Positions 1 through 64,000 of a DNA stretch of 64,000 bases are shown here, in pieces. Location: the NCBI GenBank assembly GCA_965655095.1, contig OZ296648.1, positions 30,380,001 to 30,444,000 on the forward strand. Reading direction: 5' to 3'. Position 1 is the first letter of the stretch. Every line of letters begins with the position of its first letter. The position numbers and the translations under genes were made by a program. The notes beneath the pieces are model-generated. The model was not told where the DNA came from. It searched no databases and saw only the letters and a program-made list of their open reading frames with translations. This stretch comes from Haplodiscus bocki. Its lineage: Eukaryota.

Positions 1-2578
1 AACGGAATTGGAACCCACCACCTTCGGGTTTACAACCGCAATGGCACCCGACAAATGTATTAGGCAGGACAACAACGACTCTGCAGACAATTCTGCGCGT
101 CATGGGCTAAATCAAAAAAGGCCAGAATCTCTGACTAATGAATTGAATATTTTCTTTTTGAAAAATTTTTCGACAAAAAACAACGCGACATTTGGTCTGA
201 GGCCCTCCAGTTTCGTTCTTCGATTTTTCTGCATTGGTATTATTACCAATAATGAATTTCTTCAGAGATCCTTTTAACTGACTAATTAGCTTTTTGTTCC
301 AATTTTTTCTTTGCTCGTAGGAACCATTATTGTATCAACATTTGATTTTTTCAAGAACAAGGATACGAAAATTTCAGCATGGAAAGAATCGATAACTTAA
401 ACCAGTCAATCAGAGGTAGCTTGCAAGTTTTTTTCGGAGCAACTTTTTGCATGAAAATAAGGAGTGTTGAGTTTTCTCTTTTTCCACCACTCGGTTTTTT
501 CCCGAAGATGACGCTATATCTCTAATTAAAACAATACCTGAAACTCGAGTTAACATCAAAGCAAAACTGCCCCTTTCCATATTATTTAATATAGCATAGT
601 TCTTCAAATGGTATCATCATTCTAAAGATAGGGTATCCCAGTGTTATCAGTCAAACTTCTTGTAAATTTACATAGGCTAGTCAAATTATGAAATTAAAGG
701 TGTCATGTTCAGGGTTCAGGTTTCATGGAGTGGTGCCAAAAAAGAGTGTGTAGGACCCAATTTTGCCATGGAAAACAGTTAACACTGCATTGGGGGGGGG
801 GTGGTTTTCATGTTGGGTTGCAAATAAGTAGTTTGACTTGTTTTTGACACGGGTTGCCGAAATTTCGCACAAATACACTATCATGACTTAGAGTTGGAGA
901 GTATTAGGAAAAAACAATACATTGTACTTTTGTAAATAATTAGCATGAAATTCCAGGTAAATTTATCGTCATCTGTAATTTACGAGCACATTTGGCAATT
1001 TTCAAAGCACCTTCATCTTGTGTTCATCAATTCCCTGACCACGTCAATTTTCTTGCTGTTGACGTGCTTTTGACATGAGTTTAGACTGACGGGGCAGTGA
1101 AGGGAGTAGAATTTTGGCTGCAGTCAGCTACGTCAAAATCACTTCATCACTGCTTGATTTTGACGTGACAAGATTAAAAGCACTTGAATAAATATTATTT
1201 TGCAAAAGCCAGATCAAAATTATGTCAACCAAAAAGAATTGAGCATTTTTGTAAACAACTTGGTATAATATAACTGCATCGTAATTTTTTTCCGTCTCTG
1301 CGCTCAAGTGTACTTTATAGTTGATATTAGTATGGATTTACCTCTATTATAAAATATTATACGTATAGATAATCTTTTTAAGCTCAGAAAGTGATGTTAT
1401 TTATATAGATATATTGTTTTGTATGTTCAGTTCTCACCTAGGTTTTAGTCTTGGAATGGAGGTAGAAAGTTTACTTGGTGTGCCTGACAAGGGTTTCCAT
1501 ACGCTATTTTTTACCTTTGTCCGTCACAAGCGGCAGCTTGCGTCTTTCCTTTGAAAATGTGGGTGAGATCATATTTTTACTCGTCAAATTTTGTCCCATA
1601 ACGTCGAAAAAATTAGCAGAGTTTGTTTGTTTAGTTGCAGTATTTTTTGCCTGATAAAATTATCAATTCAAATAATTTCGGTATTAGCCTTTGCAAAAAG
1701 CTTTGGTTCTTTGGTATGTGTAAGGGGTGGTATTACAAAAAAAATTCGACCAGGGGTCCTAAATATGTTCTCACATAAAGATTCGTTTCGCGTTCCTGGC
1801 TTCCTAATTCTGGTCCTGAAATTAATGAGTGCCGAAAAGATTTTGTTGGAGCCCGAACAAATTTAGTGGAATACGAACACACTGCCAAGACACCTTCGAG
1901 GAGATTACCAGAAAAGATCGAAAACGGATTAGGAATCTTACCAATTTTCAGCTCATCCCGAACTCTGTACGTGAAGCCGGTTGATTTTTCTGTGAAAAAG
2001 AGAATTGTATCTCTTGCTTCCATTTTGTCAGCTGTATGGATGATGAATGTAAGCCAGAATAGTAGCATCAGGTGAAAGAAGTCATATGCAGTACGCTTCG
2101 TCATTGTGAATGTCGTCCCTGATGAACACCTAACGTCTATTTCGAAAGAGAAGTGAAAACTCAAAGTTGAAGCTTGGACGTTATGTTGTCACTTCCTTTC
2201 CGAAACGAAATGACTAATCCTAAAAACTTAGCCATTTCCATCAAAATTTTTGGAAACGTTTGCTTGCAACAATTATACTAGCCGCAGCAAACTTTCGAAA
2301 ACTCGAAAAAAAATCAGTAAAACTTTCTACGTAAAATTACCAACGAATTTTCACCAAAATTCACTCCGTTTCGTGTTTCCTATTCTAGACAAAACTTGCA
2401 AGGATGACATTTGGGCTCATAGTCATCGCTTTTGGAAAAAAACTAATGAATGTTATTCGGATTTGAAACAAAAAATTCCAGCGCCCTTTTTTGTATTTAG
2501 ATACACATTTCAATTCAGGCGACATTTTGGAGCTCAGATAAATTTGTCTTGAGTAGCTGACTTAAGTAGCAGAAGGAA

Positions 2579-3109
2579 TCAGCAGTTAATCAGGGGTACT
2601 ACATCTTGGAACCCCGAAACTATGTAAACTACTAGCATCAAAAACCTATGTTTCTTTGAAGTTCCACAAAGTTCACAAAGTGATATCAAATCAAAATGTG
2701 AACAGTTGTTGTCGTGATCTTCTTCTAGGCTAACGTTTAGTGTTGTTTGGCCATGGAAGAGACCCGCTTCAGGATGAGGATCATTCTGAGATTCGTCCTC
2801 ATTCGTTCCCTGGTTATTATCTGATGTGTTCCGGGTGGGTTCCGGAGTGGTTCCGGAGTGTCCCGGTAATAGTGGGTTCATCAGAAAGTCATCGAGTCGC
2901 GCGAGAGCACCAAGAATGCGGTTCTCTGTTCGACTGAACTCCTTTGACAGCCTTTTCGTAACTCTTCCCTCAATCTCCTCGGAGACTTGAGTTATGTAGT
3001 CCTCCTGCGATCTAGGAGCGCCTGAGTTTTGTGCCATGTTGCTCCTAGGATTTTTTTCACAAATTTTTTTATTCAACGCTGCCAACTTTCTCTTGTTTCG
3101 AGTGGTCAT
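2579..3109 (-). CDS. gag: Gag N-terminus encoded in the 3' LTR, reading 43 codons into flanking DNA
   Basis: MTTRNKRK...LEEDHD matches the gag start at 16842; residues after 2710 are unrelated flank. Confidence 0.7.
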   Translation of the reverse strand: MTTRNKRKLAALNKKICEKNPRSNMAQNSGAPRSQEDYITQVSEEIEGRVTKRLSKEFSRTENRILGALARLDDFLMNPLLPGHSGTTPEPTRNTSDNNQGTNEDESQNDPHPEAGLFHGQTTLNVSLEEDHDNNCSHFDLISLCELCGTSKKHRFLMLVVYIVSGFQDVVPLINC

Positions 3110-4811
3110 TTTTTGACGAAGGAAAAATAATTGCCAATCAGTAATGCTTTATTAGTTGAGTAGAGGCAAGAAAACAATTTGAGTTTTACAGTGACCAAAT
3201 AATACAATCAAGGAAGTCTTACAGTACTGGATTAATATCGTCAGTAAGTTACTAGCAGGGAAAAATAAAATCATCTGTGTCTGGTATTTTCATTTTCTAT
3301 TTCATCCTATTTATACTTTTTCCTGGCGGGAAAGATAATTGTTTACCCGCGAAGTCAAAGTACAAATAGGGAAAAATGCTTTCAACATCATCACTTCAAA
3401 GTTAAAAATGCCGACGCTGGTGGGAAATAAACAACTTTTCCATCCATCTCTTCCATCATAGGACGCGCTTTTTCCATCTTTCGACAGAAAATGGACGGTC
3501 CCAATCCGTCGGGGATGGACATCAAAGCGTTTATTCCCGCGCCGACATGTTGTTTATTGTATACTCCAAAGATGGAAAGTTCAGGGAATTTCCTTGTTTA
3601 GGAGACTAAAAAACAAAATTACAAAAATAAAAATGAGGAAACTAAAATAAAATACAAAATATATGACTTCATTATAGGAACACATTTAATCATCACCTTC
3701 ACATTCGTATCACCATCAACTAATTAATTAAGCTTTCAGTATTTTGGAAACGAGGAGAAACTAGTATCATTACTAATTTACTCCTCGATCCGCCTAGTAG
3801 CTACTAGTGGTATCCGGAGCAGCTCCGTAGCCACTAGTAGTACAAATTAAAATTCAGTCTGCTACTAGTGGTATCCGGAACAGCTCTGTAGCCACTAGTA
3901 GCATTCGTTTCAATTCAGTCAGCCGTGCTCGAACTAGGAGTGAATACGGAGTAACTCCGTATTCACCATAGCACTGCAGCACGGCATAGTTAAAACATTA
4001 TTAGTGACGTCACCAAACTAGTGAGGACGGAGCACGTACGGAACAAATATTCACTCCGAGAGTCAATTTATTACAAATAAGCCGCTCTATTGCTAGCACT
4101 TTTGAAAGTCAATCACTGCTGTAAACTGCGCTTCTTGTTATTAATTACTGCAATTGTAACAAAAAGGTGGATCTATATTTAATATTTAAAGAACTAAATA
4201 GATTAATATAAAAATAGCACCTTTAAGGATCAATTGCTCTGTGAATACTAGTTTGCTCCGTAACGGTTCCGTCCTAGTTTGGATCAGTTAATGTTTCTGT
4301 GCATTTATTATGGATACGTATTACATACGTATCCGTGTATATGCACAATGGTTTAAAATAGTCTAAAAATACTTAATTATGAGTCTAATTAGTAGTGTTT
4401 GGAGTTTTAAGTTTTTCGTTGGGCGTTAGGATGTCTTTGTCTGTGGAAGGGGCTGGCCACATGCCTCGCAGGTGTGCTGCGACACTCCCCGTTTTTTGAG
4501 AAAAGACATCCCTATACTCAATTTCCTCTTTTGTCACGGAAGGGCGGCGGTGTGGTAGGCGGGCTTCCAGTGGGATAGACTCGCCTGGGTTCATTTGATT
4601 CAAAAGTTTCGTCTGCAGACAAGTCCCAGTATACTCGTCTAGGGTCGTTATCAGACGAGTAGAAAGTGTTATCATCCGTAGCCGTGTGTGTGTTGTGTCC
4701 CCGTCGTCTATCGTGCTTACGTTCATCGGGGTCGTTGAAATCGGAAACAAATCAGACGGCTCCTGTGATTGGCGGCTTTGTTCTCGATCGTGGTGGATGA
4801 CGGCCATCGTT
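2710..4811 (-). repeat. 3' LTR (minimum extent; U3 start lies somewhere right of 4811)
   Basis: Highly similar to 16450-18535. Similarity stops exactly at TG 2710-2711 (CA on minus), the position that precedes the PBS in the other copy. Confidence 0.85.
3801..4012. promoter_or_regulatory. LTR hairpin cluster and CRE-like TGACGTCA palindrome (second copy at about 17527-17738)
   Basis: Two CTACTAGTGG...CCACTAGTAG hairpins (3801-3840, 3860-3903), GTGAATACGGAGT-A-ACTCCGTATTCAC (3940-3966), TGACGTCA (4005-4012). Confidence 0.6.
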
Positions 4812-5116
4812 GCCAACACATTAAAAAGGTTGGGTGGTATATTGAGGTCGTTCAAACTGGGCGGCACTATTGAGTGTTGAGCACCGAATGCATAAGGAAA
4901 AGTCGGCTCATTTGAGTTGGAGTCAAGAGTCACTATCTGTGGCTCCGGAGAAGCAACGGAGGAAATTGTTATAGTCTCTGGGTCCATAGCTTCCGATAAT
5001 TGTGTGGAGTTGAGGATCACCGGAGTGTTGGTTCGAATGGGGCTTCTCTCTGGCGATGATTGTTCGACATAAAAAACGTCTGAGTTTGTTGAGTTCGGGG
5101 AAGGTTTTCGGTACAT
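4385..5116 (-). pseudogene. Extra retrotransposon ORF (Ser/Pro/Thr-rich, basic C-terminus with HxCxxC), overlapping the LTR, frameshifted
   Basis: MYRKPSPNSTNSDVFYVEQ... from ATG 5116. The 3' half is duplicated at 18111-18535; an alternative frame gives KRKLSIGMSFLKKRGVSQHTCEACGQPL. Confidence 0.6.
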
Positions 5117-5494
5117 CGTAGCGAAAAGTGAGAAAAATTTGAAATCTTTGAAAGCTGCTGATATTGACAAAGTGACTTGAAAAAATGATGATCTGAGTGA
5201 AAGTGAGGCGGCACGCGCCGTTAGGCGGGAGACGCTTTGAAGTTCCCGCGGTTTCAGTGGAAGCATTAGAGTCACTGAAGTGGCGGTATAACTGAAGTTG
5301 ATGATTGGTAAACAAAATGAAGGTGAGATTTAGGAATGAGGAAATTCTGAGTTTCCCTCCTGAATGTATCCTTGAAATGTCATGCTGACATCATTGCTGG
5401 CAGACAAATCGGTCATATTAAAGAATCATGATAATTATTGAATAAAATTATAAATCCACCATGTAATAGTTGAAAGTAAGCCACGTCATTCATC

Positions 5495-8400
5495 ATGCCT
5501 GATGAGAAACAGCAAAAGAAGAAGAGTCAAGTGGTTGTGAGGGGCGAAGGTAGTCGTCGTTTGGAGAGTTCCTGAGCAGCACCGGATGTTAGTGTGTCCT
5601 CATTTGATCAGTTCCCCCCTGATCCCCCCATTGTGCGTGAGGCTGTTCGATGAACTGGAAATGTGAGGAGACAAGTGGACGACGAGGGCACGGAAGCTGA
5701 CGACGAGTCAGATATTATCTCTGTGGTCAATTGTTGGTGGGTGTGAGTCAGAGGGAGTCACTTTCGAGGAGGCAGTCGGGAGAGCTGGTCTCATTTCGGA
5801 GACGGAAAACGCGTTGGATACTGCTGGATTACCGATTTGTTAGTTTTCAAGCTTCTCAGAATCCATTAACTTTTTATTGGGATGTCACACTGGCCAGTTG
5901 TTCGATCCGTTAAGTTAGTTATCATGCGCGCATAAATCAGGAGAAGTTGACTCTACCATCGGGTTGTATTTTAGTGTATGATTCTGCCGGAGAACCTGCC
6001 AAACATTCAGTTCATGGCAGTGGAGAGTGTTCTGCTTCGGGCAGTCAATTTGAAGCTGGAGGGGCAACTTCAGGAGAAGACTTTTCCCGGAGAGCTTCCC
6101 GGAGAGCTCCGTTGGCGGCTGTTGCTGAGAGTTGGTATTGCTCTCGCTTAATTATCATGGTAGTGTTTCCAGCGTATGTTCATGATTGTTTTCTGCATTG
6201 TGGGCACTGAAGAGGAGACAGGAGGAGATGGAACCGGGGAGTTGTCCACTGGCGTGGAGAGCGAGAGTGTGGTGCGCAGGAGACGGGCTGTTGTTACTAG
6301 ACGGCTAGTACCGCTCGCTGGGGGGGGCAGCATTGTCTTCCTGCGGCCGACTCAATCAAGAATCGGAGTCGCCAGCTGCTAGAGAAAGCGTTTGATGAGG
6401 GTATACCTTGTTTCAAATGAGTAGTCTTCTAGTATTACTCCTCGTTTGCTCCATGTTTATAATCCATATTTTCCTGTTTTAGATCAGTACAGTGGAGATC
6501 CTTGATCGTCGGTGATTCGGGCCACAGGGCATCAGTTGGTGTCTCTCTGCCGTTCCGTAGTGGAGGAGGAGAAAAATCAGCTCCTGGGTCCATTGATGAC
6601 CAGTTAGTACTCCGGAACTGTTCCGTATGACTCCGTAATTCTGTGGTTTCACCATCTGTTATTTTGTTTGCAGAGTTTGATGAGGTGTTGGATAGACTCA
6701 GTCAGGGGCCATCTACGTCGCAGCAACAACAACAACGTGTGACTGACACAACAGACACTAGTGGAGAGGACACTGATGTTGAGCAGCCTCGGAGACGGGT
6801 GCGCTCCAGACGCACCTTCAAGATCAAGAAGGGGTACGCTGTCGGCGAGCTTGCTCAGTTCTTCGTCACCGGGCCCACTGATGCTGCAAACAGGCTGAAC
6901 GAGTTCTACTGCAGAGTGTGTCGGAAGGATGTGTCGGTTGTCACTCACGGGGGATACGAGGTCATCCGGCACTTTCAAGGACACCGCCATTTTGCTCGCG
7001 ACCAACGGCTTCGCCTCGAGACACCTGGCTGGCGGGTATTGGATTTCGACGGCAACCCGCTCCCTGAGGACGAGCTTGAGAGACAGCGGGAGAGGATCAT
7101 GCTTGCGCCCCTTGTAGTCCGGGACCGTGAATATCCTTTTCGGGAGGATCTAGTTCCGGATGCATCCGGAAACGTGGATCCGCAGCTGCCAATGTTGGCG
7201 AAAGTCTCGTGCCTCATCGATGCTCTTCAGTTGGGTGGGAGTTACGAGCTTGTGGAAAAACTGTGGGAGCGATTCGTGCTGACAGCCAGCCAAATCAATG
7301 TGGCTGTTGCCTGGTCCCGCGATGAGGTTTTGGTTAGTTCCGTATTGTCTCCGGATTCCACATGGACTAATTGCTTTCAATTCGGGTTTTTATTTGTTCC
7401 TGTTATAGTCCATTCTGTTGAACGGGATGCTGCCCCGGACTTTGACACGTGTTGTTGACTGGGTTAGGGCACACCGGCAGTTTAGTGTGGAGTTCGCGAC
7501 TCAGGGCTCTGCAACCTGGGTTTACATCAGGACGCGGAAGGCGGGGGAGTTCGTGCGAGTTGCTGTAGCCATAATTGACCGATATTTTGGTGATGCAAAC
7601 AGTGAGTTGGCAATTTTGGGAAAGATTTTGAGCACGGTGGGCAGCGGGCCATCACTGGTTTCTCTTTCTGGAGGCTCTCACACATTGGTTGAGTGCAACA
7701 AGGAGTACCTTGGCAGTGGCTACACGAAAACCCTTGTAGATTACCCGATTTTCGATGCAAGACTGTTAAAGCGATGCCTTCAAAAAACTGCATCAGTCGT
7801 CTTTGGGACTTTGGACCCTTTTTCAATGACTGAGTTCATTGTAGCGCGATTGAAGGGGGCGGAACATCGAGACTGGATGCAGTCGAGGCAGTCTCTACGC
7901 AGGGCTATTGAAACAGGTGATCTCTCTCTTCCCGGTCTTTTGGATGTTGTCAGTAACATCATTGGTGTATGGCCGCTGATCGTTTCATATTTAAAGGAAA
8001 CTGGGAAGAAGGACAGCGGAGATAGCCTTGTGGTATGGTTTTTTCTTCGAATTACTTTGTCATATAATGCCCATATTCACTTGTGTTTTCTTGTTTAGAA
8101 GAAAGAGATAGATGGGTACTTTTACGTTGAACAGTTGGGCACAATGAAGTTCCGTCTATTCCATCTTATCCTTGAAATGTGTTAGGATTCACGTTCCTTG
8201 TCATATTTGCGTAGTTTTTCTGATTTTACGCGCGCATGTTTGTATGGGGGTTCTAGGAGTCAGCGTGTAGCGTTCCTGGTGGCATCCTCATTTTGAGTTA
8301 GTCAGGGATTTCTAGGAGTCAACTTGGAGTGTTCCTAGTGGCATCCTCATTTTGAGTTAGTCAGGGATTTCTGAAAGTCAACTTGGAGTGTCCCTAGTGG

Positions 8401-9863
8401 CATCCTCAGTTCGAGTTGGTACTCAGGGGTATTCTTCTGTTTCAGACAACAACAATTTCATCGCAGAGCAGTCTCCTGGAAGTGGGTACGGATATCGGGC
8501 GTATGGCGAGCTGTCCCACTTTGTGTTTTGCATCTTGCAAAAGATCAAGAAGAGTGAGTCACTTCCTTTAGTTGAGAAATGGGAAGACTACATGCTGCCG
8601 AACCATTCTTCATTCGCCGCTAATGATGAGGAGCGTTTTCTCGTGGGGACCCGCATTAACGCAGCTCTAGAGAAGATGTCAAGCTCCTACTTGAGGAAGG
8701 AATTCCGGAGCAACGCCCGCCGCTTCCTTGAGGAATTCTGCAGCACCATTCTGTCAACCATGGCCACCAGACCAAAACTGGGTCAGGGAGTTAGCTGTTT
8801 TTGCCCTGAAATAATTCTTGGAGGCGATGACCATTCCGCCTTTTTCTTGCACGGACAGTTACTGGATGGGCTTGTCGAGTGTGGTTGGGAGAAGGGATCC
8901 AACGTTGAGGCCTGCAAAGCCGAGTTCCAGTCTTTTGTTCCGGGAGCAGCGCCAGCTGGAACGTCATTCCACGAGGAGGCCTCCTGATGTAGGGAACATC
9001 CTGGCCTACTTCGCTCACCAGACTGGATTTCAGAGTAGCAGACATCTGTTTCAGGTAATTTGTCGCACTAGTTTAGGATAGCCTTCATTGTAAGCACTAA
9101 TCATCAGTATTTGTTACAGGTATTTCAAATGACAACTTTGTTTCTTCGGGATTCGGTTGAAGAATTGCCCGCATTCATTGTAAACTTGAATGGAATTGCT
9201 TTGAGTCGCCGGCTAGTGGAGAAGTCAATTGCTTGCATCCAGGATTTTGTTCGGTCACCACGGTTTACCCAGCGCGATTTCTTCAGCGATAATGGGATCA
9301 ATTTGCTTGTCTCTGCCATCAATGCTGCTGGTTCGATGCGCGACTAACCAACTTGTGAGCCTTGGGCGAATGTTCTTCCTGATGGCTATGAGGCTACTTT
9401 AGTGGATCCAAAGAAAGCATACGATGTTGTGGTTGTTAGGCGGAAGGAGGCACGGGATACATCAGAGAGATGGTTCAGGGTGCGCAGTGTGGAGTCGTCT
9501 GAAGTTGGGGAGCCATCTTGTCGGTCTGGAGTGCGAATATCCAATGTTGTTGAGGTTGGACAGGTTGAATACTTGTCTGGGTCTGTACCTGCTTGGTATC
9601 AGCCTTGTGGTAGTACTACAGTATCTCCTGGAAGCCCTGGAAAAATAAAGCGGAAGAGAAGTGTGACACCTGCTCCCGCTGCTAGCCCCAAACGGTTGTT
9701 TGAATTTGACGATGAGTCAATCATTTTGCCAAAGGGAAGAGGGGTGTATTTTGAAGACCCCAATTTTGAGTGCGCTTTGAAGAGCCAAGAAAAAACTGCT
9801 GCATTTCGTCGGAGTGGTCGCAGTCGCCGTGCTGCACCAATCTTCCAGTCTAGTCCACGATAA
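5495..9863 (+). pseudogene. Spliced BED-finger / hAT-transposase-derived gene, apparently lacking DDE residues
   Basis: Phase-compatible GT-AG introns at 7333-7408, 8033-8098, 8181-8445 and 9055-9119, plus less certain ones before 6674. BED-like FYCRVC...IRHFQGHRH; hAT-like blocks FSVEF...VYIRT and EFRSNARRFLEEFCSTIL...GVSCFCP. Stops at 5573, 5651 and 9345 and a frameshift near 8938. Confidence 0.75.
8251..8428. repeat. Three 59-bp tandem units inside an intron of the hAT-like gene
   Basis: TTCTAGGAGTC-like starts at 8251, 8310 and 8369; each unit contains GTGGCATCCTCA. Confidence 0.9.
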
Positions 9864-10305
9864 CTTGACATATCTTTTGCATTTTAAATTATATTTAGTA
9901 TTTAGAGTATATAGTTAACTGTCTATAGCCCGCTGTCACTTTGCAGAGTTGAGTAGTATTTGAGTATGTCGCCAGGGTGTATCCTCAATTTATTAGGATT
10001 AACTTGTATGTACTCCGTATTGTATCCGTAGCCACCATTTTAGGAAATTCCAGGGATGTCTCCGGAAGCGAAGAGACATACTAGGATACACTGGGTGGGT
10101 GGTTCTGGAACGTGGGGTTTGAAATTCTGCAGTTTGGGAAATGACTAGGATTGAATAGCTTGTAATTCTATGCTGTTCCAGAAATGGTGTTTGGAGTTTT
10201 GTAGGTGAACGTGTAAGGGCTCCCGATATGTTCCGTAGCACTTTCCCAAAATCCACATTTTGTATCCGTAGTTGTTCCGGATGCACACGAAGGTAGACTT
10301 ACGAT

Positions 10306-13300
10306 TCAGTATCTGTAGTCGTCATTGCAATTTGGCCTTGGGTTGTGGCGTAGATCATATTTTGAGCTGCGGGGGTTGGTAGGCGTCGGGTCAATTTGCT
10401 CTACGCTATTGTCCGCATCAGGCTGCATGTGGTGATCCGTATCCGTTCCGTCGTCTATTTCAACTGCTTGGGGGAGAATATCTGAGGAGTCCACCTGTAT
10501 CGTTCCTGGAGTACTCCTCGTTTCATTAGCTGCTTCCCCCAATCGTACTCTGACTTCGGGTGAATTGGCTGATACCAGATTGTCGCGATCACTGTCGAAT
10601 ATTGGCTTGTCGTATTCACACTCCCATGCTCTGGCGTATAAATCATCATGCTTAATGATGACTTCCGGGTCTGGTTGCCATTCGCGTGGTGTGACTGGTG
10701 TGTCTGGTATTGGTTGGCGGGGTGTGAATTGACGTAGCCTCATTCTGTGCAGGATTTGCGTTTTATTGGTGCCAATTTTGCGTACCACATAATTTTTGTT
10801 GGGTAACACTTTCTCAAAAATGTATGGCTCGATCCACCGAAAATCTGTAAAGGGAATTTTACTTCCCTGGTGGTCTGCTTTCGGCTGTAGAATATAAACA
10901 TAATCGGATTGTTTAAGTTTTGAGGCGTTGGCTTTTTTAACAAAATACGCTTTGTATTTGATATAGGCTTGCATAGCATTTCTTCTGACATCTTGGAAAA
11001 TCATTTCCGTCTGCTCAAGCACGTCTTGCGCGATTTCTGAATCTGGCGATGGAATTTTCTGTGGACGAGTACCCATTTTTAAATCAAGTATATTGTAAGG
11101 GATGCGGCCGTGAAACACTCTGCTCGGTTCACAGCCAATACTAGAATGATTAGAGGTGTTGTAATTAAGGACCGCAATGCTGATGTATTTATGCCACAAT
11201 GAACTTCGCTCGCCTGTTTCAACCTTTAATGACTGCTTGATTGACGCGTAAGATCGCTCAAGTGGCCCAATTGTTTGAGCGTGCTTGGTGGTGGCGTTCT
11301 CTAGAGTAATACCAAGGACGCCGGCCACTTCTTTAATTACATGTGACGTAAACGCTGTACCTTTATCTGAGATAAATGTTGTTGGTAAGTAGGCCTGTTT
11401 AGTCATGATGTTAATTATCACTTTGCCGATTGTTGTGGCGTCTTGATTTGATGTCGGGTATGCATATAGATAGCGGTAAAAAACATCCATGGCTGTCACA
11501 ATATTCTCATAGTCGCCAGATGGTGGTAATCCCGGTACTAAATCAATTTGCATAGCGTCTTCGGGCGAAGTAATATGCTCATTTGGGTTCTGCAGGGGGG
11601 ACAGGTTGGTTGGGGATTAATCCGTAATTCTCGAATGCATTTCTCACAAGACATGACCCACTTCCTGATCAGTTGAGCCATTTTCGGGTAATAAAATTTC
11701 TCTCTGTAGGCAATTATCGTCTTGGTAATTCCAGGATGTTTCCCAAAGTCTCCGTGGAGGCTCCGGAGTACTTCGTTAACTAACTGGTTCGGTATGAGAA
11801 TTTAGTCGTGTTTGACGCTACCAGTGTCTCCGTAGTATTTCCGGAGTAGGAGTCCATCCTTGAGGATAATGCGACCCTCATTGGCTTTGTAATGTTTGAA
11901 TCGTCTGTCTGCTGTCAATAACACATCGTCATGTGGTTGGTCAACTATTTTGAGTTTCAAGTTCTTCAATACCAGATCGGCATCTTGCTCTACTCGTATT
12001 CTCGAATTTGCTTTTATTCCATGAAGGGAATACGCCGTAGTGTTTCCGTCGATCTTTGTGAATTCCTTTATATTTGGCTTCATTGAGGATGGTTCCTGGT
12101 TGACTACCCATTCTGCTGCTTTTTCCCGAGATTGTTCTCTCCTTTGTAGGATCTGTTCTTCGGTTTCATCGTAATCATCTGTGTGCGTGAAGAAAAACTG
12201 TTCTTCGTCTGCAACATCTGAAGAGGATGTTGTGACCTCAATGGGTGTTGTTTGTACATCTTCCCTGATTTTGAGGCGGATCCTTTCCGTGTTTTTCAAT
12301 TCTAATCGTGAAAGAAAATCAGCTGCTGCGTTTACTGAACCAGCGGTATGTGCTATTTTAAAGTTGAACTGCAGCACATAATCACATGCGTTCCACAAGG
12401 ATGGTGGAGTGGCCTTGGTCTGGAAGAATCGTGTGACAGATTTGTTGTCGGTCAAGACAATTGTTGGTTTCGTTGTTTCCCACATGATGTGTGCAAACTC
12501 GAAGAATGCCATGTAAAAAGCCAGGAACTCTTTTGAGTAAATCGACATCTTCAGTTGTGCAGGCGAAAAATTTTTTGACCCAAACGCAACAGGTGCGTAA
12601 GTCTTCCTTTTTGATTGGATATTTTGATCTGGGTTATCTTCAATCATGAGAGCATACCCTGCGCTTCTGAAGCTTGCATCCGTCATTAGGACAAGCTGCT
12701 TTCCAGGAATGGGTTGTTTTAATGCTAATTCGCAAGCATCACTCAGTGCTTCATTTACCGAATCAAAGGTTTCTTTTAGTTCTGATGTGATGTTGATTGG
12801 GACTTCCGTTCTCAAGAGTTTGTAGAATGGATTGAGTTTTTCGGTCATTCTGGGAATATAATTTCTGTAATAATTTACGAAGCCCAGATACCGCTGCAAA
12901 GCGTTTTTCGATTTGGAGAATCTCAGTTTATATAAAACATTTTGAATTTTGTGAGCTTGTGGTGATACTCCCTCGGATGAAAAGTTTCTTCCGAGGAATT
13001 CAACTCGCCTGACTCCAAAAAGGCGCTTTTCAATTGTCAGTTTCAATCCTGCATTGCTAATGCACTGGAAGACTGCCCGAATGTTCCGGGTAAGGTCCGT
13101 AGCATTGTTGGCTGCGATTCCAATATCGTCCACATTGAGCACATTGGTCTGCTTTAACAACTGGGTCCAAGTACTCGCGCATGAAGCTTGAAAAGGCAGA
13201 CACAGATCTGCTGAGACCTTGTGCAAGTCGTTTGTAGGCAAAAGTTCTGCTAGCAAAAATGAAAGCAAGCATCTCTACTGACCGTTGGTCCGCCATCTGC

Positions 13301-15192
13301 AAACAGTGATAAGCTTGGGAGCAGTCGAGCTTGCAGAATAGGGATTTCCCTGCCAGCTGTTGTGCTGCGTCTGACAAAGTGCTGACTGGGTGGTTATTAT
13401 TAGTGTAATCATCCGCTATCGGTGTGTTGATTTTCCTGAGATCCACAAGAAGACGTAATTTTCCGTTGGGTTTCCTCTGTGCAAATATGGGACTTGCGTA
13501 TTTTGAGAACGGTAACACGGTGATGATCCCGTTTTTGTGCATAAGGGCAACGAATAAATCTTCTTTCAGGTGAATCGGCATTGGTAGGCTTTGACTGTAA
13601 ACAGCTTTGATATCCTTGGGTGTGAGTCTCACCTTGAATTCCGTGTTCATCCCAATGTCCATTCTGCGTCTAGCAAATATGTCGTGATATTCAACTAGAA
13701 TGTCTTCAACTGCATGTATTTCTTTTTCATTGAGCAGTGTGTCTGTCCAATCAAATCGTTTTAAGAATTCGATTCTTGATTCATTATCATCTTTCGGATT
13801 CATTTTTTTTGTTGTAATTCACGCAGTTCTTTTAGAATTCGTGTTTGAATTGGGGTGTGCTCCTCTGTGTTGCCAGGATTTTCGGGTGTCGGAAACCAAA
13901 AGGTGTTGGTTTGCTGATTTGGTTTATTTCTTCTGAATAGCTCAGTGAGACATGTAATCAGATCTGGGTCACCTTCAGGGATCATACTCAGGACTGCCAT
14001 GTCTACCGGTTTGATAAACTTGGATTGCTCCGGAGTGACTACGGAGAATTCGCCAATTTGTGTGTTCTTGTTGTTTGTCTAAGGTGATTCCGTGGTGTTG
14101 GTGACTCTGACCGCTATCTTTCTGTCAATTATTGTTGACATTGAATGGGATATTAGGAGACTCGCGGTTTCTGTGATTTTTTCTTATGGCGTTACAGTCC
14201 CTGTTGTATTCTATTCTGATGTGTGGTCCACAAATGCTGTAATTGTTTTTGTCGTCATTTGCGGTATTGTTATATTGTCGTGGAGGAGAACGGCTTGAGG
14301 TTTCACACTTGTTTGACTCAATGCACTTTTGACTTGCATTGTCAAATATGGGAAGTGGATGAGACCATGAGTGGTATCGATGACCACACTGTTATGTCTC
14401 ATGAAGTGCAAACCAATAATTGGTCCTGTCATATTCTTCATCACGACAAAATGTTCTGCAAAAACGTGATCCCCAATGTCAAATTTGAGTGTGGCTGTTG
14501 CTGTTGGCTTCTCTAACTTGAAAGCCGTTTGTTACTTGAAATTGAAAGTTAGGAGGATCATCGATTTTGAGGATATTAGACGGAGATTGTTGTTGGATTA
14601 TATCAAGCTCTTTTTGAGCTATTGCACTCACATAGGCTCTTGAGTCAACAAGGGCATCTATTGTTAAGCCATTCTCGAAATCCAGAGGGACATACGACAT
14701 TTCTTTCTTTCGTTTGAGAACAATTGTGGAGGATAGTGGCATGTACAGTTCATTGGTACAATCATCCCTCACTAGTCCTTCTTCAATTTGCGAAATTGTT
14801 ATTGGAGGCGGGGATATATTACTATCTCCGCTGTCACAGGTTGTCATATCAGTCTCGTATCTCTGAATTTCTGAGCTGGACTTCTTGGAGTCATTGAGGC
14901 TCGGTACTAGCGGGTTGCTGGTTTGGTTTCCTAGGAGTGGTTCCGTACTGGATACGGATACTTGGGATGAGGTTTCTTTAATGGGCGACGTTTGTGATTC
15001 TACATCACTGCTCTGTTTAGATTCGGGCATGTGGGTATTTTTGTGAGTTTCATTATTGCAAGTTTTATAAATATTAGGTACATGTGTCTCCAGGGGTTGC
15101 TGCCAGACAACCGCTGGAATTGGTGAAAGTTTTAACTGAGTTGTCTCCGGTCTGTCAATCGCAACTCCGGAGTGAAGACGTGGCGTTGTTAG
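10306..15192 (-). pseudogene. pol: Gypsy pol (protease, RT, RNase H, integrase), multiple frameshifts
   Basis: PR ALVDSRA; RT LRLLVDLRKIN, KLDCSQAYH, QGL, VDD; RNase H TDAS...EFLA...TDNK...ADFLSR; IN IDLV...SDKG...ER (10306-11553). Confidence 0.95.
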
Positions 15193-15200
15193 TTCAAATT
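15145..15200 (-). promoter_or_regulatory. Probable -1 ribosomal frameshift signal at the gag/pol junction
   Basis: Gag ends AAT TTG AAC TAA (one change from slippery T TTA AAC). The -1 frame is open into the pol ORF at 15030, and a CTCCGG...CCGGAG stem follows. Confidence 0.6.
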
Positions 15201-16842
15201 TTGGGCTGCAGCCTGGGGAGCTTCATTAGAGTCACTTTGGTTGGCTCTTTCTGGGACCTGATTCTGTCTTTCCGGTCTTCTGTGCCGTGGAGGCAGTCGA
15301 TTGGCTGCATTGGCTCCAAAATAACATTTCTCTGTGGAGTGGTTTGTTTTTCCACATGTCTCACAGGGTGGGTAAACAGTTTTTGGCTTTCTTTCAGCTT
15401 TATTACTGTTTTTGTTGTTATTGTTGTTTTTGACATTACCGTTCGGGTTAGAGGTATTGGCGGCACTGTTTTTGTTTCCGGGATTACGTTGATCATTTTC
15501 AGTTTGTTCTAGCTGTTTTTTCAACAAGCGACACTGATTTCTGTGATGTCCGGGCTTTTTACAGTGGTGGCACTTTAGTTTGGGTCTGTCGGCGCTCGTG
15601 TTTGTGAGTTGTTGGCTCACATTGTTTATCGGTAGCTCGTCAGGGGTTTCCAAACCATTCAGCTGTAATTCCCGTTCCAGGTGTGCTAAGATTTTTTCAT
15701 AGGTGCCATTCTCCAGATGGGCCTGATTTATTGATTTTTCCAGGTGTGGTGGCATTTTGGGGTATATGAACTGTTCAATGATGGCATGGGCAGCTTTCCG
15801 AATGCGTTTTTGGCCAGTTTTTGGAGTTCGCCGAGAAAATCGACTAGCTTTTGGTTGGCCGGGTTAAAGACGAGTTTTTGGAATTTATGTTTTGCTGTTG
15901 CCATTGATTGGGGTTTTACGTACTTCCTTCGGAAGACTGCTAGAATCTTTCCCAGATTCTCTCGGGTTGGGCCACTAATGTTTTTAAAGGTTTGTAGGGC
16001 ATCTGCCCTCATGAGAGAATGGAGATAGTTGATTCGGTCATCCTCGGTCAACTGGTTATGGATTTTGAGACTCGTCTGAAAAAGGTCTTCAAAAAGCTCA
16101 AATTTCTCAGTTTTCCCGTCAAACGTGGGCATTGTTGAGGTTAGTGACTTTGGCAGTTTGGAAATTCTGTTGATATTTTTGTGAAAATTCGCAGAATTGT
16201 TGTTATTTGCCAACTGCTGAAGGGCCAAAAAAATTTAGTCTGCCTCAATCGTCGCACGGGTGTTTTCGCAGCGAAATTGCGGTTGACTGGTGAAGCGGTT
16301 CTTTTTCTGCTTTCCTGAAGATGTGCTAGGGGAGCATTAAGTGACTTCTTCGTGGATTCCTGTCATGTCGTGGCAATTACCAATTTGTTCTGTAGCTCCT
16401 GTTACCATGTCGTGGCGATTCCGATTGCTTCCTGTAGCTCTTGTCACCATGTCGTGATCTTCTTCCAGGCTAACGTTTCGTGTTGTTTGGCCATGGAAGA
16501 GACCCGCTTCAGGATGAGGATCATTCTGGGAACCGTCCTCATTCGTTCCCTGGTTATTATGTGATGTGTTCCGGGTGGGCTCCGGAGTGGTTCCGGAGTG
16601 TCCCGGTAATAGTGGGTTCATCAGAAAGTCATCGAGTAGCGCGAGAGCACCAAGAATGCGGTTCTCTGTTCGACTGAACTCCTTTGACAGCCTTTTCGTA
16701 ACTCTTCCCTCAATCTCCTCGGAGACTTGAGTTATGTAGTCCTCCTAGGAGCGCCTGAGTTTTGTGCCATGTTGCTCCTAGGATTTTCTTCACAATTTTC
16801 TTTATTCAACGCTGCCGACTTTCTCTTGTTTCGAGTGGTCAT
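15189..16842 (-). pseudogene. gag: Gypsy gag, disrupted
   Basis: MPTFDGKTEKFELFEDLF capsid-like region; knuckles CHHCKKPGHHRNQC and CETCGKTNHSTEKC; 7-nt deletion near 16746 and a stop at 16337. Confidence 0.9.
16354..16456 (-). promoter_or_regulatory. Primer binding site, triplicated together with the LTR-end motif
   Basis: CACGACA|TGGTGACAAGAG, CACGACA|TGGTAACAGGAG and CACGACA|TGACAGGAA; junctions at 16450, 16408 and 16366. Confidence 0.75.
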
Positions 16843-18535
16843 TTTTTTGACGAAGGAAAAATAATTGCCAATCATTAATACTTTATTAGTTGAGTTGAGG
16901 CAAGAAAACAATCTGATTTTTACAGTGACTAAATAATACAATTAAGGAAGTTTTACAGTACTGGATTATTGTCATCAGTAAGTTACTAGCAGGGAAAATT
17001 AAAATCAACTGTGTCTGTTATTTTCATTTCTCCTACTTATACCTTTTCCTGGCGGGAAACATAATTGTTTACCCGCCGAGTCAAAGTACAAATAGGGAAA
17101 AATACTTTCAATATCATCACTTCAAAGTTAAAAACGACGACTCTGGCGGGAAATAAACAGCTTTTCCATCCATCTCTTCCATCATAGGACGCGCCTTTTC
17201 CATCTTTCGACAGAAAATGGACGGTCCCAATCCGTCGATGATGGACATCAAAGCGTTTATTCCCGCGCCGACATGTTGTTTATTGTATACTCCAAAGATG
17301 GAAAGTTCAGGGAATTTCCTTGTTTAGGAGAGTAAAAAACAAAATTACAAAAATAAAAATTAGGAAACTAAAATAAAATACAAAATACATGACTTCATTA
17401 TAGGAATACATTTAATCATCACCTTCACATTCGTATCACCATCATCTAATTAATTAAGCTTTCAGTATTTTGGAAATGAGGAGAAACTAGTATCATTACT
17501 AATTTACTCCTTGTTCCGCCTAGTAGCTACTAGTGGTATCCAGAGCAGCTCCGTAGCCACTAGTAGTACAAATTAAAATTCAGTCTGCTACTAGTGGTAT
17601 CCGGAACAGCTCCGTAGCCACTAGTAGCACTCGTTTCAATTCAGTCAGCTGTGCTCGAACTAGGAGTGAGTACGGAGTGACTCCGTATTCACCATAGCAC
17701 TGCAGCACGCCATAGTTAAAATAATATTAGTGACGTCACCAAACTAGTGAGGACGGAACACGTACGGAACAAATATTCACTCCGAGAGTCAATTTAATAC
17801 AAATAAGCCGCTCTAGTGCTAGCACTTTCGAAAGTCAATCACTCCTGTAAACTGCAGTTATTATTATTAATTACTGCAATTGTACCAAAAAGGTGGATCT
17901 ATTTTTAATTTTTAAAAAACTGAATAGGTTAATATAAAAGTAGCACCTTTAAGGATCAATTGCTCTGTGAATACTAGTTTGCTCCGTAACGGTTCCGTCC
18001 TAGTTTGGATCAGTTACTGTTTCTGTGCATTTATTATGGATACGTACTACATACGTATCCGTGTATATGCACAAGGGTTTAAAATAGTCTAAAAATACTT
18101 AGTTATGAGTCTAATTAGTAGTGTTTGGAGTTTTAAGTCTTTCGTTGGGCGTTAAGATGTCTTTGTCTGTGGAAGGGGCTGGCCACAAGCCTCGCAGGTG
18201 TGCTGCGACACTCCCCGTTTTTTGAGAAAAGACATCCCTATACTCAATTTCCTCTTTTGTCGCGGAAGGGCGGCGGTGTGGTAGGCGGGCTTCCAGTGGG
18301 ATAGACTCGCCTGGGTTCATTTGATTCAAAAGTTTCGTCTGCAGACAAGTCCCAGTATACTCGTCTAGGGTCGTTATCAGACGAGTAGAAAGTGTTATCA
18401 TCCGTAGTCGTGTGTGTTGTGTCCCCGTCGTCTATCGTGCTTACGTTCATCGGGGTCGTTGAAATCGGAAACAAATCAGACGGCTCCTGTGATTGGCGGC
18501 TTTGTTCTCGATCGTGTTGGATGACGGCCATCGTT
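16450..18535 (-). repeat. 5' LTR, truncated at 18535
   Basis: Copy of 2710-4811. The break at 18535 has no TG start and abuts an unrelated repeat. Confidence 0.85.
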
Positions 18536-18900
18536 TGAAACGTTCAAAATTTTCTGATTTTTTGCCACAAAAAACTTAATTAGTGCGGAAGAGACACTTT
18601 CATGAAATAATACCAATTTACACGCATTCTGCAGCCGATTTTGAAAAAATCAAGTTTTTTTTTCAAAAAACCCATTTATTTTTTCGAAAAAGACCCAATC
18701 TTTGAACGTTTTGAGAAATTTGACTGTTTCAGTCGCATTCTACGGCAGAGTTGCTACAATTTGGTGAAAAAAATTCACGTTCAGAAATGTGAACGAACGA
18801 AAAAACTGCCCATGTGGCGTGAACGCAATTTGCAAACCTCGGGTAAAAAAACGTCAGATATAACCCATAACCCATTTGAGCGAAAGCCTTTGTTTTCCAT
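18536..18900. repeat. Unclassified A/T-tract interspersed repeat fragment truncating the 5' LTR
   Basis: Abrupt change of sequence at the LTR break; no coding signal. Confidence 0.35.
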
Positions 18901-18927
18901 ATGTTACAATTTGGCGCAAAATATTAA

Positions 18928-19800
18928 CTGTCGCAGCATGTCTGCAAGCCATGCGGGCAAGTTCTTTCCACAGATAAGGACATCCTAGATCCTTCTATAA
19001 AGTAAACTGACGCTCAATAAACATTAAATTTTATCTTTTGCTTGCATGTACATTCATGTATCAGTGTTTCAACTTTCCAATTGGTATCATGCAACTAATA
19101 TGTACCGTTTGCTCACCATATCTGTAGTATTTTATGTAACTGATACGTAGCAGTTACGTAATACATCCTTGAAATTTTATGTAAGCGATACGTACTATTT
19201 ACGTATCATTTTTTCGGTGTACTGATCTAGATTGGGACGGAACCGTTACGGAACAAAACCGAATTTTCACCTGATTTTACGTGCCATTTATCTTTTTGAG
19301 TGGTGCTTTATTTGAGTGTTTGAGTAAATTATTTGAGTATTTATCAAAACGAAACCACCTTTTCAGAAAAATAGTGCAGTAATTGTAAGTGAAAATGACA
19401 ACGTCAAGAAATTTGATTTAAAAGCAACTGCAATTATAGAGCGTGATTTCAAAAGTAAGTATTTAATCAGTACGTATTCCGTCGCTACCAATCTTGTGAC
19501 GTCACTTGAATTTCTTCCCGATTTGTCGTATTATGGTGTGCCATTTCTAGAAAACTACGGAAGAGTTCCTCATTCACTCAGTTTAATTCAGATAGCAGCG
19601 CTGTTACAAACAGTGCTACAATAAAAAACGGAACCTTTCCGGAACGGCCTGGTAGAAATGAGGAATAATACAGTATAAATGTCTCTAAACGATGCGAGGT
19701 AAGATCACATGTACATTTTAGCATGAAATTTTGAATTCCTTGTAATATTTCATTTAATCTAATGAATTTATTAGTTCTTCCTATTATGGGGAAACATTTA
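18928..19800 (+). mobile_element. Diverged LTR fragment of a related Gypsy family, opposite orientation
   Basis: Encodes SQHVCKPCGQVLSTDKDIL (end of the extra ORF). GGACGGAACCGTTACGGA near 19235 is the reverse complement of LTR sequence near 4257-4274. GTGACGTCAC is retained. Confidence 0.75.
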
Positions 19801-20352
19801 ATCTTGTTTACACTAGTTTCAAGTAGATGACGTCAAATTTTTCATGTAAGCGTATGGACGTTCTAAGAACATGTTTGACAGACAAAAAGCCATCCTGGCC
19901 AAAAACTCAGAAAGAACACTTTGAAACAGCAAAAATAACGAGAGGACTGAGAACGAAAGATACAACTGAGAGCCGAGATCAAATAAAGCTCAAACTTTAT
20001 AATATTTTAATCTGATGAGCAGGTTGAAGTGAGCTAGGGATGCTTTTTACTCGTTGTTTGTGATTCCCAGAATGCAGAAACTCTAAATTTTAGTACTGCC
20101 AAGTGACAAGCGCAAAATTTTACGAGATGTGTTTGGGTTTATACTGACGATTTAGCGGTAATGATTTAGCTGAAAGCACTAGTTTTTAAAGTAACTGGCA
20201 GCTAAAATTGGCAGTGATAGAGTTAACCTAAACTTGATTGACTTTGTTCCTCTGCCGTAAAGCATGGTTTGAGTTTTCTCCGAGATCAGTGGGTAGCCAT
20301 AGACTCAAGGGGGCAGGACAAAACAGCCGACTTTGAATGAGACAAAAACGTC

Positions 20353-21240
20353 TGTCGGGTGCGTGCTCCGGGATGGTTAGTGGCGCCACCGCTGGGAATG
20401 TAGAGGTTGCCGGTGCTCCGCTTAAGGGCGATTCATACTAGTATCTGGTTTTACGGGTACCCGCCGTAGTAGTTTCCCTCGCCGAGTTGTTCTGGATCAA
20501 GCCATTCATCATTTCAGTAAAGACAGAGATTTAGGCGTTTAAAGGTTCAAGACTAGTTTTAGTGAAAAACCAACGCTATTCTCTCCGTTATCCTCATTTG
20601 TGTCTCCCTCTACTTTTCCTATTACTTCTTCTTCATGTGCTGACGTTCTGAGTTGCGCATTTGAATCGTTCGAAGTTCCACTTCGTAATGTTTTAAACTT
20701 GTAGGAAAGCTCATGCAGTCGGCATGAATTAAATTGTGATTTGAAGGTATATAATTTGAGAAATTAGTAGGGTTTACTGAGGTTTACAAAAGCAAAATTG
20801 ATTAAAGATGCAAAACGATGTTTTGGATGGCTGCGTATCAACAAGCCAAGAATTTCTAGTAAAGGTCTGTTGCGTGCAAAAATGTCAAAAGGCCACTTTC
20901 TTTGTTGTAAGCACTGGTCATATCCGGGTTTGTTAAGTCACTACTAGTTATGCGGATTAATATTAACTTCACTGATTAGCATGAGATATTACTCATTAGT
21001 ATGCGGAAATTCTGGTTAGTGAGGTTACTGCAAATTTTGTCTTCGCAGTCGGATTTAGGTGGTCACCTGATCGTTGGTGAGACGCAATTCTTACCATCGG
21101 TGAGCTCTATTTGGCTCGTTGGCCTAGGTGCTTATTAGCTAATTAATAATTGAAACGCAAATCCGCCGCTAGAGCGACCAATGGATGAATTTTTAGCAAA
21201 GTTTTGCACTATATCTGCATGAATTAACTATGGCGTAAAA
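20353..21240 (-). mobile_element. Probable LTR fragment of a second family carrying a decayed gag-like N-terminus (right end approximate)
   Basis: Minus-strand remnant LRSGTSND...LEPLNA*ISVFTEMMNGLIQ...VAPLTIPEHAPD terminates at ...CCCGACA (TG at 20353), like the ...CACGACA LTR end. Confidence 0.45.
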
Positions 21241-21329
21241 ACGTCTTGAATCATCGAAACAAAGACAGAGTATAATACATATAAATGGTATAAGGGTGTA
21301 AAAACTCGCTGGGTGGTTTCGGGGCTTTT

Positions 21330-21620
21330 TCCGACTTACATCAGAAAAAATCCGTGCTTTGGGTCTGCAATATTGCTAATTTAAATCAGACATCGGAAAA
21401 AGTCTGTTCTCTTGATGTATTGGCTAGTTCGATGTCAGTCTATTCCTTATGCGTTTCCTGTCCATTTAGGACTTCAGATAATGTCTTAGGGCTGATACAT
21501 CATGTTATTTACTATACAGACATCCGAAAAAGTCTCATTACATGCATTCAAGTATTATTTACATTCTTTTTTTATGTATGGTTTAGTATCAAACTCTCAG
21601 ACATCAGAAATGTCTGAAAT
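21330..21620. repeat. Dispersed CAGACATC(G/C/A)GAAA motif repeats, probably a non-autonomous DNA element
   Basis: Motif near 21338, 21388, 21517 and 21598. Confidence 0.4.
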
Positions 21621-24229
21621 CTACTGCAAGTTGCCCCCCCACCGAAACTGATGTGTTTTGTCTAGCATATACTCATGTGTTCTACCTATCGGTTTCTGTC
21701 GGCAGATCAGCTGCGGATTCAATGTCTACCGTTTTCCATCTTGGAAGGACCGAAAACGGTGTAAATCCATACTTTCTCCCAAATCCGTTCCGCTTCAGTT
21801 TTTCTTTTGCTATAACTCTCTGTAAATGAGAGTATTCGTGATCGCTTATAGCAGAATGGTTTTCGGATTGAAAGCATCGGAACAGATGTTTTCCGATGTG
21901 GTGCAGATTCAGCTCAATACAAGTCTGTTTAAAAAATTTACTGCATTACAGGGAGCACATGTGATAATTGCAGGTTTCCGGCAGAAGCTTACCAGTGTTT
22001 TTTAGTCTCCTAGTATGTATTTTCACTTCTGAGCTTCAGTCAGACTCTAGCACCTGTCTACTTTGCGTTATCATGTCAATTCTGCACTTTTGGTTAATGA
22101 TGGTGGGTGACTACTAATTTATCATTTGCTCACCGACGTTGGGTTTCACACACTACATAGCATTTTATATAATAAATAGTCGCGTTCATACCGGGGGGAG
22201 AGGGAAGTAACATGATATAGATGCTTATGTACATTTCTGCGTTGTTTGGCTACAGAAATTGTTTTAAGATCCTAATTACTATGGTTGGCTTCATACAATA
22301 ATTCATTGACGTACTTTTAGGGATATGTAGATGACACCTTCATGACACCTCCGATTTAAGGAATGGGACAAAACTGCCGATTTCTATATTGAGACAAATA
22401 TTTTTTATCATTTTAAAAAAAATAAGGTAATAATGTCTTTTGAAACACACGCGGAAATTAGAGTTACATGACGGCACCACTATAATTTACCTTTTTTCAT
22501 AATATCAGTATTTTGCGAGTAGTTTCAAATGTCTTTTCAATTTCAGAACCTTTGAGTTTTCGGACTTTCATTCTTAACTCTACGTTGTAAACGTGTAATT
22601 GGAACACCACTAGCAGACGTGGTAATGCTGTAACTTTTTCAACACACGGTTTTGTACATATGTTCAAAGTAATTTTTTTCGAGTTTAATTTTGGCAAAGT
22701 TTTGAAGTTGTGGATGAACAGATCCTACATAGTGTAGGGATTCACTTGGTTCTTCGCGGGCCAATCCCAAGACTATGTCAGTTTTTTCACCGGCCAATCA
22801 CTAATCCAGAAAAGGTACTGTGAGGGTAAATCTCAGCTGGGAAACAAAAGTTACATGTAGCCTATGCCAGCCTACTGCGAATTCACGTTTATCTACGGAA
22901 CGACCAGGGGGACGAAGAAGCGTCCATCCCCGTTGCTACTAGTTTCACTATATTCAAAGTTGGACTGCAGTTGAAAACTTCTGTAATTTCTATCTCGCTG
23001 TAATTTCTATCTCGCTCGTCTTTGTTTAAACAAAATTTGTATCTCAGTGTTTTTTCAAACACCCGAGTATTATATAGTTTCATACTTCCACAAATTTTTC
23101 CTGCTTTCTCTTTTCAGATTTTTGGGATGATTAAAACTCGTTGACTTCAATCCTATTGTTTTGAGGAGTGGTCTTATACTCAAGTTTTCTGTTTTCTACA
23201 CCACCTTCTGGGTTTCGCATATTTTACAACGAATTTAACAGCTGTTTTCTCGAGGTTGAGAAAATGAAGAACCACTTGAGATGGAAGAAAAACTCTTGAA
23301 ACAAGTAGTACGGTTCAACCAGAGTTCAGTGATATCCGACAGTTTTCGAAGACGGGCAACTGTTTTGATGAGCCAGCAAGCTAGAAGTGTCGATTTCGGA
23401 GCAAAAACTAAAACAACGGAAACCCTCGACGTGATGGGAGCTACTGTAAAAACCTACTGGAAAAAGTTCCAAATACGTTTCGGAATTTGGGATCTACATA
23501 ATATACACACTGTGCTTTTTTTGTGACTGGATCTCACGCTCGAATTGTTGTCCATATTAAGCCAGCACCCGAAAGAACTGGACTCTACAGTCCCTCCCCA
23601 GGAGATCAGATTACTCCTCTTGCTCGGAAGATCCTACGCACAACTGGTATCAAAGTATAATCACTTCAAACGAAAAGTGATTGTAACTCCTCCACTGATT
23701 TGAAGGTAATTCAAGCCTTTATCTATGCTCACGTGAAATTGAATGCTTCACGACTCTGAAGGAACTTGTGTTCCACTGAAGCCAGTGTCGAAACGAATTG
23801 ACTTTTATATATCAGATTCTTGACTCAATTAAAAAGCATCATTTGGTTTAGTTTGGGATTATATTCAAATTACAAATGAAGAAACTGAAGTTCAATTTTA
23901 CCAAATTTTGGAACAAGTGGAGTCATAGGTTTTTTGATGGTGGAATCAGTTAAATTGATCTACTTCAATTTACGAGTTTGGTTTCCTCTAAGCTCGTTTT
24001 TGAGCACGACTCTCTTCGTTGATGCAAAAGAAATGACTGACATCTTTCCCAAAGTTTCATTTTTGTGGTGTGTCCGGAACCGCACAACACTAACTAATGT
24101 CATCCTTGGGGTACATACACTAGCTTTCACTCAAACGGTGTTGTGTATGACTGGAGACTTTTTTGAATCTTTTTTTCGAAAGTTTACTGCGCTGCAAAAT
24201 GTTAAGAGTAAATTCCTCCAGGCCTCTCC

Positions 24230-27200
24230 CATGCGCGGTGGCCCTGGGACTTTCTCAGCGCGCCATTTCACAGGAACTTTTTTCGTGCGCCACTTTGCTG
24301 AACGTTCTCTTCATGCCTTATTTTGCTGGAGCTTTTCCCCTGCGCTTTTCGGCAGAGATTTTTCCCGTGCGGTTTTTTGCACGGGTATTTCCATGAACGC
24401 GTCCGAGTGAGCTTCACCCGAGCGCCCTTGCGCGGAGGCTTTGCCGTGCGCTCTTTTGCAGGGTTGTTTTCCGTGCGCTCTTTCCCGGGACTTTTTCCTT
24501 GAGCTATTTTACAGCGCCTGTCGCCGTGCGATTTTTCGCAGGGGTTGTTTCCGTGCGTTCTTTCGCAGGGTCTTTTTCTGTGCGTTTTTTGCAGCTGGTT
24601 CCTTCCGTGCACTTTTTCACAAGGGTTTCTTCGGTGTGGCCTTTGTGAGTGGAACTTTTCCGTGCGCTCTTACGCAAAAATCTCTCCGTGCGATTTCTTG
24701 CAGGTGCTTTATTGTGCGCTGTTTTGTAAAGGCTTTTTTCTGTGCACTCTTCTGCGGGGGTTTTTCGGCGTACACTTTCGCAAAGATTTTTCGATAGCCT
24801 TTTCCCGGCGTCTCCCCCGAGCGCTTTAGTGGAAGGGTTTTTCTCGTGCGATCCCACGCAAGGTTTCTTCCGCGCAGTCTTTTGCAGGAGCTTTTTCAAT
24901 CCACTTTTTCGCGGGGGCTTCTTCGTACGCTTATTTCGGGGACTTCATTGGTGCGTTCTTCGGTGAGGGCTTTTACCCGGTGCTCTTCCTCAGAGGCTTT
25001 TTACGGGCTCTCTTCCGCACCGGCTTCCTCCGTGAAGGTTTTTCCACGGGTTTTCCCGTGCGTTTCATCGCAGGGGGTTTTCTTGTATTCTTTTTCGTTG
25101 GGGCTATTTCCGTGGGCTCTTTTGCAGAGGCACCTTTTCCGTTCATTCTTCCGCAAGAGCTTTTTGCATGCGCTTTTCCCAATTCTTTTTCCCGTGCATT
25201 TTTGCAGGGGCTTTTTCCTTGCGCCTTTTTGCAGTGCTGCTTCCTTGCCCTCTTCCGCAGGGGCCTCTTTGTCGTTTTTTTCGGGGACTTCTTCTCTGCG
25301 CTCTTCCGCAAGAGCTTTCACAAAACACTTTTCTTCAAGAGTTCTTGCCGTGCTCTTTTCCGCTGGGCTTTTTTCGTGCGCTCCTTCGCAGTGGTTTTTC
25401 CATGCGCCTCATCGAAGAAGTTTCTTCTGTGCGCTTTCTCGCGGGAGAGACCCATCCGCGCGCGTTTTGCAAGATTTTTTTTCCTTCGCTCTTTTGCGGA
25501 GGCTTTATCCGTGCACGCTTTCACAGTTGCTTTTTTCGAGCACTTTTTCGCAAAGATTTTTCTGATTTGCTCTTTTGTAGGGGTTTTTTCATGCAGTCTT
25601 TTGCGGGGGCGCTTTCTCGGTGCCCCCTTTCGCAAGTTCCTTTCCCTGCCCTCTTTTATGGGGCTCTTTCGTGTGCTTTTTCCCGGGGAATTCATCCGTG
25701 CGTTCTGTCGCGAGAGCTTACTCCTAGCACTTTTCTTCATGGTTTTCGCAGAGCGCTGCTCCGCAAGGTCTTCAAACCTGAGCTCTTTCGTAGCAGCTTT
25801 TTCATGCAATCTTTTGCAGAGGTGTTTTCTGTGAGTCCCTTCGCGGGGGCTCCTTCCGGGGGCCTTTCATGGGAGTTTTTTCCTTGCAATAAATCGCAGA
25901 GGCTTCAGACGTGCACTCTTCCGCAGTGGCTTTATCTGTGCACTCTTTCGCAGCGGTTTCTACCGTGCGGTCTTTTGCATTGCTAAATTCTGTGCGCTCT
26001 TTTCTGCAAAACAATTTCCGTGCACTCTTTCGCAAAAATTTTCCTCTGCGTTTTTCAAGGGTCCTCCCTCCGAGCGCTCTAGCGCCAGGGTTTTTCTCGT
26101 GCGCTCTTACGCAAGAATTTTCTCCGCCTTCTCTCGCTTAGGTTTTTTCTGCGCGTTTTTTCGTGGGGTTTTTCTCGTCTGCTTTTTGCAGGGCTTTTTT
26201 TCGTGCGCTTTTTTTGGCAGTGGTTCCATCAGTGCACTATTTCACGATGGGTTTCCGAGAGCTCTCTCTCAGGAAAATTTTACGAGCTCCCTTCCTGAGG
26301 GTTTTTTCGTGCACATTTCTCACGGGCTTTTTCCGAGCGTTCTATTGCAGGGGTCTTTTTGTTATTCTCTTCCGTACTGGCTGTTATCGTGCACTCTTAC
26401 ACAGGAGCTTTTCCCTGCGCTCTTCCGGACTTGCTTTTTGCGTGCACTTTTTAGCAGTTGCTTTTCCTCAGTGTTCTTTGCAGGCGCTATTCCGTGCGCC
26501 TCTCGCAGTCTTCTGTCCCTGCCCTCTTTCGCTGCGATTTCTCTGCATGTTTTTTTTTACCTGGGACTTCATCCGTCACCTTCTCCGTGAGGACTTTCAG
26601 TAAACTCTCTTTGTCAGGGGTTTTTTACGGGAACTCTCCTGCAGGGGCTTCTTCCGTGCACCGTTTCGCAGGGGTTCGATCTATACGCTGTTTCTCAACG
26701 TGGTCTCTCGCTTGCGTTGATCCGCAAGAGTTTTTCACTGCACCTTTCAGCTGGAGATTTATCTTTGCGCTATTTCGCGGAAAGCTTTTTTGGTGCGGTG
26801 TTTCACAGGAGTTTTTTTCCGTGCGCTCTTACGCAAAACTTTTTGGGTGAATATTTCATGGGTTTTCATTTCGTGCGCTTTTTTGCAAGGTATTTTTCCG
26901 TGCGCTTTTTGGCACCGACTTTTTCAAGCACTTTTTCGAAACGGTTTCTTTTTTGCGCTCCTTGGTGGGGGGTTTTAACCGTGCATTTTTTTTGCAAGGG
27001 TTTTTTGTGTGCGCTCTTTTTAAAGGGTCGTTTACCCATGCACTGTCTTGCGAGGGCTTTTTGCGTGAACTCGTTCTCAGTGGCTTTCCGTGCGCTTTTG
27101 TTGGGGTCTCTCACCAAGCGTTCTAGTGCGAAGGCTCCTCTCGTGCACGCTTAGGTAGGGCTTTTCCCACGCGCTCTCTTATAGGGTCCTTTTCTGTGCG

Positions 27201-27850
27201 GTCTTTCGCGGTGGCTTTTCCCGTGCGATCTTTCTGGCAGGGTTTTCCCGTGTTCCTTTTTGCGGGGGTTTTTTCTGTTCGTGTTTTGCCGGCGACTTCG
27301 TCAGTGCACTTCTTTTGCGGTGTGTTTTTCGAAGCGCTTCTCTACAGGGGATTCTTACGTGCGCTCTTCCGTAGGGGCTCCTTCAGTGAACATTTTTGCA
27401 CAAACTTCCACCGTGCGTTCTGTCGCAGGGGTTTTTCTTTTATTCTTTTCCACAGGCAATATTTCCGTGCGCTCTTTTGCACAGACGTTTTTTCCCTGCA
27501 TTCTTCCGCAAGAATTTTTCTCTGCACTCTTCCGTAGTTACTTTTCGTATGCGCTTTTTCGCTGCTGCTTTTCGCGTGCGCTCTTTTGCGGCGGTTGTTC
27601 CCGTGCGTCTTTAGCCAGAAGTGTTTCTGTGCGCTTTGTGTCTTGAGACTGTTTCCATGCACCGTTTTGCCGTGGTTTTCTCCGTGGGCTTTTCTGTAGG
27701 GGTTTCTTGTGCGAGCTCTTTCTTGTGGGCATTTTCCGTGCGCTCATTCGCAGCGGCGTTTTCCCTGCGCTTCTTTGAAGAAGTTTTTCCTGGGCGCCAT
27801 TCGGGAGGGCTTTTTTTCGTGTTCGCTTTTGCAAACTGTTCTTCATGCAC
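24230..27850. repeat. Degenerate ~25-bp satellite/minisatellite (consensus like TTTTCCGTGCGCTCTTTTGCAGGGG)
   Basis: More than 100 imperfect units with strong T/C strand skew; generates spurious F-rich and K/R-rich ORFs. Confidence 0.9.
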
Positions 27851-29459
27851 AAGGTGGATGTTATTTACCTGAGGAGCAGCAGTTCAAGAGTTTTTCAATC
27901 GTTTTTTATAGAAATTGTTCGAATAATATTGAGCGCGAATGCTCTTTTTACGGTCCAACTTTATTCGGTATCACTTGATAGTTTCTAAAATCTGCTCGTT
28001 TAGGGCTAGAGATCAACAAAACTTAGGACGATTTGGGCGGCGAAACGTCATTTGTTGGATTATAATTGATCGTCGCTTCGTCTTAGCCCGAATCAAAGTG
28101 TCTAAATTTATCTTTCGAGGTTTCGTCGCCAATGGAAAGCTTTCTTTGTCTGGGAATTAAGTTTGATGTCGTTTCTTCAACAAAGTAAATGATTTCTTCC
28201 AATTCACATTCCGAAAAGTGTCGTTCATGCATGTCAGGTTCAGGAGGGCTTGGAATCTTCGTAAAGACTTGCGTTTCAACTTGATGGTTGCTTCGTTCAA
28301 TGTCATCGTCATAGTTCGAAAACGATGGAACATTGCTACCACGTGAACTTGGTAGAGCTCATTTTAGAGTAGATGAAATTGCTTTAGCTTCTAAGGTTTC
28401 CTCTCCGGTTTGTTTTCCCCGGTCATTGTCTTCCAGGATCTCTCTATGCACTTGCCAGTCTCCTATTTCGTAGTGGTAGAAAAAAAACAATTAAGGCCAT
28501 CGTTTTGTATGAAACGCATGCCGGTGAAGGCACTCAAAAATAATTTGTTGTTTGGAATCGTTTGCCGTAGTTTTTTTGAAGAGTCAAAACTTATATTGCT
28601 TGTCGTCATGTGGTGACCACTTGGGAGAACACTTTTGTAGACAACATGCTTCAACAAAGTTTTTGCGTATAAACATAGGCCTTTTGCTTACATGTTTTTT
28701 TTGTTTATCATAAACTATGGAATACATCTTCGTTTTGAGTCCAACGATTTCTTAGATAACTTGTTTTTTTCTGCCGTCTCATCTTCAAAATTGAATGTGA
28801 ACAGCTTGTCTTTGTCACAAAGAAGAAGACTGATGTTCAGATTGTTAGAAAAGTTGAAATCTAATTATAGCAGGGAGTCGTTTACTAACTTCTCATGGAA
28901 ATCTTTTCCCTCGACCTCACACGAGAGCAACTCAAGGTCAGAACACAATAGTGAACAGTCGAATGTCTTCATCATTGACTGGAAACAAGACAGCGTTTTA
29001 GGTAGAATGACATTGTTACGAGAACCCTACTTTAGGCTTCGGAACGTTTTGTTGTTGCTTCTACAGCATTTAGCTCGGACACCTAATGATTATGGACTCA
29101 AAATATATGGGTGGAAAAGACGCCAGTTCTTTTCTGTTATTCTTGGGGCTAAAAGTATCAATTTTGACATTTTATGTTTACCCTGTAAAGGAGTTCAGAA
29201 AAACGGAATTGGCAAGGTCGAGTATGCAGGCGCTAACGAGAATTGGCGTATCCAAGTAAACTTTTCCTCTGCGACTCGTTTCTGCTGGCAGGTTTTCGTC
29301 GAAGCTGATGAATGTTTTTCGGAAGCGTATTAGACTTTCCAGGGACGGCTTTTTTTGTCTTGAATAGTTTTGCGTTGACCCTGTTTCTTTTGTTTTAAAG
29401 AGTTTTGCCGCAACACGATTTGTTCATGAGCATCAAAAATGAATCCTCCAAGCTGTTCT

Positions 29460-31870
29460 TTGAATGAGTTCGCATTCTGGCGTTCAAATCTGGTGTAAGG
29501 CTCTAATCACCTTTCTCGTATGAACTGGAGGATCCGATGTTGTTTAGTGCTTTCGTGGCCGAGATCCACATGGGGCTTTAGGGTAATGTGATGAACGGTG
29601 TTACTTTCCTTCGCAGGGAAACTTTTTAGAGGCTTTGGCGTGGCAACAGTTCTATTGACTGCTTGAACCAAAAAGCCCATCTGATACTCGGAAAACAATT
29701 TGCGATGATTTGTCTATGTCATTGGAGCCAATTCAACGTCTTTATGCAAATGATGGAGGGCATCAAGTTCGTCAAAATAGACTTCTGACACAAAACCATA
29801 CTCCTAATCTTTTACAGACTCACGAATTGAGCTAAGTATAACAGTCACACTCTCGAAATTGCACGAAGGAAGTGCAAATATTTGAAAAACTCCACGGTTG
29901 AGGTTGTTTGCATCCACGAGGAGACCATTTGTTCTTGGTTCTGTCTCGTCAAATCTCTGCAGAAATTTGTTGTTTGTTATAGCCAAACGCTTTGAAAGCA
30001 CTGAAGAAACATCCTGTCTGATCCAATTCTCAGCCATCTCTAAATAAGTACGGTTTTTGAGCAATTCCACAGTTGCTTTACTAGCTTTTAGGAAAACACC
30101 AACAGAAAGATGCGAACACGTGCAATAGTGAACACTGTTCAAACCGTAAAAAGAATATGTAACTTGTGAAGCCTGCCCCACCAACATGCATGTATCAAAG
30201 TGTCCATTGTTACGTATAAGTTGTTATAACTACTGAGATTTTGCAGCCGAACTTTCAGGAAACTGTTGTTGCTTGTTGAAAGTTCTCTGAAATATATGAC
30301 ACTTTTACAACTTGGAGTGCGTTGGTCCATTTTCCTATTCTGAGGGCGGATTTTTCCAAAAAATTTTCATCGGAATCGAAATAGGAGTAGAAAAAAAATC
30401 TCTTCCGATGGAAAAGTTTCAATATGTCGGAACAATGCTGACGAATATGGTTTTACAATTAATTGAAAGCCTATGGAGGTTCTGCAAAATGCTTCACGAT
30501 TGTGTCCAGAGATGAAGTCAGAAATCTGCAGGAGCCGATGAAACATGAAAATCCATAGACATGTTTTTCAACTCATCGACAATTGGTGTAAGACACAACT
30601 TTCATACCAATCGAAAACGAAATGTGTTTCGACTCAAAAAACGAAAAACTATCGGCAAGTTTGGGAATGTATTTTACTGTCGTCGTATAAAGTTGCATTT
30701 TTTGAGCGCCAAACACAACAGTTCTCCGCTGGCATGACTGTCATATGGTGAAGCTTTGCCATAAAAACAGACGGTCTGTCGAATTTGAAAAAGACAGGAT
30801 GTGGAATTTGGTTGTCGATATGAACCAAGCAAAATGCACAAAATGCTTTTCGTGTCTTTCTAAAATCTCCTTGGAACTTCTATGAGAAACATCAAACCAA
30901 GTCGCTACCAATTCCGAGAGCAAGTCAAAATCAAAATTATTCATATAATGTGCGAACCAACTCGATTGATGGTTTTGGACCTGTAGATTGAGTCTCTTCT
31001 CGTCTGGTAGCTCTAGAGTAGCTGTTTTGATCTGCACGCCAGTCTCAATATGTCTTTTGTAAGTTACAGTTGTAGAGCAAACTTGAAAACAGTTCCGACA
31101 TCTTTTGTTATTGGACCGTCGATCTTGTTAGCTTCAACTGCTGACTGGAATTTTCAAGTCTTCAATCAAAACATAATAGTGAGCTGCACCATCGCTAAGA
31201 ACACGAACGTCTAAGATGAATAGTGAGTCATGTTGTTTTGATCTTCGCACTGGGTTGAACTTTTTCTTTTGGCAACGGAAAACATTGATTTGACTTTTGT
31301 TCATGTCTTCAAACTTTGGAATTTGCTTAAGAGCCATTGGCTTTTCGAAATTGCCAACTGGATGATATGTCAATGGATTGGAAAAGCTCTATGTTCCTGG
31401 GTTATTCTTATTCGCCAACCTACAATTTCATACAGACTCTGAGCATTAGCAAAATCTTCAAGGCCAGGTAAAAATATTGGAAGTTTTTAACATCATCCCG
31501 TTTTTTTTTGCTCAACAAGCATTTCATATTCTGACGGTTACCTGGAAATTCATGGAAGGTTGAACCTCGAATTGAGATGTAGGAAACTAGTTGAACGTAA
31601 TGACCCTTAATGTCTTTGAGCGTCCACCCACACTCTTGGGATGTGAACCTGAACAGACCCGATAGCGTTTGATCCAACATCGTGAGAAAAGTTTCCTCTG
31701 TGAGTTTTTCCCCAGGTAGACAGGTAGACCATTTCCATTTTGGAACACACCTTAATTGTTAGATCGGTGGCGTCTTCAGCTTTTAAGGCAAGGTTTTCGA
31801 ATTTGAAACTTGATCCTAGCTGCATTTTTTGCTTACGCTTGAACGGCCTCTTCTTTGTTCTCATCAACAA
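29460..31870 (-). pseudogene. polB: Polinton/Maverick protein-primed DNA polymerase B remnant
   Basis: GWTLKDI...SIRGSTF; IPKFEDMNKSQINVF...HYYVLIEDL; FLTSSLDTIVK; ENWIRQDVSSV...NNKF...LVDANNL (motif A); HHLHKD...LAP; HRILQF. Truncated before motif B. Confidence 0.85.
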
Positions 31871-33265
31871 AAATGCTTTTGATTCACCAAGAACTGTATG
31901 AAATCATGACCGCCGTTTACTTCTAAGAAGTAGGTCTGCCCTGAATTACCGGAGGCAGATGCTTGAGGTAAATACTGTTCCCTATTTTGAGTTTGTGTAA
32001 CTGGAAGCACCGAACAAACTTCTTCTAAGTATTATTGAAAGTATTTGTATAAGAGTGGAATCCATTGCAACAAAAGCAGAACTTCTGTTTTGCGGTACTG
32101 TGTTTTACTTCATCGTGTTTCTTCATTATTGCCAAACAGTAACATTTGGAAGGACTTTCTCAGCGCTGACTTCGACAATTAATTGTTTTGGAAATTGTGA
32201 GGATGTCGATATAGGTTTTTCTTGTTGGCAAACGTCTTGCTGCAAAAAGTACAGTTTATCGTTTATCTGTTTTTACCGCTGCTGAGATTAAAGAACTGAA
32301 CTTGAATACTTCAGAAAGTAAAAATGTTTTCCTTAACGTTTACGGTCGTCTATTTTGCCGACTAACGTTTCAGGCTAAAAATAGGTCATCTCAAGAAATG
32401 CGTAACTACTGAAGAAGTTTTGGGTGTTTAAAGTAGTGTTCTACGTCTTCCTCTGGAAACAAATACATCTCGTTCTTTTGTTTGTTCGAAAAAGATTACG
32501 CTGAAGGTTTTAATTTTCTGTTCACCACTTTTTACTTCTTTTCAAATCAGGTATCACTAGCTTCATCCATGCGATATCTTTGAAGTTTGTTTTTTCTTGA
32601 ATGACAGCCATCCGCTCAAAGTAAATTATGCCTGAATGCTTGAACTTCTTTGTTTCAGCGGGAGGAGTAGAACTAGTTGCTTTTATGGTGTTCTTCCTCA
32701 AATTGCAAAATATTCACGCCGAAGTTTCCCAGTTTTTATCGAAAAAAAAATTGTAGAAAAATCGAAAATTGTAGAAGACAATCAAGAACAATCTTATCAG
32801 GTAAATGACAAATGGAAGATCCGAGAGATTTTTTGCTTCTACTGGTGGTGAAAATGTGGGCCGGTAACCCAATTTTTTTAGTGCCTGAGGACATTCAGAA
32901 AAGCAGCAAGGCCTTGATTTCGCAGGAACTTCAAGCTGAATAAACGTTGTACTGTTCCTAATACCCTTTCGATAAGTGGAAGCTGGAAAAAGAGATGGCG
33001 GTGAAACTTCTTTCAGAGTTGGGGACTGCGAGATGCTAACTATCCACAGTACGAATCTATCGTTCCTATGTTCGACGTCAAGCCCAACTGGTTCTCGGAT
33101 AGGCTTATATCTTCGCAATTGGATGGGAACAAGTCCTCGGTACGTGGACAAAGATTTTCCTCTACTACGCCCTCAGTTCCTAAACTGATGACAAAGCTGG
33201 GTGGGACGCTCTTACACTTCAATATCCCGAATATGTCTTTAGATACGGATCTGAGATTTCAGAAG

Positions 33266-33269
<4 letters not shown>

Positions 33270-33302
<33 letters not shown>
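33270..33302. repeat. (CT)n microsatellite
   Basis: Direct observation. Confidence 0.95.
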
Positions 33303-33305
<3 letters not shown>

Positions 33306-36300
33306 TCCATTTCGCTGACAACCGCTACCGATTTACTGAATCAAGTTTCGTGAGAAAAATAACAATAAGAACATTAAAAGTTGGTGATAGTTTGATTTTC
33401 TATATTCATTTAATGACTTGTAATTATTTACAATCTTGAAAATAAAGAAATAGGTCTCGTCTGTCAAGAAAAATGTAAAACACCGTAAAAAGAAGAAGAC
33501 TTTATAAAGGAACGCAATTGTCAGTTTGGCGATTTATTGAACGTGAACCAGACATAAAAAAAGGAAACTTAGAATGGCGACAAAATGAAATTGGTTTTTG
33601 TCTGCGTCACTAATAATGTCTAGATTCTAGACAGTTTGTTTATAATTATTGTCTAGGCCTCATTTTTTGGTGGTTATACACTTTTTTACCAGTCGTAAAA
33701 TGAATAGAGATCATGATCGTATCACTTTTTTACAATCGGTGTTTTTGTGTGGTCGACATATGAAACTTGTTTACAAGTAGTAAAACAAGTCGCTGCAATG
33801 TCCTGTATTTACAGTACTGTCACCAGTTTTTTTGACTTGTTTATTTTCCAACAAGCATCACTGTTTATATACAAAATTAACGGTTCATTTCGAACGATAG
33901 AATTAAAGTCCGATATATCAAATTGCCTCTGTGTGGTTTTATTTTATTCGGTTTGTATCATTCAACTTCAAACGTTGCCTAGAAAGCAGCTTCCTGCGCC
34001 AATTTCAATTTTTCACATTTCCCAGATTTTTCACTTCTGGCAGTATCTCTATACATTACTTCATGGTAACTTATTTTCCTGTGAACATACTTCTTTTTTC
34101 ATCGATTCGTTATTCCATGCCTAGAATATTTTTCTGGGACCCATAAAACCTTTTTGTAATTCTCGCCGAATCTGACTTGATTTTTTCAGGTTCCAAAAGT
34201 AGTTGAGGGTTTAGAGGAACAAACGCCCGACTTTTGGATGAAATGTAGGTGAAAGTTTCAGTAAAGTTTTCGTGTTGAATAACCGCGTGTGATAAACTCA
34301 TTGAAAACCACTTTTGCTTTGCTTTTGGTTTACTGTCTGACGAAAGCGCAAACTGTGACCTTGATCATAAACGTCATTTCTTTTCCTACAATCAATCTTA
34401 AAATATCAAAAATGCGGAAAAAGTACGCCGTGCTAAATTTATATTCAACTTTCTCGCCTATGATACATATTACTTTTCTTAAAAGTTGAACGGTGAAACG
34501 TTTGAAAAGTCTAATCAAACAGTGATATCAAACAGGAAACTGGAGAACATCAGACCGTTTTTTGAAAGCTCGAAATGAATGTGCAAATGCGACCCCGTAG
34601 TGAGAAACGGAAATGTAGGTCGGCGCAAACCAGCGCCCTGTCCCGGTTTTTCTCAGAAGACTAAACATGATACGCAATGACCAACATGCAGCTTTATTTC
34701 ACAAGATGAATGATAATTTTAATTCTGGCCTTGGCACTATAGGCAAAGAATTTCTAGCTGTTCATCCTGTTTTGAAAAAAAAGGTTTTTGAAAAACTAAT
34801 AGATTCAACGTGAGCGAAAAACGTTGTAAAATTTATAATTATTTCACAAAAATTACTAGGCGTTGATCATCGATCAACGGTATCACAGGTTAGTTAACCA
34901 CTCAAAACATAATGAGCGATGTGTATAAAATAAAATCCACATAAGTTCCAGGTAGGCAGTTGACGAGATTTTTGAAATGACTCTTCACTTTTGAAATCTG
35001 CATAGGTTAGGCGACTTTTATTTCCTTGCAACGTCCAGACGTTAGTTCGATTGATCACCGAATAGATAGTTTCCGTCAATGTTACATACTAAGAGCCAAT
35101 GCATCCCTTCTTCATCAGAATTTTTGTCACCTTTCCGTTACTTTGGCGTGAACGATGATGTCGGGGAAATGGTTTTTAAGCTTAGAAACAAAGAGTAGAA
35201 GGAAGATTAATCGTAACTTCCAGAGTCCCAGTTTGGACAGGGTATATTCTTCGTATACCAAATTAAACGTTTCTGTGCCTTGACATAGACTAGATGGATG
35301 GGATAAGGTGGCTTAAGAAGAAGTGTATCGATGTAATCGAGACTCCGAACAGATAACTCTTTAATATAGAATGGTTGATTTAAAAAACGAAAACCTTTGA
35401 AATCAGAAACAACTATTGGAGGTATAAGCTTGACAGGGAAGTGAAGAGTTTTTGGTGTAGTTTTGTGGTTTAAAACGCAATTTCAAAAAGTAATAGAACA
35501 ACGTTCCTCAACATGTGACAAAATTAGGAAGAGGAAGCAGTAACCAAAAAAGGGCTCGCACAGAATAAGGAGCCCACCAATATCCGGAAAAAAGTTGGCG
35601 CTTGTTGTATGTTTATCGTGAGTTCCGACATCAAGATCAAGATGGATATCCTAAATACATCTGAAACAGCCCACAATTTGGCCAAATAATACACAAGACC
35701 GAGAGAAAAACGTAAAAAAACTCCGTGATCAGGGTTTTTCAATGTCGTTACAAGAAGATCAACCACTACAAGACAGTTACCCATAACTAGACTCGAAAAA
35801 ACTGGATAAAAGTGGTCGATAGCAAAAAAATTGTCTCGTTTTTGGAAAAAACAAGCTTAGTCGGCATGAAAACGTTGGCCAAAGATGAGCTGCACTGATG
35901 CCATTTTGTAATGAGAACTGACTCCATACTGCCCTTGAGCAAAGAATATTGTTCCTTGCCAAGTAATTTCATCTGCATTTCCATCCCCTTGATCGAATTA
36001 TTGCACATGGCAAGTCTAGAACTGAAGGTGTTCCCGATCATACGTTCTGGAGAAAAACGTTGCCATCAATGATCCTCTGCAGTTTTTCCTAGGACTAGAG
36101 CTGGGAATGCAAAGTTTTTCATCGTTTCAACTCAGCATGTGTGTATCTATCTTCTCACAAAAAAAGAAACTGTCAAATGGTACATTGAAGAATAAAATCC
36201 AGACGGTAGTTTCGGGGATCCATATTTTTGAATTTGAAGGCAAACTCGAATTCGTACAAATCGTGCAAACGTACAAATCGAAAGTTCTAGCGGTTTCAGC

Positions 36301-39300
36301 ATATCAAATTTTGAAGTCAAGGAACGATACCCGTAATTTCGTTAAGTATTCACTCTATAGAAGTGAAAATTGTCCCTGGAGACCTAAAATGACAAAAGTC
36401 AGCGGGAATTTTCAAAGAACAGAGATGTCAAATGGCAAAAAAGTAACTATTTTGTGAGCCTCACACGTTTCGGCCTCCGATGTGTTGAATGCAGTTGAAA
36501 AGAGCCGCGTTATTTTCATCGTACAAACTCTTGTTAATCACTAATGGTTCGTAAGAACTGTAATTGAAGAAATCCAGCTGCTAGATTTTTCCTTTTTTGG
36601 GTAAAAAATAATCATTACCAAATGACGTTTTTGATTTTCGTAGATTGAAGGAGCATTAACCAATGGGAATTACACCTTGTTATTGGGTGAACAATTATCA
36701 AAACATGAGGAAAAGTTTCTGAAAAACAGCTTGTAGAAGGATTAGAAGTTGCTGCCTATGGCCTCTATGACCGCGACGACCCCGCGTTTCCGTATCGTTC
36801 AAAGTAGTCAGATGTCTGCAACACAAAATCTGGGCGATAATTGCAGATTATGGAGAAACAAGAACTTTACTACAATAATTCAAGTTGCTTTGCACCAAAA
36901 ATTCATTTGATATGGCCGAAGGGTTGACCCAAAATTGATTCCACTTATCGTCTTCTATTTGCAATTTGTTTGCCGATTTTGTGAGTTTATTTAAGAGAAA
37001 CATCGAGCCCGACTTTTCGACAGTTCAATTGCCGGAGCACATTGGTACCCCCTTGTTTCGAAGGAGTTTTGGCAAAGAATGCTCTGAATGGACATAATTT
37101 ACTATTTTTGTCAATGGCGAATGGATTGTATAAAATCCAAATTTGTGGATGTGTGTACCAATTGCTCTAACACAATTTAATCTGGGTCGCGTTTAAATAA
37201 AGTAGTGTTTAGATAATTTTGTCAAGGAAAACTTAAGATTCAACTTTTTCCGACACAATACAGCGGCCCAATGAAAAATTCGAAGTCGCCCAACTGGTAA
37301 TTATAAAAATGCTCGGCATGCAAATGACCAATTAAACATCATGGCCAAGATGACAGCTCTAAACCTGTGGATTTTTCCAAAGATGTTACGTCCTAACAAT
37401 TTCGCTTCCTCAATTTTTCGGGCTGAAGTGCCATGATTCTTGGTGCATTTCACTGGCAAGAAAATGGCAACTAACGACCTGTGATGCGATGGCTGTTGCC
37501 TTTTGACGTGAAGATATTGACTTTTGCCACAAAATGTCAGGAGCAGCAGATCGGAAATTTATCCCAAAAAATACACTCAGCCTCTTAGATAAGACGAAAA
37601 ATTCTGCAATTGAGAGGCAATCCTGATCCCGAGAGTCTTCATCAATATAGGAAGAAATCCTTCCCGAGATAAAGGAAACAGACAAGTTCTAGACTGGTTT
37701 GGGCTTTCGAAGTGTCTCGCATGTCCTTCAATTACTATCGAACGACCCTGCTGGAGGGACCCGAAGTCTTAAAATCTCATCCTTAGGAGAACCAATCACC
37801 GTCGACGAAGCGAAAAGTCTCATTCCTGAGCTTATAGGCATTCAAACGATTCAGACCTGTTACCTCAAAAGAACAAGGTACAATTCTGCTAAATCTGGGG
37901 AATTACATGAGGATAGTCGGTGTCGAAGTCAAGATCCTCCCGCTAAGTTGGGCAAGGAGCCCCAATTTCTTGCAAAAAACTTACCGATCATCGGATGAAA
38001 AAACCACCGCAAACGACGAATTGTTGAAGCATTCCACCTTAGTTCATCTGCTGGAAGTTTTGCCTCGTGCGAGGTGTACTCTTTACTAGAAGGAAGGTCT
38101 AATGGGCATAGTTCAACTTGTAGCGACAGTCAGCCACCCATATCCAAGCCTGAGATATATGACTACGCCAAGGGAAAACACCCCACTTTTGAGATCAAAA
38201 AAAAAGTCAGGAAAAGCACCACCTTCAAAAACTAGTGTTAGAAAAGTTTGAAAACTGATGCGTTTTTGGATCTATTTTACAATGGCCGAAGCGTCAGGCT
38301 TTGTGGAAACAATTTATAGGAGAAACATCTAGGACGATGAAGTTCTCAGATTCCATATGCCCTCTCGGCCAGCCGAAGTCAAGACGTGCAGTGAAGAAAA
38401 CTTTTTACCTGCCATGGTTTTCGTGATGCGCAGCATCTACGGATCTATAATATCTTTACGATATCCGACAAGGAAATTGAAATTGCCCCTGGATCTGCCT
38501 AAATGCAATCTCGTCAGGTTCCTGAAGAACGAAAGGACGTTGTGCTTGGAAGACGGCTTCAAAAAACTGCAATTGTCATCAGCTTACACGGTTGGAAAGT
38601 TTACAGAACACCGGGTTGAGAAATTATAAAAAACTAATAACCCACTCACCAAAAATATTCACACACTCCCGAACCAGATGCTGTCTGGATGCATTCATGG
38701 ACCCATTGGACGAAGTAGTGGATCAATATAAATATCCCTTAAATTAAAAACACCGAGCTTGGTCGACTGCCAGTGACGAAGAAGTCAAGTTATTTTTGCA
38801 AAACCACGGAAGTGAATTCGGAGCTTTCATTGCTAGCCAACAGGATAACATCGACCTCTCTTATCGCAATGGCTAACAAATTATGAAGAAAACGTATAAA
38901 ACCTCGTTATGACGTCGTGTCCGGGAAAATTTCTGAAAACATCATTCAGTCATGAAACTCAGGAACTCAGTTCTAGGCACCCTTCCCCTTAAGGTTTGCC
39001 CAAATCTTCTAAATCGAACAAACTATGTTAAATTGTACGGTCCCAAATTCCAAAAACACATCCACTTTTCATCCCGCTGTACCCAACGCTTTTTACATGT
39101 GGGTTTACAACGCTAGGGAGAAAAGAATTAAAAGGAGCTCAAAAAAAGATAATGGAAAGAGGGAATACAAGATGGGAAAAACAATTGAAAAATTCAAAAA
39201 CGAAAGAAGTCGCCAGAATTCCAGTTTACCAGTAAAACTGATATGTTATGAAATTACTTTGGTAGTTGCAGTAAAAGTTTATACGATATGATACTTTGCA

Positions 39301-41743
39301 TTTTGAAGTGTTTGGGAACTCACAAATTGCCCGGGCAGACATAATTTGACTGTCAAACTCAATAACCCGCAACTGGTCTGTCAATCCACACGATCATGAA
39401 TTTTTGGCATCACAGCTCTACCAAGCTGAAACTACAACCTCCAAATTATCAGATGCCCCCACGCATCCGTTGTTTGTTGAAAATGACGTTACCCAGAGAC
39501 GCCTAGCCGTTTCCAAGTCAACTCAGCTGCACCTTCTTCAGAGCTGAGGACCAACGTTATCCATTATGCCCGAGGACGAGGCACAGGTAGTCCAGGAAAA
39601 GATGCAAAGGAAACTTTCAGGTTCAGCCTCTTCAACAATTGATTTTTTGGAAATCATCATTTTCTTTGGAAAAGTCGATATTGAACATTTAGTACTTTTT
39701 TGGCATGGTGGGTTGTCAAATGAGCAATTTGACAATGTTAAAGAGTAAACGCAAAACTCGAGGCTCCTCCAAGTGAATCCGACCAATCTATTGACATAGA
39801 AACAAAAAACAAGATTCTATGAAAACATATCAGATGAAACCTAAAGTTTGACTCCCTGTTTTACTTTTATTAACAGCAGTATTTCAACATTTCTTCCACG
39901 GGAAGGTAACTTTTTGGTCTCAGAGTAGATTATTACCAATCATCAGGGTTGTGCAGCCTCTTGTTTTAATTCTCAACGTTAAATTTGTAGGATCCCAATT
40001 GTTGCGCCACGTCATCAATCTATAGAAACAACTTCTCTCCACAACCGGGCATGGAGTGTTGGATCTCGAAATTGCAAATGATTCGGGGAGAAGAGGATTT
40101 CCCGTGGTCCGGTACTGGATTTTTTGTTGATTTGTTGTCCCTCATAATGTCAATAGAGCACTGAAAAGTTTCTGTTACATTCATTTTGAAATGTCGTAAA
40201 GTAGCTGACTTGCTCGTTTTTTAACTTACTACAGTTGGGCCTTGAGCATTTCCTTTGTCCGTAGCTCAGGGTCAGAGGTCATGTGACAAAAAGGCATATG
40301 AAATATTATCGCTAGGCTGTTATGACCTTCGGAAAGTCACGGATGCTTCTCTCACTAGTCCAACATTGCTCGACTAATTGGTTGCAATTATGGTACCGTA
40401 GTTAGCTCCACTGTGACATAGGTTTCCCAATTGTTTTCGAAACTTTGAACGAAAAATCAGAAATGGCTATCCGGCGCCCGACCAGCGGTATCAGGAAAAT
40501 GATTTTTTTTTCAAATATTGTCATGACCTACTTCGTCATGAAATTGTGTTCCTGCAGTGGGGCTAAAACAAAATGCGAACAAGACTTCACTCAATTGTTT
40601 TAGTTTAAGAAAACATGTCATATCTTGCAACAATCAATGCAAAATTATCATTTCATGTTAAAATTTGCGATTATGCAATTTTTCGAAATTGGGAACAATA
40701 AAGAAACGAACAAATATATTTCCAAGCGCATCATGCAGTTTGAATTGATTACCATAGCGTTGGCAAACATAAAACATCTTCGATTCTGTGGGATTTTTGC
40801 TGTACTAATTAGAAATTTAAACTAAAAATTGTAAATAAATTCGCACAATGCTGAACTGGAAAGTAAAGAGTTGCGGATTGGCATGCATATAATGTGCAGA
40901 GTGGGATGCATACATATATGTAATTTCATGCCGTGAATACTACATAAATAAAAAAAAACTTCAATGCTAAGTTTTGAAAATACATTTGTAAATATGTATG
41001 ACTGAATAGTTTTCTATAATAATTCATATTCCGTTAAAAAAGAAAAGCTGTGGTCGTGGTCACCATATGGACAGTGTCTAAGCGGCGAAAAGTCAGTTAA
41101 TCCAAAAATGGGGTCTTTTCCGTTGAAATTGTGCAAAAGAAATTAGAATGCATAGCAACAGCTAAATCCAAAATTGGTCGCCACAAAAAATTTTTAAATC
41201 TGAGCAATATTCATTCAATTTGTGACATTCTATTCGGTTACGAATTTAAATCGTTTGTATGGAAAAGGAGATACTGGATACTAAGTAGTGTGAAATATCA
41301 GAAATTGCCTGACCAGACAAAAACCAGTTTTGACTATTGCCTATTAGGAAAGGCGTAATGAAAAAATTTGTGTCAAATAGTTGTCGGTAGTTTTTTGAAT
41401 CATTTCAAGCTGAAAATGATGCACAGACTCATGATTTTGGCAAAATTTGTGGCATATTTTTAATACCCTTACTTAAAATATTGGCCTTTCTATATTTCTA
41501 GAATAGGTCTACCTTAATAAAGCATTTGGCTCGGGCATTTTTAAAGTAAAAAACAATGTACATCAAATTTTTGAATAACCTAGTCGTTTTATTTTTCATC
41601 CATCCAATAAAAAGTATTTTCTATTTTCTTAAAATTTTTCTCATCCGCCAAAACTCCGATCGTTTTCACAGTGGATAATTCAACGTATTCGCTTGTGTTC
41701 ATCAGCAAAACTTTCTAAATGTTATTTTTGGACGAGTGATCTT

Positions 41744-42184
41744 TTAGCCGCTTGGGTTTTGATTTACATCTCCGGCAGCACTTTTCGCTTTGGTGATGAG
41801 AGCATATGTCAAAATGACTGTGATTAAAAAGAAGGTCACGGCCAATATTCGGTCAATAATCCTCGTAAGGTATTGCCACTCTTGCATGGCAATCGCATCT
41901 TCGTCTTCATCTTCGTATCGCGTAATCAATTGCGTAATTTTGTGGTCCAGTTGCTGAAGCGCGGGACTCGGATGAGTCCCTGGGTCCTTGCTACCGACTT
42001 CTTGCTCTTCAGCAGAATTCACGGCTGCCGCAGCTCCGTTATTCACAACGTCATAGCTTTTGCCAGAATCAAGTTTGGATTTATCTTTCGAGCTGTTTTT
42101 CTCTTTTTGACGCTTCTCTTTTTCACTCTTGTTGACTCGGCCCAGAAGTACAAATGGAGCCAACAAGTCGAACATTTGCTTAAC
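41744..42184 (-). CDS. Cys-loop receptor last exon (intracellular loop and M4); nAChR-like non-alpha subunit
   Basis: EWQYLTRIIDRILAVTFFLITVILT, stop at 41744. Confidence 0.93.
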   Translation of the reverse strand, partial: VKQMFDLLAPFVLLGRVNKSEKEKRQKEKNSSKDKSKLDSGKSYDVVNNGAAAAVNSAEEQEVGSKDPGTHPSPALQQLDHKITQLITRYEDEDEDAIAMQEWQYLTRIIDRILAVTFFLITVILTYALITKAKSAAGDVNQNPSG

Positions 42185-42611
42185 CTATCAAAAATGGAAA
42201 TTTTACGTCATTCAAAAACTTTAACCCTGTTTGATATTACAGAGATAGACTTAGCGTTCCTACTGAGACAGAGATGGGCCCAGATTTAACAGGAGTATAT
42301 TTAAACGGGTCCGGAAATGGGTCCAGAGATAACTTATTACGGTCCATTTACATATCGTACAGAGTTTTCATAAGGCTCAGCTGCGGGTCTTAGTCAGAAA
42401 TTCTATGTAAACACTCAGAGCACTCGATTTATTTAGGCATTTTTTAAAATTTTAGATTTATGTTTTTTGATGACCATTTTATTAATCATCCGAGGAATCA
42501 GCCATTAATTGGTTACTTTTCCTTGTTCTCCTATTTTCCTATGTTAAAGGAGGTGACTTAATTAGTATGTTATTACTTTTGTCCGAACGTGGATAAGTCA
42601 ACCACACTTAC

Positions 42612-42721
42612 AATTTTGGGAGGGCGCCGTGCATTCATGTGGGGGTTATGAAAATTGAGCACAACAACGGTCATCACGAGGGAAACGGCCACCATGGTAA
42701 TCGCCATCAAGTAGTAGCTTC
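42612..42721 (-). CDS. Cys-loop receptor exon (M3)
   Basis: SYYLMAITMVAVSLVMTVVVLNFHN; 110-bp exon, phase 1/0. Confidence 0.95.
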
Positions 42722-42804
42722 CTATAAAGGAAACCAAATATTGTAATGTGACGTCAATTCGATGAATTTTATAAACAGACATGATTAAGACACAAGAAAT
42801 TAAC

Positions 42805-42950
42805 CAAGAATAGGAGTTTCGAGGGAAGTGGCGGGCATCATCTCGCTGACGAGGAGCAGGTTGACACAGAGGGCGAGGAAGACTGTTATGGCCAGACCTA
42901 TTTTCTCTCCACTCTCAGGGGGCAACAAAAAGGTGAGGGATGCCAGCAAA
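42805..42950 (-). CDS. Cys-loop receptor exon (M1-M2)
   Basis: LTFLLPPESGEKIGLAITVFLALCVNLLLVSEMMPATS; GEK motif of cation-selective channels. Confidence 0.95.
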
Positions 42951-43427
42951 CTAACAAATTAATCAACAATTACGATTACATAGAAATGGTTAGTATTTGT
43001 AGCATATCGTTGGATAAGTGCAAAATTGTTACGAAAAGTAGTTGATAACTTTTTGCACATAATTTTTGTTTCAACTTCGAAACAAAAGTCTTCAAGATAG
43101 GGATTTTAAGATGTTACTAGAATAAATGAATGTCATTAGTGGAATTCTATCAGGAGTAAGTAATTTTGGGCATGCTTTAACATTTTAGGCATAGTTTTGC
43201 AATACCCAAACATTTCACGTTTCGTTTTTTTTTCAACTAAAATGTAGGTCTCAATAAATAGATCTTTCTGAGGAATGGGCTTTTTGACCCCAATTTAATT
43301 TTTGTACAACTGTTACACACTGTTGGTATCTGATCGTTGCATCAAATAGTTCTCTCAAGGTATCGAATTATCTTTCAAAAACAGATAAGTTTTATCGATG
43401 ACTTTTTCATGACGACGAGTTCTGTAC

Positions 43428-43592
43428 CTTATCATAGCAGTGGGGATAACCAAGTTCTTTTCATAGAAGAGGGCTCTTCGAGTAATGTGCAGCTGATAGA
43501 TCACATCAGTGTAGAACTTTCCTCGGTATGCCACTTTGTTGTTTCTGGCAGGAGTATCTCCCAACACCCATTCTCCATTGATTGTGAAAACT
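43428..43592 (-). CDS. Cys-loop receptor exon (loop C, pre-M1, start of M1)
   Basis: FTINGEWVL...YTDVIYQLHITRRALFYEKNLVIP; canonical splice sites. Confidence 0.93.
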
Positions 43593-44071
43593 CTGCAAAA
43601 ACTTACTTTACAATTTAAAAAATATGGCAGTGATTGTAAAGGTCAAGCTCTGTAGTTTTTGAAACCCATTATTGTTGTGCGTTTTTAATTAAGAAACTCC
43701 GGAGAGGAATTCAAGTTTCGCAAAAATATGTTTAACTTATTTTTTTCCATGAATTTGCTTTTTGGCGAAATTCCTTAAAATTCATATTTATCTTGAGCAG
43801 CACTTCATAGTTTTCGCTCAAGTGATTCTTCCTACCTTCAGTTGTAATTACGACAATTTCTTACAGGAATTATTTAGCAAAATCATGTATGCTAATAACA
43901 ATTTTCTCTTCTTGATTAGCACCTTCTCATTTTGCTAAACAGCATTCATTTTTACTCATGTTACTTATTCAACCACTAATATTTCAGAAATGCGCTGAAA
44001 TCGGCTCGTTGAACAATCGGTTAACTGAGCCGTCGGCGTGTTGATACGTCACGAAGAAGTGGCACCCTTAC

Positions 44072-44176
44072 CCGTCATCAAGTTTCCCTCGATCATTCGT
44101 GACCTCTATTTCCGCGGCTGTGTGAATCCACGACCCAAACTTCAGCGAACAAACTTGACTGTCGTATGGAAAATGT
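44072..44176 (-). CDS. Cys-loop receptor exon (rest of Cys loop, loop B)
   Basis: HFPYDSQVCSLKFGSWIH; completes C-x13-C. Confidence 0.93.
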
Positions 44177-44479
44177 CTGAAACAAAGTCCTGTATTAATT
44201 GAACTCATTCAAGCTAATTTTGTCTCCGCTTTATTTATTACAACCAGTGTGTCCAACAATTTCATTAACCTCATTGCGCCGAGGACAAAATTTTTGGACA
44301 AGTAGAATTTATTGATGTGCGGAACTATTTTTAAACTACACTTCGAGCAATGGCAGATTCTTTTTATTTTTGCCACATATTTCTAAATATGTAAGAAAAA
44401 TTATTCATTCAGTAGGATCATTTTTCTTTTTTCTCATTGTATTTTTGCCCACTCTTTTAATTAGAAAATAAATCTTGAC

Positions 44480-44650
44480 AGTGAGGTTAGGACAAAAATT
44501 TCTCAAGCACAAGGACCGGGTTCGAATTTCTGACATACCATATATCTGTATAGCTTCACTGACAATTGTCAGAAATTCCAATGTTTTCCATGGCAGAGTG
44601 GATAGAACAACAGGGTTCTGAAGCGCTAGTTTAGGGCTCGAATCGCAGCA
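44480..44650 (+). repeat. Degenerate tRNA-derived SINE-like heads
   Basis: B-box-like GGGTTCGAAT (~44518); A-box-like TGGCAGAGTGG (44590) with GGCTCGAATC (~44635); no full cloverleaf. Confidence 0.3.
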
Positions 44651-46899
44651 TTTAACTATATATTTTCACATTATTGGTATAGTTTTGAATTTTGAGGATT
44701 GTTTTGTTTCTATCTCCTTCGAAAATATTATCCTCGAAGAATTTTTAGTCGGTGCTTTATGAAAAAAAAATGCTGACTCTTGTAGGTACTTTGTGTTTTT
44801 CTAATATTATTATTTTCAAGATCACAACGATTTCTCCATTTTTTCCGTAATTGTTTCCAACGGCATATTATTTTAAAGCATGCAAGTACAGTCTATGCCA
44901 TGCCCTAGCAAGCACTCACAAACAGCAAAAGATCCCTTCCACAAAATTTTTTGGTACTGTGAGACAAAAAAAATCAACAGAAATTGTGATAATCCTCTAT
45001 CGCATAGTTTTTCGATACCAGAAACTTTCAGAAACACCAAAACACCAAAAAAGCCAACTCACGAACTTTTTCTCGGAGAAAAAAAGTTTTACAGGTCTTT
45101 TTGCTATAGCTCCAATTAAGTTTGACCAAAATTGTTCCGCCCGACAAATGGGCAGCGCCAGAAATTTCCTGAAAGACCAGAAATTTCCAGAAAAAAACGA
45201 ACGAGCTCCCTTACTAATTTTCCGGTTCTGTGATACTGTGAGACAAGAAGTTTTTGAAAGTTTTGGTGGTACCCTCCTATGATTTAACCGAAGCTTTTGT
45301 GCCAAACAGATGAGATGAGCCGCGTCAATTTTGACTTGTTCTCAGCTTGTTTTATTTTCTGTTCTCAAGTTTTCCAAAAGGAAAGTATTCACTTCATTTA
45401 TACAGTTTTTTCTTTTCCAGAAATTGCAAATGTCACGCAAACTTCGTGTTACAGTTTGTTAGCTTTTTGTAGCCCTAGCTTAGAACGCAATATATATTTT
45501 AAAAGCTGGTTTTATGTTTCCTTAAGTTTTTGTCCACTTTTGATTCTTTTTGTTCCACACTACAGTTTTTACGACAAATTTCAGGATTTTTCTGTTTTCC
45601 GCACAGACTAACTTTTTCCACATAAACGAATCAAGTGAACATGTTCCAAATTTTTGAAAAGGTGGAAAAAAATGACTTCTTGATTTTTGTCAACTACTTG
45701 AAACTTATATTTTGATTTTATATAATGAATACCGTTTGAAATATTTAAACTGTTTCTCTTGAAGAATTTCCTCAGATATGTTGTTTGCGTATCTGGGCTT
45801 GAAACACCAAAGAAAAAAATTTTCGCACATCTTTCCGGGAACACGTAGTTTTGCACGTTGTATAGTCTTTAGAGTTAGACCAGACTTAAAAGACATATGG
45901 TACTTATTTTTCACGGTAATCAAAGTAATTTTTTTCCAAACTGACCGAATGGAACCCTTCCATGAAGGCCACAATCAACAATTTTTGAACAGTAAAAATC
46001 TTTTCGTTACGAAGTACTTTGTTTTGAAAAGATGGCATATGAAACAAGGATAAATTTAATTGAAAAAATTTGGACAGGAAATTTTCTAAATCGAAATGCA
46101 AACCAAAGTTTCTTCAAAATTACCCGCTGATTTGCATCGGAAGACCCGTCACTAGATTTTTTTCACCTTGTAGAAGGTTGTTCATTAAATAGACTTTTGC
46201 TGTTTGACCTTTCCAATAGAAACTCGTGTGAGCGAATTCAGTGAGGTTTCCGTTTACGAATGACAAATTTGGTTATTCAAGCAAAATTTTCCTCAATAAA
46301 ACTGGCTAAAACCCTTCCCTCAATATCCTAACCGACAGTTTCAATTTACGAAAATTCCATCGGAAACATTATCGTCGCTACCGGTTCTTGCATAAATACC
46401 TTTATGGATGATATCAACCACAAAGTGCTTGCACAATTAAATTTCTGCGGAACTCAAACCTAAATTTCGCCAAATCTGCCGGCAACGTTTCTTCGACCAC
46501 TGTCTCAGTCGAAGTTTCACTACTTTCATTTTGCTACTCTACTGTTCAATATTGTCTTTGATTCCTGGGAACAAAAAACTGATACGCGGAAATTGTCAAA
46601 AAGTGCAGATTTGTATGGGTCGTCCCGATAAAATAAACAGACTCGATTCCTTTTAAAAAAAACCTTCTCAATTTCTGCTATGATAGTTTCAGTCAACAAA
46701 TTTTTATCTGCATTACATCGTTGAATGGTAACTTTCCTGGAAAGTGTCACTGCGTTGCAAAATCTATTGACCGATGTTGCCAAAAAATGGAAGTGTTCTG
46801 ATTTTTCCGGAAAAACAAACCTGACTTTCTCAAAAACCAGTTGCTGCATTCCAATCATCAAGGTGTCAGTCGTTTTTTTAATTTGAAAAACGTACGCGA

Positions 46900-48250
46900 A
46901 TGTCAGTTGTTCATTTGTTTTATTTGATTCCCCTCAATGCACTTTTGATAGGCGGAGAATTCCAAAACATTGCACATCCGTATGAAATGTCTTGATAAAA
47001 GAATCAATTTTTTGAAAACAATCGTTTAAATTTCTCAAAACGAAGTTTTAATTGACAATTTTGTAATTGTAGAACAATATTCAATAATAACATTAGGGGG
47101 AAACGTTTTCACTTCGAAAAATCAAAAAATCGAAGGTGCCACAAATGCAAAAGATTTCGATTATTCCAGAAAATAAACCATTTGTTCTCCAAAACTGTTG
47201 GCTATAATTCGTCCATGATTGTATCAATCAACATTTTTCTACTTGTATGAAAATAGTTGAATGCGAAACAAAAAATTTAGCTCTTTACAACGGAAACATA
47301 ATGGGTCAAACTAGCCACAAATTGAAAATTGGTCTTATTCGTTTCGATATTTAAACCCGGTTTCCCTCAAAGCATATGTCTGAATGGTCCTGTCATGGTT
47401 TTGGGCAACAATTTTGTTTCTGTAAGAGATGATTCAAGATTCAATGTGCATACTTTTTTTCATCGTTTTTCCGGAAACTCGTTAGGCCTGAATAGCCAAA
47501 AGTTTTGTTTATGTATGTTGCTTCATTATATTAGAACTAATTTTTTCAAAGTTAACGGCTGCATTTCTTCTTCAAGATGTCAATCGACAACTTTTGAAAT
47601 TAGAATGGTTTTCAAAGGAGGATCATTGTTTTTTGTTCTCAGAGGAAACTCGATTGGCTGAAAATTCCAAAATTTGCATATACATGTGCTGCTTCTTGAG
47701 ATTTTAACTCATCTGGCTGCAAAATTACCGACTGGACTTCTTCCAGCAAGGTCTCAGTGGACAACTCCATACGTGCATAAGGTTACGCGATAAACGTATT
47801 CCGAAATATGATCCCTGCATTAGTACTTTCATGGGCTGAACTTGGCAAAAGTGTGAGTTGTCAAGGCTTTTCTCTATAGTCAAACTCCTTTTCTCTAAAA
47901 GTACTGGCGGGATTTCCACTATCAAGATCTCACAAGAAAGTTTCAATTTTTCAAAAGGTGACTCAGAAAAATATCTCGGGTTTATAATTTTGCTTTGGAG
48001 CCCTGATAACTCGATCTCGATAATGCCATGAATTGTGGAAATCAGTGGTGAAATTGATATTTGTGGAAAGCTTTTGAAAACTAGATTCATAACAGTATTC
48101 TCGTCTTTGAACTGTTTGCAAAAGTTGATCAAAAACTTTGTAATTGGGCAAAAAATATGCCGGTGCCAACCGACCGTTTTGTTGATTGATAATTCGATGA
48201 AATGTAATTCATGCTCAGAGTAAAAATAATGTTTTTCTGATTGATTTATT
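46900..48250 (-). mobile_element. Highly decayed non-LTR (CR1/L2-like) RT remnant in the intron
   Basis: Vestiges resembling YRPISILP (FPQISISPLISTI), KAFD (EKSLDNSH) and C-terminal SYG motifs, in the expected order. Confidence 0.4.
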
Positions 48251-51200
48251 TCGTAATATTTCACCAACACGTCAAATGATTGCAATTGAATCAGAAGTTT
48301 AATTTAAAAAGACTGATGTCATTGCTAAAAGTTACATAATATGTAGCCAGTTTCATCGATTTTTGCCAAAAATCGATACTCGCATACTTGAAGACTCATA
48401 AATTTTTCTGCCAGTATCCTCCTCGAGGTACTAATCTGAAAGAACCGAAAGCTGCTTCACCATAAACATGACTTTTCAAGAACTAAAATCATACATAACT
48501 CTAAAGAAACAGTAATGTATTGATTTTTTGTATTTTTTTTGGTTTTTTCTAGTTTTTTCCCATCAATTTCTTTGATACGGTGATACAAATCAATGTGAAA
48601 TAGCGATGATTAGTATATGGTAATTGAATGCGTTTGTCTGATTCAATCCATGAAAAAGTTGCAATCCAACGCAAAGCCCAAGACCTTGTACAACTGCCAG
48701 TTTAAATCATAAATTTAATGACTACTGTTTTAAGGCATAAAAGTTGTTCAAAAAATCTTCCTTGTTAAAATTAATTGAAGAACGAGAATAGCACATTCAT
48801 ACAAAAAAAATAGTCAATTGATTCTGTGATTTTTTTCTCCGTAAAATTTCTCTCATTATGCGAGAACTGTCGCTTCGTTATGTGTGTCCCTTCGCTCAGT
48901 GCGGATGAACATCTCCCTCCATTTTGTCCTTTGTTCGAATTTCCCGCCATTTTACACCAAGATAATTAGCTTCTTATTCGAAGTAATCGAAGCTAATTTA
49001 TATCATGGAAACAATCTATGAGGGCTAAAAAAAAGTTTCGGACACCAGCATAAAGCTTTCGTGCTAAGTCTTAAGTTGCCCAACACGTGACGCAACTACT
49101 TTTGCTTTGCCAACCAAAATTTTCCCAAAGACGTGAGGGAAGCGTTTTTGAAAAATTAACGTTTTCGCTAGTGTGAAATTGAACAAAATTGGCTAAAGAT
49201 TCGATTTCCGCCCCATTTTTTTTCTATTTGGCGAACATTTTAGCTTTAATTTCAATTGAAACATTAGAAAGTTAAAACTTTAAATGTTTTGCTTTTTGTG
49301 AACAAAAACATTACTAGTCTTTTTTGTGTAAAAAAGTACGTAAATTTTGCAACTTTCCCCAAAATTTACCAATTTTCTGTTATACTTTCACTATTTAAGG
49401 CACCAAAACACCATTTTCACGGAAACTTGTTCATATTGCCACAAACTCTCAACTTTCAAACGAAATTGCAATTTTCTGGCATTAAAATAACGCCAGCTTT
49501 TTTATTTCTGAGTTGAAAATTTAGCTAAAATTTAAATTTTTTTGGGAACATTGACTAATTTGCGCTGTGAATAGTCTTCTGAACAAAGTAACCAGAATGA
49601 ATGACTTATAAATTTCAGATTGTCCAATATTTTCTTCATTTCTGCGTAGTGTTTTAAAAAAAATGGCGTTTTAGAGCTTTAAGGTAGACATTTCCAAGTT
49701 TTTTGCACTGTTTCTTTACACATCAAATTTCTAGCTACTCATGCAACCAATGTGATACGGGACAGCTTTTTAGCGGATTCGAGCAGAATGGTCTCAAATC
49801 TTTTAACGTAGAGGTTTTGTCAGTAGCATAAGTTGGGAGAACGAGCTATGTTATTAAGTTTTCCGGAATATTCTTCTTTTTTGCTTAGCAATTCAACTTT
49901 TTAGTTGTAATTGCAATAAAAAACGAAACTTGAAAGATATTCATTCGGAAGCTTACCACAAAAACGTTTCTTTGCAAGGAAAACGTTATTTTTGGTGGTT
50001 TTGTGTTGGTGAATCAAGCTAATTTCGCAATATTTTCGAAATTTTTTGCTTTTTGCTTTACAAACCAGCTTCGTGACTACGCATTCAACCTATTTATATA
50101 AAGTAAACAATTCTGGAAGTTTCTCAGATTTTTCAGCTTTTCGTCTAACATGGTACGTCTGGTGCTCTAAAGTTAATAAAAAACAACTAAAGGCATCGGT
50201 TTTTAAAATTTTCGTTGTCTTGACCTTCAAATACGCTGTTTGGCTGCAAATGCCTCTTGTAGGATACAAACGCACGTGCTACTGCTATCTCAAAGGTCTT
50301 AAAGTTTCGTTCCTGTTTAAATAAATTTTTGAGCCGAGTGCGAGCCTATTCGCGTCCCAGAGTGCCAATGTTTTTCTGGAAGTCTTCAGCATTTTCATTT
50401 TTCAGCGGCTGACAACCAAAAATGTTGCAGTGTAACTGCTCCTATCGTTGAAATATATTTTTAGTCAACAATGCACCGCCACAATTCTGATCACCAAAAC
50501 AACCTAAAAGTTGGTGAATGACAGTTTCATTCTACTATTTGCCCTTGTTTACAAACTGTCGAGCTTCGGTAGGGCGATGCTCTATTCAGACATTCAGACA
50601 TCTGGGGCAATTCAGTGCTCTGCTAAAAGCACGAACAATTACGCTAATTTGTCGAATTTAATGATTCAGGTGGTGCCCTTCGCTCGGAAGGACGCATTCC
50701 TATCCAGCATCAGTTCTTCTGCTCATGCTTGCAAATCTCCTTCAATGTCAAAGTCCCAATGTTGAAGAAGCCGGGCGGTTTGGTTGAGCTGGTCATCAAT
50801 AATGTCAATTTTAGTTTAGTGTTTTTGGTGTCGTTAATCTTTTGTTTACGTTTTGGGAATTGTATAAGCTCCTGAATATTCATTTGTCAATGCTTCGTCC
50901 GAAATTTAGATTTTTAGATTGGAATTATAATCATATGAAGTCTAATAAATTTTCAAATGAGTTCGTTTTTTGAGAGTTGAAATTTACAACGCATATGAGA
51001 ATTCGAATGCATAGTGGGATCTTTTCTGTTATACCCCCCCACCCCCCACTGAATTAAGTCTCCCGCCCCACTGATTTCTGTATATTTTCTGCATATGAGT
51101 AAGACACACCATTGATTAACCATCAATTCTACCCTTGGATGCTTATAGTGCTGATGGCAATGAAATATACCGATTTGACAATGAAATTTTAGCAGTTTTC

Positions 51201-51575
51201 AAGTCATTTTTGGTTTAAAAAAGTTCTGAGCAAAAACACTGTGATCAATTTTGACATTGCTGTACAGATTTTCAAAAACCTGGAGCACTGCGACCAATGC
51301 GCTCAGAGGAAAACAATTCAACGACAAGAAAAAGAGGGCTGTCGAAAATCAAAGAAAAATTCGGAAAAAATATTTATTTGCTCTAAGCTTTCATAAAAAA
51401 ATCCAAAAGGCTCCGCTTTACTTCGCTTCGCCTAAATACCCCTCCAGCACAAACAGGAACGGAAGGAAGCAGCTACCGGCAAAGTACCGGAGAAATTGCG
51501 AAAATTTGATTGACCTTGAACTGCATCGACCAAATTCAACTGTTCGGAGGACTGAACTTGGTTGCTTGTTCTCCC

Positions 51576-52101
51576 AAAAAGATTCTCAAATTAACATACC
51601 ATTTTGCGCTGTCACTTTTAGCTTGCAGGCTATTTTAATGAACTTTCTCTTGAAAACTCAACCACCCACTCAGGTTTTATTAAGAATTGTTTAGCACCGG
51701 TAAAGACATAATAGATTTTCACTATTCTTTCATGCCTCTTCAAACAACTCTCCGTAAATTTTTGATGAAACAAATTTTTCATGCTTTCTTCAACTTCTTA
51801 CAAGTTTTTCTAAAAACTTCGAAAAATAAGCTACGCGTGGAATGCTTCACGCAGTTTTATTGAAATCTCTCTTTCTAGGAAACATGAAAGATTTGGTTAA
51901 TCAAAAATGCATGGATAGTTCTTTGAAGAGGCGTGAAAGAAAAGGGAAAATTTATTAAGTTTGCACTACAGGTTCTAAACAATTCCTGATAAAAGTAGAG
52001 TGGGTGGTTGAATTTTATCCTTTTAAGGGAAAGTTTATTTAAAAAAAGCCTTCAAGCTAAACTGACTGCTTAACTGGATATGCTTATCTGAGGATCATTT
52101 T
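51576..52101. mobile_element. Foldback/MITE-like element with long imperfect inverted arms
   Basis: TCAACCACCCACTC pairs with GAGTGGGTGGTTGA; TCTTTCATGCCTCTTCAAA pairs with TTTGAAGAGGCGTGAAAGA. Confidence 0.75.
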
Positions 52102-52141
52102 GACTTCATATTTAATTTATTGATTAATAAAAATTACTTAC

Positions 52142-52258
52142 TTGATGTGGATAGTACAAGTTGTGACGTATATGACTGGGGTATCCCAATGGATCTCTCC
52201 TGTGTAGGATACAGAAACAGGGACCACTCCGTCTTTTTCCAGACTGCTTTCGCCCACG
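52142..52258 (-). CDS. Cys-loop receptor exon (loop E and first Cys)
   Basis: AG|...VSVSYTGEIHWDTPVIYVTTCTIHIK|GTAAGT; phase fits the next exon across an 8-kb intron. Confidence 0.9.
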
Positions 52259-53569
52259 CTAAAAAGAACCAAAAATTAAGCATTTATAGTTGGCGGGGTC
52301 TTTTCGTACTCAACTCAAGCCTACTTTTAAATCACTTCACCGGCTACGGTGGATTAAATGTTTCAATTTTGACGTCACCATACTCTGACTCCACAAGTTG
52401 AGTTGAGGATTGTCGATGATCAACAATCTTGATTGAAAACATATCATGGCCATGTCAATGGGATATCCGGTTTTTGGTATATGAAAATTCTATTGGCGCT
52501 GTTGCTGGTACTGAGTCGACCACTTCTTTCTTTTAGAGCTCTATCCCCAATCGACTGATACAGACATCTTTGGATTAATTCAGTTTTACAGGGCAGGTTT
52601 ATGCTTTGCTATTGTTTTATCCCCTCACGCCATGCTTAGATTTTAACTTTTATCAAATATCTGCAGATAAAAGTAGCAACTTCTATAATTTTGCTCAAAA
52701 ATTTTGCATTTTGTATACTTGAAACTATTATCACCAGTTAACGGTATACCAACTGTAGAAAGAAGCACAACTCATTGTATATTTCACACCACGTAGCCTG
52801 ATTTTGCTCGTTAAGTATTACTGCAGAGGGTGCATGTTTCAAAACTTTTGATTTTTGCGTTGTTTATGTTGCAAAAGCTAAAGAAACATGCATAATTAGG
52901 CACAAAAAATAATTTAGATGCTCTCATTCCCATTGACTGGATCGTATCTCTGCAAGATTGTAGCCAAGCTGTAAAAAACTACCAGGCGATGATCAATTAA
53001 AATGATGCAACAAAGACACTATAGCAAATATTTCGTTTCTCGGTCCCTCGATACATGTATGCAACCAGTTTTGACAATGTTTTTCATTCAGTACCACCTC
53101 TTTTCAGTTGGATTGAAAAATGTTGCGTCATTCCCGAGGCTGTAGATGTTACAATGATGTTAACGCCTTGGATAGTTAAATGGTGGTCCCATAGTTACAT
53201 GTTGAACCATAAAAATATAAATACAATAATTTTTACCGCCAAAAACTACTTACTCTCAAAGTTTCACTCAAAACCTTACTCTTTTGCGAAAGATTGATTT
53301 TCTATGGTTCTCATTTATAAACTCTTGTTTCCTCATTCATTGGGATAAGCGCCATATCGTGGTAATTAAGAAAGTTTTAGTATATACAAACTAACATAGA
53401 TATTTTGCAGTACGTAGTTTCAATATAGATTTTATTTTATAGTTTATACTATAAAGTATTTCGATTGAGTAGAAGTTTTCTACTCTTGTATAACAGAAGG
53501 TCGTCAAAAAATTGAAAAACTCATTACTTTCAAAAGCAAACGTAGTTATCCCCAAATGAAACGGACCAC

Positions 53570-56500
53570 TGTTTAACGATCAATGAAACTGTTCTTTTAC
53601 CGAGATACTTGCAATTTTGCATCAAGCACAGCAGTCAACCAAAGCAATTTCTCAATTCAAGCAACTAAGATAATGTGAACTGAAACCAAGTACCCGTCCG
53701 GCCCACCAATGCCATAGTCAAATTTAACCTTCAACTTTGACAACATGCTCCCACGAAATGAAGATTATGTCTGTAACTAAGCATCGATCATGAGCTGAAC
53801 TATTTCAACTCGAAATGAATTTTTGTTGTTATGCAATGATTAATTTAGAATGATATGGCTATTATATGAACTTTTAATCATATATGCCTTCGAAATTCTT
53901 GCCAGACCCGTAAGATACCCTTCTAACTTTAGTTGTTTACAATCCTCTACAGGTATAACTTTCATTGTAAGAGGACTTTTCGAGATAAATCATTGCGTAA
54001 CAAAGTTTGAAAAAAAACAAAGTTTGAATTAAAAACATTTGAAATCTTCACTTTTTTCATTCCAATTCTGCTTTCTTTCCAACAGGTTATGGGCCCAGGC
54101 CTCTTGTGTTTTCTTTAGAAAACCAAAATATTCTTTCTTCTGGACTGTACTTTGACTCAGTAGCCTTGGTACTTATTCAGCAGTGGATTTCGGACATTGC
54201 AGTACCAGCGAAACCAATTCTTTTGAAGCAGTTTTTTGGTGTAAGTGGTCTAAAAGCTCGGCCAGCAAGCCCGCGTGTTTTTTCCGGTTTATTTTTGACA
54301 AAACTTATTCGATTCAGTAAAAGTACTGATCAGAAATTTTGTGCCATCTTCAACAACGAAATGGCAACAGAGGCACAGAAACAACGATGTCTTCAATTCT
54401 TTGGTATAATGGAGCGAGATGTTCAAGAGCTAAATGTTTGCCAAAAAGCTGAGAGGACAACTGTTGGGAACTGACGTATCTAACGAAGACGAGAAACACA
54501 ATGCTTTGGCAGAGCGAGTGCACTGTTTGGACAAGCAGTCCATCCTGATGTTGAAGTCAGAATGGAAAGGAAATGGGCAAGAAAGATGGACTTGGTTGAT
54601 GACCCATTTCTCTAGTTCAGAGACGCCGCCTGTGATGATCTTGCTAGAGCAGCTCACGTCTCAGTCAATAAAGCTGTCTGAGGAGACCGAAAGTCAATCA
54701 TCTTCATTACAAGTAGCTGGGGAGAACATTTTCGAAAAGTTGTTACTTTCCGTTGTTCATGGGTGTTTGCCTGATAACTATGAATAATTTAGGAGGGCTC
54801 ACAATTTTTTTCAGAACCCCCTTTCCAATTTGTGATTTGAAAAAACCCTGAATTGTGGACTCGCATTAATTAAAAGATTCAGGCAATTCGAGTATCACTG
54901 AGTCTGACGCAGCGCTGTTTGTCTCGTGAGATAATGCAAAGAAATTTTCTGGTAACTGTTTTTGCTTCAACAAGACCGGACAAATGAGAAGTTTTTGGAC
55001 AGTGAAACAGTGTTCTATTTATGAGATTTTCGGACGCACTGAGTCTAAGTGTTTATGTTGACTAGTCTAAGCCTTCGTTGACTGTTTCGCGCGTGAAGGA
55101 GTCTTTATTTCTTTTGATAACTTCAAGAAGTCTGAATGTAGAGACGAGCGGTTGGCAGCGATGACAATAGAGCTCAATTTTTCACTGGAAAACAAGATTT
55201 GGCAACCTCTTGAGCTTCCAGAACATAGGAAGGTTGTACGTCGGCGTTGCTTGTTTGCATTGAACAAAGGTGAGAATGGTGGAAAGGTCACGTGCAAATC
55301 TCGCTCTGTTGCAACAGGTTTTATTCAAGTTTTCGATAGTAACCATTTGCAAAACTTTGCCCCCACAGCTGAATTGTCATCAATTTATATGTTTTTGGCA
55401 CTAGCTACTTTTGTTACATATGAGGTTTATCAATTTGATGTGAGCTCAGCCTATCTGAACGTGAACTTAGACGAAGATGTTTTTGTGGACCAAACTCCAG
55501 CATTTGAAGTTCCCGGACACGTTTCGAATTCAATCTGCAAGTTGTTAAAAGGACTCTATGGTTTGAAACAAGGCGGACATTGTTGGAGCAGAACACTTGC
55601 TAGGTTTGTAGCTGAATTTTTTCTTCTAACGCGTTCAATGTTTGATAGTTGTTGGCACTCCAAGAGCAACCTATTTTGTGATAGATTTTCCATAAACGCC
55701 TGGGTTGATGATAAATTTTACTATTGAACAATTTCTGATTTAGTGGATTTTTTTAGGAAGTCTTTGTTTACTAAATTCAAATTTCCTGACAACGGTTGAG
55801 TCAAGCGGGTCTTAGTTATGTCAATTGAACAATCACCTGGTGAATTATTCTTCTCACGAAATTTTCACTTTTCAGATTATTTTTGTCTCGCTTTGGTATA
55901 ATTGATTGCAATCCTTGTGATCTTTTTACAACAGCTTATGCTAAGTTTTAAAAAAAGTTTGTGTTTTGATTTAGAATCTGATGCTTTCAATGATTTATCT
56001 ATAAATCGTTCCTTGTAAGTGTCTTTGCTTGGAATGTTGAAATACATCTCAGTTGTTTCCCGTCATGAAATGAATTTTGTCGTTTCATCTTTAAGTCAGG
56101 TATTCAAAAATCGCTCTCCTGAGCAGCATTGGCTTGTAGCTAACAAAATCCGCTTTTGTGATTCTGATTGGGAAGGGGATCCCAATGATGGGCATTATAC
56201 GGGTGGCCATTGTTTCAAAAAATCTGATGGTAGTAATGTCTTCTGTTGGTTATCGCGTGAACAGCAAACAGTCGCATTGCCTTTGACTGACGCAGAGTTT
56301 ATGAGTTTTTCTTCAGCTTCACAAGAGTTTGTCTAACTTTTGTCTCTGGTTAAAATTTTAGGCTTAGATCTAGTTGATCTAGATGTACTTGTTTTCCTCC
56401 AAGGGGACTACCAAGGCCGATCAAGCTTCCTCAAAACCCAATCACACAAAGTTGGAGCAAACACGTCAACAAAAGACATCACTTTGTACGCGAACATGTG

Positions 56501-57179
56501 AAGCAGGAGGTCATCCGGCTGCAATACGTACCAACGGATAAAAACATTGCAAATTTTTTGACAAAAGCCTTTGGCGGTGCCAACTTCAATCAGTTCAGAT
56601 GCAATCTCATGAGCCAATCAGTACAGCATCATTGAGTCATTGAGGGGGCGTGTTAAGGATCAATGAAACTGTTCGTTTAGCGAAATATTTGCAAACTACT
56701 TGGCCCCGATAAAAACAGCATCAAGAACAGCAGTCAACAAAGCATTTTCTCATTCCAAGCAACTAAGATAATATGAACTGAGACCAAGTACCTGCACGGC
56801 CCACCAATGCCACCATCAACTTTAGGTTTCAACTTTGACAACATGCACTCAAGAAATGAAGATCATGTCTGTAACTAAGCATCGATCATGAAATGAATTG
56901 TTACAACTCAAGTTGAATTTTTTTATTATGCAATAAATAATTTAGAATTATATGGCTATTATATGAAATTTTAACCATATCTGCCCTTTAACTTTTTGCC
57001 AGACTCGTAAGAAACCCTTTAATTCTAGTTGTTCGCAATCCTTTGCAGGTATATCTCTCCTTGCAAAATGACTTTTCGAGAAAAATCATTGCGTCACAAT
57101 GTTTGACAAAAACAAAGTAATAAAGTACCCGAATTTTTCTTTTTACTTTGTTCTTCCCAATTCCGCATTATCGCCGACA
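53570..57179 (+). mobile_element. Ty1/Copia LTR retrotransposon, old and internally deleted
   Basis: LTRs 53570-54084 and 56651-57179 (TG...CA); TSD ACCAC at 53565-53569 and 57180-57184; PBS GGTTATGGGCCCAG at 54085; PPT GAGGGGGCG at 56642. Confidence 0.95.
54361..56600 (+). pseudogene. Copia gag joined to RT/RNase H remnants
   Basis: gag with decayed knuckles to about 55055; RT QFDVSSAYLN, LLKGLYGLKQ, WVDD; RNase H FCDSDW...TDAEF. Confidence 0.9.
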
Positions 57180-60100
57180 ACCACCTGTTACATAGAGGAC
57201 TGAGCTAGTAGCGTTAAGAAGTGTAAAAGTCTGAATTGTTTTTTTCGGTTACTAAGGCCCGAGCTTCAACATTTTAAGCCCTGTATGGAGATTTTGACGT
57301 TTATATTATTGATACGGCAGATTATGTTGCTCACTTCAAAACCTCTAATTTTCACAATTTCTATTTTGATTGACTAGAATCGCGCATGTACGATATAGAT
57401 ATGCCAACTGTCTTTTTGAAAACCTGACATCATCAGTCGACTGGTTTGACAAGAGTTTAGCGAATGTGCGAATAAGTCGAAATGAGACTCGAGTTCCGCA
57501 AAGCTGCTCTATTTATGGTAACAGGCTAACCACCCTAATGAAACTTGCAGACCATTCATGACTATAGACTGACCATATCCTGGGTCATACAGACGTATGA
57601 TTCCAAGCTGATTATAGTTTGTGTCATCTACAATTCCCAAGCTGACCATAGCAAGATCATTTAATAAATTTTGTAAGATTAGTATGGCGCCATACTATGG
57701 TTACACTATGATCAGCCTGGTTGCAAAACACGGGTTTTTTGTTGAACGCATAAATCTATCATCAAACAATTTTTGAGCGGTGTATCAAGACAACCTTCAT
57801 ACAAAAAGTGGAGGATTCTGAATCGAAAATCAGATCAACCAAAAAATGTACGAAAAAAAACTATGGAGCAAAATTTAACTTTATGAACGGATTGGAACCT
57901 ACGAGTGTTTTACTGGATTTCTGTTTAATAAATATCAAATAAAATAAGCAATTTTGATTCCGAAGACTTTAATTTTCATTGTATTTATTGGCTTTTGTTT
58001 GAAAATGTTTATCAGTAATTTACTCTCAAAAGCATCAGGTGAGATTCACAACACAATTTCGCTTTTCGTTGCAAAAAAACTGGCAAGATATAATCCACAA
58101 GATAGATAATAGTGTCTAGAAGCGGATGATTTTACTGGAAAGAAGGGAGCAGGTTTCAGTTATTAGAATGTCAGGAAATTTAATGAGAAGTGGTAAACCA
58201 ATTCAAATCGGATAATTAATTTACTAGTTTTTGTCGTAGCTATTTACTTAAATTAAATATTCAAGCAAGTAGTGGAGTTTTGTTCCTTTTACTAATAATA
58301 ATTTTGGATATCAATTCCGGAAATGCCTAAAAACGTTTCTCTTCTTCTGGGCAAAAAATGCAACGCAGTAAAAGATCGAGTTGTTGTTAGAAAAATTTGG
58401 TTGCAATTAGACGCTCTAGTTGAAAAGTTATACTTTTGGAAGCAGTAAGCAAAAACTCTCAAAGCTCTTCAACGACACAGTTTCAAGAATATCTTTAACA
58501 CAGTAGTGAAGATTATGAAAACTTCTTTGGACGTATACCGAAAACGTAAACAAATGGACAGATTCACTGCCGTTTTGCTGTTGAACCTGGGTGAAAGATT
58601 TCGAGATAGAAAAATTGGATAAGCTCGGACGCGAACCTGTAACCAAGTTTTCGTTTCTACCATATAAAATCAATTGAAAACAAACATACCTGTTATGTTC
58701 TAGACCAAACCCGTGAAATATATAAAGAAACCGGGAACGGCTTATGTCGGCGCCGCACATAAGTTCCGAAATATCCATGTGTGAGTCCTATATTTTGGAA
58801 AAATTATGGCATTTCCGACAAAAAATTAGGCATAATCACGTCTTTTATGGCAAAAAAATTAAAAAAATGAAAATTTGAAAGTTTAGTAGAGTTGCTCTTT
58901 GGTACAATATATACTGTCTGAGGAAGCACTTAGTTTAAACATCTTTAATACATGCTTTTGCAGAAAATCTTAGTATATATAAAGGGAGTATCATGAAAAA
59001 TTTTTGGAGCGGAGGTCCAATTTTTTTCGTACTTAAATACGTTGTTTTCGTGCTCCTGGCCTGTAATTCCAGTGTTGAAATTAATGGGTACCCAGAAATT
59101 TTTTGTGCCCCGAACAGTTTGAATAGCTCGTAGTTTTACGCGGTAAACAAAGCAAAAGCCACTGTCTTTGGACACTTTTCTTATGAAAAGCGACGACGAA
59201 AACACCTTGAATTTTAATTTTTTGAAGGAAACACTTGATTTCAATGGTTAGAAGCATGACCAAGTACAGGTATCTAGACAAATATTCACTGGCAGCATTA
59301 CTGACTGATACAACAAATAGATATGTGTACTCTCATGTAAGAGAAATTCACTAAATTAATTCCATTTGATTATGAAAGAGTAAAAATGCAATTCCAAGGA
59401 TGCGATACTATGAAGAAAAGACATTTAATTTCATTTCATTCCATTTCATTTCATTTTGTTGGGTTAGTCAATTAATTAGCAGACATCGGAAGGCGGGGTG
59501 GACATTTCTCATAAATGAACAGACACCTTACCTTGGAACTCTAGCAAAACAAGCACAAATTAGTATTTTCAATTCAGAAATATTTTGGAAAGAAACTTTT
59601 GATACAGAACTAAAAAATAGCCCAAAAAGCTCAATTATTATTCAAATTTCAGAAAAAAATCCACAAAAATGCAAAATGCCCCAAGGTAAGCTGATGAAAG
59701 CAAAACGTTGTTCCAAAAAACTGGCCGATGCTTCTTTCAAGAGTTTGACCAGATCCATGCAAGGTCTCCTTTTGTAATTCATTGTTCCAGAAGTATTACA
59801 AGATGTTGTAAAACATTGACTGTAGCATGAGTCGTAGTTGATTATTAGTTCGCCCTCTATTGTCTAAATGAAACCCAAATTTATAAAAACGGTAGATTTG
59901 TTATTTTGTTTCTTGCCGTCATATTTCAATATGGGGAAAATCATTCTCTCGTTGCGTTTGCTTTATAAAGTCATTAAACAATTTGGCAAAGTGGACGATT
60001 TCAAAAAGCGAAATTTTTTATACCACGAGAATGTACAAAATTTACAGTTGAATTCGTATCAACGAGATTTTTTTGCAAAAATTGTTGTTTCTGGCCAGTT

Positions 60101-60659
60101 AGAATTTTTGGAACTAATTCTATTTTCTAATTTTTAGGTTTTGAAGCATTTGTGGAGATATTTGCGACCTGTTTTTAAGGTTCTCATTCACTTGATCTCA
60201 AACATTTTATCTTTTCATCTTCAGTGAAAAGTTCAGATTGCTCAAACTGTGCACTATCTTTTAAAACCATTTTTCACAAGGCTAGGGAGTAGAAAGTAGC
60301 CTGATTATCCGGGCATCTTGTTCTAACTAATTAAAAAATATTGAAAAGGATAGGTGAAAATAACAATTCCAAAGCATATCATTCTCCGATAAAAAAAGCT
60401 TAAAAGCTTCCAAAGAGGTCATTTTGCTTGCATAATTGCGATCCCTCGCGAATGCTGCATGATAATTTAAATAATTTATATAAAATTTTCCATACCCAAA
60501 CTTTATCTGCCGGGTTGAAAAGAATGTTGCAAAATTTGGCGGGCTTTTGTTATCTAATTGTAAATTTTGACTGAAAACAAATCATTGAAAACAACCCATC
60601 CCATTCTTTTTGAAACATCAATAGCATATACTACATTGTATAGTTAGCGTTAGCTGTCC

Positions 60660-60923
60660 NNNNNNNNNNNNNNNNNNNNNNNNNNNNNNNNNNNNNNNNN
60701 NNNNNNNNNNNNNNNNNNNNNNNNNNNNNNNNNNNNNNNNNNNNNNNNNNNNNNNNNNNNNNNNNNNNNNNNNNNNNNNNNNNNNNNNNNNNNNNNNNNN
60801 NNNNNNNNNNNNNNNNNNNNNNNNNNNNNNNNNNNNNNNNNNNNNNNNNNNNNNNNNNNNNNNNNNNNNNNNNNNNNNNNNNNNNNNNNNNNNNNNNNNN
60901 NNNNNNNNNNNNNNNNNNNNNNN
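60660..60923. other. Assembly gap (N run)
   Basis: Direct observation. Confidence 1.
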
Positions 60924-63900
60924 ATAGCAGCTGAAACTGTTATAGCGCACATGGACAAAAGCAAGCGGAAACAAAAGCCGGCGAAAACAAACAGAAGCAA
61001 AAACTAAAAACAATCTTGTTTCGTTCTGTTTATGTTTTATTTAATATCACCCCGGCCCCTCACTCCAAATTCCATTTAGACATTCCTGTTTCCTTTTGTT
61101 CATAGTTTGATGTTTATTATCACCTTGTCCCCGCATAACTAGCATCAAATATCAGTAATTCTGAATTCTTGAAATTCTCGGCAAAAGTTCAAATACATGT
61201 TGCCCGCACTCAGAAGATTGAAACTTCCTGTTTCAATCACTTAAACTCATGCTTGTAAGCATCGGAAGTCATAATCAATCGAACCCTCGAAGTTTTTGAA
61301 GTTCAGTCAGAATCTCTCATGTTTCTTTTTCAAACTTTCTCCTTGAATAGATTTCATCTCACCAAACTTGTTACTTTTTCGAAATTCTAGCCTCAAAATT
61401 TTGAAAGAACCTTTTTGAAAAAAACGTTCACGCATCCCAGTTACTGATACAAATGAAAACTCAAAACTCTTGTTGGCAAACTGCCAAAATTGTTACTGTT
61501 GTTAAAATGGTGACAAGGGTGAGATTGTTCTTATTCATTTAGGCTAAAAACATCTTGGTCTATCGCCTGAAGACCAAAAAGTACCCTAAGGTCTCTCCCG
61601 CGGGATTTGTCCCGCGCTAAAGCTACTTGGTGGTCTGCCAGGGAAACTAAATTTAATCGGCAGGAAATGCCCAGAAGTAAACGAAGGCAAATGAACACGA
61701 CCAATTATGCTTTCTAGTTCTTAAATGTTTCTTCCAAAACAGTGAGCGTAATTGCTTTTAATCTATTTTTACTAACTGATTAATTGAAAAACATCAATTG
61801 TTTTGTTGAATTGTACCTGATTTTGACCACATCTCTAACACTGAGGGTAAATAACTCTAGTGTTTTCGATTTTTTTCGTGATTTTTGTTATTGTCTAATA
61901 TCATACCAATCAAATACCCCTGTATATGCTAAGCCGCAACAAACCCATTGACCTTCGAGAAAGTTAATGACAAAGCGACTCCCAAAGAACAAGTTTTGAC
62001 ATCACATCAGTCCGTTTGAGTTCTTTTTATGTCTTTGCGTGATATTTCTGCTACTTGTGATAGTGCTAAGACAAGGTTCATCCTTGTACAAATAGAAAAC
62101 GTAACTGCTAATTATGTCAAAACATCATCCAAGTTTCGGCAGATTCTCGATAGAAAAATTCAACCCCTCAGTTGAATGTATGAGTTCTTATTTATTTCAC
62201 AACGCAACTCTTCGTTTCCAAGCCAACTCCATTCGAAGTATCAGTGTTTCTTCCCCCAAATTCAAAATTTTGGACATTTTTCACACATCGAGGAGTACCC
62301 ACAGCAAACTTGTCATTTATCAAAGGAACTTTCATTTTTCTAAAAATATCTCTTGCAATTCCTCGTTAGCCAGCATACGACTAACGTTTTTGGCCACAGA
62401 GACTCTACCGAGAAACAGGTTCGCGCGTGCATCCGGAAACTTTATCTTCTCTTCGATTAGCCAAAAAATGGGTTGAAGATTCATTCCGTATCGATGCTTA
62501 TCTTGAAAGTCTGTTCCTCGGCTGCGGAATAACAGGAAGTTAACCGTACTACCATGTGAAATCCGATGAAAATTTCCAGAAAAAGTGATAAACAAAGTGT
62601 ATTTTTGAGTTTTGTCTGCCACGACGTTGTTTAGAGGAACTTTTCTCCGGAACAGGACCAGTATTTATCTTGCTAAGAAGCGCGTTGGTAAACCCCTGCT
62701 ACCATTGCCAGGTGAATCATCACAGATTTCCACGCAACCATCACCCCCAAAGCAAAAATTTGCTCCTTTTTGACAATTGTGAATTCTTCATACACAAAAA
62801 AACTCGAGGAACTTCTCCTTCAACACTTCGAACCACACCTTAAAGTTGTTGAAAAGTACAAACACAACGACCTAATCTGACGCTCTTTTTTCCGCGCTCA
62901 GCCGAATTTTGGGCGATTAATATTCAAACTTTGCTCAGTTTTCTTGCTCAGAGTAACTTTTTTGAAATTGCTATGTCCGCTACTTTCCTGATTGTAACGA
63001 AACAGGTGAAATCAGCACTCCCACAATGATTGACGTGGGCACATGATTACATGGTAATTTCGCAAGAAGATGACAAAGAGATGGTGAATTGCTTTCGAAA
63101 GTCACCGTCTCATGGCTTTTTATATAAAACCAAAAATATCTGGAACGGCCACGAGTTTCCCGTCAAATGTTTTTACTATAATTTTCAAAGAGTTTCCTGC
63201 AATAGATTTCTATCTCGAAGTTTTTCGTCATAAATGCAAATGGACCAGTCTTTCCTCACGACTAGTTGCATACTGGCCTTCGTGAATAGACGACATTGTG
63301 AACGACACATTTTTGGCGAACAACGTAGATGAAACGGAAACAGTCGCTCACCAATCAGCAGCACGAGATGTAAGGTCAACCATTCAACCTGAAAAGGCTG
63401 CTTTTTTTGGATCAATATCGACCCCAAGAATCCCAGCAGCATTCTCAGTGGGACTTAATTCCGCTAACATTCTGGGACCTAAAGCTCCGCCATTTCCAAG
63501 CATGGGTGCTAATTTCCCAGCACCACACTCACGCTTTCTTCTTGCTTCACGCCTTAATAACTTCCCGGTTCCGAAGACTTTGATGAATATCTCCAGCAAT
63601 TCAATATAGCAACGGTGAGGATGGTAATCCTCACAACATGATCAGTCTCCTTTAGATTTTGCTCCGCGATTGAGAAAAAACGCAATACAAAATTACACAA
63701 TTTTGTCATTCAACCAGCAAAACGATTAGGACCCTCTCGTCGAAGCCTTCAGACAGAACAACACAAGTAATGTCGACACTTTGGAGGCACGACGAAAAAC
63801 TACAAAAACAGCAACGTGGACAAGTCATCGACTTCTTTTGTGCGACAACCGCACTTTGACCAGTTCACATCCCCGTTTAGAAAAAAATTCAACTTTTCAA

Positions 63901-64000
63901 CGAAATGCTGTTTTTGAGCTCCTCAAGAAAGTTAGAGCCACTCAAGACGTCTCGATTGAACTATTTTGTTTGTTGTTTCTGTAGAAGTAACTCTTGTCAG

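Follow-up and report, generated by a model that had tools for sequence, protein, structure and literature searches.

We are fairly confident that the element described here, from the genome of Haplodiscus bocki, belongs to the gypsy-like LTR retrotransposons and has a gag frame that starts 400 nt within the LTR, then continues in frame through the LTR end and a tRNA-Leu primer binding site (PBS) into the capsid; that translation of Gag likely begins inside the LTR; and that, in a sister family, the LTR end likely crept further into gag by in-frame steps. Gag normally begins downstream of the PBS. The layout found here breaks the annotation rule that LTRs are non-coding and that gag follows the PBS; an annotator following that rule would miss or miscall between a quarter and a third of Gag.

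The window, that is the whole stretch of 64,000 nt analysed here, contains a pair of 2.1-kb direct repeats (2710-4811 and 16450-18535, 95% identical) and between them, on the minus strand, an element with the order gag, RT, RNase H, integrase. The preliminary description had taken 2710-4811 for the LTR, which misplaced its left boundary by 327 nt: the true 3' LTR (minus strand) spans 2710-4484 (1775 bp, TGTCGCA...CACGACA, with target site duplications, TSDs, at these ends in other copies) and is 94.5% identical to the 5' LTR at 16450-18210 (1761 bp, minus strand). The sequence beyond the LTRs, 4485-4811 and 18211-18535 (327 and 325 nt), consists of the polypurine tract (PPT) and internal sequence. 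The upstream LTR of the window is a junction with the stump of a second, truncated element, whose PPT and 3' internal remnant occupy 18211-18535 (minus strand), the LTR being common to both, and no target duplication belongs to the window copy itself. Two 61-bp tandem units lie in U3 (3800-3924), their copy number differing between elements.

Taken alone, the window pair could be a tandem or segmental duplication, as its repeat exceeds the LTR by 327 nt, with no TG at the left end and no TSD. The genome-wide copies, however, leave this reading a negligible probability. For family A1, the family of the window, ten paired elements of about 13.7 kb each were fetched for their boundaries; their repeats begin TGTCGCA (window 4484) after a purine tract and finish CACGACA, and a 5-bp target duplication adjoining these ends is perfect in eight of the ten, the remaining two having truncated 5' LTRs. 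Among 20 unpaired (solo) candidates, the start was findable in 16 and a perfect 5-bp duplication was present in nine; two proved to be 3' LTRs with a purine tract, and the others had a near duplication match or none. The LTR-end motif has 120 exact matches in the genome against none for the reversed control, a recurrence that is not chance, and in 34 of the 120 it is followed by TGGTGACA. Of the first 30 matches, 11 continue into the PBS and 19 into unrelated flanks. Variable breakpoints, as left by a duplication, were sought, and the copies were found to share a single breakpoint: among 30 loci, the 22 copies not followed by a PBS all switch to unrelated flanks right after CACGAC(A), the query for these loci having ended at CACGAC(A), so that earlier breaks are under-sampled. 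Contigs of four sequencing runs of one study, perhaps the assembly's own source and not independent of it, showed loose ends and mixed flanks at 4484 among the matches listed. With fixed TG...CA ends, TSDs, PPT, PBS and solo copies throughout the genome, and with only 18211-18535 as an extra, the tandem remnant, the duplication reading is ruled out by the TSDs of the paired elements and the solo copies, and the repeat is an LTR, as the preliminary description had held. Separately, tandem elements with common LTRs were seen at G000:C7:39.361-39.373 Mb, on C128 and at C10:34.09-34.11 Mb, including a 5.45-kb internally deleted unit that is itself repeated in tandem.

The LTR end had also been placed correctly, at a CA just before a TGG PBS. 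CACGACA stands at 2710 and at 16450, and the latter copy passes directly into TGGTGAC. The PBS (16438-16449, minus strand) follows the LTR end without a spacer and is complementary to the 3' end of the host tRNA-Leu(CAG), with one mismatch in the window copy; across the family it pairs with the tRNA-Leu end over 11-14 nt. A pattern for the PBS-complementary tRNA 3' end gave 893 matches in the genome (884+9) versus none for the reversed control, and ARAGORN called tRNA-Leu(CAG) in two of 15 matched loci, the remaining loci including a 424-bp tandem array. This array, of 424-bp period, is long (G000:C1:161.07-161.15 Mb) and carries tRNA-Leu-like 3' ends; at its edge, ARAGORN called no tRNA in six loci. 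At the element's opposite end, a PPT (4485-4496, minus strand) precedes the 3' LTR, so that PBS and PPT stand where they do in Ty3/gypsy elements; family B has a C/G-rich stretch where a plain purine tract is expected before the 3' LTR (L147-L165).

The direct repeat includes both gag ATGs (3109 and 16842, minus strand), and from the ATG at 3109 to the LTR end there are 400 nt (133 codons + 1), in agreement with the figure of about 133 LTR-borne codons given earlier. The claim that gag is read through the LTR end and the PBS held for other copies of the family and failed for the 5' copy in the window, in which the frame closes after 36 codons; the peptide EDHD-MVT, which had been described as continuous with the gag ATG, sits in another frame there, and gag (15189-16842, minus strand, from the LTR-borne ATG to the stop; open in other copies) has further breaks. 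The window's own copy is dead, and read-through was therefore judged on relatives. In the 3' LTR of the window, the LTR-borne 5' end of gag (2710-3109, minus strand) is open for all 133 codons, and the frame runs another 43 codons into flanking DNA, up to a stop in the host flank at 2579 (2579-3109). Among 60 loci examined, the ATG was found in 59, and in 49 of these it lies 400 nt from the LTR end. A natural ORF of 539 aa (P0001) leads from the LTR ATG across the junction into the capsid and the zinc knuckles, 17 of the 30 best full-length Gag matches in the genome are without a stop, and a long ORF of 528-583 codons begins at the LTR ATG in all 20 fetched copies, which were taken from the best-match list and chosen for being open. 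At the other end of gag, TTTAAAC, a classic -1 frameshift heptamer, stands just before the stop in 38 of 41 copies (window 15189-15200), and pol begins in the -1 frame.

Is this frame kept as protein? On 22 open A1 copies (leaving out one whose repeat frame was garbled), dN/dS was 0.156 (0.105-0.221) for codons 2-133 versus 0.127 for internal gag, falling to 0.027 for codons 36-80 and rising to 0.50, a weak constraint, for codons 81-133. Picked by DNA, 20 3' or solo LTRs gave 0.30 (0.19-0.48); these values come from non-independent pairs and, for most sets, from copies selected by protein search. The other five frames hold 3-13 stops per 131 codons. Over 21 pairs of equal nucleotide identity (87-88%), we counted 206 gaps, mostly of 1-2 nt, in the 400 nt upstream of the ATG versus six, confined to two copies, in the first 400 coding nt. 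Judged by these patterns of substitution, the LTR-borne 133 codons are under purifying selection as protein, which supports their translation. The frame might instead be conserved as an RNA or DNA signal or through recent common descent, and synonymous divergence does fall in the last third of U5 (dS 0.22 vs 0.61), as overlapping cis signals would give. We give this reading very little credence: change is biased to third positions, dN/dS lies at 0.03-0.3 in four sets, one of them picked by DNA, indels are nearly absent from the LTR-borne codons and all other frames have stops, so that it appears largely refuted.

In an AlphaFold2 model (65-row alignment, mean pLDDT 62), the LTR-borne part of Gag forms one helix, residues 34-77, the remainder being disordered. 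This predicted 44-residue helix coincides with the strongest selection and is likely a matrix-like or assembly segment; a heptad scan revealed no clear coiled-coil register. The capsid follows downstream, with PNMA2, Arc and dArc as best folds (probability 0.99-1.0, best E only 2.4e-3); the zf-CCHC match is weak, and Atlas clusters of Retrotrans_gag/Ty3_capsid score 0.93. Since the capsid fold lies entirely downstream of the junction, the main capsid precursor might start at the junction ATG or later, the LTR ATG yielding only a minor N-extended form; the glyco-Gag of murine leukaemia virus is such an N-extended Gag. The junction Met is present in nearly all copies, and repeated, and gene callers begin 11 of 147 database proteins at MVTG. 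This Met is forced by the CA|TGG signals, which makes a second, conventional start at the PBS possible but deprives the conservation of the Met of much of its weight. Moreover, the context of the upstream LTR ATG is strong, ATGs are almost absent from the 100 nt before it, and codons 36-80 are as constrained as the capsid. Two forms of this kind thus appear improbable to us, and we retain the LTR ATG as the likely start of Gag. In some A1 copies, additional ATGs do occur downstream of the TATA motif and ahead of that of gag, with 2.2 per copy at -200 to -100 and 0.05 per copy in the last 100 nt.

By structure, the element fits Ty3/gypsy. Its LTRs are direct, with TG...CA ends and a TSD within the 4-6 bp of that group, its Gag has a capsid fold and CCHC knuckles, and its pol has the order RT-RH-IN on the minus strand (RVT_1, RT_RNaseH, rve), with RT and RNase H in pieces at 11802-13818 and integrase (rve) at 10306-11616. 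The Ty1/copia arrangement, integrase before an RVT_2-type RT, is absent from the element. The start of pol (14211-15222, minus strand), the expected protease region, gave no Pfam match on the broken pieces of the window copy. The best PDB sequence matches of the RT were caulimovirus, foamy virus and Ty3 RT, with similar scores. In BEL/Pao elements, a Pao-type Gag (DUF1759) goes with a Peptidase_A17 region; here, a DUF1759 match just over the cutoff was found and no Peptidase_A17 match, RT_RNaseH models matching instead.

Is the LTR-borne start of gag common to related elements? In family A2 (66% to A1), the ATG lies 388 nt inside the LTR, TSDs are present in seven of ten pairs and dN/dS is 0.108; in one further-reaching A2 pair, without TSD, the repeat extends 589 nt past the ATG. 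In family B (39% to A1), the ATG lies 565-670 nt inside the LTR, dN/dS is 0.205 on nine copies and TSDs are perfect in six of ten pairs, with one mismatch in one more. The N-termini of families A and B do not align (E>1), and that of family B gave weak alignments to two distant Gags. At the junction, CA|TGGTGACAGG translates as H/D-M-V-T-G in A1, A2 and B, and of the 161 Gag-like proteins fetched, a set with redundancy, 147 have a loose MVTG-type motif; a distant Gag pair (P0228/P0288) is without it. Motif-bearing Gags of other assemblies are at most 57% like anything in this genome and have the motif at residues 114-195. One protein of another assembly, P0279, tracks the 570-aa Gag P0190 for 195 residues and ends two residues past H-D, seemingly as a lone LTR would. 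With P0261 and P0202 as queries, the own genome yielded no families other than B and A2. As read from these sequences, the gag-in-LTR layout appears to be clade-wide.

The end of the LTR appears to have moved. In the A1 loci read, the unit of LTR end and PBS stands in tandem one to four times, 42 nt apart in 18 of 34 spacings; in the window, a second in-frame unit (16396-16414, minus strand) lies 42 nt downstream of the first. The array is in frame in 17 of 31 distinct DNA-picked copies, the others showing mostly (AG)n slippage. In family B, where the ends were readable in 17 of 20 pairs, the LTR ends 565 nt (nine pairs), 598 nt (six), 640 nt (one) or 670 nt (one) from the ATG, and all steps between these ends are multiples of three. 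In 16 of the 17 pairs, the LTR ends at the first unit in which CA and TGG are both intact; in the exception, the first PBS base is changed in the 5' copy. Six of the eight longer LTRs carry a damaged unit (8-10 of 11 PBS letters) at exactly 565, the other two having less than 8/11 there, and 8/11 matches also occur by chance. In the 670 type, the PBS at 565 is nearly intact and CA is changed to CG.

We propose that the LTR end is set wherever the tRNA primes beside a CA usable by the integrase. Since the unit of end and PBS also encodes protein, its tandem duplications would come in multiples of three; once the first unit had lost its CA or PBS in an active lineage, the next would be used, and each such switch would add 11, 25 or 35 codons to the LTR. 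Duplication in frame, decay of the first unit and use of the next is likely the simplest reading of the family B ends. The tree of family B is unrooted, and the direction of creep is taken from the decayed units alone. Recombination or deletion among tandem units, or shortening of the LTR, could produce variable ends without forward creep: tandem units recombine easily, and the 598 type occurs in several branches of the unrooted tree, one beside 565-type copies. We consider this unlikely, as the longer LTRs carry damaged units at exactly the end of the short type, which shortening would have to repair, and one longer LTR has a near-intact PBS with CG for CA. Forward creep would cover the later growth of the LTR and not the first capture of the ATG, with its first 129-188 codons, which appears to be older: an old remnant of LTR end and PBS, sought inside three A1 LTRs, was not found beyond chance level. 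The four end states, dated by position within one genome, offer a directly testable mechanism for the movement of an LTR boundary and illustrate one way in which a terminal repeat may swallow coding sequence.

How could such an LTR be transcribed and copied? A TATA-type motif lies at -181 to -201 from the ATG in 20 of 22 A1 copies, and AATAAA or ATTAAA at -40 to -44 in 21 of 22; in the window, the candidate TATA box TATAAATAG is at 3307-3315 and the candidate poly(A) signal AATAAA at 3148-3153, some 41-44 nt before the ATG (both minus strand, functions putative). TATAAATAG recurs in families A2 and B, and B has ATTAAA at -11/-12. With these conserved motifs, transcription would start and end upstream of or near the ATG; as both precede it, R probably ends near the ATG and the coding stretch would be U5. 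A splice-acceptor reading of the pyrimidine tract before the ATG was rejected, the AG not being kept. In the standard scheme, as outlined in the available part of PMC7175516, U5 and R are the first parts copied when reverse transcription starts from the PBS, so that the LTR-borne codons would enter both LTRs. The coding 400 nt would thus be copied, as U5, into an unusually long minus-strand strong-stop DNA, of more than 400-670 nt across the families, and the signals for integrase and primer would have to double as codons.

Reading frames also cross the other LTR end. A sense accessory ORF (4385-5329, minus strand; its frame shifted near its end in the window copy) runs over the PPT into the first part of the 3' LTR; in all three families, most copies have its end 19-33 codons into U3, and with a dN/dS of 0.45, 0.13 and 0.28 on six, five and four open copies of the three families it is under purifying selection. 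It has a basic KRK cluster in A1 and A2, and the first LTR bases encode V-S-Q in all three families. In each of the three families, we further observed an antisense multi-ORF gene that takes up some 4.5 kb from integrase to the 3' LTR (also L167, L165; window 6631-9863, plus strand) with intron-like gaps and a C2H2/BED-like finger. Atlas leads (0.81-0.85) point weakly to hAT/ZBED-type proteins, and no Pfam match to this gene passes the cutoff. Three 59-bp tandem units (8238-8417) lie inside its region.

The overlap of gag and LTR in Ty1 is about a dozen codons. According to the available part of PMC4974528, the PBS of Ty1 of Saccharomyces cerevisiae is inside the GAG ORF, at RNA nt 94-104, and Ty1 gag thus starts in LTR-derived sequence. 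The element described here shares this start and the PBS within gag, here by sequence and selection. It differs from Ty1, with its short overlap, in having 129-223 LTR-borne codons with a selected helix, and also in superfamily, in its tRNA-Leu primer, in its tandem in-frame PBS units and in its moving LTR end. In Ty3, as given in the same part of that source (PMC4974528), the PBS segment adjoins a 5' UTR made of R and U5. With Ty3/gypsy elements (Ty3; capsid relatives PNMA2 and Arc), ours has in common gag-pol(RT-RH-IN), TG...CA LTRs, a 5-bp TSD, PBS, PPT and capsid fold; unlike in Ty3, nearly all of its U5 would be coding, and reading frames run across its LTR at either end. Among retroviruses, HIV nef, MMTV sag and foamy bet are ORFs that lie in U3 or extend into it, and the accessory ORF resembles them in crossing the PPT into U3. 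To our knowledge, these lie at the U3 end and none is a U5-borne Gag N-terminus. An exact-phrase search of open-access full text, which is weak evidence, found no long U5-borne Gag or duplicated PBS in an animal gypsy element, and no precedent was seen in the available parts of PMC5408680, PMC3601003, PMC7175516, PMC12853362, PMC4202319 and PMC4402516. The principle is known from Ty1; for so long an overlap, a domain under selection, PBS units in tandem and an LTR end that moves, we found no precedent in this weak comparison.

The 3' and solo LTR loci L031-L060 provide a further observation: in 18 of 22 lone LTR ends, the 133 codons stay open and the frame continues into host DNA, with fusion ORFs of 135-212 aa. 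Solo LTRs thereby yield many spurious 'genes' of 135-200 aa, with matches ending at residue 132-135; if solo LTRs are expressed, they would be a large source of new fusion proteins. More tentatively, and as a picture that we think possible but would not expect to hold in full, these elements may form a clade of animal gypsy-like elements in which the LTR has become a coding cassette at both ends, growing by a PBS ratchet. Each solo LTR would then be a promoter with an ATG and 130-220 selected, stop-free codons that seeds host fusion ORFs and might also make a Gag N-terminal fragment that restrains the family, comparable to Ty1 p22, which comes from the other end of Gag.

Further repeats were noted in the rest of the window. 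A related LTR fragment in the opposite orientation (18929 to about 19900, plus strand) begins TGTCGCAG and is without the gag part; 23000-28000 holds diverged 26-27-bp tandem repeats with stop-poor frames; 51575-52102 is a 528-bp imperfect, MITE-like palindrome; and at 53573-57118, direct repeats of 400 bp, 3.1 kb apart, stand around a copia-type RT fragment (RVT_2, 55071-55724).
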